From positions 1 through 41,062 of the IMG/VR virus record IMGVR_UViG_3300014613_000012: a stretch of 41,062 nt of DNA, one strand, 5' to 3'. This DNA is from a virus (Duplodnaviria; Caudoviricetes). Made by a program: the position numbers and the translations under genes. This document shows positions 1 through 41,062 of this stretch, one piece after another (within the stretch, counting starts at the first letter, position 1; each line of letters starts with the position of its first letter). Under the pieces are notes generated by a model. It was not told the DNA's origin and made no database searches. It saw nothing but the letters and a program-made list of their open reading frames with translations.

Positions 1-123
1 GTTCAGATAGCAAGCCGGTAGTGCGATGTACATAGTGTACGTCGTCCCTGACGTAGTGGACGCCGTGATGTACGTTGACGATATACATCTGATGTGAATA
101 GCACACATAGTGTTGCCTATCCA
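1..123. repeat. Terminal direct repeat (circular assembly overlap), copy 1
   Basis: 1-123 is identical to 40940-41062 (gttcagatag...gcctatcca). Confidence 0.97.
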
Positions 124-945
124 ACGATTGTATGCCGTTAGAGTATCGAATCGCTGCATCAGCTTGAGCTTGACGTCCATCCTAGTTGGCGGAGGACCAA
201 TCGACAATTGCCTGCTTCCAAGCTCACGCGCTCCAGCATCGCTCACAAGATTGTTGTTGATCGTCAGCTCGAAGTTCTGGTATATCTCTTCTGTCGGAAC
301 GGCGTTAGTGATAGAGTCCGCGAAGTACACGTTAACGCTATCGAAAAACAGCGGCTTGATATCAGAGAACGCAGCCGTCGGAGTGCTGGACGTGATCGTC
401 ATGCCCTTGAATACCATGTCGGCAGTCATCACAACAGGACGCCCGATCTCGCCCTTGATAGTCAAGTTGTTCACGCGCCCACCGCGAGCGTTGAAAATAG
501 CCGGCCCGGTATGGCTTCCGAATCCACCTTTCCGCATCTGGAGCGATAGCCCCTTTAGATCAGCAGCAGACGCGGACCCCGTGCCGCGCTTGTTGTTCTC
601 CATATCACCCCAGGAGAAAACATGCTGATACACCGATGCGGTGATAGTAGAGCACGTTACCGTACCGCCCATCGCCTGATAGATGATGTAGTTAACAGCA
701 TCAGAGGCGACGTTGCAATCAAGATCGAGTGAGCCAGTCACCTCGATGTTCCCGCTCATGCGCTTCTTATAGTTCCGCGTTCCGTTGATCGATTCAAGTA
801 GAATCTCTTCGTGAGTTTTCTTGATCGACTCGCTGTTGAACTCAACGAACGTGAAATTGTCCGAAAGAGTTCCCCACGTTGATTCTTTCGCTAGTCCTAA
901 ATATGAGTCATACCCCATTAAGGGGACGCCTGCTCCAACTGTCAT
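1..945 (-). CDS. Tail tube / major tail protein, 5' part (continues across the join to 40814; about 356 aa)
   Basis: Missing from the ORF track because it runs off the edge. ATG at 945 overlaps the upstream stop (TAATG). Reads MTVGAGVPLMGYDSYLGLAKESTWGT...FELTINNNL..., in frame with 40814..41047. Lies between the tail completion genes and the chaperone/tape measure genes. Confidence 0.85.
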   Translation of the reverse strand, partial: MTVGAGVPLMGYDSYLGLAKESTWGTLSDNFTFVEFNSESIKKTHEEILLESINGTRNYKKRMSGNIEVTGSLDLDCNVASDAVNYIIYQAMGGTVTCSTITASVYQHVFSWGDMENNKRGTGSASAADLKGLSLQMRKGGFGSHTGPAIFNARGGRVNNLTIKGEIGRPVVMTADMVFKGMTITSSTPTAAFSDIKPLFFDSVNVYFADSITNAVPTEEIYQNFELTINNNLVSDAGARELGSRQLSIGPPPTRMDVKLKLMQRFDTLTAYNRWIGNTMCAIHIRCISSTYITASTTSGTTYTMYIALPACYLN

Positions 946-1178
946 TATTCAGCACCTCCATCGGTAGTCTGGCGGATGCGTACTTGTCTCGGCTGCTCTT
1001 CAACAAAACAAGGACGATTCCCGTTCTTCATCTTCAGCAAGTGCTTGCGTTCCGTCTCAGTAACGTTGATCTTGTTGTCTCCGCTCTTGCGCGGCAGATT
1101 TACACCGCCTGCGTGATTCTTTAACTTCGGAATCCATATAGGACGGTGATCAACATAAGTTAAAGTGTAGTTACCCAT
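945..1178 (-). CDS. Small hypothetical protein in the tail morphogenesis module
   Basis: 77 aa ORF overlapping both neighbours. Confidence 0.7.
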   Translation of the reverse strand: MGNYTLTYVDHRPIWIPKLKNHAGGVNLPRKSGDNKINVTETERKHLLKMKNGNRPCFVEEQPRQVRIRQTTDGGAE

Positions 1179-2188
1179 TCGTGAGCCTCCTGCGGCATAT
1201 AGAATACATCTACATTGACGATTTTTTCCTTCTCTATGAATTTCTTAAAAGGCTCCTCGCCTTCTCTCGCACTAAAGGATCTCTTGCGGACAAGCGACTT
1301 GAATATGCGTTGCTTCTCGTTGTCGCTCATATTCCGCACCTTCGCAGACTTCAGCTTGCGCTCTAGCGACGCCAGCGGGATCTCTAATACACCCTGGCCG
1401 CTGCAATTATATGCCTTAATCCTGTGATGCTTCAACTGGATATCATGGAAATCCTTCAGCCAGCGAGCACTAAAATATAAATTCTGCGACGTGTTTCCGA
1501 TATTCCCAAACGGATCGATTATCGTCATGTGACGCATCCAATACCGTTTTACGCTGTCATTAAACGCATAATAATTATCAGAATCATACCAACAATAATC
1601 ATACCCCACAAGAATATATTGATCGTATCCCAGGATCTGCGTGGAGAATACCAGAACCGTGTTCCCAACATTTGACGACGCCGGAATCTGCTCATAGCAC
1701 CCCGATATTCCAGAATAACGTACCTCAGTCTGGATGTTGTCCTTGTTCACGAAGAAATAGACTTTCCCCTTCCACGGCAACGTCCAAGCCGGATTCGCGT
1801 TCACGTTCGCTATCAGATTGACTCCTTCCGTCTTATCCATATAAGGCTCGATCCACTCAGGACCGATGCCAGCGTCAGCAATAAATACATACTTCGCCTT
1901 GACGCCGTGATCGAGCAACAGCCCGAATGCCTTGTCAACACAGCCGATTTCTACAGCCGGATTATCTACGCAGTACTTCTTAATAATATCAATCTTGTGC
2001 TCAAATGAAGGCCCCAGGCCAATGCACAACATAGTTTTCCCTGCGCCTGCAAATAATAAATCTTGATGGCTGTTCCCGTCCGCTTTGTACCGCTTCCCAT
2101 TCTCCGCGCTGTTCGCGTCCCACGTCTGCTGCCATTGCGCCATCGCTGCTCTGCTCTGTGCCAGTACTTCCTGTTCGCTTAGTGCCAT
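1160..2188 (-). CDS. Maf / DUF115 (motility-associated-factor-like) putative glycosyltransferase
   Basis: Motifs CIGLGPS, CVDKA, GVKAKYVFIAD, SNVGNT, LGYDQYILVGYD, YNCSGQG match the DUF115/MAF_flag10 pattern. Confidence 0.75.
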   Translation of the reverse strand: MALSEQEVLAQSRAAMAQWQQTWDANSAENGKRYKADGNSHQDLLFAGAGKTMLCIGLGPSFEHKIDIIKKYCVDNPAVEIGCVDKAFGLLLDHGVKAKYVFIADAGIGPEWIEPYMDKTEGVNLIANVNANPAWTLPWKGKVYFFVNKDNIQTEVRYSGISGCYEQIPASSNVGNTVLVFSTQILGYDQYILVGYDYCWYDSDNYYAFNDSVKRYWMRHMTIIDPFGNIGNTSQNLYFSARWLKDFHDIQLKHHRIKAYNCSGQGVLEIPLASLERKLKSAKVRNMSDNEKQRIFKSLVRKRSFSAREGEEPFKKFIEKEKIVNVDVFYMPQEAHEWVTTL

Positions 2189-2202
2189 AATTCACCTTCT
2201 TC

Positions 2203-2721
2203 TCAGTTGTCATGCGTCATTATTTCAAGCGAGATCCTAGCGACGCTGTTCCATGTGTCGTTGCTGAATCTCACGTTGTAATCAGTGTTAGTGATCGTCA
2301 CCATCTCTGCGTTCGGAACTCCGAGAGCAGTAGTTGACAGCGTGACGTAGTTCCGAAATAGCTTCTCTACGTTCGACGCAAGCTGAAATAGCTCTTTGTC
2401 GCCAATCTCACGCCCACGCCCTGCGTCCGGCGCGCCGCTCATGCCGTAATCAGTCACTACTACCAAGTCAACCTGACATGTTATTCTCCGATACGCCGAT
2501 CTTGAAAGCCGCTCAAACTCCTCCTGCTTGTTCATCATCTCGATAAATATCACAGGATACATCGTCTTAGCTATCGGCGTTGACTCGGCATAAGTCTTGT
2601 AAACAGCCTGTATCGGATTCGACGACAGGCTCGATTTCAGATTATACGATGACGTTATAGTGTTATTTTTGTTGATAACACTTGCGATAGTCGTCATAAG
2701 ATTGTTAACGTCAAATGCCAT
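2203..2721 (-). CDS. Tail terminator / completion protein (putative)
   Basis: 172 aa with YPVIFIE; position between neck and tail tube genes. Confidence 0.55.
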   Translation of the reverse strand: MAFDVNNLMTTIASVINKNNTITSSYNLKSSLSSNPIQAVYKTYAESTPIAKTMYPVIFIEMMNKQEEFERLSRSAYRRITCQVDLVVVTDYGMSGAPDAGRGREIGDKELFQLASNVEKLFRNYVTLSTTALGVPNAEMVTITNTDYNVRFSNDTWNSVARISLEIMTHDN

Positions 2722-3188
2722 TATTCAACAGCCTTCCCGCGGATGATGTAATTCAGGCTGATATCTCCAATTGCCTTACGAGCCTTGTCAGACAGCCACA
2801 GGAAAGGACGCTTTGGAATAGTAATCGAACGCTTTCCGATTCTTGCAGTTCTTCCGTACTGATGCGTCGCTGCATATTCTATCCCAGTATAAACTTCAGC
2901 ATCTGATGAAGTACCGCGAAACTTGACAGATCGTCTCATCGTTCCGGTATCTTGCAATATCCGTGCCGTGCCACTCCCCTTCCCTTTCCGCCTGGCCCTG
3001 AGCGTCCACTCACTAAGCGACTTCCACTTACCATCTGGCCCCTCCTCCTTCGAGAAGTGATCCATTACGTCTTTCCACCCACGCGCTGCAATATATTCAT
3101 TCGCCTTCTTCCAATCAGATACACGATTAGTTACATCTTTCATGTATCCGCTGAATCGCTCAAGTCCCTGAAATTCGAACGTTATCAT
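2721..3188 (-). CDS. Phage virion morphogenesis protein (Mu gpG-like)
   Basis: F..E.GPDG.W..L, ILQDTGTMRRS, YAATHQYG, IPKRPFL are typical of this family. Confidence 0.9.
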   Translation of the reverse strand: MITFEFQGLERFSGYMKDVTNRVSDWKKANEYIAARGWKDVMDHFSKEEGPDGKWKSLSEWTLRARRKGKGSGTARILQDTGTMRRSVKFRGTSSDAEVYTGIEYAATHQYGRTARIGKRSITIPKRPFLWLSDKARKAIGDISLNYIIRGKAVE

Positions 3189-3691
3189 TCTCTACTATCC
3201 GATATGTGATCGATTAAATCATCGTCAAACTTCCAATTAAGTGCATCGTCAACGTCAAACGCTGGTGTGTAATTCTTCGTATTGCTATCAACTATGTTCG
3301 TAGCCTCGTCTGTGCGCTCTGCCACTACAGAGCCGGACGTGTACACCAAGTCAATCATGCCCTCGCGGATGTCGTCAAGCTCCTTGAAAGCTTCATCGCG
3401 CAAGTCCGCAAAATACTCTAAACGATTGTGATTGTCCTGCGAATAACACGATCTATATGTGTAATACGCCGTGATATCCTCAGTAATAGCGACCAACAAA
3501 GGCGGAGCCGGTGAAACTGGTACGTCGTAACGTTTGCTAATCTTAGCGTTCACCAAGGCTTCCGCCCTCGTCAGATGCGCGTTAATCATAGCGACAGTCT
3601 GCGTATAGGCCGGTGTAATAGTAGTCGTCTGCGGTAGTCCTGGGACTATCAGCAGAAGAGTTGTGCCAGTCGATACGTAGCTGCCGCCCAT
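3185..3691 (-). CDS. Head-tail adaptor (Mu gp36/DUF1320-like)
   Basis: AEALVNAKISKRYDVP...DITAYY...A.KELDDIREG pattern; position after capsid. Confidence 0.8.
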   Translation of the reverse strand: MGGSYVSTGTTLLLIVPGLPQTTTITPAYTQTVAMINAHLTRAEALVNAKISKRYDVPVSPAPPLLVAITEDITAYYTYRSCYSQDNHNRLEYFADLRDEAFKELDDIREGMIDLVYTSGSVVAERTDEATNIVDSNTKNYTPAFDVDDALNWKFDDDLIDHISDSRE

Positions 3692-3692
3692 C

Positions 3693-3908
3693 TTATACCA
3701 CCTGCCGCTGTCTAGTCGCTACGCCCTTCTTCACCACGGCGACGAGCACACATTTCTTGCGCCCGTCTCGCAGCGTCCGGATTTCGTAACGCTTGATCTT
3801 CTTGCCAACGATGACCTCTTTTTTCTCAGTAGATACGACCTGATTGTCAGAGGGCTTTTTGGCTTTTTTGGCAGTTTCGGTATTGCGAGTCATTACCACG
3901 TCAGCCAT
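3693..3908 (-). CDS. Small basic hypothetical protein downstream of capsid
   Basis: Probable start at 3908 (MADVV) after a GGAGG RBS. Confidence 0.6.
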   Translation of the reverse strand: MADVVMTRNTETAKKAKKPSDNQVVSTEKKEVIVGKKIKRYEIRTLRDGRKKCVLVAVVKKGVATRQRQVV

Positions 3909-3921
3909 AACCATCCTCCAT

Positions 3922-4875
3922 TTACGCCATTGCGCCAGTGACGGACGAGAAGTAGTACGCACATCCCGTTGCAATCAACTGGTGAGTGTACATCGTCGAT
4001 ACTTCGATGATGTCGCCGGAGAGCTTTTCTTCTCTCCACTTCTTGACCTTGTACGGCATACCGGCTTCGCTCACGCGGATCGTGCCAGCAGCAGTGACTT
4101 TCTTCAGGCCAGGGCTCGGATTCTGATACGCAAGAAGCGCATGCCCGCCCCAGATGAAAGTCGTAGACGCCGCAACAGCGGTATTACCAGGAGCTGACTC
4201 CTTGCCGGTGTCGTAAACTGCTTTACCTACGAGAACCTTGTCAACATCGAAGATCGCCGCGAGAAGATCCTCAGTGACGAGAGCGCGTTCGACGTACTGG
4301 ATACGCTGATACACGTTCGGATTCTCTTTCAGGCACTCGAACGTATTCCAGCCGATGATCATCATGTTCGGCTTTACGCCGGACGATTGAACGACAACAC
4401 CAGTGCCAGAGAGCACGTTCTGAATCGGCGCGCTCGTAGTGGTGTTGTACTTCCAACTGGTCGCCGTAGTGTACTGAGTGTTATTCCCCCACGAAGTCGT
4501 CGTAAACAGGAGGCTCATCGCCTCGAACTCCTGCGATAGCAGGATCTGATCAGTCAGGAACTCCGTAGTGTCAACGTCGATATTGATCATGTCCGCATTG
4601 CGGCGATCACGATCAGATACGATGTCAGCAAGAGCGTGCTCGGCTACCGAGTAGCTGGAAGTCGATACGCCCCAGGTGACCATGTTTGACGCGGACTTGT
4701 TACCGCGCAGAGTGTCGTTAATCCGGAACTGACGATCATATACATAGTACAGATCGTTTTCCTTCGTAACTGGAATGTCCTTCAGAAAGTTCGGAGCGAT
4801 GTACTCCGCGTTTTTGTACTGAATAGACAAATTCGTGAGAGCCTTAGAAATATGTAATTGTCCACCGTATGGCAT
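3922..4875 (-). CDS. Major capsid protein (lambda E / Mu T-like, HK97 fold)
   Basis: ALTNLSIQYKN.EYIA, KPNMMIIG...L..NP; 317 aa; strong GGGAGG RBS; follows protease and decoration genes. Confidence 0.88.
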   Translation of the reverse strand: MPYGGQLHISKALTNLSIQYKNAEYIAPNFLKDIPVTKENDLYYVYDRQFRINDTLRGNKSASNMVTWGVSTSSYSVAEHALADIVSDRDRRNADMINIDVDTTEFLTDQILLSQEFEAMSLLFTTTSWGNNTQYTTATSWKYNTTTSAPIQNVLSGTGVVVQSSGVKPNMMIIGWNTFECLKENPNVYQRIQYVERALVTEDLLAAIFDVDKVLVGKAVYDTGKESAPGNTAVAASTTFIWGGHALLAYQNPSPGLKKVTAAGTIRVSEAGMPYKVKKWREEKLSGDIIEVSTMYTHQLIATGCAYYFSSVTGAMA

Positions 4876-4888
4876 AGTTTATCCTCCC

Positions 4889-5296
4889 TTATACCAGAGT
4901 CCCGCCAGGCATCGGGCAAACATAAACAGTCGCCGCACCGCCTGATGCCGGAACGTCAAGAAGCTGACCAACAATACGCTGATTAGCGGTAGTGTTCGTG
5001 AGCGCAACAACGAGGCTCCCGGCAGTAGTAGCCACAAGCCAGTCGCCAAGCGTGCAAGTCGTTCCCGACAGCATGCAGCCAGTAGCCACGCCGTGAGTAA
5101 TGACAGTGACCATCGTAGATCCGCTGGACTGATAGCTGTCGATAATACCGATCACCCTATCTGATGAAGCAGAAGCTACGCAAACAGTCATCGACGCGCT
5201 CAAATAAGCGACTTTATACTGTGACGTAGTAGTACGCGCTCCTGTGCCAGCCGCGAACGTCATACGAGCAGTGTAAGCATTTCCCTTAATAGCCAT
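4889..5296 (-). CDS. Head decoration / capsid cement protein (DUF2190-like)
   Basis: 135 aa, rich in small residues, VIGI...V.VITHG...GD.L; between protease and capsid. Confidence 0.75.
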   Translation of the reverse strand: MAIKGNAYTARMTFAAGTGARTTTSQYKVAYLSASMTVCVASASSDRVIGIIDSYQSSGSTMVTVITHGVATGCMLSGTTCTLGDWLVATTAGSLVVALTNTTANQRIVGQLLDVPASGGAATVYVCPMPGGTLV

Positions 5297-5307
5297 ATTC
5301 GGCCTCC

Positions 5308-6414
5308 TTATTTCCCAACTTCAAGAAGAGCTTGCTTGTAGCTGACCTTGTGATCTTCGGCGTATTTCTTCGCCTTCCGATACAGTTCTTCGTCGTCAGC
5401 TTCCTGGCCCTTCCCGATTTCGGAGTATTCACTTATTGCGCTCATTTCTGGTGTCTGATGATTGTTCTCAATAATAGATTTCACGATGTCAAACGCGCTG
5501 CCTTTAATTTCCTTAGTGGCATCGCCTTCGGCATACGCATGAAGGATTTCGCCTTCTTCGTGCATCGCAAGAGCGAAGAACGCTTCACGCTGCGCCGGTA
5601 CAAACTTCTCTTTGTTCGCGTCCAGGTATGCGTTCACGTCTTTCGCCTTCATCGCACGCTCGTTCTCGGCAATCTTGCCTTGCAGTTCCTGTTTCTCATC
5701 GGCATACGCCTTGAGCTGAGTCTCAAGCTCCGCAATCTTGTCCGTATAGTTTTTTTCAATTTCAGGATTCATTTGATCCTCCTTAATTTCGTGATAACTT
5801 TTCATTGCTTCAAATTCGTTCGCAGTATACAGATTGATGAAGTCGTCAAGCGTCTGTACCGCTGGAGTGTCAGCACCAAGAAGCGCGACAGCACGCAATA
5901 CTCGCTTGTATTTCTTCTCGCCCTCTTTCAGATTCCAGTATATTTCACTGGAAAATCTTCCGTAGGCTTTCGAATTGATCAGTTGGTAAATCTTCTCCGG
6001 TACAGCGGTGAAGCTCGCTAGCAGTCTGTCACCCACGCGGCGGATACCGTTGACCCATCCCGCGGCAGGCATGCCATCCGCCTGCAGGAGCTTCTGATCC
6101 TTGTCGTGACCGAGCTTCAAGTACGGCTTGATCTTCCCACCGATCTCGTTAAACGACTCCACCATTGCGTCAAGATCAGCCTCAGAATACTCGTCACCGT
6201 TCCACTTGCCAGCGGCGAAAATTTCAACATCCGATATATCATACGTCTTACGCTCCTGTATGAGTTTATCAGTCATTTCCTTTTCGCCTTCCTGCTGCTT
6301 GTCCCATTGGCCCTTTAAGAACTCCTTGCGCTTCTCTTCGTCCGGAAACTCAGCCATGAGCTCAGGCTCCGACATCCGCTTCGCGCTGTAGTCCTCGAAG
6401 CTCTCAGGCTTCAT
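5308..6414 (-). CDS. Prohead protease with C-terminal scaffold (Mu I-like)
   Basis: EIFAAGKW, LKLGH, AAGWV, SSEI, AVALLGA.TPAV, then a coiled-coil acidic tail. Confidence 0.85.
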   Translation of the reverse strand: MKPESFEDYSAKRMSEPELMAEFPDEEKRKEFLKGQWDKQQEGEKEMTDKLIQERKTYDISDVEIFAAGKWNGDEYSEADLDAMVESFNEIGGKIKPYLKLGHDKDQKLLQADGMPAAGWVNGIRRVGDRLLASFTAVPEKIYQLINSKAYGRFSSEIYWNLKEGEKKYKRVLRAVALLGADTPAVQTLDDFINLYTANEFEAMKSYHEIKEDQMNPEIEKNYTDKIAELETQLKAYADEKQELQGKIAENERAMKAKDVNAYLDANKEKFVPAQREAFFALAMHEEGEILHAYAEGDATKEIKGSAFDIVKSIIENNHQTPEMSAISEYSEIGKGQEADDEELYRKAKKYAEDHKVSYKQALLEVGK

Positions 6415-6836
6415 TATTTCGTCCTCTTCGCGATCTGACAGTAGAAGTATGCGCTAGAAGAAACAGTCGTCACGCACGCCACGACAGCAGTAGTTGACGT
6501 GATATCAACGAGCATGCCAATCGGGCCGAAGTTGAAACAAGTCGTTTTCCCAGAAGTAGACGTGCCCTTGTCCAGAATACCAAACGTGTCCTTAGCTGCC
6601 GTGCAAAGGACCGCCGCACTGCTATTAACATCGCCAGCAAGCGACAGCGTGAAGTTAATAAGCCGCACTTCATACGCGCCGGATGACAAGTCAGAAATCA
6701 CGTCCTTATTCCCTGCCGCCGCGGTGTTCGTCCACGTCCCGATAGTTTGAAGGATCTCCCATTTATGCGGGGTGACGAACTTCTCCTGATTCTCAAAAGG
6801 CGGATAAATCACAGTTACCGTATTAGCCATTGCCAT
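6414..6836 (-). CDS. Hypothetical Thr/Ser-rich virion-associated protein
   Basis: 140 aa, beta-rich, in the head module. Confidence 0.65.
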   Translation of the reverse strand: MAMANTVTVIYPPFENQEKFVTPHKWEILQTIGTWTNTAAAGNKDVISDLSSGAYEVRLINFTLSLAGDVNSSAAVLCTAAKDTFGILDKGTSTSGKTTCFNFGPIGMLVDITSTTAVVACVTTVSSSAYFYCQIAKRTK

Positions 6837-6888
6837 AGTATTTACCTCGTAGTGTAGATTTCTTTTTTCATAAGATCATATTCTTTTA

Positions 6889-7410
6889 TCAGTCTAATAA
6901 TTCGTACCATTCAAGATTTATAAACATATTAACGTTTCCCGCAGTGTTGTTCTCAGCCCGTAAAAGGTACTTGCTCCCAGGTGCAAGAATATATTCGTCG
7001 TCTGCGCGAACAGACACGCCAAGAACTCCGGCAGCAGTTAAGTATTTCATGCCGATAGTCACAGTTGCCGCGCCAGTCGTTGCGGCAGTTGGCGTGTATG
7101 TAATAACAGCCGTAGCCGTGTCAACACCATCGCATCTGTTCATGTTTCGAGCTTGTATCGCCGTACCCGCCGCAGTCTGCGTATGATCCTCGTACAGATA
7201 TACCCTGCAAGGACCGCCAGAAGATGCTACCTCAGGATACAGATGCACCTCGTTCGCCGTCCCAGTAATGTTTATTACGAGCTCGGCCGATACAGATGCA
7301 CCAACAGTCGTGAAGAAACGTGATGCCGTAAACATCTTTCCCGCGTGAACCATATTATGCACAGTCCTCATCGTGACCTGTGCTTTTGTTTTCCCGTCAA
7401 TTATGCTCAT
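6889..7410 (-). CDS. Hypothetical Thr/Ala-rich virion-associated protein
   Basis: 173 aa ending EYILAPGSKYLLR...LEWYE; in the head module. Confidence 0.65.
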   Translation of the reverse strand: MSIIDGKTKAQVTMRTVHNMVHAGKMFTASRFFTTVGASVSAELVINITGTANEVHLYPEVASSGGPCRVYLYEDHTQTAAGTAIQARNMNRCDGVDTATAVITYTPTAATTGAATVTIGMKYLTAAGVLGVSVRADDEYILAPGSKYLLRAENNTAGNVNMFINLEWYELLD

Positions 7411-7411
7411 A

Positions 7412-9682
7412 TCAAGCCTCCTTAGTCAGCGTCAAGAACCCGCCCTTGTCCTGCTCTGTGGCAGGCATCTTGCTGTATCCATCAAATTCTTCGTCAGGAA
7501 ATATCGGAATAATTATCGATCTGCATTGGTAGTGTTTCGGCGGATTGTAGTAGCCTGCTTCCTGCTTGCTAAATATCTTCTCGTCCAGAGCACGACACAG
7601 CGGCGATGTCCTATCGTCCATGATCGCGCTGTACTGATATGCAACGATGCCATCGCCCAAGGCATTGAACTGAAGCAGTCGCGCCTCGTTCATCGCCTTC
7701 GCAACGGTGGTCCTCACGATGTTCTCAAGCCGCGGCGCATCAAGGCTAATTCCGTATCCAATAAGCGCATCGTCAATCATCGTCATAGTGTCGCGCAGAG
7801 AATTGCCTGCACGGATCGAGTCAAACAGCGTGCCTTTAATATGCTTCAGGATCTCGTCAACTTCAACAGAAGCCAAGTACTCGGCGTTGTCCTCCATCCA
7901 CTGGATGACATCTTCGTAATCGAGTCCTGTTGGCACGTCGATCACAAAGTTTTTCTGCGTCTCCGCGCTCGCATTCCCGCGCTGCAATGCCTCACGCATC
8001 AAGTTCTTAAAGTCATTTTTGATCTTGCTCCGATACGGGAACTGCAAGCCGTTAATCAGAGACATCCGCTTATTCTCGACAATCTTCTTGCGCTTGACTT
8101 CATCCATGAGCCTGTTAATCGACAGCTTAAAGTCGTGCGCCAGGATCTCTTTCCACTTGTCGGTCAATTCGATATAATCGTCGTTGATCTGCTTGAAATT
8201 CACCTTCTTCTCGTAGACGGTATATTCCCGCGACAGCTCAAGTTTAGCGTGCTCTTTTACTTCGCTAGCCAATTCATCACGGCTGACAAGAGACTCGTCT
8301 TTTTCCTCTTCTTCGGCTTCGGCTTCTTCGCCACCGGCTTCTTCGGCTTCTGGCTCTTCGCCGTCTTTTCCTTCGAGCTGTTCATCCATCTGCTCCTTGC
8401 GCTCTTCTTTTTCCTGCTCCATCTCCGCAAACTCTTCCTCAGTGATCTCAGGCGCGTTGATGGATTGCAGGAACCAATTTATCTGCGTCTTAGTCGTCGG
8501 TATCTGGCCAGTCCTCAGTGCTTCCAGCCACGTCTGGACGTATTCGCTTTTCTTTTCGTCGTCCACTTTTCGGAACTTAAACTTAGCGTTAATGCCAGTT
8601 CCGAAATTCCACATCACAAGCGGATTGATGATTTCACGATTGACAAGATTCTGGATGTCCTGGCGGACGTATTCGATAGTCGCATAAAAGAGCGCGAACT
8701 GCTCCTTTCCAAGCGCATACGATCCGCCGCCAGTCTGATGGCCGGAGAATCCGAGCAAGTCCGGCAGGAGCATTTTGCGAGCTATCATAGAGTCGTACTT
8801 GTTGATCGCAGCTTCGAAATCCGACGTGCCTTTCGTTACTTGCATCATCTCCAGCTTGAAATCTTCAGGGATGATGAAAGCCGTCTTTGCCTGCATGTTA
8901 TCAAGCATGCGCAACAGCATGTTCTTCTCGGCTGCGCCAGCACTGCGCGGAATAGTCGCTATCGCAGGAGGAACTCCGCACCGCTCAAGATAGATATTCC
9001 AAAACTTGATAATGGCGTTCTTGCTCCACCAGGCCCGATATATGCCGGTGTCAAGATCGCTCTTGCCGTAGGGATTGTCGAATTCCGCGTTGTATGAGTA
9101 CAAGATGAACTTTGCGAACTTGTCCGGCCCCAGGAGGATGTCGTTCCGTATGCCGGTATGCTGGAGAATGTTTTCAAGATTCCCCTGCTTGTCAAGATGC
9201 AGCTCGAACGTGTGCGGGGCCCGCGTCTTGATGTCTCGCAGTCCTATGCGTGCTTTCCCTTCGTACTCGCACCACTCCCACAACTTCTCGCTCAGAGAAA
9301 AGCCGTAGTCAATAGCCGATAGTATCTGGAACAGCTTCTTGTCGAATATGTCGTTGATATAAGATCGCAGATTCCACTCGAGGAATTCCTGCGCCTTCTC
9401 GTCGTCAGACTCTATTTCCCATCCGCTGGCCAGGACTATGAGCTTCTTCAGCGTGAGCGCAGACGATATCTGATCGTCCTCGCGCATCTGGTCAAATACG
9501 CGGTATCCGCCTTTCTTCTGCCACAACTCAGCTGGATTGTACGGCTGGAATTGATACTTATCATAATACGAGGAATCAGCGAACGATAGCTCAGTGCCGA
9601 TATCCCGCGGCGCGGTCATATCGTCCTGCAAATAGTATAGCTTGTTTCCGTGCTGATCTACTACCGCGAGCTCTTGAATCAA
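7412..9682 (-). CDS. Portal protein (DUF935 / Mu gp29-like) fused to a MuF minor head domain
   Basis: N-terminal NPYGKS, WNIYLERCGVP, GGSYALG; acidic linker; C-terminal RLENIVRT, YSAIMDDRTSPLC, PPKHYQCRS. Confidence 0.9.
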   Translation of the reverse strand: MIQELAVVDQHGNKLYYLQDDMTAPRDIGTELSFADSSYYDKYQFQPYNPAELWQKKGGYRVFDQMREDDQISSALTLKKLIVLASGWEIESDDEKAQEFLEWNLRSYINDIFDKKLFQILSAIDYGFSLSEKLWEWCEYEGKARIGLRDIKTRAPHTFELHLDKQGNLENILQHTGIRNDILLGPDKFAKFILYSYNAEFDNPYGKSDLDTGIYRAWWSKNAIIKFWNIYLERCGVPPAIATIPRSAGAAEKNMLLRMLDNMQAKTAFIIPEDFKLEMMQVTKGTSDFEAAINKYDSMIARKMLLPDLLGFSGHQTGGGSYALGKEQFALFYATIEYVRQDIQNLVNREIINPLVMWNFGTGINAKFKFRKVDDEKKSEYVQTWLEALRTGQIPTTKTQINWFLQSINAPEITEEEFAEMEQEKEERKEQMDEQLEGKDGEEPEAEEAGGEEAEAEEEEKDESLVSRDELASEVKEHAKLELSREYTVYEKKVNFKQINDDYIELTDKWKEILAHDFKLSINRLMDEVKRKKIVENKRMSLINGLQFPYRSKIKNDFKNLMREALQRGNASAETQKNFVIDVPTGLDYEDVIQWMEDNAEYLASVEVDEILKHIKGTLFDSIRAGNSLRDTMTMIDDALIGYGISLDAPRLENIVRTTVAKAMNEARLLQFNALGDGIVAYQYSAIMDDRTSPLCRALDEKIFSKQEAGYYNPPKHYQCRSIIIPIFPDEEFDGYSKMPATEQDKGGFLTLTKEA

Positions 9683-9749
9683 TCTGGCTCCGAACGTCTC
9701 CGGTATCCAGTGCTATTATTTAATCGTGTTCTCAGTAGATGTTTAGAAT

Positions 9750-9774
9750 ATATTAAAACGGTGTTTTTTGTCAA
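9750..9774 (-). promoter_or_regulatory. Putative sigma70-like promoter for the head/tail operon
   Basis: TTGACA (9769-9774) followed by an AT-rich -10 candidate (TATATT or TATTCT) at 16-18 bp spacing. Confidence 0.5.
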
Positions 9775-9803
9775 GTATTTTTTAACAAGATTGGCCGATC
9801 CAA

Positions 9804-9944
9804 CTATTTACACGCCCCCTTCTTGCCGCCTGTTTTTTTGCCTCCGATTTTCACACCGCCTTTTTTCGGTCCTTGTCCTTTTCCTTGTCCACGTCCGTCT
9901 CTCGGTCCTTGTCCCTTCGGTCCTTTCCCGTCTTTGTTTGGCAT
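9804..9944 (-). CDS. 46-aa Gly/Lys-rich protein, DUF5320-like
   Basis: Not in the track. MPNKDGKGPKGQGPRDGRGQGKG...KKGACK with an AGGGGG RBS; resembles the MP..DG.GP.G.GP..GRG.G pattern. Confidence 0.65.
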   Translation of the reverse strand: MPNKDGKGPKGQGPRDGRGQGKGQGPKKGGVKIGGKKTGGKKGACK

Positions 9945-9995
9945 ATCGCCCCCTTAATATATTATTCGGCCAATCTTATTCATATATCCCCCAAG

Positions 9996-10280
9996 TCATC
10001 GAAGAACGATATACGCTTTTTTAATCTTATCGTTGTCGTCCGGTATCATTGTGCCATTTTCAGCACTAACATACAATACCGGATCTGCAGGATTCCCGTT
10101 GTCATAGTACACTCTTCTTGCGTCATTCACAATAGCATGCAAATCATCAAGCGTCATGTCAATATCTTTGTAAAACTCGCAATAATATCTGTATATAGTT
10201 TCCCCCACACACATCCCGCACCCATCCCCGGAAAGAGATATTACATATCTCATTAGTCTGGTAACATCATCATTGCTCAT
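9996..10280 (-). CDS. Hypothetical protein
   Basis: 94 aa, GGGGGA RBS. Confidence 0.6.
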   Translation of the reverse strand: MSNDDVTRLMRYVISLSGDGCGMCVGETIYRYYCEFYKDIDMTLDDLHAIVNDARRVYYDNGNPADPVLYVSAENGTMIPDDNDKIKKAYIVLR

Positions 10281-10337
10281 ATATCCCCCATGTCCTCTCC
10301 GGCAGGAGCATCTTACGCGCTATCATCAAGTAATTTT

Positions 10338-10511
10338 TTATTCAATCGCATCGTTCGGGCATATCTCACGGCATACTCCGCACTCACAGCATAGCTCGGT
10401 ATTTATAACGGCTACGCCATATCCTGCGCCTTCGCTCTTGATCTCTATCGCTCCAGCTGGACATACATCGATACACTGGCCGCAGCTTATACAGTCATCT
10501 GTGACTATCAT
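10338..10511 (-). CDS. 2x[4Fe-4S] bacterial-type ferredoxin (57 aa)
   Basis: Not in the track. MIVTDDCISCGQCIDVCPAGAI...LCCECGVCREICPNDAIE has two CxxCxxCxxxCP motifs; ATGA overlap with the TerL stop. Confidence 0.92.
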   Translation of the reverse strand: MIVTDDCISCGQCIDVCPAGAIEIKSEGAGYGVAVINTELCCECGVCREICPNDAIE

Positions 10512-11797
10512 ATATCCCCCATATCATCGAAGAACGATTCCCCCACAGTCTCGCGTCCTTCCATGCTACCGAACGCATCCACCCATCCGAGTGTTCCCTT
10601 AAAAGAGTAATACGCTAACGCAAGAGCTATCACACAGTCGTCATGCCTTCCGGCAGGCGCAGTATATCGCACCATACCAGACGGACTAATCTCGTACTGG
10701 AAACGCTTCAGCTCGTCTATCAATTCAGGTATGTTCGGAAAGCTGATCTCCTGCCGCTCTATCGCTATCGCCAGGGCCTCAATCAACTGCCGCTTGCTCA
10801 CGTTCGTAAACTTGTATCCGCTTATCTTCAAGCCACTTTTCTGAAGATCCTCGAATATCGGATCGCCTACGCCAGTAGAGTCCATCCATACCGCGGCATT
10901 GTACGCGCTGAAAAAGTCGAATATCCGCGCTTTCTGGACGCTCCATGCGATCTGATTGAATCGCTCGAAGCCGCATAGATGGCCGTTGCCGTCTAGTGTA
11001 ATGGACACCGTGTAGTCTGTTGTTTTGGCAACGTCACATCCTCCGTAATATCGTTTGTGCTCGTTAGCTTTTTGAAGCTCTCCACGGATGCAATCGTTGA
11101 TTCCCCGAAATACGCCACTACCTTCATCCAGAAATTCAGCGAAGATTTCTTGTCTAACGGCAATTTCCGGCAATTGCGATACAAGAGAATCAACAAACGA
11201 TTTCGGGATGAATCCGCCAGCCTCAATAGTATTATCGTAAGTCGAAGCAGTAAAAGACGCATAGCCATCCTCCCCGTTGACTCCCTTGCGATACAAGTCG
11301 TAATACAACCCCATGCCTTTCGGAGTGCCCGTGAACAAGATATCCGGATTGTAGTCCATACATGCCGGCGCAATAGTGTTAAACCATACGCTTTCATTCG
11401 CCAGCGTGATACCGCACTCGTCGATCACCAAGCTCTTGAATCCGAATCCCTCCATGAGCTGCGGCCTGTCGGTAGAAAAGAACTGTATACGGTGATGTTT
11501 GTCGAATAAGTCTATATATAGATCGCCAAGATTGTATGTGTGATATATGCCCTGAGATTTATAGAAACGGAGTGCTTTTACAAAGCCAAGTCTAGCCTGC
11601 CGGAACGATGGAGCAAGCCATGCGTGCAGATAGTCCGGAGTCGTTGGAATAGTGGCGATTCTGGTGTACTGCCACCGTACACCAAACTCGCCCTTTCCAA
11701 ATCGACGGCCTGCAGGAAACACGATATACTTAGACTTGCATCTAAATACCTCGTATTGCTTGTCATTCAGCCTCAGTTCCGTTTGTAGTTTTGGCAT
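10508..11797 (-). CDS. terL: Terminase large subunit
   Basis: Walker A AGRRFGKG, Walker B LVIDE, GTPKG, and nuclease motifs GCDVA and HDDCVIALA. Confidence 0.95.
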   Translation of the reverse strand: MPKLQTELRLNDKQYEVFRCKSKYIVFPAGRRFGKGEFGVRWQYTRIATIPTTPDYLHAWLAPSFRQARLGFVKALRFYKSQGIYHTYNLGDLYIDLFDKHHRIQFFSTDRPQLMEGFGFKSLVIDECGITLANESVWFNTIAPACMDYNPDILFTGTPKGMGLYYDLYRKGVNGEDGYASFTASTYDNTIEAGGFIPKSFVDSLVSQLPEIAVRQEIFAEFLDEGSGVFRGINDCIRGELQKANEHKRYYGGCDVAKTTDYTVSITLDGNGHLCGFERFNQIAWSVQKARIFDFFSAYNAAVWMDSTGVGDPIFEDLQKSGLKISGYKFTNVSKRQLIEALAIAIERQEISFPNIPELIDELKRFQYEISPSGMVRYTAPAGRHDDCVIALALAYYSFKGTLGWVDAFGSMEGRETVGESFFDDMGDI

Positions 11798-12074
11798 CTT
11801 TTACAACTATTGTTATTTCCATCGGCTCGTCAGCATCTGACGATAGCTGCACGCTCTCCGCAGGCTTCCCGTCAACTCTATCTACTAGATACTTCATCAT
11901 AGTAGCGTCCGGCTGCATCGCAAATTCGTACATCTTCTCGATCAACTTGTCATAACGAGTCTTGCCCGGCTCTTTTGTTTCCTGTGCAAGATACTCTTTT
12001 AACAAGTCCGTGAACGTCTGCCCCTTCTTCGGCCTACCGTTTGGATTCCCGCTCTGTCCTGGCTTAAATGGCAT
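11763..12074 (-). CDS. terS: Terminase small subunit (DUF5681-type)
   Basis: FKPGQSGNPNGRPK N-terminus and DRVDGKP; directly upstream of TerL. Confidence 0.85.
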   Translation of the reverse strand: MPFKPGQSGNPNGRPKKGQTFTDLLKEYLAQETKEPGKTRYDKLIEKMYEFAMQPDATMMKYLVDRVDGKPAESVQLSSDADEPMEITIVVKDAKTTNGTEAE

Positions 12075-12100
12075 AATTGTTTATATACTGTTTAACAATA

Positions 12101-12286
12101 TCACTTTTTGGCACGCTTTTTGAGTATCGCCGCAGCTTCTTTCATGCCGTCTTTAGTTATAAGCCATTTACCAGCGACATAATCAGCATCGATATCGTTG
12201 TTTTCTGCAAGTCGGCGCATAGTGTAGCGTGACACTCCGAGCTTTTCCCCTGCTTCTACTGTCGTAAATACTTTCGTAAGCCTCAT
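12101..12286 (-). CDS. Excisionase-like HTH DNA-binding protein
   Basis: FTTVEAGEKLGVSRYTMRR...GKWLI (HTH_17/MerR-like). Confidence 0.8.
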   Translation of the reverse strand: MRLTKVFTTVEAGEKLGVSRYTMRRLAENNDIDADYVAGKWLITKDGMKEAAAILKKRAKK

Positions 12287-13590
12287 TTCGCTGCCTCCTT
12301 CTCCAGGCTATCGCAGAATTTTGCGATGTAGTTGATGCTCTCCTGAAATTTCGTCGGATTGTTATCAAGTACCCTCTGCATGTAGTCGATAGCCTTCCGG
12401 TAGTCGCGCTTGTATTTGGCCTCGATCAGGCTTTTGAAGTAATAACACTCTTCGAAGTCGTTGCGCTCTGTTAATATCTGATCGAACCATCGCTCTGACA
12501 TTTTGATGTTATTGCCGAAATAGCCAACTTTATCCGGAGTATTCTCGTCCCACTGGAAATACAGCTTTGCGAGCTGGCTCTTGATCTTCAAGCTGTTCGG
12601 GCATGCTTCCAAGCCTCTTTCCAGCACGCTCCGTCCAAGTTTGAACTCCTTCAAGTTAACCTTGTCCATGCTCCAGAATACCCAACAGTCAGGAAACGCC
12701 GGATACATCTCAAGAGCCTCTTCGTGCTTCTTCTCATAAAACAACTTGATAGCCTTCTGCTGCCGCTCCATGATGTCGATGATCTCTAGATAGTTTTCAC
12801 GCTCGATCTCGTCGGACTTCTCGCACTTCTGCAATAGCACCGTGTAGCCATACATCAGCGTGTCAAGTTTAACGATCTTAAATCCGGTGCGCTTCAACAA
12901 GTTATTAAAAGACTTCTCCGAGAATACGTTAATGTGATTCAGATGATAGTGATGCTCGAAGCTCTCCACCATCTGCAAGCTCGTCTCATCAAGCACATCG
13001 AACCATATCGGCACGCTGAGATAAATATACCCATCATCCGTGAGCAAGTCACGCATTTTTTCAAGCTCCAGCTCCGGAGCCTGCATGTGCTCAAGTACAT
13101 GATAGCAGCTTATAAGATCATATTTCTTCGGCCATTCAGGCTGTATTTCATAATCAACATTCAGCCCGTAATAGTGCTTTGCGAACGACACCAGGGCCCT
13201 GCCCCATTCTGTACCGTACAGATTATCTGTCGGAACTCCATAACGCTGAAAACAGTCCTCAAGCCATCCGCCCTGGGCACATCCTATATCTAGTATAGTC
13301 ATATCTGGATTAACGACGTCTTTCAGAAACTGATGATGATAGCAGTTTTTCCGATTGCTCGTTATGACGTTGTTGAAGCTGACTACATTCCGATCTGTCG
13401 TGTAGTGGTCCTTTAGTGCTCCTTCTGGCCTGTACTGGTAGTTAACATAGCCGCAATACTGGCAGATGCGAAAGCCGATAATTGCGTCAACGTCGATGTA
13501 TTCACGATCAAGCCAATATTCAAGATCACGCATTTTATCAAGATCGTGCCAGTTTTCACTTCCGCAAATCGAGCATTTTTCCATTTTCAT
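12283..13590 (-). CDS. Class I SAM methyltransferase with N-terminal Zn-binding region and C-terminal TPR-like region
   Basis: CSICGS/CQYCG, ILDIGCAQG, YDLI..YHVLEH, helical C-terminus; type common in glycan loci. Confidence 0.85.
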   Translation of the reverse strand: MKMEKCSICGSENWHDLDKMRDLEYWLDREYIDVDAIIGFRICQYCGYVNYQYRPEGALKDHYTTDRNVVSFNNVITSNRKNCYHHQFLKDVVNPDMTILDIGCAQGGWLEDCFQRYGVPTDNLYGTEWGRALVSFAKHYYGLNVDYEIQPEWPKKYDLISCYHVLEHMQAPELELEKMRDLLTDDGYIYLSVPIWFDVLDETSLQMVESFEHHYHLNHINVFSEKSFNNLLKRTGFKIVKLDTLMYGYTVLLQKCEKSDEIERENYLEIIDIMERQQKAIKLFYEKKHEEALEMYPAFPDCWVFWSMDKVNLKEFKLGRSVLERGLEACPNSLKIKSQLAKLYFQWDENTPDKVGYFGNNIKMSERWFDQILTERNDFEECYYFKSLIEAKYKRDYRKAIDYMQRVLDNNPTKFQESINYIAKFCDSLEKEAAK

Positions 13591-14291
13591 TTCCCCAGTA
13601 TTATTTTCAATTCATCGACAGAAAGCATGTGATTCTGATCCGTTTCCGTTTTCCCGTCAATCGTACATTCGAACATAAAGTGTTTCACGCCTATCGCCTT
13701 GAAAGCCTCGTAAGTGTCCGCGATGTAGTCCTTGACTCCCACGCTGTGCGAGCAGTCCACCACAAGCCGATCAAATATCTCTGGCCGCGAGTGCTTGATG
13801 CGGATACATCCCTTCAAGTCTGGACTCCAGCGGCTCCACATCTGCCTGTCAATATCAGATATGCCGCGCTCTACTATGTACACATCCAAGCAATGAACTG
13901 ACTTCGCAATGTCATAAATCCCGCACAGCTCGTCAACAGTCATGCTAGAGCCTCGCTTGATCAGTAGCGGCCTCGCGTACCCGCTGATATCGCTCAGTAG
14001 CCCATAGTTTTGAGAATTGCGTGCGCCAATCCACAAATACGATAGCTCTTTACAATAATAGAATTGATTAGAAGTTTGTATCTCCGTACCTGTAGGAAGT
14101 ATCGCATTGCAGTCATGTAGTGTGTTAAGTCCTTCAACTCCTACGCCAGGATTGTAGCGATCAAGCATCGTACCACCGCCGTATATTTTACAGCGGAACT
14201 TATCGGCCACACCAACAAGAGCCTTCGCAGTCTCTAGTATCGAGTCGTGCTGCTTCGAGTGTGTATATAGGCAGGGCCCTGCGTAAATCAT
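13587..14291 (-). CDS. DAHP synthase I-beta / KDO8P synthase family PEP-utilising aldolase (divergent)
   Basis: AGPC, IGARNSQN, LIKRG, ERG, VDCSHS. Start more likely the ATG at 14291 (MIYAGPC). The KPRT/KANRS motif is absent. Confidence 0.8.
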   Translation of the reverse strand: MIYAGPCLYTHSKQHDSILETAKALVGVADKFRCKIYGGGTMLDRYNPGVGVEGLNTLHDCNAILPTGTEIQTSNQFYYCKELSYLWIGARNSQNYGLLSDISGYARPLLIKRGSSMTVDELCGIYDIAKSVHCLDVYIVERGISDIDRQMWSRWSPDLKGCIRIKHSRPEIFDRLVVDCSHSVGVKDYIADTYEAFKAIGVKHFMFECTIDGKTETDQNHMLSVDELKIILGK

Positions 14292-14452
14292 ATCTCTATC
14301 CTCTCCCCGCACTTCTCGCAAATGATCTTTATCGGAACGTTTGTGTCATCAGGGCTGAAGTTGTTTGACGATATAACTAGAGCCATCGGCCCTATATCGC
14401 TGATATCGTTATACGTTCCGCATTTCGTGCATTTAACAACATCGACAGACAT
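14288..14452 (-). CDS. 54-aa zinc-ribbon protein
   Basis: Not in the track. MSVDVVKCTKCG...ICEKCGERIEI, translationally coupled at both ends. Confidence 0.7.
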   Translation of the reverse strand: MSVDVVKCTKCGTYNDISDIGPMALVISSNNFSPDDTNVPIKIICEKCGERIEI

Positions 14453-14721
14453 TAGTAATACATCCTTTTATGCTGTGAGAATAGCCAAGCATGGAAATCC
14501 GCGGTGTCCTTTTTCTTGATGAATCCGCGCCGCTGCATCTCGGCCCAAATCTTAGTTTGTTTTCGTTCCAAGTCAAGTATATTTACCCACGGTATCTTGT
14601 CGGACTTAAATGATATCTCCTTGTACAGATCAGCCGCTAGACGTTTCAGGGCCCCGTTGGACATTACTCCAAGCTGGAGCGCGAATGCCTCTTGACTGAT
14701 TGTATACAAGTTTTGTGCCAT
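14452..14721 (-). CDS. Hypothetical protein
   Basis: 89 aa, TAATG-coupled within the sugar cluster. Confidence 0.65.
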   Translation of the reverse strand: MAQNLYTISQEAFALQLGVMSNGALKRLAADLYKEISFKSDKIPWVNILDLERKQTKIWAEMQRRGFIKKKDTADFHAWLFSQHKRMYY

Positions 14722-15722
14722 TACATATTATAATAATACGACTTATGCCAATTCCAGTATTCTGATATCGCCTCGATAAGCGGCGTGACAGATATCTCCC
14801 TGCCAGTGTATTCCTCTATTTTGGTATTGTCGGATACTAGACCAATAACATCGCCATCCTGCATTTCTGCATTTACGGTAATTGCTTTTTTCCCTATAAC
14901 GCTCTCTATTGTCTCGACAAATTCAGTAAGCCATATTTTCCGCGATGATCCTATATTGTAAACTTCGCTTCTTGTTGAGATGTCTTTTGAATATACATCG
15001 ATAAAACTCTTAAAGACATCAATAAGATCATAAATATATGTGAAGTCACGAAACATCATACCATTATTGTTTATTGTTATTTGCTCACCGTTATATATAG
15101 CATCACAAAAATGATGCAGTGCCATATCAGGACGACCAAACGGACCAAATGCCGTGAAGAATCGTAGTCCAGCCGATGACATATTATACATATTGCCATA
15201 TACATTAGCGCACAATTCGTCGAACTTCTTCGTTGCTGCATATAGACTTACAGGAGTATCCGTCCTGTCTGTTTCTGATGATAAACTGTTTTGTGTAGCT
15301 CCATATACTGACGAGCTACTGGCATATATAATTTTTTTAATGCCGAACTCGCGGCACATTTCCAGAATGTTTACGAATCCAGTTACGTTTGAATCTATAT
15401 AAGCATCCTGATTTATCTTTGAGTATCTCACGCCAGCCTGCGCTGCGAGGTGTATCACCATGTCTATATTATTCCAAGCAAATATTTTTTCAAGACCAGT
15501 CCTGCTTTCTATCGATTCCTTATAAAACTTAACATTATAATCATTAACATCATACAGACCAGTAGAAATATCAAATCCTATTTTTTGGAGTCTCGCATTC
15601 TTAATTCTTACATCATAATAATCGTTTAGATTGTCAATACACACAACACTATTGTCCCTTTTGAGAGCTTCCACCAAATGGAAACCGATAAATCCTGCTG
15701 CTCCAGTTATTAGTATGTTCAT
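14721..15722 (-). CDS. NAD-dependent nucleotide-sugar epimerase (UDP-glucuronate 4-epimerase-like)
   Basis: ITGAAGFIG, HLAAQAGVRYS, YASSSSVYG, YAATKK, GRPDMA, RDFTYI. Confidence 0.93.
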   Translation of the reverse strand: MNILITGAAGFIGFHLVEALKRDNSVVCIDNLNDYYDVRIKNARLQKIGFDISTGLYDVNDYNVKFYKESIESRTGLEKIFAWNNIDMVIHLAAQAGVRYSKINQDAYIDSNVTGFVNILEMCREFGIKKIIYASSSSVYGATQNSLSSETDRTDTPVSLYAATKKFDELCANVYGNMYNMSSAGLRFFTAFGPFGRPDMALHHFCDAIYNGEQITINNNGMMFRDFTYIYDLIDVFKSFIDVYSKDISTRSEVYNIGSSRKIWLTEFVETIESVIGKKAITVNAEMQDGDVIGLVSDNTKIEEYTGREISVTPLIEAISEYWNWHKSYYYNM

Positions 15723-17050
15723 GTTTTCACCGCGCCACTATTGCAAGGATGATCTGATTGCGCCGTCTTTTGGCTGTCATGATGCCTGTATTTCCACAAA
15801 GGCTTTTCAACAAACGCCACTTTGTAATTCTTGCGGAACGACTCCCAGAACGGAGGACCGTCAAGATATTTCACATCTTCCTTGTATCCGATCTCGTTTA
15901 CGCACCATTTGGATATCAAGCAAGACGCCGGATGCCATCTATTTTCTAGCACTTCGCCGGTGGCCTTCATGTCCTCGTCAGCGTCATAATATCCAGATAA
16001 TACCGCCTGCGCGTTCTCTATGTCAAGCGTCTCTATCATAGTTTCGACTGCTTCCGGTAGAAGCACATCGTCGCTGTCAAGACGCATAATATATCTACCG
16101 CGTGCGTGCTTCAGTGCTCTATTGCTAGACGCCGACAGACCGATATTCCTGTCGTTTCTCAGCACTTTTACACGCTTCCTCGTCGGCTCCGGTAGAGTAG
16201 TGTACCACTCCATTATCACGTTCATAGAGTCGTCAGTCGATTTGTCGTCTATGACTATGTATTCGATATCCCCGAACGTCTGCGCTATCACGCTATCTAT
16301 GCACTCTCGGATGTACTTACTTGTATTGTAATTGCAAGTGTATATTGTCACCTGCGGAAGATGATTGATCTGCAGAAAGTACTTGTGATTCTTCAGAAAG
16401 TTAACAATATCAAGCGTGCCGATTGGCTCCGACAGCGAGACGTGAAGCAGGCGCAGAAGAGTCAAGTCCTCCTCGTAATCCATCGTCAGGCGGTAGCTGA
16501 ACTTGTATTCATACGGCGGGAAATACTCTTTGTAAATGAATTTATCGTTTTTCAGGTAATAGCTTACAAACTCTACCGGCGTAGAGCCAACTTTCTCAAT
16601 CACCTTTTTTAAGGCAGATACTTTTATCACTTCGCCTGCGATGCCTTCAGGACACTGCTTCATATAAGTGTAATCGAGCCCGCCGCGGATATGGAACTTG
16701 ATCTGATTCCGCATCAACGTCTGATCGATCAGGATGTCGTCGGCTGTGATCCTGACGACGTGCTGGAAGTCGTTGTCTACAGCGCAGTGATACAAGCGAT
16801 GCAGCGGACTGTCATCATAGCCGCGGTACACATCGACGCCCTTGTCAATGGCGATCTGCTCCAGGATGTCGTTTTCCTTGCTTTCAGGTATGGCCAAGAT
16901 GACTTGATATTTGTTGTCGTCCGCGATGACGTGATCAAGCAGGATCTCGATTGCATACCGATTCTTGATCCTGGCGAGCACCTTTTCGGGAAGTCGCGTT
17001 GACTTCACCCGCGCCGTAACGATAATTCCGCATCTGTCCATCATGCCCAT
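15719..17050 (-). CDS. SpsF-like cytidylyltransferase fused to a GT2 glycosyltransferase
   Basis: N-terminal ARVKSTRLPEKVL, VVRITAD, RLTMDYEED; C-terminal YN..KYI..CIDSV..QT, IDDKSTD, RLDSDD. Confidence 0.9.
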   Translation of the reverse strand: MGMMDRCGIIVTARVKSTRLPEKVLARIKNRYAIEILLDHVIADDNKYQVILAIPESKENDILEQIAIDKGVDVYRGYDDSPLHRLYHCAVDNDFQHVVRITADDILIDQTLMRNQIKFHIRGGLDYTYMKQCPEGIAGEVIKVSALKKVIEKVGSTPVEFVSYYLKNDKFIYKEYFPPYEYKFSYRLTMDYEEDLTLLRLLHVSLSEPIGTLDIVNFLKNHKYFLQINHLPQVTIYTCNYNTSKYIRECIDSVIAQTFGDIEYIVIDDKSTDDSMNVIMEWYTTLPEPTRKRVKVLRNDRNIGLSASSNRALKHARGRYIMRLDSDDVLLPEAVETMIETLDIENAQAVLSGYYDADEDMKATGEVLENRWHPASCLISKWCVNEIGYKEDVKYLDGPPFWESFRKNYKVAFVEKPLWKYRHHDSQKTAQSDHPCNSGAVKT

Positions 17051-17922
17051 ATATCCGCGCTAGTGCAATTTCGGCAAGTCTCCGGCATGTCGATGTCATA
17101 TATACGCCTGAGCTCATGCCGTTTCCCCCACGACACATAGCCTTTAATGCCGATCTGGATGTCCTCAGGCTCGTTATAACATACGCAGCAAGGATATACT
17201 TTCCCGTTGGCTAGATGCGTCACGCGACGATTCATGTGCGGACACATCTTTTTCCGCTTCCTGCGCTTCGGAGTATTCGAAATGTCAGAGCCTTCGCGCC
17301 GCTCGGTATATCGTTCAACAATCTTGAACTCAGGATAATGCTTTTTGAAAACAGCAAAATCATCATCCCAATTCAATGCGTTCTTGTGGAAATTGAGACG
17401 GACCCGCGCTTTCAGCTTGTTAAATCGTTTCAACTGATGCAGGTATGCGATATTTGACCGCATGCGATAGAACTGATCCGGAGTAGATCCGTGAAGCCTC
17501 TGGTATGTCCCAACGTCTGACGCATCCACGCTGACAATAATCGTGTCAATACCGGCGTCTAGTATCTCGTCAAGAAGCTGCGGGACCATCGTCAGATTAG
17601 TGTTTATCATTACGTCAATATAGCCAAGCTGTTTAGCCAGCTTGATCGCCGGAATAAGAGTTACCGCAAGCGCAGGCTCGCCGCGAAGATTGAATTTCAC
17701 GGATTTGGCAGTCTTAGAGAAATACCATAGAATGCGCTCTACATCTTCCCACGGCATTTGAGCGATCTCGAACTTGCGCTCTTCCGGCTTACTGTGCCAG
17801 CAAGATACACACGCCTGATTGCAGTTATTGTTTAGCTCGATGTCAATATGTATCGGGAGATCGTACCGGAGGAATCCGCGAAACCACCACTGAAGGCGGT
17901 AGATGTAATATTTATAATCCAT
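17041..17922 (-). CDS. Radical SAM / SPASM(twitch) protein
   Basis: CNQACVSC, RGEP, NTN, and C-terminal C...G.VYPCC...CRNC. Confidence 0.9.
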   Translation of the reverse strand: MDYKYYIYRLQWWFRGFLRYDLPIHIDIELNNNCNQACVSCWHSKPEERKFEIAQMPWEDVERILWYFSKTAKSVKFNLRGEPALAVTLIPAIKLAKQLGYIDVMINTNLTMVPQLLDEILDAGIDTIIVSVDASDVGTYQRLHGSTPDQFYRMRSNIAYLHQLKRFNKLKARVRLNFHKNALNWDDDFAVFKKHYPEFKIVERYTERREGSDISNTPKRRKRKKMCPHMNRRVTHLANGKVYPCCVCYNEPEDIQIGIKGYVSWGKRHELRRIYDIDMPETCRNCTSADIWA

Positions 17923-17970
17923 ATTCTCAGTTGATAGCTACACAAACATTATGTATTGTTTTTTGTCAAC

Positions 17971-17999
17971 AAAAAAAACGCCCCCATCGCTGGAGGCGC
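17971..17999 (-). terminator. Rho-independent terminator ending the early/middle region
   Basis: Minus strand GCGCCTCCA-gcga-TGGGGGCG followed by T8. Confidence 0.75.
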
Positions 18000-18023
18000 A
18001 AATACCAATACCCTTTTAGGAGG

Positions 18024-18353
18024 TTACATAGCAATTGAATAAAACTCGCGGCGAAGATAGTCCTGATCGTCATCGTCGCGCAGCTTCTCGTAATACTCGT
18101 CCGTGATCTCATCTCGGTGATGCGCGATGATGCTGTCTTTTATCGTCTCGTCCAGATCGAGCTTTTCCGTATAGTCATACAGCCTATCTCCTTCCACATA
18201 TCGGTAGTGTACTTCCCCGTATGCGTCAATATCGATGAACTCGATCTTTTTGCCTTCCCATGTGAAACGCGCTTCGATGAAGAATTTGACGCCGGCCACC
18301 TGTCCTACTTCCTGCTTACAAATCTCGATGTTTCCAACTCTGTTTATAGTCAT
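18024..18353 (-). CDS. Acidic hypothetical protein
   Basis: 109 aa, ACAAAGGAGAA RBS. Confidence 0.7.
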   Translation of the reverse strand: MTINRVGNIEICKQEVGQVAGVKFFIEARFTWEGKKIEFIDIDAYGEVHYRYVEGDRLYDYTEKLDLDETIKDSIIAHHRDEITDEYYEKLRDDDDQDYLRREFYSIAM

Positions 18354-18408
18354 CTTAATTCTCCTTTGTCTTGTATTTCAGAGGGGCTCTCGCCCCTCTC
18401 CGCTTTTC

Positions 18409-18591
18409 TTAATAACTGATCGTCATCCCGCCTGGCTGTCCCATCCATATTTCTGGGATAGTTCCACATTCCACAATCCGAGGATCGGTAAAAACTTTCG
18501 CCAAACGCTTCGCCTTTTTAAGCGTATCAGCATAGCCGGCGACCTCGAAACTCTTGTTGTGCTTGTTGAAGTAAGTTACAGTGTAAATCAT
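18409..18591 (-). CDS. Small hypothetical protein
   Basis: Start at 18591 (MIYTVTYF) after ACAAAGGAGAA. Confidence 0.65.
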   Translation of the reverse strand: MIYTVTYFNKHNKSFEVAGYADTLKKAKRLAKVFTDPRIVECGTIPEIWMGQPGGMTISY

Positions 18592-18608
18592 CGCGTTCTC
18601 CTTTGTTA

Positions 18609-18770
18609 CTATTTGATTATCTCTGTTTTGACGCCATCGATCACGCAAAAGTAATATCCGACTGCATCCAAATTGTATTCAGCTATTTTCCTAGCCATGT
18701 TCGACAGATCGCTCAAATTCTTTTTTTGCTTCGCGTCTTTTCTGCTCTTCTCAACTTGCTTTGTAGTCAT
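18609..18770 (-). CDS. 53-aa hypothetical protein
   Basis: Not in the track. MTTKQVEKSRK...KTEIIK after ACAAAGGAGAA. Confidence 0.6.
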   Translation of the reverse strand: MTTKQVEKSRKDAKQKKNLSDLSNMARKIAEYNLDAVGYYFCVIDGVKTEIIK

Positions 18771-18799
18771 TGCATTTCTCCTTTGTTCTTTATGTTAAT

Positions 18800-18828
18800 A
18801 ATATATGTATTTTTATGTTAATCGTCAA
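18800..18828 (-). promoter_or_regulatory. sigma70-like promoter
   Basis: TTGACG-17bp-TATATT; ATTAACATAAA occurs twice around it (possible operator). Confidence 0.7.
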
Positions 18829-19096
18829 CTCTTTTTCTCTGGAATTTATAACTTTTTTTCGGAGGCGGTAACACTATTCCAGCAGCGTCCAAAGCAGTCC
18901 GAAAGTCGTGCTCCGTCCAGATATCTCCATCCATATCCGCATGGCCTGAGTGGCAGTACTCGCATACTAGCATTATGTTTAGTGAATTGTTTATCAGGGA
19001 TCGTCCGTAGTGTTTGACGTTGGCCTTCGTCTGCGGAAAGCGGTGATGTCGCTGTGTCGCCGGACGTGTGCGGCATCGCTGGCATGGGCGTATCAT
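18818..19096 (-). CDS. HNH-like / Zn-binding protein
   Basis: CQRC...HHRFPQ...N..LVCEYCH; probable start 19096. Confidence 0.6.
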   Translation of the reverse strand: MIRPCQRCRTRPATQRHHRFPQTKANVKHYGRSLINNSLNIMLVCEYCHSGHADMDGDIWTEHDFRTALDAAGIVLPPPKKSYKFQRKRVDD

Positions 19097-19101
19097 CCCT
19101 C

Positions 19102-19416
19102 TTACTCTCCAGATAAATGATCGCGGACTTTGTCTATTTGATATATCACCTTCTGCCACCGTGAAGGCTCAAACGTAGTTCCGTAGTTCGTTTTCCACAT
19201 ATCATATGCTTCGATCAGCTCTCGCACATCGTCGCGGAAAGTGTCGTCGCCCGATAGTATAGATAATACTGTTTTCTCGTCGTAATATCGCACAGTATCA
19301 GAACTATTGCAATTTCCGCACGTTGTTACGTCAGGCAAGTTAATGCCTATCATCCCACACTCAAAACATTTCGTCAACACACTATGAATATTTACAATAT
19401 CTCTCTCGCTCCTCAT
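19102..19416 (-). CDS. Zn-ribbon hypothetical protein
   Basis: CFECG...CGNC; GGAG RBS. Confidence 0.65.
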   Translation of the reverse strand: MRSERDIVNIHSVLTKCFECGMIGINLPDVTTCGNCNSSDTVRYYDEKTVLSILSGDDTFRDDVRELIEAYDMWKTNYGTTFEPSRWQKVIYQIDKVRDHLSGE

Positions 19417-19443
19417 GCTCCCTCCCTCGCGTAGTATAATATT

Positions 19444-19668
19444 TCATCTCTCCACCTCCCCGGTGATGCGATCTAAAATGCAACGGATAACATACTTAGT
19501 CGCAACTGGATTGAATGGATTATTCACCACTCGTCCAAGATTCTCTGCTATATCCTCCCGCTCGCGGAGAAGCGGCTCGATGTCGGAGTGCAAACAATAT
19601 TTTCCCAGCCATACCTCCTCCATTCCGCGAGGACACGTTCGCAAGCAATCATACCGCTGTATCTTCAT
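19444..19668 (-). CDS. Hypothetical protein
   Basis: Probable start MKIQRY after GGAGGGGAG; contains GKYCLHSD. Confidence 0.6.
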   Translation of the reverse strand: MKIQRYDCLRTCPRGMEEVWLGKYCLHSDIEPLLREREDIAENLGRVVNNPFNPVATKYVIRCILDRITGEVER

Positions 19669-19715
19669 CTCCCCTCCTTCGCCCTCCGCGCTGAGTGGGC
19701 GCGATATCTGTAATA

Positions 19716-19741
19716 AGTTTCGCATATAACCTGTTAGCGGA
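19716..19741 (+). repeat. Array-initial half site (attI-like or truncated attC)
   Basis: tttcgcatataacct-GTTAGCG; shares tttcgcatat with the right arm of attC1; no partner arm found upstream. Confidence 0.5.
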
Positions 19742-20015
19742 AATGCTCGCTTAATCTTTTCAATTTATTTTCAATTTTTTTTAACTCTGATATAACATAT
19801 TCATCATCACTATCTCCGGCAATGTTTGCCATAAATAAACTTGTATATTGGCTAATTAAGTTTTCAATATCAATCCGCACATCCGCTAACAGCGAATATG
19901 CGTTCGCCTCCGGCAAATTGCGAGGCTCATAGTGTGTGCACCCGCACCCATTCACGCGCTCGCCAAATACAACGTGCCTACATACTACCTTGTGCATACA
20001 GTCAAAACAGTCCAC
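19734..20015 (-). CDS. Cassette 1 hypothetical protein
   Basis: GTG start with GAGGAGG RBS inside attC1; stop TAA lies within the GTTAGCG core. Confidence 0.7.
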   Translation of the reverse strand: MDCFDCMHKVVCRHVVFGERVNGCGCTHYEPRNLPEANAYSLLADVRIDIENLISQYTSLFMANIAGDSDDEYVISELKKIENKLKRLSEHFR

Positions 20016-20058
20016 CGTTTACCTCCTCGCAATTTCGCATATCCGCAATCTGTTGTAC
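19884..20058 (+). repeat. attC-like site 1 (175 bp)
   Basis: CGCTAAC agcgaatatgcg...aaattgcgagg [loop] cctcgcaattt cgcatatccgc aatct GTTGTAC. Confidence 0.75.
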
Positions 20059-20070
20059 GCCATGCCGAGC

Positions 20071-20235
20071 CTATCGGCGGCGGCCATCCGTGGCCGCCCG
20101 TTGCATAAAAATATCCAAAAACTCTTTTTCTGGATTTCCCTCGTACAATATATCATAGTCAACATATCCATGTTCAATAAGGTACTCATTGTATTTAATC
20201 AATATTGCCCAAATATATTGTTTGTCCTTTTGCAT
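20071..20235 (-). CDS. Cassette 2, 54-aa hypothetical protein
   Basis: Not in the track. MQKDKQYIWAIL...AATDGRRR. Confidence 0.55.
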   Translation of the reverse strand: MQKDKQYIWAILIKYNEYLIEHGYVDYDILYEGNPEKEFLDIFMQRAATDGRRR

Positions 20236-20238
20236 GAT

Positions 20239-20892
20239 TTACCCCCACTGTTCAGACATAGCCGATGCGATACCATGATACGCTTTTGGGTATGAACATT
20301 CACTGTATTTTAAATTATTCATAACCTCTTTTTTATAATTCTTATCCCCGACAATAAATAAATATCTGTGTTTTCTCGGTCTATCAAGTAAATAAAAATC
20401 ATCCCCGTATTTATCCCGCATTGCCCGTGCCCTGTTTTCACATCCTCTGAACTCATCCGCTATGGTCTGCCCGTGTAAATGTTCTTTCCCTTTTATTTTC
20501 CAATCTGTTCTTTTCGCCGAGAGTCCTGTATAAATAAAATTTGTTGCTTGATAAACATATCCAACATGATTTTGGCTACTATCTGCAAAAGACACAATTA
20601 TTTTATTTTTTGGTAACATTTTTAAACTATTCCCGACAAGAAAACTTGCTTCATTTTTCCTATTGTATTTTAAGCAGAGTCTATTTAATTCTAAAATATC
20701 AGAAATAAACCTATCTCCGGCAATTCCCCTTCTAAGTGGGGCACTTGCCGGTGTTCCATAAGTTACAACACCACACAGTTCATTATCAACAAATAATCCA
20801 AACGCATAAGATATTGACGGCCATCTTTTAGCATAGTGCAACTCTAAAATATATTCGCTGCAATCAATCCTATTTATTTTTTTTACCATCAT
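20239..20892 (-). CDS. mom: Mom-family (GNAT-like) DNA adenine modification protein
   Basis: HYAKR, GVVTYG.P, LELNRL, NEASFL, VSFADS.Q.HVG.VYQATNFIYTG. Start more likely 20892 or 20889 than 20985. Confidence 0.85.
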   Translation of the reverse strand: MMVKKINRIDCSEYILELHYAKRWPSISYAFGLFVDNELCGVVTYGTPASAPLRRGIAGDRFISDILELNRLCLKYNRKNEASFLVGNSLKMLPKNKIIVSFADSSQNHVGYVYQATNFIYTGLSAKRTDWKIKGKEHLHGQTIADEFRGCENRARAMRDKYGDDFYLLDRPRKHRYLFIVGDKNYKKEVMNNLKYSECSYPKAYHGIASAMSEQWG

Positions 20893-20927
20893 TAAACTAT
20901 CCTCTGCGCTTCGGTACGTCCTGTACC

Positions 20928-21086
20928 TCACATACACCACACATAAGCACCAATCAATATAAACTCTACCGCCATTAGAACACATATTGCAAGATAGAAC
21001 ACACGGCTTTCATGAACGGCATCCGCGATATATGCAAGAAGCATTATCAATGGAATCGTCAATATTAACTTGCCAAGTATTTCCAC
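20928..21086 (-). CDS. Cassette 2, 52-aa two-TM membrane protein
   Basis: Not in the track. GTG start, MEILGKLILTIPLIMLLAYIAD...FILIGAYVWCM; bracketed by a ~30-bp direct repeat. Confidence 0.55.
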   Translation of the reverse strand: MEILGKLILTIPLIMLLAYIADAVHESRVFYLAICVLMAVEFILIGAYVWCM

Positions 21087-21159
21087 AACCAGCCCCCCTC
21101 TACGCTTCGGTACATCCGTGTACCTCGCTAAAACAATCTATTGCTACACTCGGCACGGC

Positions 21160-21214
21160 GCACAACAACCGCTATACGCCATTTCACGGCGCATAGCTTG
21201 TAATGCTGTTAGCG
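21160..21214 (+). repeat. attC-like site 2 (55 bp)
   Basis: GCACAAC aacc gctatacgcc atttcac ggcgcatagc ttgtaatgct GTTAGCG. Confidence 0.8.
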
Positions 21215-21460
21215 GAAATACCGCCTAAACTTTTTGAATTTATTACCCGTCCTCGGATCGTATCCTCTAAAATAATCCACACATACGCACTGTTCGCACT
21301 CAAAATCAGGACTATATTTGCATACGTAATCACCATGCCATTGATCTCTGTAACTGCCGCACGGCGGTACTTCCGCTAACACGGCGTAAACGACAGCCGA
21401 CCTTATTTTAGACCATAGACTTTGTTTCTTAACCGCGACTATTTCATGAAATAAATTCAT
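21209..21460 (-). CDS. Cassette 3 Cys-rich hypothetical protein
   Basis: AGGAGG RBS and ATG inside the attC3 loop; stop in the GTTAGCG core. Confidence 0.7.
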   Translation of the reverse strand: MNLFHEIVAVKKQSLWSKIRSAVVYAVLAEVPPCGSYRDQWHGDYVCKYSPDFECEQCVCVDYFRGYDPRTGNKFKKFRRYFR

Positions 21461-21501
21461 ATTTCCTCCTTCGGCCTACGCCTACGCCATGACTGTTATA
21501 T
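21374..21501 (+). repeat. attC-like site 3 (128 bp)
   Basis: CGCTAAC ac ggcgtaaacg acagccga [loop] tcggcct acgcctacgcc atgact GTTATAT. Confidence 0.75.
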
Positions 21502-21515
21502 GCAATGCCGCTCAT

Positions 21516-21719
21516 CTATTGGCACGAAATGCCAGTGTCCTTATAGTGTGACCCAGAGAACATCCTGCCACAATGCACTGGCCGAACACAAGACGAATCA
21601 ACCTTTATCCCGCCATTATACACTTCGCAGATGGTCTTATTGCATCCAGACGCGGCACAGCATATAACAGCGCATACGCAAAACCGCACCAAAGACTTCG
21701 ACAATCTATTTGACTTCAT
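21516..21719 (-). CDS. Cassette 4 Cys-rich protein, possible lipoprotein
   Basis: GGAGG RBS; hydrophobic N-terminus ending ASGC; reads through the attC4 left arm. Confidence 0.55.
   Translation of the reverse strand: MKSNRLSKSLVRFCVCAVICCAASGCNKTICEVYNGGIKVDSSCVRPVHCGRMFSGSHYKDTGISCQ
21662..21690 (+). repeat. attC-like site 4, left arm only
   Basis: ATATAAC agcgcatacgc... complements the cassette start GTTATAT; right arm not found. Confidence 0.6.
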
Positions 21720-21740
21720 GATACTACCTCCGCAATTATT

Positions 21741-21962
21741 TTATTGCCGCACGTCATCCCGCGTCTCGATCTTCTCGCGCCATATCGCCTGACGATAGCA
21801 CTCCACTACATGCTCATCGGGAGCAAGATACACTGTAGTAATTGCCTTCTGTAGCTCCATCTCTTCTTCGAGCTCATAGACACGCCCGTTTAGACGCATC
21901 ACCATTATCGTCGTTGCTATCGCCCATGCCGCAAGTCCGAAATACGCCAGCCGTTTAATCAT
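21741..21962 (-). CDS. Membrane-anchored hypothetical protein
   Basis: N-terminal hydrophobic helix then coiled coil. Confidence 0.6.
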   Translation of the reverse strand: MIKRLAYFGLAAWAIATTIMVMRLNGRVYELEEEMELQKAITTVYLAPDEHVVECYRQAIWREKIETRDDVRQ

Positions 21963-22084
21963 CTCCGGTATTTCTCCTTGTAGTATTTTTCTAAATTCAG
22001 GAACTCAGCATCGCGCTTGCGCTTGTCCCTGTACCAAATAGCTATCAAGCAAATAAACGAAACTAGAACTATCAGCTTTTCCAT
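21959..22084 (-). CDS. 41-aa membrane peptide
   Basis: Not in the track. MEKLIVLVSFICLIAIWYRDKRKR..., overlapping both neighbours. Confidence 0.5.
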   Translation of the reverse strand: MEKLIVLVSFICLIAIWYRDKRKRDAEFLNLEKYYKEKYRR

Positions 22085-22653
22085 ATCTTCCCCCGCATCT
22101 CTAGAACGTGCTCCTGGTGTTGTTGAAATGTCACGTCATCCAAGCGGCTAGACTTGCTGCATCCGAGATGTCCGCCCAGATCATCAGTAAGACGTATTTC
22201 CAGCTTGCCGAGATATTCCATCATTTCATCCATCGTCACCGTAGCCAACGATGGAATATATCCGAGCAGTTTATCGTCGTCGTCCACCAGGAGCGCGAGC
22301 CCTTGCAAGTGCTGATATAATAGCTTAGTCCCGCGGCGGAAAGCGTAATACCCGTTTCGGAAATACCTGCCATCGATGCTGTTGATGTCGTCGCACTTAG
22401 CAAACAGATATTCATATTTAAGCTCGAAGTGCATCTTGTCTCGATCAGTCTCGCCTGCTGCGTGCGTGATATCCGGCAGAAGATATCCACGATAAAAACG
22501 ATGCGCGTACTGCGCAGGCTTGTCCACAACTTCAATGCGGAACTCCACATTTTTATTCGCAGACAATACGAGGAAATTGCGGATCTGCTTCCGCGCCGTC
22601 TCGCTAATGGAGCCCTGCTTATCTACGGCTGTGTCGATGTTTATCTTACGCAT
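22072..22653 (-). CDS. NinB/Orf-like recombination accessory protein (putative)
   Basis: QYAHRFYRG..L..I...GE....MH..LK and S.A.....EM.EY pattern. Confidence 0.55.
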   Translation of the reverse strand: MRKINIDTAVDKQGSISETARKQIRNFLVLSANKNVEFRIEVVDKPAQYAHRFYRGYLLPDITHAAGETDRDKMHFELKYEYLFAKCDDINSIDGRYFRNGYYAFRRGTKLLYQHLQGLALLVDDDDKLLGYIPSLATVTMDEMMEYLGKLEIRLTDDLGGHLGCSKSSRLDDVTFQQHQEHVLEMRGKIWKS

Positions 22654-22680
22654 TTCAACTCTCCTTTTTTTTATAACAAC

Positions 22681-22709
22681 ACTATATTTATTTTATTGTT
22701 ATGCGTCAA
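22681..22709 (-). promoter_or_regulatory. sigma70-like promoter facing ninB and the cassette array
   Basis: TTGACG-17bp-TATAGT. Confidence 0.75.
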
Positions 22710-22716
22710 CTAAAAA

Positions 22717-23313
22717 TTACTCTTCCAGCATTTTTCTTGTTAAGTCATTAACAAGTTTAGAAAATTCTTTATTCGCTTTGTTTTCGAGCTGTGCTATGTT
22801 TTTATTCGACAGCTGCGGCACACTTGACGATATCAAGATCGGCTCGGACTCGTCGGCTATTCCGCGGAGCACTTTACGCTCCACGTCAGGTGGGCTCTCT
22901 CGGTAGTAGCAATATGACTTGATAAAACGAGTCTCTACAAATGGCAGCTTGTCCACGTCCGTATTGCACAGAGCTACATACCCGCCACAGTCTATAAGTG
23001 CTTCCTGGGCCGCGACGTTATCCACGATCAAGTCACGATAGATATTCACGCTGTCAACTATCCGCTTGAACTCATGCCGCGCCTCTGCCTCCATCGCCCT
23101 GGTGTCAGGCACTGTCAGCTTGCGTATAGCCGCGACGTCTGGCGGAGTTTTATACTGATTCGAGTAGTTGGCAATAACTCGCTCCAGCAAGTTTTCAAGC
23201 TCGCTCTCGCGGTAGTTATTCATAACATACGACAGCACAACTCCGTTAACTGTTGCGTTTCTATACTCGCCGTAATACGCTTCGATGGCGTTTATGAAGT
23301 CTGCGTGTGTCAT
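22717..23313 (-). CDS. Replication accessory protein (DUF6475 / helicase-loader-like)
   Basis: PPDVAAI...A..E...I...GGY..LC...F...Y; downstream of the initiator. Confidence 0.55.
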   Translation of the reverse strand: MTHADFINAIEAYYGEYRNATVNGVVLSYVMNNYRESELENLLERVIANYSNQYKTPPDVAAIRKLTVPDTRAMEAEARHEFKRIVDSVNIYRDLIVDNVAAQEALIDCGGYVALCNTDVDKLPFVETRFIKSYCYYRESPPDVERKVLRGIADESEPILISSSVPQLSNKNIAQLENKANKEFSKLVNDLTRKMLEE

Positions 23314-24026
23314 CACATAACCTCGCAAAATAATCCGCAGTCAGGAACTATAATTGGCATAATCCTTCCGCGATCTTTCGGCAAGTCTATTAAATTAAAC
23401 TCCTTGAATATTCTCCCGCCTATAATGCTTTCAAGCTCGCACCTCGACGCGAACACAGCCGGGAAATCGCCACGAATCTTATTCCAGTACCCCATCCCTC
23501 CCTTCAAGCACCCGATGCAATTATTGTTCGGGTATCCCATATCATACATCACCGGCCTTTTTATCCCCGCCGCATCAAGTATCCCATGAGCCGCTGCCTT
23601 GTCAATATTGCCATCAATCAGCGGGAACAAATGCTCGCACTCCGGCATGGAGATTAGAAGCCGCTCGGCTCTCTCTCTCTCTCCACAATCGAAACCCCAC
23701 ACATAGGTGCAATCCTTCCCGTGTTCCATCTCCCAAATCTGCCGAACCCTGCGTTTTAATAATCTAGTGCAAGCCGCCCCATGCGGCGAATTTATAAATC
23801 CTGCCTTACGGCAAGCATTTTCCACACTCTTTAATTCTGACTGGTTAATCTCTACCGGAACGCCGAACCAATCCTCACAGTCCTTAATAAATCTCAATGT
23901 ATCTTCGTGTTGATCGTCGATATGAGTATAAATAACTTTAACATCACCGTACTTGTTGATAACCATCTTAGTAGCAACTGCACTTGATACACCGGCACTA
24001 AACCACGATACAATCATTCTCTCCAC
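23313..24026 (-). CDS. PAPS-reductase-like (PP-loop) phage protein
   Basis: WFSAGVSSA, CTRLLK, FPLI, YDMGYPNNNCIGCLKGG.GYW, CGLFC. Confidence 0.8.
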   Translation of the reverse strand: MERMIVSWFSAGVSSAVATKMVINKYGDVKVIYTHIDDQHEDTLRFIKDCEDWFGVPVEINQSELKSVENACRKAGFINSPHGAACTRLLKRRVRQIWEMEHGKDCTYVWGFDCGERERAERLLISMPECEHLFPLIDGNIDKAAAHGILDAAGIKRPVMYDMGYPNNNCIGCLKGGMGYWNKIRGDFPAVFASRCELESIIGGRIFKEFNLIDLPKDRGRIMPIIVPDCGLFCEVM

Positions 24027-24742
24027 TTCAGCTCCTCGTATATTTTCTGATTCTTAGCCTTTATGCGCTCTGCATCGGATATCGTGCGGACTTGATTGTC
24101 GCGGGGCCGCACCTTATTCCGCCCGTGCCATGTAATAACTTTTTGTTTCCAGTTGCGGACTTTATTCCCGTTTGCATCATGCCAGTCGCTTTCCGTATAG
24201 TATTCAAGAAAATACTTTGCGTCAACGTTATATTTCTTATCTGTTATATATGTCTGTAATTCTGTAAGTGTTGGTGGAATAAGAGCCTTTCTCTTTATGT
24301 TATTATTATTACTGTTATTATTAGTAGTGTTATTATTACTTGTAAACGTAGTGTACTGCGAAGGTACGCGAGACTTACTGCGTGAGTCAGTCTGTTGTAC
24401 TGTCGTTAGTACACTAGGTGTACTATCAAGAAACGTCAAAATATACTTATTGTTATGTTTTAAAGGATCGTTTGGATACAGCTTTTCTTTGCGTATAAAT
24501 CCAGTCGCAATGATCCTCTTGATGGATTTTGATACTGTCATCTTGCTAATTCCAAGCTCGTCGGATATTCTCTCGTAGCTAGGGAAGCACTCGTTTCCTC
24601 CTCCGGTATAGCTCAACATGTACGCAAGCACTGCTTTTTCGTAAATGCCAATGTCCTTTGATCTCATCAGCTTCTTAGGTATTATTCCATATCCTTCTGA
24701 GAATATACCGGATAACTCAATCTTGTTTCCGTTGTCGCTCAT
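24014..24742 (-). CDS. Replication initiator (N-terminal HTH, lambda O-like)
   Basis: CFPSYERISDELGIS HTH; Asn-rich linker; C-terminal PPTL.E...F..YY...W...NWK. Confidence 0.85.
   Translation of the reverse strand: MSDNGNKIELSGIFSEGYGIIPKKLMRSKDIGIYEKAVLAYMLSYTGGGNECFPSYERISDELGISKMTVSKSIKRIIATGFIRKEKLYPNDPLKHNNKYILTFLDSTPSVLTTVQQTDSRSKSRVPSQYTTFTSNNNTTNNNSNNNNIKRKALIPPTLTELQTYITDKKYNVDAKYFLEYYTESDWHDANGNKVRNWKQKVITWHGRNKVRPRDNQVRTISDAERIKAKNQKIYEELKWRE
24296..24430. other. Putative replication origin inside the initiator gene
   Basis: Short GTGTACT/AGTACAC-like repeats next to an AT-rich (TTA)n tract, as in lambdoid O genes. Confidence 0.4.
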
Positions 24743-24803
24743 ATATCACCATGTTCAAGTAGATGTTTCAATTTTTCAGAATACTTGTTCACCATACACC
24801 TCT

Positions 24804-24868
24804 AAAATAAAAAAGCCGCCTACTTCAATCCCTCCTTTCGGAGATTCCCCGGATTGAAATAAGCGGCT
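24804..24868 (-). terminator. Long hairpin terminator/attenuator upstream of the initiator
   Basis: AGCCGCttatttcaatcc...ggattgaagtagGCGGCT followed by T6. Confidence 0.7.
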
Positions 24869-24923
24869 CGCTGTCTGCAATTGACAGGCGGATGGGGAAT
24901 TTATCCGGCTGTCAACTATTTTG

Positions 24924-24955
24924 AAAAAAACGCCCTGCGGCTCTCACCGCAGGCT
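24924..24955 (-). terminator. Hairpin terminator in the initiator leader
   Basis: CCTGCGG-tgagag-CCGCAGG gcg T7. Confidence 0.65.
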
Positions 24956-25007
24956 TGTCCAAGAGTTTTCGGATATTCGTTATTCACAAATATCGCAATC
25001 CGCAGTA

Positions 25008-25036
25008 AACATACCCATACTGCGCGTGCGTGTCAA
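25008..25036 (-). promoter_or_regulatory. sigma70-like promoter for the replication leader
   Basis: TTGACA-17bp-TATGTT. Confidence 0.7.
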
Positions 25037-25037
25037 G

Positions 25038-25526
25038 CTATTTCTTCGCGCTTACTAGAATTTTGTACTCTGACAGTTTGCGTATTTCGTCAGCGTTAAA
25101 GACGCACTCCACAAGTCCGCGAGTGCCAGCGAATCGCATCATCACAGACTGAGCCCCGACGATGCTGTCAAACTCAGCTTTCGTCAGCGGAAACGTCACG
25201 ATCTCACGAACGCGCGCACGATACACTCTGCGGATCGGAGCCACAACAGACTTCGACGCAATCCGAGACTCCCCCGCCACCACGCGAACGCTGTCAATAA
25301 ACTTCCAGCCGTTCATGTCTGCATTAAGCAAGATCATATGAGACACCATATCGCTCTTCGCTTTGATCAGCTTCACCGTGTACAGATTCAGCCCGTCCGG
25401 CGAGAACTTAGCCGCGAACTGCTGCGAGGACACTCCGGAATAAACGTCGTGCCTGCTCTCGATTACCGGCTCGAAAGACACACAGCCGCACAACAACACC
25501 AACGACAGTACTAGCTTTTTCATCAC
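25038..25526 (-). CDS. Lipoprotein (possible superinfection exclusion)
   Basis: MMKKLVLSLVLLCGC lipobox; the function is a guess. Confidence 0.7.
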   Translation of the reverse strand: MMKKLVLSLVLLCGCVSFEPVIESRHDVYSGVSSQQFAAKFSPDGLNLYTVKLIKAKSDMVSHMILLNADMNGWKFIDSVRVVAGESRIASKSVVAPIRRVYRARVREIVTFPLTKAEFDSIVGAQSVMMRFAGTRGLVECVFNADEIRKLSEYKILVSAKK

Positions 25527-25534
25527 GTCCTCCT

Positions 25535-26083
25535 TTATAAAACTACTTGCTTCCCGCGGTACTTCCCCATCTCATCGCACAGCGCGAGCCCTTCAAGCTG
25601 CTTCAGCTCCCAGATAGCCGATGCCCTGCGCTTGCCGTTCAGTATCATATTGACGCACGTCCGAGACATATCGTGTCGTATCGCCAATCGATTCTGGCTG
25701 TACTGATCGCGCTCCAGGTACATCGCCTGGATCTCCTCGTCGCTCTTGTGCTTGCCCTTGCGATGTAAGCCCATCCGAACAGCGTGTCGCATATTATCCT
25801 TTGCTGTCACCCACTGCAAATTGTCAGCACGATTATTCGTCTTATCGCCGTCGATGTGATTCACCTGTCGGCCCTTCCTGCGGCCCTTGCAAAATAGCTT
25901 TGCTACAGTCGAATGCACATAGATGTTTTTCATCTTCCCGTCTACATGGATGGCGAAAAACTTATACCCGTTTATCGAAGTCTGAAGCGTCCGCACAGTA
26001 TCTGAAAACGCCCGGCGTACATCGCCATACTCCGACACCAAGAAGCCCGGCGCGTCTTTTATGGCCTTCCATCGTGTGCTCAT
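25535..26083 (-). CDS. NUMOD4-HNH endonuclease
   Basis: WKAI...F.VSEYGDVR; VH..VA; VNHIDGDKTNNRADNLQWVT. Confidence 0.9.
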   Translation of the reverse strand: MSTRWKAIKDAPGFLVSEYGDVRRAFSDTVRTLQTSINGYKFFAIHVDGKMKNIYVHSTVAKLFCKGRRKGRQVNHIDGDKTNNRADNLQWVTAKDNMRHAVRMGLHRKGKHKSDEEIQAMYLERDQYSQNRLAIRHDMSRTCVNMILNGKRRASAIWELKQLEGLALCDEMGKYRGKQVVL

Positions 26084-26913
26084 ATAAGTATCTCCTGTTT
26101 CATCTTGCTACCTACGATGATTCTGTTGGCATACTCTCGCTGAAATTTTAACCACGGTCTTTTATTCTCCATGTTCCATCCACGGTTATATAACATAGCC
26201 ATAGGCATAAGACCAAGACCAATAACCGACCGCAATCGCTTCTCCGCTTTCTCTATCGTATCCCCCCTGTATCCAATAAGCACATAGCACATATAGACAC
26301 CGTGCTTTCCTGTCATCGCTCCGCTCGACCTCAACATTTTTACCGCAGAAACAAGCGGCTCATAATCGTCTGGAGTGTCGTAGGCAAAATATGCTGTAGT
26401 CGGTTTTAAGTCGCGCAATCTATCGGCGATCCACGGCTCCATCCGTGCAGCCTCCAATCCACCAGTAAAACGCGGATTTTCTTTCTGCCTCGACAACATT
26501 GAGAACACACTCTCTATATGTTTCCGCGAACACGCCAAAAGATTGCTGTCGATTATATTCCAGCCGTCATGTATCGCAAGCTCGCGGATGGCCCCCTCCC
26601 GTTTCGGGACGGAACAAAACCAACAACGATTCGGACATCCTCGGCTTGTCATCACGTAACCACGCTTTATGTACATCCCCGGCTCAAACTCCCCGCCGGG
26701 ATCGTCATATGCGGGGCCGCCAACCGTTACGTCTGGCGTGACGCCTCTCCATGCCTCAGCAAGCTCCTCCGCTATTTGCATATCCCATGTGAACGCACAC
26801 GATACTCTTACAGAATCAGCCTCATCGAATACACCAGGCTCGTAAAATCTGACATCATCGTCGTCAGGAGTTGCGTTTGTTTTTCTCGGAAAAACTCTTA
26901 TTAGTTTACTCAT
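26080..26913 (-). CDS. Radical SAM protein (phage type)
   Basis: TSRGCPNRCWFCSVP, VGGP, YVLIGY; probable start MSKLIRV. Confidence 0.88.
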   Translation of the reverse strand: MSKLIRVFPRKTNATPDDDDVRFYEPGVFDEADSVRVSCAFTWDMQIAEELAEAWRGVTPDVTVGGPAYDDPGGEFEPGMYIKRGYVMTSRGCPNRCWFCSVPKREGAIRELAIHDGWNIIDSNLLACSRKHIESVFSMLSRQKENPRFTGGLEAARMEPWIADRLRDLKPTTAYFAYDTPDDYEPLVSAVKMLRSSGAMTGKHGVYMCYVLIGYRGDTIEKAEKRLRSVIGLGLMPMAMLYNRGWNMENKRPWLKFQREYANRIIVGSKMKQEILI

Positions 26914-26992
26914 CTTTTTCTGATTCAATCATGCGCCGAAGAAGATCGCGTAGCAGTTCTTCAATCTTTGCGAAGTCATCAACCATGCTCAT
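26906..26992 (-). CDS. 28-aa leader ORF coupled to the radical SAM gene
   Basis: MSMVDDFAKIEELLRDLLRRMIESEKDE, initiated from the RBS/ATG within the direct repeat. Confidence 0.4.
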   Translation of the reverse strand: MSMVDDFAKIEELLRDLLRRMIESEKDE

Positions 26993-27306
26993 ATAAGTAT
27001 CTCCTGTTTGCAGTATTCTTTCTCTAATCCATGCTCATACAGATAGCGCTCCACGTCCTCGTAGCCATACGCCAGGACATATCGGCCTCCGTGCGCCTCC
27101 AGAGACACCTGAAACATCCGCTGCTTATCTGACTGCCGGCCTATGCCTGCCTTGCACTCAATAAACAGCACCACGCCGTCCTTGATCGCTACCATGTCAC
27201 TCAGCCCAGGATAGCAGCCAAGCCCGGCGAGATTGTGATAGACCATCCACCCGCGCAAGCGCAGATAGTCTTTCACCTGGTGCTTAACGCCCGTTTCCGG
27301 AGTCAT
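26989..27306 (-). CDS. VRR-NUC domain nuclease / Holliday junction resolvase
   Basis: PGLSD, LFIECKAG.GRQS..Q..F. Confidence 0.88.
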   Translation of the reverse strand: MTPETGVKHQVKDYLRLRGWMVYHNLAGLGCYPGLSDMVAIKDGVVLFIECKAGIGRQSDKQRMFQVSLEAHGGRYVLAYGYEDVERYLYEHGLEKEYCKQEILI

Positions 27307-27593
27307 CAGAACGGCGTCGTGTCTCCACCAGGAATAGCGGAGTCATCAAACGGATTGTCGTCCGCTGCCGGAATAGTCGGCTGTTGCTCCTTCGGCGCAA
27401 ACATCGACACAATAATACTATCCCTGTCATCCGGATTGATTACGCCAGCAGGATTAAAAGTGCGTTTCAGCATAATAAACGCTCCCTTGTCTCCCTGCAT
27501 CACAGAGCCGATGTTTTCGTAACGGCCTTTAGTCGCGCCGTTCTTGTCGGTATAGCTTCCAGTTTTTACTGATAGATCGTACAGCTTTTTCAT
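27306..27593 (-). CDS. Putative single-stranded DNA-binding protein
   Basis: Acidic tail ending DTTPF; follows the SSAP and nuclease genes. Confidence 0.55.
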   Translation of the reverse strand: MKKLYDLSVKTGSYTDKNGATKGRYENIGSVMQGDKGAFIMLKRTFNPAGVINPDDRDSIIVSMFAPKEQQPTIPAADDNPFDDSAIPGGDTTPF

Positions 27594-28351
27594 CGTTTTC
27601 CCCCGAACTCGCAGCGGCTCCAGAAGCCGCAAAATTTAGATCCACACCACCACGCCCCTTCAGGAGCAGGCCCAAACGCTTGCTTCTCAATACCTGACTG
27701 CACAGCGCGTATGATATTCTCGGCACGCGCTACGCTCTCTACTGTCGCCACCGTATCAAGCCGCTGATACTTCGGCGTTTTCGTTTCCACAAGAACATCG
27801 AGCGACGATCCGATGGCCCAGTGGCCGAACTTCTGATGATACGCCATCGCGTAAATATCCATCTGCAAGCTATTATCAATATCCGCCTGCGTCTTACTCT
27901 TGCCCGTTGTTTTGTAGTCCCTGATCCGCTCGTCGTCATCGATACAGTCAATGACAGTCTTGATCGGCAGTACGCCGTCGATATTGAGCTCGATCTCAGC
28001 TTCGACGTGCATCGGCTGTATCGTGGGACTGATCTCACCCATATACAAGTCAATGAGATTGACACAAGAGTCCTTCGCCGCGCCAGGATCCTCGCCGTCC
28101 TTGACGACAACTTCCTCCTCGCTCATGCGCTTCTCGAACTCTGATACCGTGTAGTCCACGACATCGCTGCGCTTCATCTCTTCGCGTGTCGCTACCTTGT
28201 ACAAACTGTTGTACTCAATTCCACGATGCACCGCGGACCCCTTGACAAGCGCAATACCTGGAGGCATGCGCAAGCCCTCCAGATAGATGAAAGCGTATTG
28301 TCGTCCGCACTTACGATAGCGATCTATTTGGCTGAAGGATAGATGATTCAT
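27590..28351 (-). CDS. PD-(D/E)XK exonuclease (RecB/Cas4-like)
   Basis: LSFSQI..Y..C, GSAVH, ID...DYKT, Q..IY, and C-terminal C...C.F...C. Confidence 0.88.
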   Translation of the reverse strand: MNHLSFSQIDRYRKCGRQYAFIYLEGLRMPPGIALVKGSAVHRGIEYNSLYKVATREEMKRSDVVDYTVSEFEKRMSEEEVVVKDGEDPGAAKDSCVNLIDLYMGEISPTIQPMHVEAEIELNIDGVLPIKTVIDCIDDDERIRDYKTTGKSKTQADIDNSLQMDIYAMAYHQKFGHWAIGSSLDVLVETKTPKYQRLDTVATVESVARAENIIRAVQSGIEKQAFGPAPEGAWWCGSKFCGFWSRCEFGGKR

Positions 28352-29091
28352 TTCTCGCCCTCCGCCGCCAAGATCGCGCTCATCCGTGTGTACTCGTCGT
28401 TTAGCCGCTTCTTCTCGTCCTCAGTCCAGCGGGACTTTTTGAGCTCCATAACGCTGGAAATAAGCGTCTGCATCGTGAGACACTTGCCGATATGCTCCAC
28501 TGCCTCGTCTATCGTAAGTCGTCCCTCAGTAGACTGTGGAGCTTCTGGCGCAGTATAACGAGGATAGTTCGGCTGTGGTATGCTCTGCACCTCCGTTTCA
28601 TCAAGCATGCCAAGCCCACAGATCGACAGCGTGACGCGCCGTTTGGCTTTCGTCTCCGCCTTCATCGTGAGATTGGCGAGGACCTCACCGCCTGCGCCTT
28701 TGACGTTAACGCTACCTGATGCCATATCGTACCGGCCTGTCTTGTCCTGGGCCTTCACAGACACCGTGTAAACGTCTCCGTTCATCGTGTGAGTCATGTC
28801 CACGATGGAAACGCCGTTGATCTTTCGGAGCTGTTCGGCGCAAGCCCTGTTAGCGTACAACACCTCTTTCCCGTTTAGCACGATCAAGTCAAACGGCTTC
28901 GTCAGCGGATTAAGCCCCATAGACTGGCAAAGATTAGTGTAATACTTTGCCTTCTGCTCAGGCGTGAACGTCCGCAAGTCGCCTTTTAGCACCAAGTCCG
29001 CCAGCATAGACGGATCACCGTACAGATTCATGGGCTCCTTTTTGGCCACTTCCTTTTTAACTTCTTTCTCTGCTTTCTTTTTCGTTGCCAT
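28348..29091 (-). CDS. Single-strand annealing recombinase (Red-beta/RecT-like, putative)
   Basis: LCQSMGLNPLTKPF, MKAETKAKRR..L...GL...E; adjacent to the exonuclease. Confidence 0.65.
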   Translation of the reverse strand: MATKKKAEKEVKKEVAKKEPMNLYGDPSMLADLVLKGDLRTFTPEQKAKYYTNLCQSMGLNPLTKPFDLIVLNGKEVLYANRACAEQLRKINGVSIVDMTHTMNGDVYTVSVKAQDKTGRYDMASGSVNVKGAGGEVLANLTMKAETKAKRRVTLSICGLGMLDETEVQSIPQPNYPRYTAPEAPQSTEGRLTIDEAVEHIGKCLTMQTLISSVMELKKSRWTEDEKKRLNDEYTRMSAILAAEGEK

Positions 29092-29101
29092 ATTTCTCTC
29101 C

Positions 29102-29455
29102 TTAGTCCTTGAACATCATAACATGATCGCGCACCGTGTCTATAACGCGATCATCCGGCACAGTGTGATAGATCCGGTGCATGCAGCCGTGAACGTACTT
29201 GCTCTCGAAGAATATCAAGTAGTCCTTGACTTCTTCCTTCGCCTGCTCCAGCGTGAGTTTTCGCAGCTTCGTGTCAGTCTTGAAATAAGTGAACTCACAC
29301 ATCGAAAACTCGTCAAGCACAGCTCCAGGCTCATGCAGCGTAAAGGACTGCGCTCGTCTGTTTCCCACATGAAGCGTCAGCACATACTTTTTCGGCTCAA
29401 TACCAAGCCGCTCCAACGAATCAAAATATTTGTCCTGCGTGTGTTTAGTTTCCAT
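29102..29455 (-). CDS. Hypothetical early protein
   Basis: 117 aa, ACAAAGGAGAG RBS. Confidence 0.65.
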   Translation of the reverse strand: METKHTQDKYFDSLERLGIEPKKYVLTLHVGNRRAQSFTLHEPGAVLDEFSMCEFTYFKTDTKLRKLTLEQAKEEVKDYLIFFESKYVHGCMHRIYHTVPDDRVIDTVRDHVMMFKD

Positions 29456-29476
29456 CTCGCTCTCCTTTGTTTGTTT

Positions 29477-29644
29477 CTATCCTTCCAGCTTGATCTTCTC
29501 CACAAGAAGCTTCATCGCCTCCTGGATCATGATCCCCTGCGGCCAGTGACGCTTTTCTTTCACGAACTCGATCATCTCCATCACTTCCGCCATCGCCTCT
29601 TCACTCGAAAAGGCAAACGAACGTATAGCTACTTTTCTCGGCAT
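29477..29644 (-). CDS. 55-aa putative ribbon-helix-helix regulator
   Basis: Not in the track. MPRKVAIRSFAFSSEE...IQEAMKLL; AAGGAGG RBS; first gene after the promoter. Confidence 0.55.
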   Translation of the reverse strand: MPRKVAIRSFAFSSEEAMAEVMEMIEFVKEKRHWPQGIMIQEAMKLLVEKIKLEG

Positions 29645-29672
29645 AATAGCCTCCTTTATTCAGTATGTTATA

Positions 29673-29701
29673 CTAATAACAACACCTCCGTAGGTAGTCA
29701 A
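29673..29701 (-). promoter_or_regulatory. Putative early promoter
   Basis: TTGACT-17bp-TATTAG (weak -10), just downstream of the late terminator. Confidence 0.45.
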
Positions 29702-29723
29702 CTAAAATATGTATTTTTTAGGC

Positions 29724-29750
29724 AAAAAAATGGCCCCGTAGGATGGGGCC
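29724..29750 (-). terminator. Rho-independent terminator ending the late operon
   Basis: GGCCCC-atcctac-GGGGCC a T7. Confidence 0.8.
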
Positions 29751-29775
29751 CAGGAAGTTTTACAAAGGAGAGCTT

Positions 29776-30195
29776 TTAACGAATTGCGCCAGTCGCGGCC
29801 AATATTCCAACAACTCCGATGGCCGCCACTGCTCCACCGAAATAGAATTTCCAGTTTCCGCCTTCACCGACTTCAATAGTCATGTCGCGGCTCCAACTAC
29901 GATCACACAGGCCAGCACCTATGCGGTACGTCCCAACGTCTAGCTGCTCCATCTCAAGCCGCGGCTCTGACGTGTCGTAGCACTTCAGCTTGTCTATGCA
30001 CTGCGGCAGAGACACCGTTGGATAATTCCGATATACTATATCAGTTTGGATCTTCGTTTTCCACTTGACTACAGGCTCTTCGCGGAAACAATAATAGTGA
30101 GTTCCAAATCCTGCGAAGTACACCAGGACGAGGACCAACAGCGAGACGGCAATTTTATAAAACATATTCCTCACGCATCCTGTCAAGATATTCAC
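29776..30195 (-). CDS. Membrane protein in the lysis module (spanin-like)
   Basis: N- and C-terminal hydrophobic segments; last gene of the lysis cluster. Confidence 0.5.
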   Translation of the reverse strand: MNILTGCVRNMFYKIAVSLLVLVLVYFAGFGTHYYCFREEPVVKWKTKIQTDIVYRNYPTVSLPQCIDKLKCYDTSEPRLEMEQLDVGTYRIGAGLCDRSWSRDMTIEVGEGGNWKFYFGGAVAAIGVVGILAATGAIR

Positions 30196-30350
30196 TCGCG
30201 CTTGTTACCGAAGAAAATACACCGTTTCCTATAACTGCTCCATTATATAATACATTGCAATAGTAATACCCGTCTGTTCGCTTCTCGAACTTGAATTGAT
30301 ACATCTTATATCTCCCAACACGACAAGAGCGCGACTGAACGAATACTATA

Positions 30351-30575
30351 TCACTGCTTGTTTGTGACGACATTTTGTATGGCCTTGCCTGTGACACCAG
30401 TGCCAATAAGCATTCCAGCGAGTCCGATGATTCCCGTCAAGTCCTTATTGTACATCCACCAAGCGACGAATCCAGCTATCGAGATGCCGATCCCTACGAC
30501 GATCAGCATCATGGACTGGATCCTCGTCGTGGACACTTCCGAGCTATCCGAGAAAAGTTTTCCGAGCCAATTCAT
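30351..30575 (-). CDS. Putative holin
   Basis: Two TM helices, SSEVSTTR...GKAIQ; adjacent to the endolysin. Confidence 0.65.
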   Translation of the reverse strand: MNWLGKLFSDSSEVSTTRIQSMMLIVVGIGISIAGFVAWWMYNKDLTGIIGLAGMLIGTGVTGKAIQNVVTNKQ

Positions 30576-31096
30576 ATTATCACACCGTAGCAACTCCCGT
30601 ATATTCTCTCGCTCTCTATCATCGAAGCAGGATACAAGACGCAATGCCCTGACTCGCGGCTTCTGTCCTTCTGCGCTTGCTTGCGATCTCCCGCGGGATC
30701 ATTGAAGATATATCCGCCGCTTTCGTATCCAATCATTATCTGATAGTGTCCATCTTTATGATACAATATCACCGCGCCCTTGTCAAGATATAATTTCATC
30801 TCTTCGAGCTCCGACTTCATCGGCACGCGAGCCCGCGGCCATGCAGGCTTCGTGATGCGATTGCAATCATACCCGTTCTCTTCCAGGTACTTGACAAGAT
30901 TCTCTTCGTATTGGAACTCGTCGCCCTTCCCGTAACGCTCGAAGAAGTCCTGCAATACCTCGTTAACATCCTGATCAGTTATCATGGCGACACAAGACAC
31001 GTTACACGTCCGTTTCCGCTCGTCCTTCGCCGTCTCCGGCAGATCAGTCACGTCATAGTACTGATTGACATATCTCGGCGTGTCATTGATCGGCAT
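30572..31096 (-). CDS. Peptidase C39-like protein, probable endolysin
   Basis: NQ...TCNVSCVAM, GHYQIMIGY, FNDPAG give a Cys-His-Asp triad. Confidence 0.75.
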   Translation of the reverse strand: MPINDTPRYVNQYYDVTDLPETAKDERKRTCNVSCVAMITDQDVNEVLQDFFERYGKGDEFQYEENLVKYLEENGYDCNRITKPAWPRARVPMKSELEEMKLYLDKGAVILYHKDGHYQIMIGYESGGYIFNDPAGDRKQAQKDRSRESGHCVLYPASMIESERIYGSCYGVII

Positions 31097-31227
31097 CGCG
31101 CTCCTCCAGGTATTCAATAGTCATTTTCGCCAGCTTCCAGATGTTCGTACAGTCGTGTATGTACTTTGTCGACTCTTCGTTTCCGACATCATAAAACTTA
31201 TAAATGTCGCAAAATAGCTCACGCGCT

Positions 31228-31410
31228 CTATCTCTTGACATTCTCCGCCTGCGCCTTTGCCGATGTTCGAATCTTCTGCTTCTCACAGTGTAGCGGCCCG
31301 ATGGCAAACTTAAATCCGCTCATCGCCAAGCCTATCGTCAGGATAACGACACAGCTATGACGCCAGTTATCCAACAACAGCTTCGCAAGTTTAACGATCC
31401 ATTTATCCAC
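31228..31410 (-). CDS. Small membrane protein
   Basis: 60 aa with one TM segment. Confidence 0.55.
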   Translation of the reverse strand: MDKWIVKLAKLLLDNWRHSCVVILTIGLAMSGFKFAIGPLHCEKQKIRTSAKAQAENVKR

Positions 31411-31618
31411 GATTCCTATTTTTAGACGTTATCACGTCATGCGCTCCCTGCAATTTGTCCAACTGCTTCGATATCTCGTCGATCTTCTTCCACTGCTGGC
31501 GGTCAGAAAACTTCAACTGTTTTATAACAAATACTGCAAAACTTGTAATGAGAGCGACAGCAACATTAACCCAGAAGCCAACACTAGAGAGTAAATCGCC
31601 ATGCGGTAGAGTCTGCAA
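31403..31618 (-). CDS. TM plus coiled-coil protein (holin/XhlA-like)
   Basis: N-terminal TM, then ...LDKLQG. Confidence 0.6.
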   Translation of the reverse strand: MQTLPHGDLLSSVGFWVNVAVALITSFAVFVIKQLKFSDRQQWKKIDEISKQLDKLQGAHDVITSKNRNRG

Positions 31619-31639
31619 ATCATATACCTATCCTCCCGT

Positions 31640-31960
31640 TTACTTTATGAGTTGAGCACGCAGAGCCGCGGCCTGCTCGTTCAATAATTTAAGAGAATCT
31701 TTCGCTTTCTGCTTATCCGTCGCTGTCACATTATCGTCTCCGATTTCAGCACACGGACGTATCCGCTTTTTGTCCAATGTTTCAAGCTGCAACAATATCG
31801 AGTCGTTAAATATTTTCTTATCAAGAGCATCATCCTTTGCCCATTTACCTGACGACCAGAAGAACGGAACGCCAGGACGCTCGGAAACTTCAACGTCCTT
31901 TGAGTTTACTCTCTGTCCTGAATAATAACTATTGTTAACATGAGATATATAATGCTTCAT
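31640..31960 (-). CDS. Tail fibre assembly-like protein
   Basis: RPG...W..GKW..D, LD.KRIRP, LRAQL; follows the fibre gene. Confidence 0.6.
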   Translation of the reverse strand: MKHYISHVNNSYYSGQRVNSKDVEVSERPGVPFFWSSGKWAKDDALDKKIFNDSILLQLETLDKKRIRPCAEIGDDNVTATDKQKAKDSLKLLNEQAAALRAQLIK

Positions 31961-33444
31961 TAGAAAAACCTCTCTGCCTGCATTATAACATTCCACTTGT
32001 TGTCTGTGATTAGTGCGTGCGACCCAGTCCCAGTACCATATCCCATATAAGTTCCGCCAGCACCTTTGACTGAGAATATTTCTGTCCTGGTGTATCCGAG
32101 GCCAAGACCAGAAACACCACCACCATAATACTCCGCGGGGTGAGACTTTTCTCCTACATCGTATCCGACATCAGTATCAATGCAAATATACCACTTTTCA
32201 GCCGTTATCTTGTCAGTGCCGATGTTATGGCTAACCGACAGCCTAGTTCCTGCCGCCTGGAGTGTTGACTGAGACATCATGTAAAGACCGTTGATCGCAT
32301 ACGTTTTTATGGCAGATATAGCTGGAACTGCGGTAATAGATGCTTCTCCTATCGGTAGCAACATAGACGCCGTGTATGCTGTCCCGGTACACCAATAGCC
32401 AACCATCTCAGGTATAACAAACGCATAATGTCCAAGAGCTCCAGCACTAGCGGCTGGAAGCACATACACACAAGTGGGCATTACGGATGATTGTGTCTGT
32501 CCCCACGTTGTCGTTGATCCATCATACGCCACAAATAAATATTTCGTTGTCGCGGAACCGATACCTGAGAAATCCCAAGACGCCGGAGTCGTGTTCGTTG
32601 TTATTGCATATACATAGTCGAGCGATCCAGTAGAATTATATCCATTTGCAATTGTCATAATACAAGTTGCTGTTGCAACGATTGATATGCTAGTGCCTGT
32701 CGCAACTAAGAACGCTGCTTTCCCCTCCGAATCGACAGTACCAGATATTACAGTATGACGCTTTTGAATGTGTGCTTGAGCTGACACAGATCCGACAACG
32801 GCGGTATCGACATACGTTTTTACTGCTTTTTGGCTCGGCACTTTAATGTCTGACGTTCCAAGCGCAACATTAGTGTCAACTATGCCAAGTGTGAATCTGC
32901 TCGATGTAACGCTCTGATCAGCATACAAGGCCCCATTCATCTTGAAACTTCCAAGAATCGCCTTCGTAGATGATGGCGAAGAATCGAGAAAAAAGTCGTC
33001 ACCAGATAGATACATGTCCTTAGCAGTATAGTGATATGATACCGCGGCAGTTTTATGCGTCCGCGAGTCGCTTGTCAGCGTCTGCATGTACATGGCCACA
33101 GCCCATATCTGACGATTGTCGTTCCACCCGGCAGGAAGCGTAACAGATGACTGTGTATCCCACGACACTATACGAGACGCTCCGGCTGTGTTGACTGATA
33201 GCGCGGCCCCGGCGTTGATGTTAATCGCTCCCGCGCCGTCTCCAGTTACCGAGCCGCCGTACAATATCCAAGCCGTAGTTGTCGGATTGTTCGACAGAAA
33301 GCGGATCGCCTCGCATACTTTGTCCTGATAATAGTTGTGATCAGTCTGCGCGTCAGTTACTTTGTAGTAGTCACGATCAGCGTCCGGGGAATACCCGGCT
33401 ACCTCAGTATCCCCGAATATGTTTGTAAACTTTTGAGTGCTCAT
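31960..33444 (-). CDS. Tail fibre / receptor-binding protein
   Basis: 494 aa, T/S/G-rich, SDIKVPSQKAVKTYVD fibre motif, HNIG C-terminal domain. Confidence 0.75.
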   Translation of the reverse strand: MSTQKFTNIFGDTEVAGYSPDADRDYYKVTDAQTDHNYYQDKVCEAIRFLSNNPTTTAWILYGGSVTGDGAGAININAGAALSVNTAGASRIVSWDTQSSVTLPAGWNDNRQIWAVAMYMQTLTSDSRTHKTAAVSYHYTAKDMYLSGDDFFLDSSPSSTKAILGSFKMNGALYADQSVTSSRFTLGIVDTNVALGTSDIKVPSQKAVKTYVDTAVVGSVSAQAHIQKRHTVISGTVDSEGKAAFLVATGTSISIVATATCIMTIANGYNSTGSLDYVYAITTNTTPASWDFSGIGSATTKYLFVAYDGSTTTWGQTQSSVMPTCVYVLPAASAGALGHYAFVIPEMVGYWCTGTAYTASMLLPIGEASITAVPAISAIKTYAINGLYMMSQSTLQAAGTRLSVSHNIGTDKITAEKWYICIDTDVGYDVGEKSHPAEYYGGGVSGLGLGYTRTEIFSVKGAGGTYMGYGTGTGSHALITDNKWNVIMQAERFF

Positions 33445-33779
33445 AGTTTGCCCTCTTTCTTAAGCGAGTCAATAGCCATCTGGCGGATACGTTCGTTTAT
33501 TAGTTTTTCCTCTGATTCCTTCTTCGCTTTCGCTTCAAGTTTCGGCCTCATAGCTGCTGCACGTTTCTTGTTTTTCTCGATATATTTCTTAGATGGCTTT
33601 TTCAGCAACTTTATTATAGTTCCGTTGGATTTTTCTATGACTGCATGCTCGCCTATATCGTCAGTCAACGTAAAACGCTTTTCCACAAGACGCCGTGACT
33701 TGTTGCCCTTCTTGTCATCTGATACTTCATAGTACCACAATATATCGTTTTTAAGCTCTTTCTCGATTGTCGGCTTCAT
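33441..33779 (-). CDS. Basic hypothetical protein, possibly a fibre chaperone
   Basis: Ends EKLINERIRQMAIDSLKKEGKL. Confidence 0.55.
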   Translation of the reverse strand: MKPTIEKELKNDILWYYEVSDDKKGNKSRRLVEKRFTLTDDIGEHAVIEKSNGTIIKLLKKPSKKYIEKNKKRAAAMRPKLEAKAKKESEEKLINERIRQMAIDSLKKEGKL

Positions 33780-33781
33780 AT

Positions 33782-34501
33782 CTACCTCTTCGCCCATATC
33801 TCTACATGCCCGCGAGTAAATTCACCAGTTGTCGTATCACAATAGAATTGTATAGTTGTTAATGTATCTGATGTTGTCGTATTCATAACTGCCCCGAACT
33901 TTCTATGTATATACTGAGATCCATTAGTCGATCCCTGCAATTCTCCAGTTTCAAGTACAGCCATTTTATTATAGCCTGTTTTAGAAAACAAAGATATCCT
34001 TGAGTGAATAACAGCAGTTCCAGTTTCGATTGTGCCGATATTCGCCACATATATCCCAGATCCGGTATAGTTGAATACTGATACTGCGAGTGCATCTACG
34101 ACATAACCCCTAGAATAATAAGCTATTTCTGAATTGCTATTTAGCGACATCAACAAATATGTGTCAGCCGCTGGTGAAGAAAACTCAAAATCTGCTAGTA
34201 TCATATAATGATCGTCAACATCTCCATTTAGCCCAAACAGCTCTATACGAGAAACTGGCGTTGATACATCAACAGTCGATATGCGCTGCCATGATCCAGT
34301 CAAAGATCCGATGATCGTAAGATTGTTCGCATATATACTTTTCCATCGATATGTTCCGGATCCTAGATCGTAAACGCTAGTTGTGGCTTCTAGAGACACA
34401 CCGCCACGCGGTAATAAATCATCCTGCCCATAGTGATAGTAGTTATCATTAAACTCTGACGATGATATTGTGTCACCAGTTGCAAATACAGTAAACGGCA
34501 T
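33782..34501 (-). CDS. Tail tip/fibre paralog 3
   Basis: Shares NDNY, PRGGVSL, YDLGS..RW..IY, LNGD and DT.T.I.F with the next two genes. Confidence 0.7.
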   Translation of the reverse strand: MPFTVFATGDTISSSEFNDNYYHYGQDDLLPRGGVSLEATTSVYDLGSGTYRWKSIYANNLTIIGSLTGSWQRISTVDVSTPVSRIELFGLNGDVDDHYMILADFEFSSPAADTYLLMSLNSNSEIAYYSRGYVVDALAVSVFNYTGSGIYVANIGTIETGTAVIHSRISLFSKTGYNKMAVLETGELQGSTNGSQYIHRKFGAVMNTTTSDTLTTIQFYCDTTTGEFTRGHVEIWAKR

Positions 34502-35218
34502 TTACATCCTCCACAATTTTACAACCGTACCAGGATCGAATGCTCTAATAGTTCCGTCTGATTCGTGCATAATAAACTTTATGCTAGTGATTGTGTCGGC
34601 TGAGTTTTTCCACGTTGAATGCATGTAGTTTGTTGACTCAACCATTGTATTGCCGCAAACATTATTGGCGAATAGCCCCCTATATGTTCCTGCCTTTGTA
34701 AATATATACATGTCAGTTCTAGATAAATACGATGCCGTTGTCGTTCCGTTCAGAAACGATATTACAGTAGAAGTTCTTGACGTTGTTACCGTGTGCGTAG
34801 TCCCGATTACATTATGAACGCTATAATTTGATGCAGAATCACCATTTAATATCATGGACACATAATTACACGAACTTGTATTGGGAATAAACTCAGCGGT
34901 ACAATATATGCAAAAATAGTCATCCCCATTAAGACCTGTAAACTCTATCGATGTAGCCGTTGTCGTTAGTGTTACTCCGTCTATGTATGATATAATATCC
35001 GCAGTTATAAGACTTCCTGCCACATTAACATTATTGCAATATATATTGTCCCAACGGAATGCGGCCGATCCCATATCGGCGGTGTTGTCGGAATATTCAA
35101 GCAATCCTGAAGAACTAGCCGACATTGGCAATATAGACCCTTGCCCGACGTAAGTGAAATTGTCGTTTACGTCCGAGGCCAATGCAGTTTGGCTATTTTC
35201 CAAATTATGAAACGACAT
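34502..35218 (-). CDS. Tail tip/fibre paralog 2
   Basis: NDNF, DMGSAAFRWDNIYCN, LNGDS, DTITSIKF. Confidence 0.7.
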   Translation of the reverse strand: MSFHNLENSQTALASDVNDNFTYVGQGSILPMSASSSGLLEYSDNTADMGSAAFRWDNIYCNNVNVAGSLITADIISYIDGVTLTTTATSIEFTGLNGDDYFCIYCTAEFIPNTSSCNYVSMILNGDSASNYSVHNVIGTTHTVTTSRTSTVISFLNGTTTASYLSRTDMYIFTKAGTYRGLFANNVCGNTMVESTNYMHSTWKNSADTITSIKFIMHESDGTIRAFDPGTVVKLWRM

Positions 35219-35949
35219 TACTTAGCCCATATCCGTATTGTTGAGTTCGGATCGATACTTCTCTCTGTTCCGGCGTCATTCGTAAACATGAATTTTAACG
35301 ACGTAATAGTGTCAGTGCCATAATATGAAAAACTTCCAGTTATATTTGTTGTCACTATTCCAGTAGCCGTGTTCGATATCCTGTTATAATATCCTTTATA
35401 TGCGGTAGCGGTGCTTTTTGTCGGCATCATCATATAGACATATGTGTTCCTTGCATCGCTGACGGTGTTTGTGTTCCCGATCTCTATATAGTTTGCATTT
35501 GATACAAGGTCCTGTGTTAATGCCGTTGCTGATGCAGCGTCAATATAAATAGACTTCATTTGTATCCGAGCGTATGAAGAAGATGAATCTCCGTTAAATA
35601 TCATTCTGATAACAGCAGTAGACGTAGCGTGAATAAAATGACATAGAACAATCATATTATCATAATCGTCTCCGCTGACAGTCATCTCAACTGAAGTGGC
35701 CGTTGACGACAAAGTAACTTCTGTTTGTAACTGCCATATGTCACCAACAACAATTCCAGCCAAGTCTAGAGTATTGCAATATATATTATTCCACTTGAAT
35801 GCTGCTGACCCTATGTCATACGTCGAATCTGCTGAAGTAAGCGACACGCCACCACGCGGCATCCTGTCACCATCGGAGATGTGATAGAAATTATCCATCA
35901 CCTCGTTCGCATATGCCACTGTGCCGGATGTAAATATCGTAAACGCCAT
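35218..35949 (-). CDS. Tail tip/fibre paralog 1
   Basis: MDNFY, PRGGVSL, DIGSAAFKWNNIYCN, FNGDS, DTITSLKF. Confidence 0.7.
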   Translation of the reverse strand: MAFTIFTSGTVAYANEVMDNFYHISDGDRMPRGGVSLTSADSTYDIGSAAFKWNNIYCNTLDLAGIVVGDIWQLQTEVTLSSTATSVEMTVSGDDYDNMIVLCHFIHATSTAVIRMIFNGDSSSSYARIQMKSIYIDAASATALTQDLVSNANYIEIGNTNTVSDARNTYVYMMMPTKSTATAYKGYYNRISNTATGIVTTNITGSFSYYGTDTITSLKFMFTNDAGTERSIDPNSTIRIWAK

Positions 35950-37290
35950 CTACGCTTCCCTTATAACTACTTCAGATACGAATTTATCAAGATCGTGTTT
36001 CAACGACAATACGATGAAGTCCTCATTGTCAATGTTAATATTATATCCTCCAGCCGGAGCCCCGAATGTCGCCTCACCCCAGTTGAAATATCCCCACAGT
36101 GCCCCGCCGCTGTTCGTCGGAGTTGTCTTATACGTCAAGGAAACAGGATCTCCAATGTCCACCTGCGGGATGAACTTCGATTGTAATTTGACTTCTTTCT
36201 TAGGCCATTGATATTCCGTAAATATCTGATCCGCTATCAATGACGCAGTAGTTTCCAAAAGAAATTCATTCTGATATTCATATTCACGCACTCCATACAG
36301 GAACGATGACGAGCTATCACCCCACTGCCATGTTTCACTTTTCGTGTAGTATGAAGTTGTTGTGTCCTCTGTGCCGAACTTGATCCGTATCCGATTGTAC
36401 ACCTTGCGGATTGACGACTCTATACTGATCTGCTTCAAGATGTTTTTCCCGAACGCTAGATTGTCGTCGCCAACTCCGGAAAAGTGCCATATCGACGTTG
36501 TGGTGTTCGCGCCTTTTGACTTAAAATACAAGTCACCTTCGCGGCTAACATACAGCACTTTATTCTCCGCTTCAGTTATGCTCGTCATAAATTCCCAAAC
36601 AGACTTATTTTCGAGCGCGGCAGTCGTTGCCAAATTATAGTTTACAGTCGTTGTATCGATATACCAGTTTGTCGATGTTATGAATTTACGGAAATAATAT
36701 GTTAATCCCGCATCCTGAAAGTCGCGCACGTTATCGATAATATCACTTGCCGTCTGCGTCACTCCGAGCCCTGTCACGTTCGACGCCGGAAACTCTTCGA
36801 ATATCCCTGATAAATGCTTCAGCTCGCACTCTACCAGGCTCGTATCTCTATACGGCATGTCATCAGCAATGAAGCCAACGAATAGCGTTGAATTAGTCGG
36901 ATACTCCGCGCCATCGTAGATATAGCCAGCGTTGACTTTCACAAGCGTTCGGAAACGAGTCATCTTGTTATAGAAAAACGATCTCGCGTCAGACACTTCC
37001 GAGAAATACCCGTCGATGTTATCAAGCACCAACTTCATGCCGGAGTACCGATAGAAGTTGACTTTGATATCATCCACGCCGTAATCAACTGAGCCGAACT
37101 TCTGAACGTACTTATCGGGTATGCGCTGCCAGTCGCTTTCGTACTCGCCTGTGGACTCCCTGCGCTTCATGTAGAGACGGCGGAATACCTTGTGCTTGTG
37201 GCCCTTGATAGCCTCCTGGAGTGCTTTCGCCTCCGGAGCGTATCCCCAGAGCCCCTCAGCCCATGTGAATTCTCCCCAAATGAAATCCAT
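35950..37290 (-). CDS. Tail hub / baseplate (Tal-like) protein
   Basis: LYVSREGDLYF, S..LYGVRE, DIGD.V; second gene after tape measure. Confidence 0.7.
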   Translation of the reverse strand: MDFIWGEFTWAEGLWGYAPEAKALQEAIKGHKHKVFRRLYMKRRESTGEYESDWQRIPDKYVQKFGSVDYGVDDIKVNFYRYSGMKLVLDNIDGYFSEVSDARSFFYNKMTRFRTLVKVNAGYIYDGAEYPTNSTLFVGFIADDMPYRDTSLVECELKHLSGIFEEFPASNVTGLGVTQTASDIIDNVRDFQDAGLTYYFRKFITSTNWYIDTTTVNYNLATTAALENKSVWEFMTSITEAENKVLYVSREGDLYFKSKGANTTTSIWHFSGVGDDNLAFGKNILKQISIESSIRKVYNRIRIKFGTEDTTTSYYTKSETWQWGDSSSSFLYGVREYEYQNEFLLETTASLIADQIFTEYQWPKKEVKLQSKFIPQVDIGDPVSLTYKTTPTNSGGALWGYFNWGEATFGAPAGGYNINIDNEDFIVLSLKHDLDKFVSEVVIREA

Positions 37291-38075
37291 TACCTGGGCG
37301 TCTCCCGCAGCTTCATCACGCCTTTGTAGCCAACGTCAGTATAATTATTAGCCGCCGGCTGATCGAACGTATACTCGCCTATCCAGTTGACCTCATACAA
37401 TTGACCGTCCCATGATGTCCCTGTCGGAAACGGGACAAAAACAAACTCGGTATCCTCGTCGTACAGATCGAGTAATAGAGACGTTTCACTCGCCGTAACA
37501 TAGCTCAAACTAATATCTGCATAATAGCTCGTATCAAGAACGTATTGGCTCCAGCCGCCGTTCGCCATTTCGTGAACGTATTCCTTTCGCTTGCGTTTGA
37601 CTTTATAGTCCTTCGCCGTTGGATTGTTTTCGAACTGAAGATAACGTTTCCCTATGTATATGTCGCCGCACTTCTTCTCTTCGTTGGCCACCATCGTCGC
37701 GGTGATGTCGAAGAATACGCTCTGCACAGCTGTAGTTGCGAAGTAAATATAAAGACTCGTTTCGCTGTTCGTGGCCCAAACGGTAGTATTCGTTAACATG
37801 CTTGTCGGCGTAATTACATTCGCCGCGTTGCTGTTGTAATATATGATGAAGCTCTTCCAATTGCAGTTCTGAATTGCGATGTGATCGATGTTTTCCGTGT
37901 CCGTGAAGTCGATGCGTATTGATGTCGTCGTCAAATCACTGTTATCACCTGCGCTCTGGAATTGATAGTCTGGCTTGCGATCTATCAAATACACCACGTT
38001 CGACGTGCCGTTGTTGACGGATATCAACGTCGTAGTGTTCACGAAATTCTTGTATAAGCATTCCATTCTGCTCAT
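37290..38075 (-). CDS. Distal tail protein (putative)
   Basis: Immediately after tape measure; ends ...MKLRE. Confidence 0.65.
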   Translation of the reverse strand: MSRMECLYKNFVNTTTLISVNNGTSNVVYLIDRKPDYQFQSAGDNSDLTTTSIRIDFTDTENIDHIAIQNCNWKSFIIYYNSNAANVITPTSMLTNTTVWATNSETSLYIYFATTAVQSVFFDITATMVANEEKKCGDIYIGKRYLQFENNPTAKDYKVKRKRKEYVHEMANGGWSQYVLDTSYYADISLSYVTASETSLLLDLYDEDTEFVFVPFPTGTSWDGQLYEVNWIGEYTFDQPAANNYTDVGYKGVMKLRETPR

Positions 38076-40273
38076 GCGAAGGCCCTCGATCTCTTGTCCT
38101 GCTTCATCCGATACAACTCCGCATCTATACTGTCAGCGAGACGCTTTGCCATCTCCCTGTCATCGCCCCACAAGTTTTCTACATTCACGACGATAGTAGT
38201 TCCGCCGATGCCAGACAGCTTTTCCATCGCCTGCTCGTTCTCCAGTGGGATGATGGCCTCAGATCGTCCAGCCTCACCAGCACGAAGGACCGTACCGGCA
38301 GACGAGCCCATGATCAAGCCGCCTTCTGCCATCTCAGGAACTGGAGTGGCCGCGATCATCGCTATCTGGGCCGCGCCCATCGCTCCGATGATGCCAGCCA
38401 ATATCGGGCCAGCGATAGGACCGGCAGTAAGAGCCATCGCAACAGCCTGCGCCGTGCCGATGATAGCTTGCATCAATGACAGAGCTTTCTGCTGCTCCGC
38501 CTGCTTTTTCTGCATCTCTTTCTTTTTTTCTGCGTAATCATTATCAAGTGCGTCAAGCTGCTTCTTCTGCTCAGTCTCGTCCTTGACGTTCTTTATAATA
38601 TTCTCGCGCTTCTTCTTATACTCGTTGTCCATCTGGCCGTACTGCATCGCGTAGTACGCGTTGAACGTCTGTTGCATCTGGCCAACTATCTGACTAGCCA
38701 TGCCAGCATAATTCTGTATGTTCGTCGCTATCGCCTGATTGCGTATCTCTGCTATTTGATCTTGATGCTCTTGCTCTGCTGCCACCATAAGAGCGTTATA
38801 ATCAACGCCCATTTTCAACAACTGCTCTTTGTGCTTCGCCGCGGCTTCAGTTATTTTACGGTACTTCTCATGCGCGGAAAGCTCTTCGGCTTTGTCTTTA
38901 TCTGCGGAATATGCCTGCAATTCATAGGCAACACGCTTCGCATCTTCAACGGCTTTCAGCTCGGCAGCAGAGGCGGGCCCCTTGACTTTCCCCGGTATGC
39001 TTTTAGTAGATTTCTCCTGCTGCTTGTTTATCTCCTGATTCGTTCCAGCTATAACTCGCATCGTTTTATTGAATGCGTTTTCGGACTTAACGGCCTGATC
39101 TGCCATATCTGAGGCCTGTCCGCTAGCCGTTCTTAACTCTGAACTTATGCCTTTATATATCTCATACTCGGTAGCAGCACCGCCACGCGTTGATTTCTCG
39201 TATTCACTCCTTCGCCGCATGTGTTCGACAATTTCACTCTGGAACTTTCCTTCTAGGCCATGAACTTTGGCGTACTCTTGTATGTGCTTAGTCTGCTCTC
39301 CCAATAGAGCGTTGACCTGTTTCTGTTTGTCCTCCATACTTGACAAGCTGCGGACAGTATTTATTTTATTTATGATCGCGGTAAGATTATCGACAAGCAC
39401 AGCGGCCATCTGCGCGACGCCCTTCAGTGCTCGGATAAATACGTTCGTCGTTTCGTCTCCTGATAGGAACGCCTGAGCCAATCGAGTCAACGACGGCAAC
39501 AGCTCCTGTCCTATTGACGCGCTCACATCCTCTAGCTTCGCGTCAACAATACGCATCGTGTTCGCCCAGGAGTCGGACGTGCGCTCGAAATCGCCCATCG
39601 CATTAAGTGACTGCTCAGTCAACAGCTTGACGACAGTGAGAGCACGCGCCTGATTGTCCAACTGGCCATTGACGAGCTTGTAGCCGTCCGCCTGGGCCCG
39701 TCTCTTCACATCATCGTCGAGTATCTTCTTGCCGAGCCCTTCCAGAGCCTCAGCCTCGCCAAGCATCGCTTTCGTGATGGCCCTGGACGCTTCCTCAGTA
39801 GTACCATGGTAGTTTGAGAACGATACTAGATCGACGGCGAGTTTCTGAACTGTATTCGACAGCTCAAGAGCTGCTTTCTCCTGCATGCCGAATCCTTGCA
39901 GGATGTCGCCGGTGTGAGAAAGCATCGCCTTAGCTGCATTCTCACTCAGGCCATAACTGTCAACAAGAGTCTGCGCGAACGACTCCGCCATTTCCATGTT
40001 GTCTTGAAAAACAACAGAGAATTTGGCTTGCGTCTCCTGCAAGTTCGAAGCGTCCTTGACAGCACGCTGCATCGTTTTCGCAAGAAAGTCGTACGCTTTC
40101 TGAGCTGCGCTTATAGCAATTGTAGCTTTCGCAAATCCGACAGCGGTATCGTTCGACGACTTCTTCGCAGATGTCCCTGTGACTCCAATCTCTTTATTTA
40201 TCTTTTGGAGTGCATTAAGCGCAGCCGCGGTGTCGGCTTTTATTTTTAGGATTATCTCATCACTTGTTGCCAT
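38072..40273 (-). CDS. Tape measure protein
   Basis: 733 aa, helical and Ala-rich; LA.DL.SF...GE.EAL..LG; C-terminal MAEGG...AGEAG..EAIIPL. Confidence 0.93.
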   Translation of the reverse strand: MATSDEIILKIKADTAAALNALQKINKEIGVTGTSAKKSSNDTAVGFAKATIAISAAQKAYDFLAKTMQRAVKDASNLQETQAKFSVVFQDNMEMAESFAQTLVDSYGLSENAAKAMLSHTGDILQGFGMQEKAALELSNTVQKLAVDLVSFSNYHGTTEEASRAITKAMLGEAEALEGLGKKILDDDVKRRAQADGYKLVNGQLDNQARALTVVKLLTEQSLNAMGDFERTSDSWANTMRIVDAKLEDVSASIGQELLPSLTRLAQAFLSGDETTNVFIRALKGVAQMAAVLVDNLTAIINKINTVRSLSSMEDKQKQVNALLGEQTKHIQEYAKVHGLEGKFQSEIVEHMRRRSEYEKSTRGGAATEYEIYKGISSELRTASGQASDMADQAVKSENAFNKTMRVIAGTNQEINKQQEKSTKSIPGKVKGPASAAELKAVEDAKRVAYELQAYSADKDKAEELSAHEKYRKITEAAAKHKEQLLKMGVDYNALMVAAEQEHQDQIAEIRNQAIATNIQNYAGMASQIVGQMQQTFNAYYAMQYGQMDNEYKKKRENIIKNVKDETEQKKQLDALDNDYAEKKKEMQKKQAEQQKALSLMQAIIGTAQAVAMALTAGPIAGPILAGIIGAMGAAQIAMIAATPVPEMAEGGLIMGSSAGTVLRAGEAGRSEAIIPLENEQAMEKLSGIGGTTIVVNVENLWGDDREMAKRLADSIDAELYRMKQDKRSRAFA

Positions 40274-40520
40274 GCCGTCGCCGTTTCTCCGCTTCTCTTT
40301 GTTTTCGCTTCACATCACGCAAGTACTCGGCATATAAATCAATCTTCTGAGGATCGATCTGATGCAGCGAGCACTCCATCATTTCCCTGTTCATCTTCGC
40401 GTGGTAGTGCATACTCAATAGCCTGCGGCCTCGCTCCACAGGCATATTGCGGTACTCCTCATCTGACAGGTGAAAGACTGTTTTGAAAATATAGTACGCT
40501 TCAGTCAGTCCCCCGCCTCC
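40260..40520 (-). CDS. Tail assembly chaperone extension (gpT-like, probably by -1 frameshift)
   Basis: Frame is open upstream of the ATG at 40445 and overlaps the chaperone end in the -1 frame at GCGGGGGAC. Confidence 0.55.
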   Translation of the reverse strand, partial: GGGGLTEAYYIFKTVFHLSDEEYRNMPVERGRRLLSMHYHAKMNREMMECSLHQIDPQKIDLYAEYLRDVKRKQREAEKRRRHGNK

Positions 40521-40801
40521 CTATCCTCCCCTGTGATCCATTTCGGAATTTCGCCGGATATCTTCGCAAGCTCCGCCATCGTAATATTATTCTTAACGCG
40601 CCGCTTGAAGCCGAACGGCTTGATACCAAACCGTCCGCGCTTCAAGCAGGCCCACAAGATATTTATCGAGAATTGTCGGCTTTCCTCCGCACTCATCTGA
40701 TCGGCTTTCGAGAGATCGTACTTCTTAAAAATATCCTCGAAGGCCCCATAAGTCGGATTGATATCATAGTCCTTTCCACCAATTTTTACAGTTAACGCCA
40801 T
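40505..40801 (-). CDS. Tail assembly chaperone (gpG-like)
   Basis: 98 aa, VKIGGKDY; between tail tube and tape measure; AAGGAG RBS. Confidence 0.75.
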   Translation of the reverse strand: MALTVKIGGKDYDINPTYGAFEDIFKKYDLSKADQMSAEESRQFSINILWACLKRGRFGIKPFGFKRRVKNNITMAELAKISGEIPKWITGEDREAGD

Positions 40802-40813
40802 TGTGATTCTCCT

Positions 40814-41062
40814 TTAGTAGTTTTCCGTACCGTTAGTGACAGTGATCTGCACCGGATAGCTCGTCATCGTCTCCAAGATGCAAGAAAATTCGAGCGTCTG
40901 ATTCAGCATCTCAGGCCCCCCGATTTCAGTCATCGGATTGTTCAGATAGCAAGCCGGTAGTGCGATGTACATAGTGTACGTCGTCCCTGACGTAGTGGAC
41001 GCCGTGATGTACGTTGACGATATACATCTGATGTGAATAGCACACATAGTGTTGCCTATCCA
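40814..41062 (-). CDS. Tail tube protein, 3' part (joins 1-945)
   Basis: In frame with 1-945 across the 123-bp overlap. Confidence 0.85.
   Translation of the reverse strand, partial: WIGNTMCAIHIRCISSTYITASTTSGTTYTMYIALPACYLNNPMTEIGGPEMLNQTLEFSCILETMTSYPVQITVTNGTENY
40940..41062. repeat. Terminal direct repeat, copy 2
   Basis: Identical to 1-123. Confidence 0.97.

Follow-up and report, generated by a model that had tools for sequence, protein, structure and literature searches.

How can a phage keep an array of integron-like cassettes without an integrase of its own? The question is raised by a 41-kb tailed phage, whose record we analysed over its full 41,062 nt (the window). An earlier note had described four consecutive units in it, each opening on a GTT core whose extended reverse complement marks the other end of the unit, and had read them as a shufflable accessory locus run in trans by a host integron-type integrase. 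The genome is complete (123-nt terminal repeat, completeness 100%), every recognised gene lies on its minus strand, and the array has replication genes on one flank and a modification/packaging block on the other. As had been claimed, the phage encodes no tyrosine recombinase: a six-frame family search found no PF00589 domain, scans of 68 ORFs found no recombinase, and tblastn with 38 recombinases gave a best E of 0.038, which is not meaningful. A complete integron, in contrast, carries intI in cis.

The end-to-end inverted repeats were recovered exactly where they had been described, for C1 at 19733/19890 (12/14 matches), for C2 at 20052/21166 (16/18), for C3 at 21208/21380 (16/17), and for C4 at 21495/21668 (15/17). 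The mismatch said to be common to them lies at position 11 from the G of GTT, both in 4/4 bodies of the window and in 5/5 bodies of G006, a 33-kb phage record (locus L001) found by a pattern scan with hairpin A. A strict scanner detected C2 to C4, that is, two adjacent links, with C1 slightly below the cut-off, while the links in 100 local shuffles of the window averaged 0.03 and never exceeded 1. The four-unit inverted-repeat observation is confirmed as real and beyond chance.

The array consists of a dif/attI-like entry site, three full cassettes and one truncated cassette (all on the plus strand). Its left end is not a hairpin but the entry site, GTTTCGCATATAACCTGTTAGCGGAAAT (19717-19744), made of an 11-nt arm, a 6-nt spacer and an 11-nt arm. 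We infer that crossover occurs there at G|TT, 19733/19734. Judged by anatomy and conservation only, an attI-like double-stranded site thus heads the array. C1 (19734-20052) is a body plus hairpin site A (19880-20063; AAC 19888-19890, GTT 20052-20054, 4-nt right-arm bulge) and has as its homologue the fourth cassette of G006. C2 (20053-21208) ends in hairpin site B (21156-21219; AAC 21164-21166, GTT 21208-21210), which has an atypical 6-nt offset, and shares its body ends with the second G006 cassette. C3 (21209-21495) ends in hairpin site C (21370-21506; AAC 21378-21380, GTT 21495-21497, 4-nt bulge). Terminal C4 (21496-21690) has a body, an R'' core (AAC 21666-21668) and a left arm; because no right arm was found for it, we regard it as truncated. 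In hairpins A, B and C the stem begins one base past AAC, yet 5-7 bases before GTT, which leaves a one-sided bulge of 4, 6 and 4 nt, respectively, and no extrahelical bases. On folding, which had been proposed as a check, the minus strand gave the better structure at each of the three hairpins between units (z -2.4 to -2.6).

All cassette ORFs with a ribosome-binding site (RBS) run antisense to the site polarity, in the window and in G006. The C1 gene (93 aa, 19734-20015, minus strand) and the Cys-rich C3 gene (83 aa, 21209-21460, minus strand) share one layout: the RBS lies in the hairpin stem, the start in the loop, and the reading frame crosses the left arm to stop in the core, where the opening three bases of the cassette form the stop codon. 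A unit running from one G|TT to the next thus contains a complete gene. The earlier note mentions neither the antisense orientation nor the starts in the loops. The cargo of C2 includes a Mom-family DNA-modification gene (20239-20985, minus strand; PF25680, E 1e-39; phrog_1384, E 1e-53) whose true start is likely near 20892, and two ORFs that matched no family (54 aa, 20071-20235; 52 aa, 20928-21086; both minus strand). Mom has an anti-restriction role, and the C2 gene is likely anti-restriction cargo. A 21-nt repeat with an RBS stands ahead of two C2 genes (20901-20921 and 21097-21117) and recurs in the corresponding G006 shell; it may be a point of cargo swapping. A 67-aa ORF (21516-21719, minus strand) reads into C4, and its RBS and first codons are common to G006, where this start region is fused to a different tail. 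Beyond it lies the flanking gene (73 aa, 21741-21962, minus strand), which has a homologue of 41% identity on the same side of the array in G006. Elsewhere in the window (12283-17922, minus strand, and 1160-2188) are radical SAM, glycosyl/cytidylyltransferase, epimerase, DAHP-synthase-family and methyltransferase genes. This cluster, partly common to capsid relatives of the phage, is possibly a pathway for sugar modification of DNA or the virion.

One possibility is that the hairpins are mRNA structures only, serving translational coupling or processing, with no recombination of DNA. The better-folding strand is indeed the phage mRNA strand and the RBSs of C1 and C3 do lie in stems; however, this would leave unexplained the matching of cores across bodies, the entry site and the core-exact breakpoints described below, and like sites occur in cells where the genes run the opposite way. 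We find this explanation hardly credible. A scan of window positions 17500-24000 against Rfam returned no hits, and a promoter/terminator scan gave signal near the shuffle level.

G006 provides the comparison in which cassettes differ in place. The two phages have only 4/61 ORFs in common, including the flanking gene and the replication initiator, and their terminase, portal and capsid families differ. At the equivalent locus G006 nevertheless has the same entry site, with homology stopping just past GTT. C1 is first in the window and fourth in G006, and its homology runs from GTT 19733 to GTT 20054 between unrelated neighbours and with a different loop. The second G006 cassette has the first 16 nt and the last 80 nt of the C2 body around different cargo, and a different hairpin. 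In the comparison with a relative, which the note had put forward as a check, the cassettes differ in both order and content. Its expectation of breakpoints at G|TT was borne out by C1 but not by C2, which diverges from its G006 counterpart exactly at the AAC core. Furthermore, two G006 cassettes with unlike bodies have one hairpin in common. The distal G006 cassettes (L001 2260-2870) show right arms only or a mutated core, which is consistent with decay away from the entry site.

It could be speculated that the array is a relic, laid down in the past by a recombinase lacking the I2 insertion of IntI (see below) and that its only changes today come from homologous recombination of the phage between arms that are alike. 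In favour of this are the truncation of C4 and the atypical site B; moreover, hairpin loops and the C2 cargo have been swapped inside common shells, the phage encodes a PD-(D/E)XK exonuclease, and the arms also serve for coding and as RBS, a second use that could preserve them. Nor were the excised-circle joints that had been suggested as a check found in two groundwater runs, in a comparison limited to contigs, which lose rare variants. Both runs (possibly the source of the record) carry the array stretch in one contig with zero differences; in two others, X3 and X4, only short pieces of the Mom gene were covered. Against relics, a non-coding entry site is retained in two otherwise distant phages, the body ends still match at 12-16 of 17 positions with the fixed mismatch of the family, and the breakpoints lie at cores. 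We consider relics rather unlikely.

G006 was the only comparator phage found at the DNA level. Among capsid-related phages 8/9 lacked linked cassette bodies and the ninth had AT-rich links only. Of 29 records, 3 matched in their DNA, G006 alone at the sites, and GenBank phages gave no DNA match. The pattern scans for further comparators yielded G006 as the only array-bearing one: one scan had no hits, one had three (G006, a chance match and L002, a short viral record that is rich in AT and has four hairpins of this bulged type), and the others returned G006 only. Scans with an entry-site pattern gave 8 viral and 33 metagenome hits, with arrays only in G006 and in one record of the window's size. 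At the protein level, single-protein viral searches with the C1 and flanking genes found no relatives, and an atlas search with the C3 protein gave nothing usable. Four full-length homologues of the C3 protein (55-76%) keep the site-encoded motif. Six true homologues of the C1 protein have the stem-encoded motif in common while their halves vary independently; two of them, P0171 and P0174, are alike in the half from the loop and diverge at the residues that the core encodes. A seventh hit was rejected as an unrelated repeat protein.

Are the phage sites attC sites? As in attC, AAC and GTT cores (R'' and R') bound their hairpins. By canonical attC geometry, however, all seven phage sites score only 3-6 of 12 pairs, compared to 8-11 of 12 for 6/7 sites under a bulged geometry. 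Extrahelical bases on the R''-L'' arm, a hallmark of attC in the available text of PMC2727003, were absent from the phage-site folds. So was the two-sided unpaired spacer (5 and 5-6 nt): the spacer largely pairs, with a one-sided excess of 3-6 nt that falls on the right arm as +3 or +4 in 6/7 sites. The phage sites match hairpins in cellular genomes, described below. The bottom strand is the better folder, in terms of folding and not of activity, at 7/7 phage and 27/31 host sites; A stands at position 11 in 7/7 and 31/31; and the position-11 mismatch is present in 9/9 phage and 17/18 host bodies. Body ends of the phage cassettes retain it among matches at 12-16 of 17 positions. Host stems show no G-T strand bias (11 vs 15), and a MAFFT alignment of the sites was too poor for a covariance model. 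The identification of the phage sites as IntI-type attC was thus not upheld: they failed the canonical geometry, and their cellular counterparts adjoin recombinases without the I2 insertion. The phage array is integron-like in its working, yet fails defining features of attC and IntI.

Two other identities were considered for these elements. The Flavo-1 RNA (RF01705) was rejected, as its covariance model matched 0/5 records (controls were silent too) and the sequences look unrelated to those in the available part of PMC2864571. An origin of the antisense genes from inverted host cassette bodies was rejected because the position-11 asymmetry retains the host polarity.

Clusters of attC without an integrase (CALINs) are already known from phages, 17 being given in the accessible text of Qi et al. 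2023 (PMC9892861). The window resembles these in being an integrase-free phage cluster with DNA-modification cargo for which a host enzyme is assumed in trans, and it likewise has no integrase nearby; its sites are attC-like by anatomy but fail the structural features of attC. Unlike the window array, the published clusters were found by attC models and were recombined by IntI1. That text describes no entry site for virulent phages, and no uniform antisense layout, site-crossing genes or bulged sites. In searches of the open-access literature we found no bulged sites, cassette recombinases lacking I2 or antisense phage arrays.

Cellular genomes contain bulged hairpins too; there each cassette has a single gene, in sense orientation. 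About 8/36 genome hits were real sites by eye. The recombinase of one array-bearing genome (PF13495 plus PF00589) was used as query against two groups of genomes and matched 6/86 and 18/42 of them, giving 31 loci. The domain combination is that of IntI, and a top PDB match is IntI4. However, the query (L047) scored 166 against the IntI model TIGR02249, whose cut-off is 265, and the candidate enzyme also fell below the cut-offs of TIGR02224 and TIGR02225 (XerC/XerD). A gap at I2 was present in 7/7 aligned candidate proteins, which are about 41 residues shorter than IntI, and the spacing between motifs was 64-65 aa in 18/18 measurable I2-less proteins as compared to 106-109 aa in 14/14 IntI. A quick tree places the I2-less enzymes beside IntI and apart from XerC/D, with a support of only 83 for the group, two rows dropped and a long-branch warning.

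Bulged sites lay within 1.5 kb of 7/31 I2-less loci (the other 24/31 had none) and of 0/27 IntI loci. In extended loci we counted 20 bulged sites at 7 I2-less loci, which had been chosen for already showing sites, and none at 12 IntI loci of the same class. This IntI control is thin because 11/12 extended loci showed no array; the remaining one had a canonical array. At ten chosen cellular loci 25/28 hairpins had a right-arm excess of +2 to +4 (offsets of -6 to +8 being allowed), compared to 2/12 hairpins in ten rounds of shuffling. One genome (G145) carries both kinds, a canonical array by an IntI gene and a bulged array by a broken I2-less gene. With an entry-type pattern that was drawn up after the sites had been seen, matches near the 31 I2-less loci were found downstream in 8 and upstream in 4, against 54/6900 shuffled windows, and the plus strand of the phage window has a single match, at 19721. 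In place of 5 nt in the phage entry site there are 6 in most host entry sites, and none of 151 genomes matched a stricter pattern built on the phage.

Bulged arrays were seen in Atribacterota, an archaeal MAG, another bacterial class and Bacteroidota plasmids. Examples are L192 (in the archaeal MAG, G003) and L249/L279 (in G118). The G118 array lies upstream of the recombinase and divergent from it, as in classical integrons. A plasmid of Pontibacter kalidii (L323) has an entry-pattern match at 6211, 131 nt beyond the stop codon of the recombinase; small genes in the same orientation come next, and none of the hairpins there was above threshold. This species would offer a cultured source of the enzyme. 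On plasmid pHH1107 (FJ012881.1, ~4865-6110; L324) the order is tnpF, an entry-type site, tet(X3) and a remnant of R'' plus left arm. TnpF is 57% identical to the I2-less recombinase over its C-terminal part, and this protein hit recurs on many Acinetobacter plasmids. The ends of the tet(X3) unit match at 9/13 positions by eye, with the position-11 mismatch present, and its entry-type site does not match the pattern used for the scans. tet(X3) may be a cassette of the bulged, I2-less system. As to the host of the phage, capsid and initiator homologues are for the most part unnamed or give conflicting MAG labels and pointed to no one host; the host sites and loci counted here are those of array-bearing cells, not of an assigned phage host.

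These loci bear on whether a classical host IntI, acting in trans on a phage CALIN, could run the array. The GTT/AAC cores and the cassette logic are integron-like, IntI is present in 20/42 genomes of one class in which bulged arrays also occur, and 5/6 phage attC sites tested were recombined by IntI1 according to the consulted portion of PMC9892861. The phage sites, however, are without extrahelical bases and their spacer is largely paired, and a VCR site without extrahelical bases and with its spacer paired lost bottom-strand recombination 8.5x10^4-fold, those mutants being bulge-free (PMC2727003, available text). Together with the absence of bulged sites from the 27 short and 12 extended IntI loci, for all the thinness of that control, this makes IntI a quite improbable candidate. 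The comparison with classical integrons (available parts of PMC2727003 and PMC4792948) gives likenesses in the double-stranded entry site, hairpin-bounded cassettes, GTT/AAC cores, polarity and distal decay. It gives differences in the paired spacer with a one-sided bulge and no extrahelical bases, the 11-nt arms with a fixed position-11 mismatch, and an enzyme that is about 41 aa shorter and has no I2. Most host loci seen also have the array downstream of the enzyme gene, and the genes of a complete integron are sense, with a promoter at attI, in contrast to the antisense phage cassettes.

Another possibility is that host XerCD acts on dif mimics, as in CTX phage, in which case the entry site might serve the phage for attachment in a lysogeny without integrase. 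Two arms around a 6-nt spacer make a dif-like geometry, and the phage arms presumably resemble XerC sites. CTX phage does rely on the XerCD of its host, which acts on a folded strand that has no extrahelical bases (PMC4792948, in the text available), and so shares with the system considered here a host tyrosine recombinase without I2 that acts on a folded, dif-mimicking strand. CTX differs, however, in that the accessory cassettes of the present phage form an array and its candidate enzyme is neither XerC nor XerD. Against XerCD, the right arm is variable in its middle from cassette to cassette although the XerD arm is the conserved one, the hairpin scan gave no site beside the XerC/D loci L040-L046, the arrays adjoin a separate recombinase group, and no repressor or lysogeny module was recognised among the phage ORFs. 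This makes XerCD very improbable.

The explanation that we favour, and consider probable, is that the array is integron-like and is worked in trans by a tyrosine recombinase of the host that has no I2 insertion. It draws on the anatomy, the absence of a recombinase from the phage, the order and content of G006 and the occurrence of the site type beside I2-less recombinases. What remains of the host-run shufflable locus first proposed is the G|TT cassettes, the variable accessory locus and the enzyme in trans, without the integron-type (IntI) sites. During replication the minus (bottom) strand would fold into a dif-like site of arm, 6-bp spacer with a 3-4-nt bulge, and arm, at which the host enzyme would cut at G|TT. 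Cassettes would be excised hairpin by hairpin and inserted at the double-stranded entry site, so that new cassettes would arrive on the left, while decay would affect the older ones on the right. With an RBS and a gene of its own, a unit would be read by the leftward transcription of the phage. Provided that the fork moves in the direction of transcription (a direction inferred from gene orientation and strand skew only), the reversed layout would make the folding strand the lagging-strand template; this placement favours excision in integrons (PMC5371416, available text). The same layout may keep captured host cassettes silent in the phage.

It is possible, though doubtful, that phages parasitise a second, I2-less integron in a way that reassorts loops and bodies into chimeric phage proteins. 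Such a pre-I2 integron would be a candidate, still extant, for the step that is missing between Xer recombinases and IntI. Lacking the extrahelical bases that select the strand, the sites might be cut at both cores; loops (RBS plus an N-terminal Cys-rich module) and bodies (a C-terminal module) could then reassort independently, and the array would be a combinatorial generator of chimeras. The divergence of C2 from its G006 counterpart at AAC, the G006 hairpin shared by unlike bodies and the pair P0171/P0174 hint at this, as does the finding, in the available text of PMC2727003, that loss of extrahelical bases in VCR moves top-strand crossover to R''.

If the favoured explanation is correct, phages borrow a gene-shuffling enzyme of their hosts to diversify accessory genes, the Mom DNA modifier among them, and tools built on attC models may overlook the bulged class of cassette arrays. 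How the I2 domain and the extrahelical bases of attC arose jointly has been called a chicken-and-egg paradox (Escudero et al., PMC4792948, available text); a hairpin-cassette system that works without I2 or extrahelical bases would make that paradox testable.

What the first reader, a model, noticed from the sequence alone, without database searches (positions are those of the whole stretch)
19734..21719. Cassette genes run antisense and initiate inside their own attC loop
Seen: for C1 and C3 the RBS and start codon lie inside the attC (20015, 21460). The ORF reads through the left arm (AYSLLADVR, VYAVLAEVP) and stops at the TAA inside the cassette-initial GTTAG core (19734, 21209). The C4 gene also reads through its arm (VCAVICCAA). 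The recombination site is therefore also coding sequence and translation start. Established: canonical cassettes carry the ORF upstream of attC on the top strand. Inference: arm asymmetry makes + the top strand, so these are phage-adapted cassettes transcribed from the phage promoter at 22681-22709. Recombination could swap whole genes or N-terminal leaders.
Basis: partly seen in the sequence, partly recalled or inferred. Interest (0 to 1): 0.72.

Follow-up and report, generated by a model that had tools for sequence, protein, structure and literature searches.

The report
Backward-coded swappable phage gene cassettes
This phage carries a row of four small gene cassettes bounded by integron-like DNA hairpin sites, with the genes on the opposite strand to bacterial cassettes and two of them predicted to start inside their own hairpin; a related phage holds a homologue of one cassette among different neighbours, so the cassettes are likely swapped by a recombinase borrowed from the host.

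Summary
Confirmed, with corrections. The complete 40.9-kb phage has no recombinase but carries four cassettes (19734–~21680) whose ends are self-complementary (0 of 1000 shuffles). The sites are not textbook attC: spacers are 5 versus 9 nt and there is no bulged G. In cellular arrays of this site type the genes lie on the short-arm-first strand, so + is the top strand and the phage genes are antisense. C1 and C3 have their only SD-led start in the loop and stop on the core TAA. C3 homologues (55–76%) start at the same place. Arm changes in relatives are compensatory (4 of 12 and 2 of 26 pairs). A related phage has the same platform half-site, a different first cassette, and C1's homologue starting exactly at G|TT. 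Corrections: C4's site lacks its long arm, and C2 (Mom) does not start in its site. Ordinary crossover moves start and gene together; head swaps need the second core, and comparative breakpoints support this. Phage attC clusters are in print (Qi 2023); my eight paper searches did not find the inverted, translated layout. This scan has noted it before on other DNA (81 notes, at least 78 genomes). Recombination and translation are untested.

The parts
19666..19739 (+). Platform half-site a0 (attI-like position), ending TATAACCT|GTT with crossover at 19733/19734
   Evidence: Conserved in relative L322 up to the GTT, then a different first cassette follows
19734..20052 (+). Cassette C1 (unit from TT of one core to G of the next)
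   Evidence: Self-complementary ends 19733/19890; homology to L322 begins exactly at 19733
19734..20015 (-). C1 gene, 93 aa; Cys-rich head encoded in the loop, arm motif NLPEANAYSLLADVR, stop on the core TAA
   Evidence: six homologues at 32-40% in the alignment share the arm motif, five end HF[RS]; codon usage favours this frame
19884..20058 (+). Site a1, 175 nt, short arm first (5-nt spacer), long arm last (9-nt spacer), inner 11-bp stem that includes the C1 SD
   Evidence: two compensatory double changes against L322
20022..20026 (-). Predicted SD (GGAGG) of C1, inside a1
   Evidence: partly paired in the mRNA fold
20053..21208 (+). Cassette C2 with Mom-like gene and two small ORFs, all antisense; none starts in its site
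   Evidence: Ends 20052/21166 complementary at 16 of 20; 21088-21167 shared with L322 and ends at the AAC
20239..20892 (-). Mom-like DNA-modification gene (likely start 20892 or 20889)
   Evidence: PHROG 1384 E 1e-53, Pfam Mom E 1e-39 for the longer ORF 20239-20985; start
21160..21214 (+). Site a2, 55 nt, 6 extra bases on the long arm
21209..21495 (+). Cassette C3
   Evidence: Ends 21208/21380 complementary at 17 of 20; same borders and different neighbours in L321
21209..21460 (-). C3 gene, 83 aa, five invariant Cys; first 25 codons lie inside site a3; stop on the core TAA
   Evidence: Four homologues at 55-76% start at about the same residue; L321
21374..21501 (+). Site a3, 128 nt, 4 extra bases on the long arm; SD at 21465-21469 in the loop
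   Evidence: 4 compensatory double changes in 12 stem pairs against L321
21496..21680 (+). Cassette C4 body and short arm only (half-site 21662-21680)
   Evidence: Ends 21495/21668; left-arm matrix rank 3, no partner arm found
21516..21719 (-). C4 gene, 67 aa; its head (21694-21747) is 87% shared with the relative, where it sits on another body
   Evidence: no homologue but itself
22681..22709 (-). Candidate sigma-70 promoter upstream of the early gene run (unproven)
   Evidence: 10/12 match in an intergenic gap; scan overall near chance

Best explanation
This is an integrase-less array of integron-like gene cassettes whose genes lie antisense to the cassette polarity, with two genes predicted to start inside their own hairpin site, and the cassettes are likely inserted and excised at G|TT by a tyrosine recombinase likely supplied by the host. 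Shown: the anatomy, the polarity by comparison with cellular arrays, exact G|TT borders of shared cassettes, a fixed half-site at the array's 5' end, and double selection on the arms (pairing and reading frame). Inferred: the minus strand folds and is cut at the long-arm core, so loop, SD, start codon and gene travel as one unit. New cassettes enter at the fixed half-site, at the promoter-distal end of the minus-strand early operon. Rarer crossover at the short-arm core joins loop-encoded heads to other bodies. The enzyme is most likely the XerA/NF040815-like recombinase that heads cellular arrays of this site type, less likely a true IntI.
For: No tyrosine recombinase in the 100%-complete record. 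Four self-complementary cassette ends, 0 of 1000 shuffles. Cellular arrays: 17 of 18 array sites have 3-4 extra bases on the GTT side (one has 6), and 11 of 18 have a >=90-aa gene on that strand ending at the site. An 832-nt, 99.8% identical cassette sits in two arrays of one genome and ends 2 nt after the long-arm GTT. Phage cassettes 99-100% identical with both borders at GTT and different neighbours: L124/L271, L221/L286, L232/L280. Longest ORF antisense in 50 of 54 viral intervals against 3 of 9 cellular; 24 of the 50 start in the site and 9 stop on the core. Antisense frames born inside the site: 25 of 53 viral, 0 of 15 genome-collection sites. Relative L322/G011: same half-site, different first cassette, C1 homologue fourth in its row. 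Compensatory pairs. C3 homologues keep start, arm motif and, in 3 of 4, the end. Head-only sharing in 19 of 22 similar-site pairs, with identity falling just beyond YAAC.
Against: No excision joint in two contig sets, both possibly the source of this DNA. The sites fail canonical attC features, and the one site of this type in Qi 2023 was not recombined by IntI1. Folding z-scores are modest and do not pick the strand for a1. By a loose test, 7 of 15 cellular sites also have an antisense frame with a start codon in the loop, so a loop start alone proves little. The right-arm matrix finds only a1 and a3 in its top 14. The collection's own gene call for C1 starts later, at 19916, still inside the site. 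C4's site is incomplete, and the array may now be frozen. Pairs are not independent. Host unknown.
Confidence: 0.8

Rival explanations
1. The sites are real cassette borders but inherited and now inert; further mosaicism comes from homologous recombination between similar arms by phage recombination proteins, not from site-specific recombination.
For: No recombinase in this phage. a4 and a0 are half-sites and a2 has 6 extra bases. No excision seen. The phage encodes an exonuclease.
Against: Borders fall at G|TT even where the neighbouring arms are unrelated (window against L322; L221/L286). Pairing is kept by compensatory changes, including amino-acid-changing ones (R to Q in C1).
Confidence: 0.12
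2. The hairpins are mainly mRNA structures that control translation by hiding the SD, and the cassette look is secondary.
For: The SD is paired in mRNA folds of a1 (partly), its L322 homologue and the L321 site. The mRNA has the bottom-strand sequence.
Against: The SD of window a3 is mostly unpaired. It does not explain self-complementary cassette ends, exact borders or the same sites lying between genes in cellular arrays. It may be a side role.
Confidence: 0.05
3. Minus is the top strand and these are ordinary sense cassettes with genes that start in the preceding site.
For: All genes of the phage are on minus; canonical extrahelical bases cannot be used to fix the strand.
Against: Shared cassettes end at the long-arm GTT on plus, carrying the loop with the gene it starts. 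Cellular genes lie on the short-arm-first strand.
Confidence: 0.03

Closest known systems
Phage CALINs, clusters of attC without integrase (Qi et al. 2023, PMC9892861; read: main text to the references, first part of the supplement)
   Same: Row of attC-like sites and small genes in a phage without integrase; DNA-modification cargo (Mom here, methyltransferases there).
   Different: The paper describes typical polarity and does not report antisense genes or starts in the site. My scan of its phage P12002L finds 7 sites of this asymmetric type at 30005-40952 on the strand opposite to the annotated genes, two holding an annotated start (gp42, gp60). Its attC1, of this type, was the one of six not recombined by IntI1.
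Canonical integron cassettes (IntI, attI, attC; Nivina et al. 2016, PMC5027507, read: abstract and introduction)
   Same: AAC/GTT cores, single-strand hairpin, crossover at G|TT of the 3' core, self-complementary cassette ends, fixed site at the array's 5' end.
   Different: Spacers 5 and 9 nt instead of 5-6 each; no bulged G; two of three sites outside 57-141 nt; genes on the bottom strand; no IntI.
rAID arrays of Bacteroidales (bioRxiv 10.1101/471110; read: passages)
   Same: Gene arrays with repeated intergenic motifs behind a XerD-like, non-IntI recombinase, as seen here for Spirochaetia arrays of this site type.
   Different: rAID genes are co-directional with the recombinase and chromosomal; this array has no recombinase and antisense genes. 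I did not compare rAID motifs with these sites.
Short ORFs inside attI1/attC that aid translation (review PMC8876359; read: passages)
   Same: Translation across a recombination site, with a stop supplied by a core.
   Different: Those are short sense-strand leader peptides; here the site encodes the first 25-43 residues of the cargo protein on the opposite strand.

Membership tests
Canonical integron attC/cassette | AAC and GTT core triplets in paired inverse core and core sites | tested here: met
   All three full sites; the wider RYYY/RRRY consensus is only partly met
Canonical integron attC/cassette | Unpaired central spacer of 5-6 nt on each arm | tested here: not met
   5 against 9 nt in a1 and a3, 5 against 11 in a2
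Canonical integron attC/cassette | Extrahelical G in L'' of the bottom strand | tested here: not met
   No single-base bulge on the short arm; the extra bases are on the long arm
Canonical integron attC/cassette | Length 57-141 nt | tested here: inconclusive
   128 nt fits; 175 and 55 nt do not
Canonical integron attC/cassette | Crossover at G|TT of the 3' core | tested here: met
   By comparative borders only
Canonical integron attC/cassette | ORF on the top strand, upstream of its attC | tested here: not met
   All cassette genes are on minus while + is top
Complete integron | IntI tyrosine recombinase with the integron-specific insertion | tested here: not met
   No PF00589 match in the complete record. 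Recombinases heading cellular arrays of this type score below the TIGR02249 cut-off and skip profile positions ~180-235; one such cassette also sits in a true IntI array
Complete integron | attI site and cassette promoter | tested here: inconclusive
   Conserved half-site with variable first cassette; no top-strand cassette promoter is needed or shown
CALIN | Two or more attC-like sites close together, no integrase | tested here: met
   Three full sites in 1.6 kb, no recombinase
CALIN | Sites called by IntegronFinder or HattCI models | not testable with these tools
   Those models are not available; Rfam gave no relevant match
CALIN | Sites recombined by an integron integrase | not testable with these tools
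   Needs a bench assay; the like site P12002L_attC1 failed with IntI1 in PMC9892861
rAID | 5' XerD-like recombinase with co-directional downstream genes | tested here: not met
   No recombinase in this phage

The most novel reading that the evidence does not exclude
A phage branch of a second, non-IntI integron system. Asymmetric hairpin sites are served by a XerA-like recombinase (host-borne here, phage-borne in large Bacteroidota-like phages). Inverting the genes puts a crossover point inside the reading frame, so one machine both swaps whole genes (long-arm core) and builds new proteins by joining loop-encoded heads to unrelated bodies (short-arm core). Inversion would also keep host defence cassettes silent in the phage array, and phage cassettes silent in the host's.
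Probability: 0.4. Interest if true: 0.88.

Novelty: new variant of a known kind. Interest (0 to 1): 0.68.

Why it matters
It gives a concrete, testable mechanism for the gene-by-gene mosaicism of phage early regions, and a possible route for making new small proteins by in-frame head/body exchange. It points to a widespread class of hairpin sites and non-IntI recombinases that canonical attC rules would miss. A cultured phage with a known host (P12002L) shows the same layout, so strand choice, enzyme and start sites can be tested now.

Tried and rejected
Rfam on 18-23 kb: one chance match. BLASTN of the array and TBLASTN of C3 against 50,697 phage records: nothing useful. Mom relatives in 80 viral loci gave only 5 scattered site calls and no array. 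DUF6475 protein and C3 alignment in viral contigs: none. No RNA holder listed; contigs of two DNA runs show no joints, which says nothing about rare excision. C4: no homologue. ESM Atlas for C3: no usable hit. P0008 (897 aa, repeats) was judged a false hit and left out of the C1 alignment; P0001 is the window's own shorter call. The genome-collection pattern scan was mostly chance: 121 loci from 9 of 64 parts; with the viral loci only 34 matches had a partner arm, and that output was cut in the middle. Host: capsid hits of 24-26% in 3 of 301 genomes of G001's phylum do not name a host. L324, a Rep relative, has one site and no C1-C4 homologue. One search used a mis-numbered structure and is void; one search replaces it. 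An in-frame ATG at 19725 in a0 is absent from the relative, so it was rejected as the C0 start. Earlier findings by place, by sequence and by a narrower word set: none.

Full report
Setting. The window is a complete circular phage record (123-nt terminal repeat; 100% complete). Portal, terminase, capsid, sugar-modification and replication genes all lie on the minus strand. It encodes no tyrosine recombinase. The two runs that hold it are labelled groundwater metagenome and may be its source. The host is unknown.

Observation. On the plus strand the region reads: half-site a0 ending at G|TT 19733; C1; site a1 19884-20058; C2; site a2 21160-21214; C3; site a3 21374-21501; C4; a lone short arm 21662-21680. 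Each cassette's first bases are complementary to the bases before its AAC, as expected for units that circularise: 13, 16 and 17 of 20 for C1-C3, and 7 of 9 beyond the core for C4. Four such pairs in 2.2 kb were never reached in 1000 shuffles (mean 0.26); six more lie scattered elsewhere in the genome. A matrix from 74 left arms of other arrays ranks the four short arms 1, 3, 5 and 6 in the genome. The right-arm matrix is weaker and finds only a1 (rank 2) and a3 (rank 10) in its top 14. The minus strand folds more stably in all three sites, with modest z-scores.

Not textbook attC. By the definition in PMC5027507 (abstract and introduction) the spacers are 5-6 nt on each arm and a G is bulged on the bottom strand. 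Here the spacers are 5 and 9 nt (5 and 11 in a2) and no such G exists. The strand had to be fixed by comparison.

Which strand is top. A pattern from a1's short arm found the same asymmetric site in bacterial and archaeal genomes. In three cellular arrays read out in full, all 18 array sites have the extra bases on the GTT side; 11 have a gene of 90 aa or more on that strand ending at the site, and one has a longer antisense ORF. Two of these arrays, both from spirochaete genomes, follow a 354-357-aa recombinase closest to NF040815, below the IntI cut-off and lacking the IntI segment. In G001 an 832-nt cassette with such a site is 99.8% identical in that array and in a second array beside a true IntI (382 bits), and identity stops 2 nt after the long-arm GTT. 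So short-arm-first is top, plus is top in the window, and the genes are antisense.

Generality in phages. In 54 intervals between adjacent sites from five viral records and five further loci, the longest ORF is antisense in 50; 24 of these start within the site and 9 stop on the core TAA. In 9 cellular intervals, 6 are sense. A loose loop-start test is weak (28 of 53 viral, 7 of 15 genome-collection sites). With the demand that the frame is born inside the site it gives 25 of 53 against 0 of 15. Three cassettes are 99-100% identical between contigs with both borders at GTT and different neighbours (320, 903, 328 nt). Three of five large viral records tested carry their own 264-268-aa recombinase beside an array, with its 5' end next to the first cassette.

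This phage's own cassettes. Relative G011/L322 shares the replication initiator (56%) but few other genes. It has an array in the same neighbourhood. Its half-site matches a0 up to TATAACCT|GTT and then carries a different first cassette. A C1 homologue is its fourth cassette; DNA homology starts exactly at 19733. The 3' piece of C2 is shared and ends at the AAC, followed by a different site. A C3 homologue in L321 has the same borders and other neighbours. Arm pairing is kept by double changes: 2 of 26 pairs in a1 (one more restored, one broken) and 4 of 12 stem pairs in a3. Two of the a3 changes are silent in the Tyr-Ala codons of the coding arm and are matched in the non-coding arm. These are two-sequence comparisons.

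Are the genes real and where do they start. Four C3 homologues (55-76%) begin at about the same residue, keep five Cys, and three end at the same place. Six C1 homologues share the arm motif and five end HF[RS], the reading of the core. Phage codon usage favours the annotated frame for heads and whole genes of C1 and C3 and for C4. Only 20015 and 21460 have an SD. Translation itself is untested.

Leaders. A crossover at the long-arm core moves loop, SD, start and gene together, so it cannot swap leaders. Exchange at the short-arm core could. Of 22 pairs of sites at least 80% alike among 75 viral sites, 19 have unrelated bodies, and identity falls from 19 of 19 in TAAC to about background within some 15 bases (pairs not independent). 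P0010 and P0013 share a head like C1's and diverge just after the core; P0009 has C1's body with another head. PMC5027507 describes top-strand recombination at that core, and PMC8946536 (passages) puts it about 1000-fold rarer. Homologous recombination in the arm, or cassette birth from a stock site, would leave similar traces.

Corrections. C4 has no long arm; its head is shared at 87% with the relative on another body, so it is a terminal fusion rather than a loop start. C2's Mom gene starts well outside its site. The promoter is a plausible, unproven match.

Literature. Qi 2023 reports 17 phage CALINs and recombination of five of six sites by IntI1; it does not mention antisense or loop-starting genes. 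Its figures and Dryad file were not seen and may show them. The failed site, P12002L_attC1, is of this asymmetric type, and that cultured phage has seven such sites opposite its genes, one next to a Mom-like gene. rAID arrays are the nearest cellular parallel (passages). Also seen in passages only: PMC5737381, PMC8138268, PMC8618304, PMC8876359, bioRxiv 2022.02.06.479319. Eight searches found no paper on the inverted, translated layout; the library lacks most subscription journals. This scan's notes hold it 81 times in at least 78 genomes; these are unchecked leads, not support.

Verdict. Real feature; works like an integron cassette array, but is not a canonical integron member. New variant of a known kind. 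Confidence 0.8 in mobile antisense cassettes cut at G|TT; about 0.4 in the fuller two-core, non-IntI protein-shuffling reading. Interest 0.68.

Noticed in passing
window 20901-20921 and 21097-21117: A short hairpin plus GAGG element is repeated in front of the Mom gene and the 52-aa ORF inside C2; one copy is conserved in the matching cassette of L322.
   Followed up: partly
window 12283-17922: Sugar-modification cluster (methyltransferase, DAHP/KDO-type synthase, epimerase, cytidylyltransferase-glycosyltransferase fusion, radical SAM) plus an MptE-like gene at 1160-2188; suggests virion or DNA glycosylation.
   Followed up: no
G006, G007, G009 (L311-L315): Large Bacteroidota-like phage records encode a 264-268-aa tyrosine recombinase directly beside antisense arrays of up to 17 sites: complete phage integron-like elements.
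   Followed up: partly
G001 C3 118000-137999 and C4 1135000-1174999 (L304, L305, L308): One spirochaete genome has an IntI array and a XerA-like-recombinase array that share cassettes and mix canonical and asymmetric sites; the XerA-like enzyme has a weak HARP-like N-terminal match.
   Followed up: partly
L321 minus strand 1394-1322 and 340-268: A roughly 70-nt gene-less cassette occurs twice in one short phage-like array.
   Followed up: no
L333 (P12002L) 30005-40952: Cultured Polaribacter phage has seven asymmetric sites opposite its genes, far more than the two published; a ready test system.
   Followed up: partly
L285 1490-1569: A viral contig with this site type in ordinary sense polarity, an exception to the inverted rule.
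   Followed up: no
window 3441-3459: Isolated left-arm-like match (rank 4) inside the head-tail adaptor gene, no partner seen; probably chance.
   Followed up: no
window 18800-18828 (-): Second TTGACG-17-TATATT promoter-like site sharing its -35 with the one at 22681-22709.
   Followed up: no
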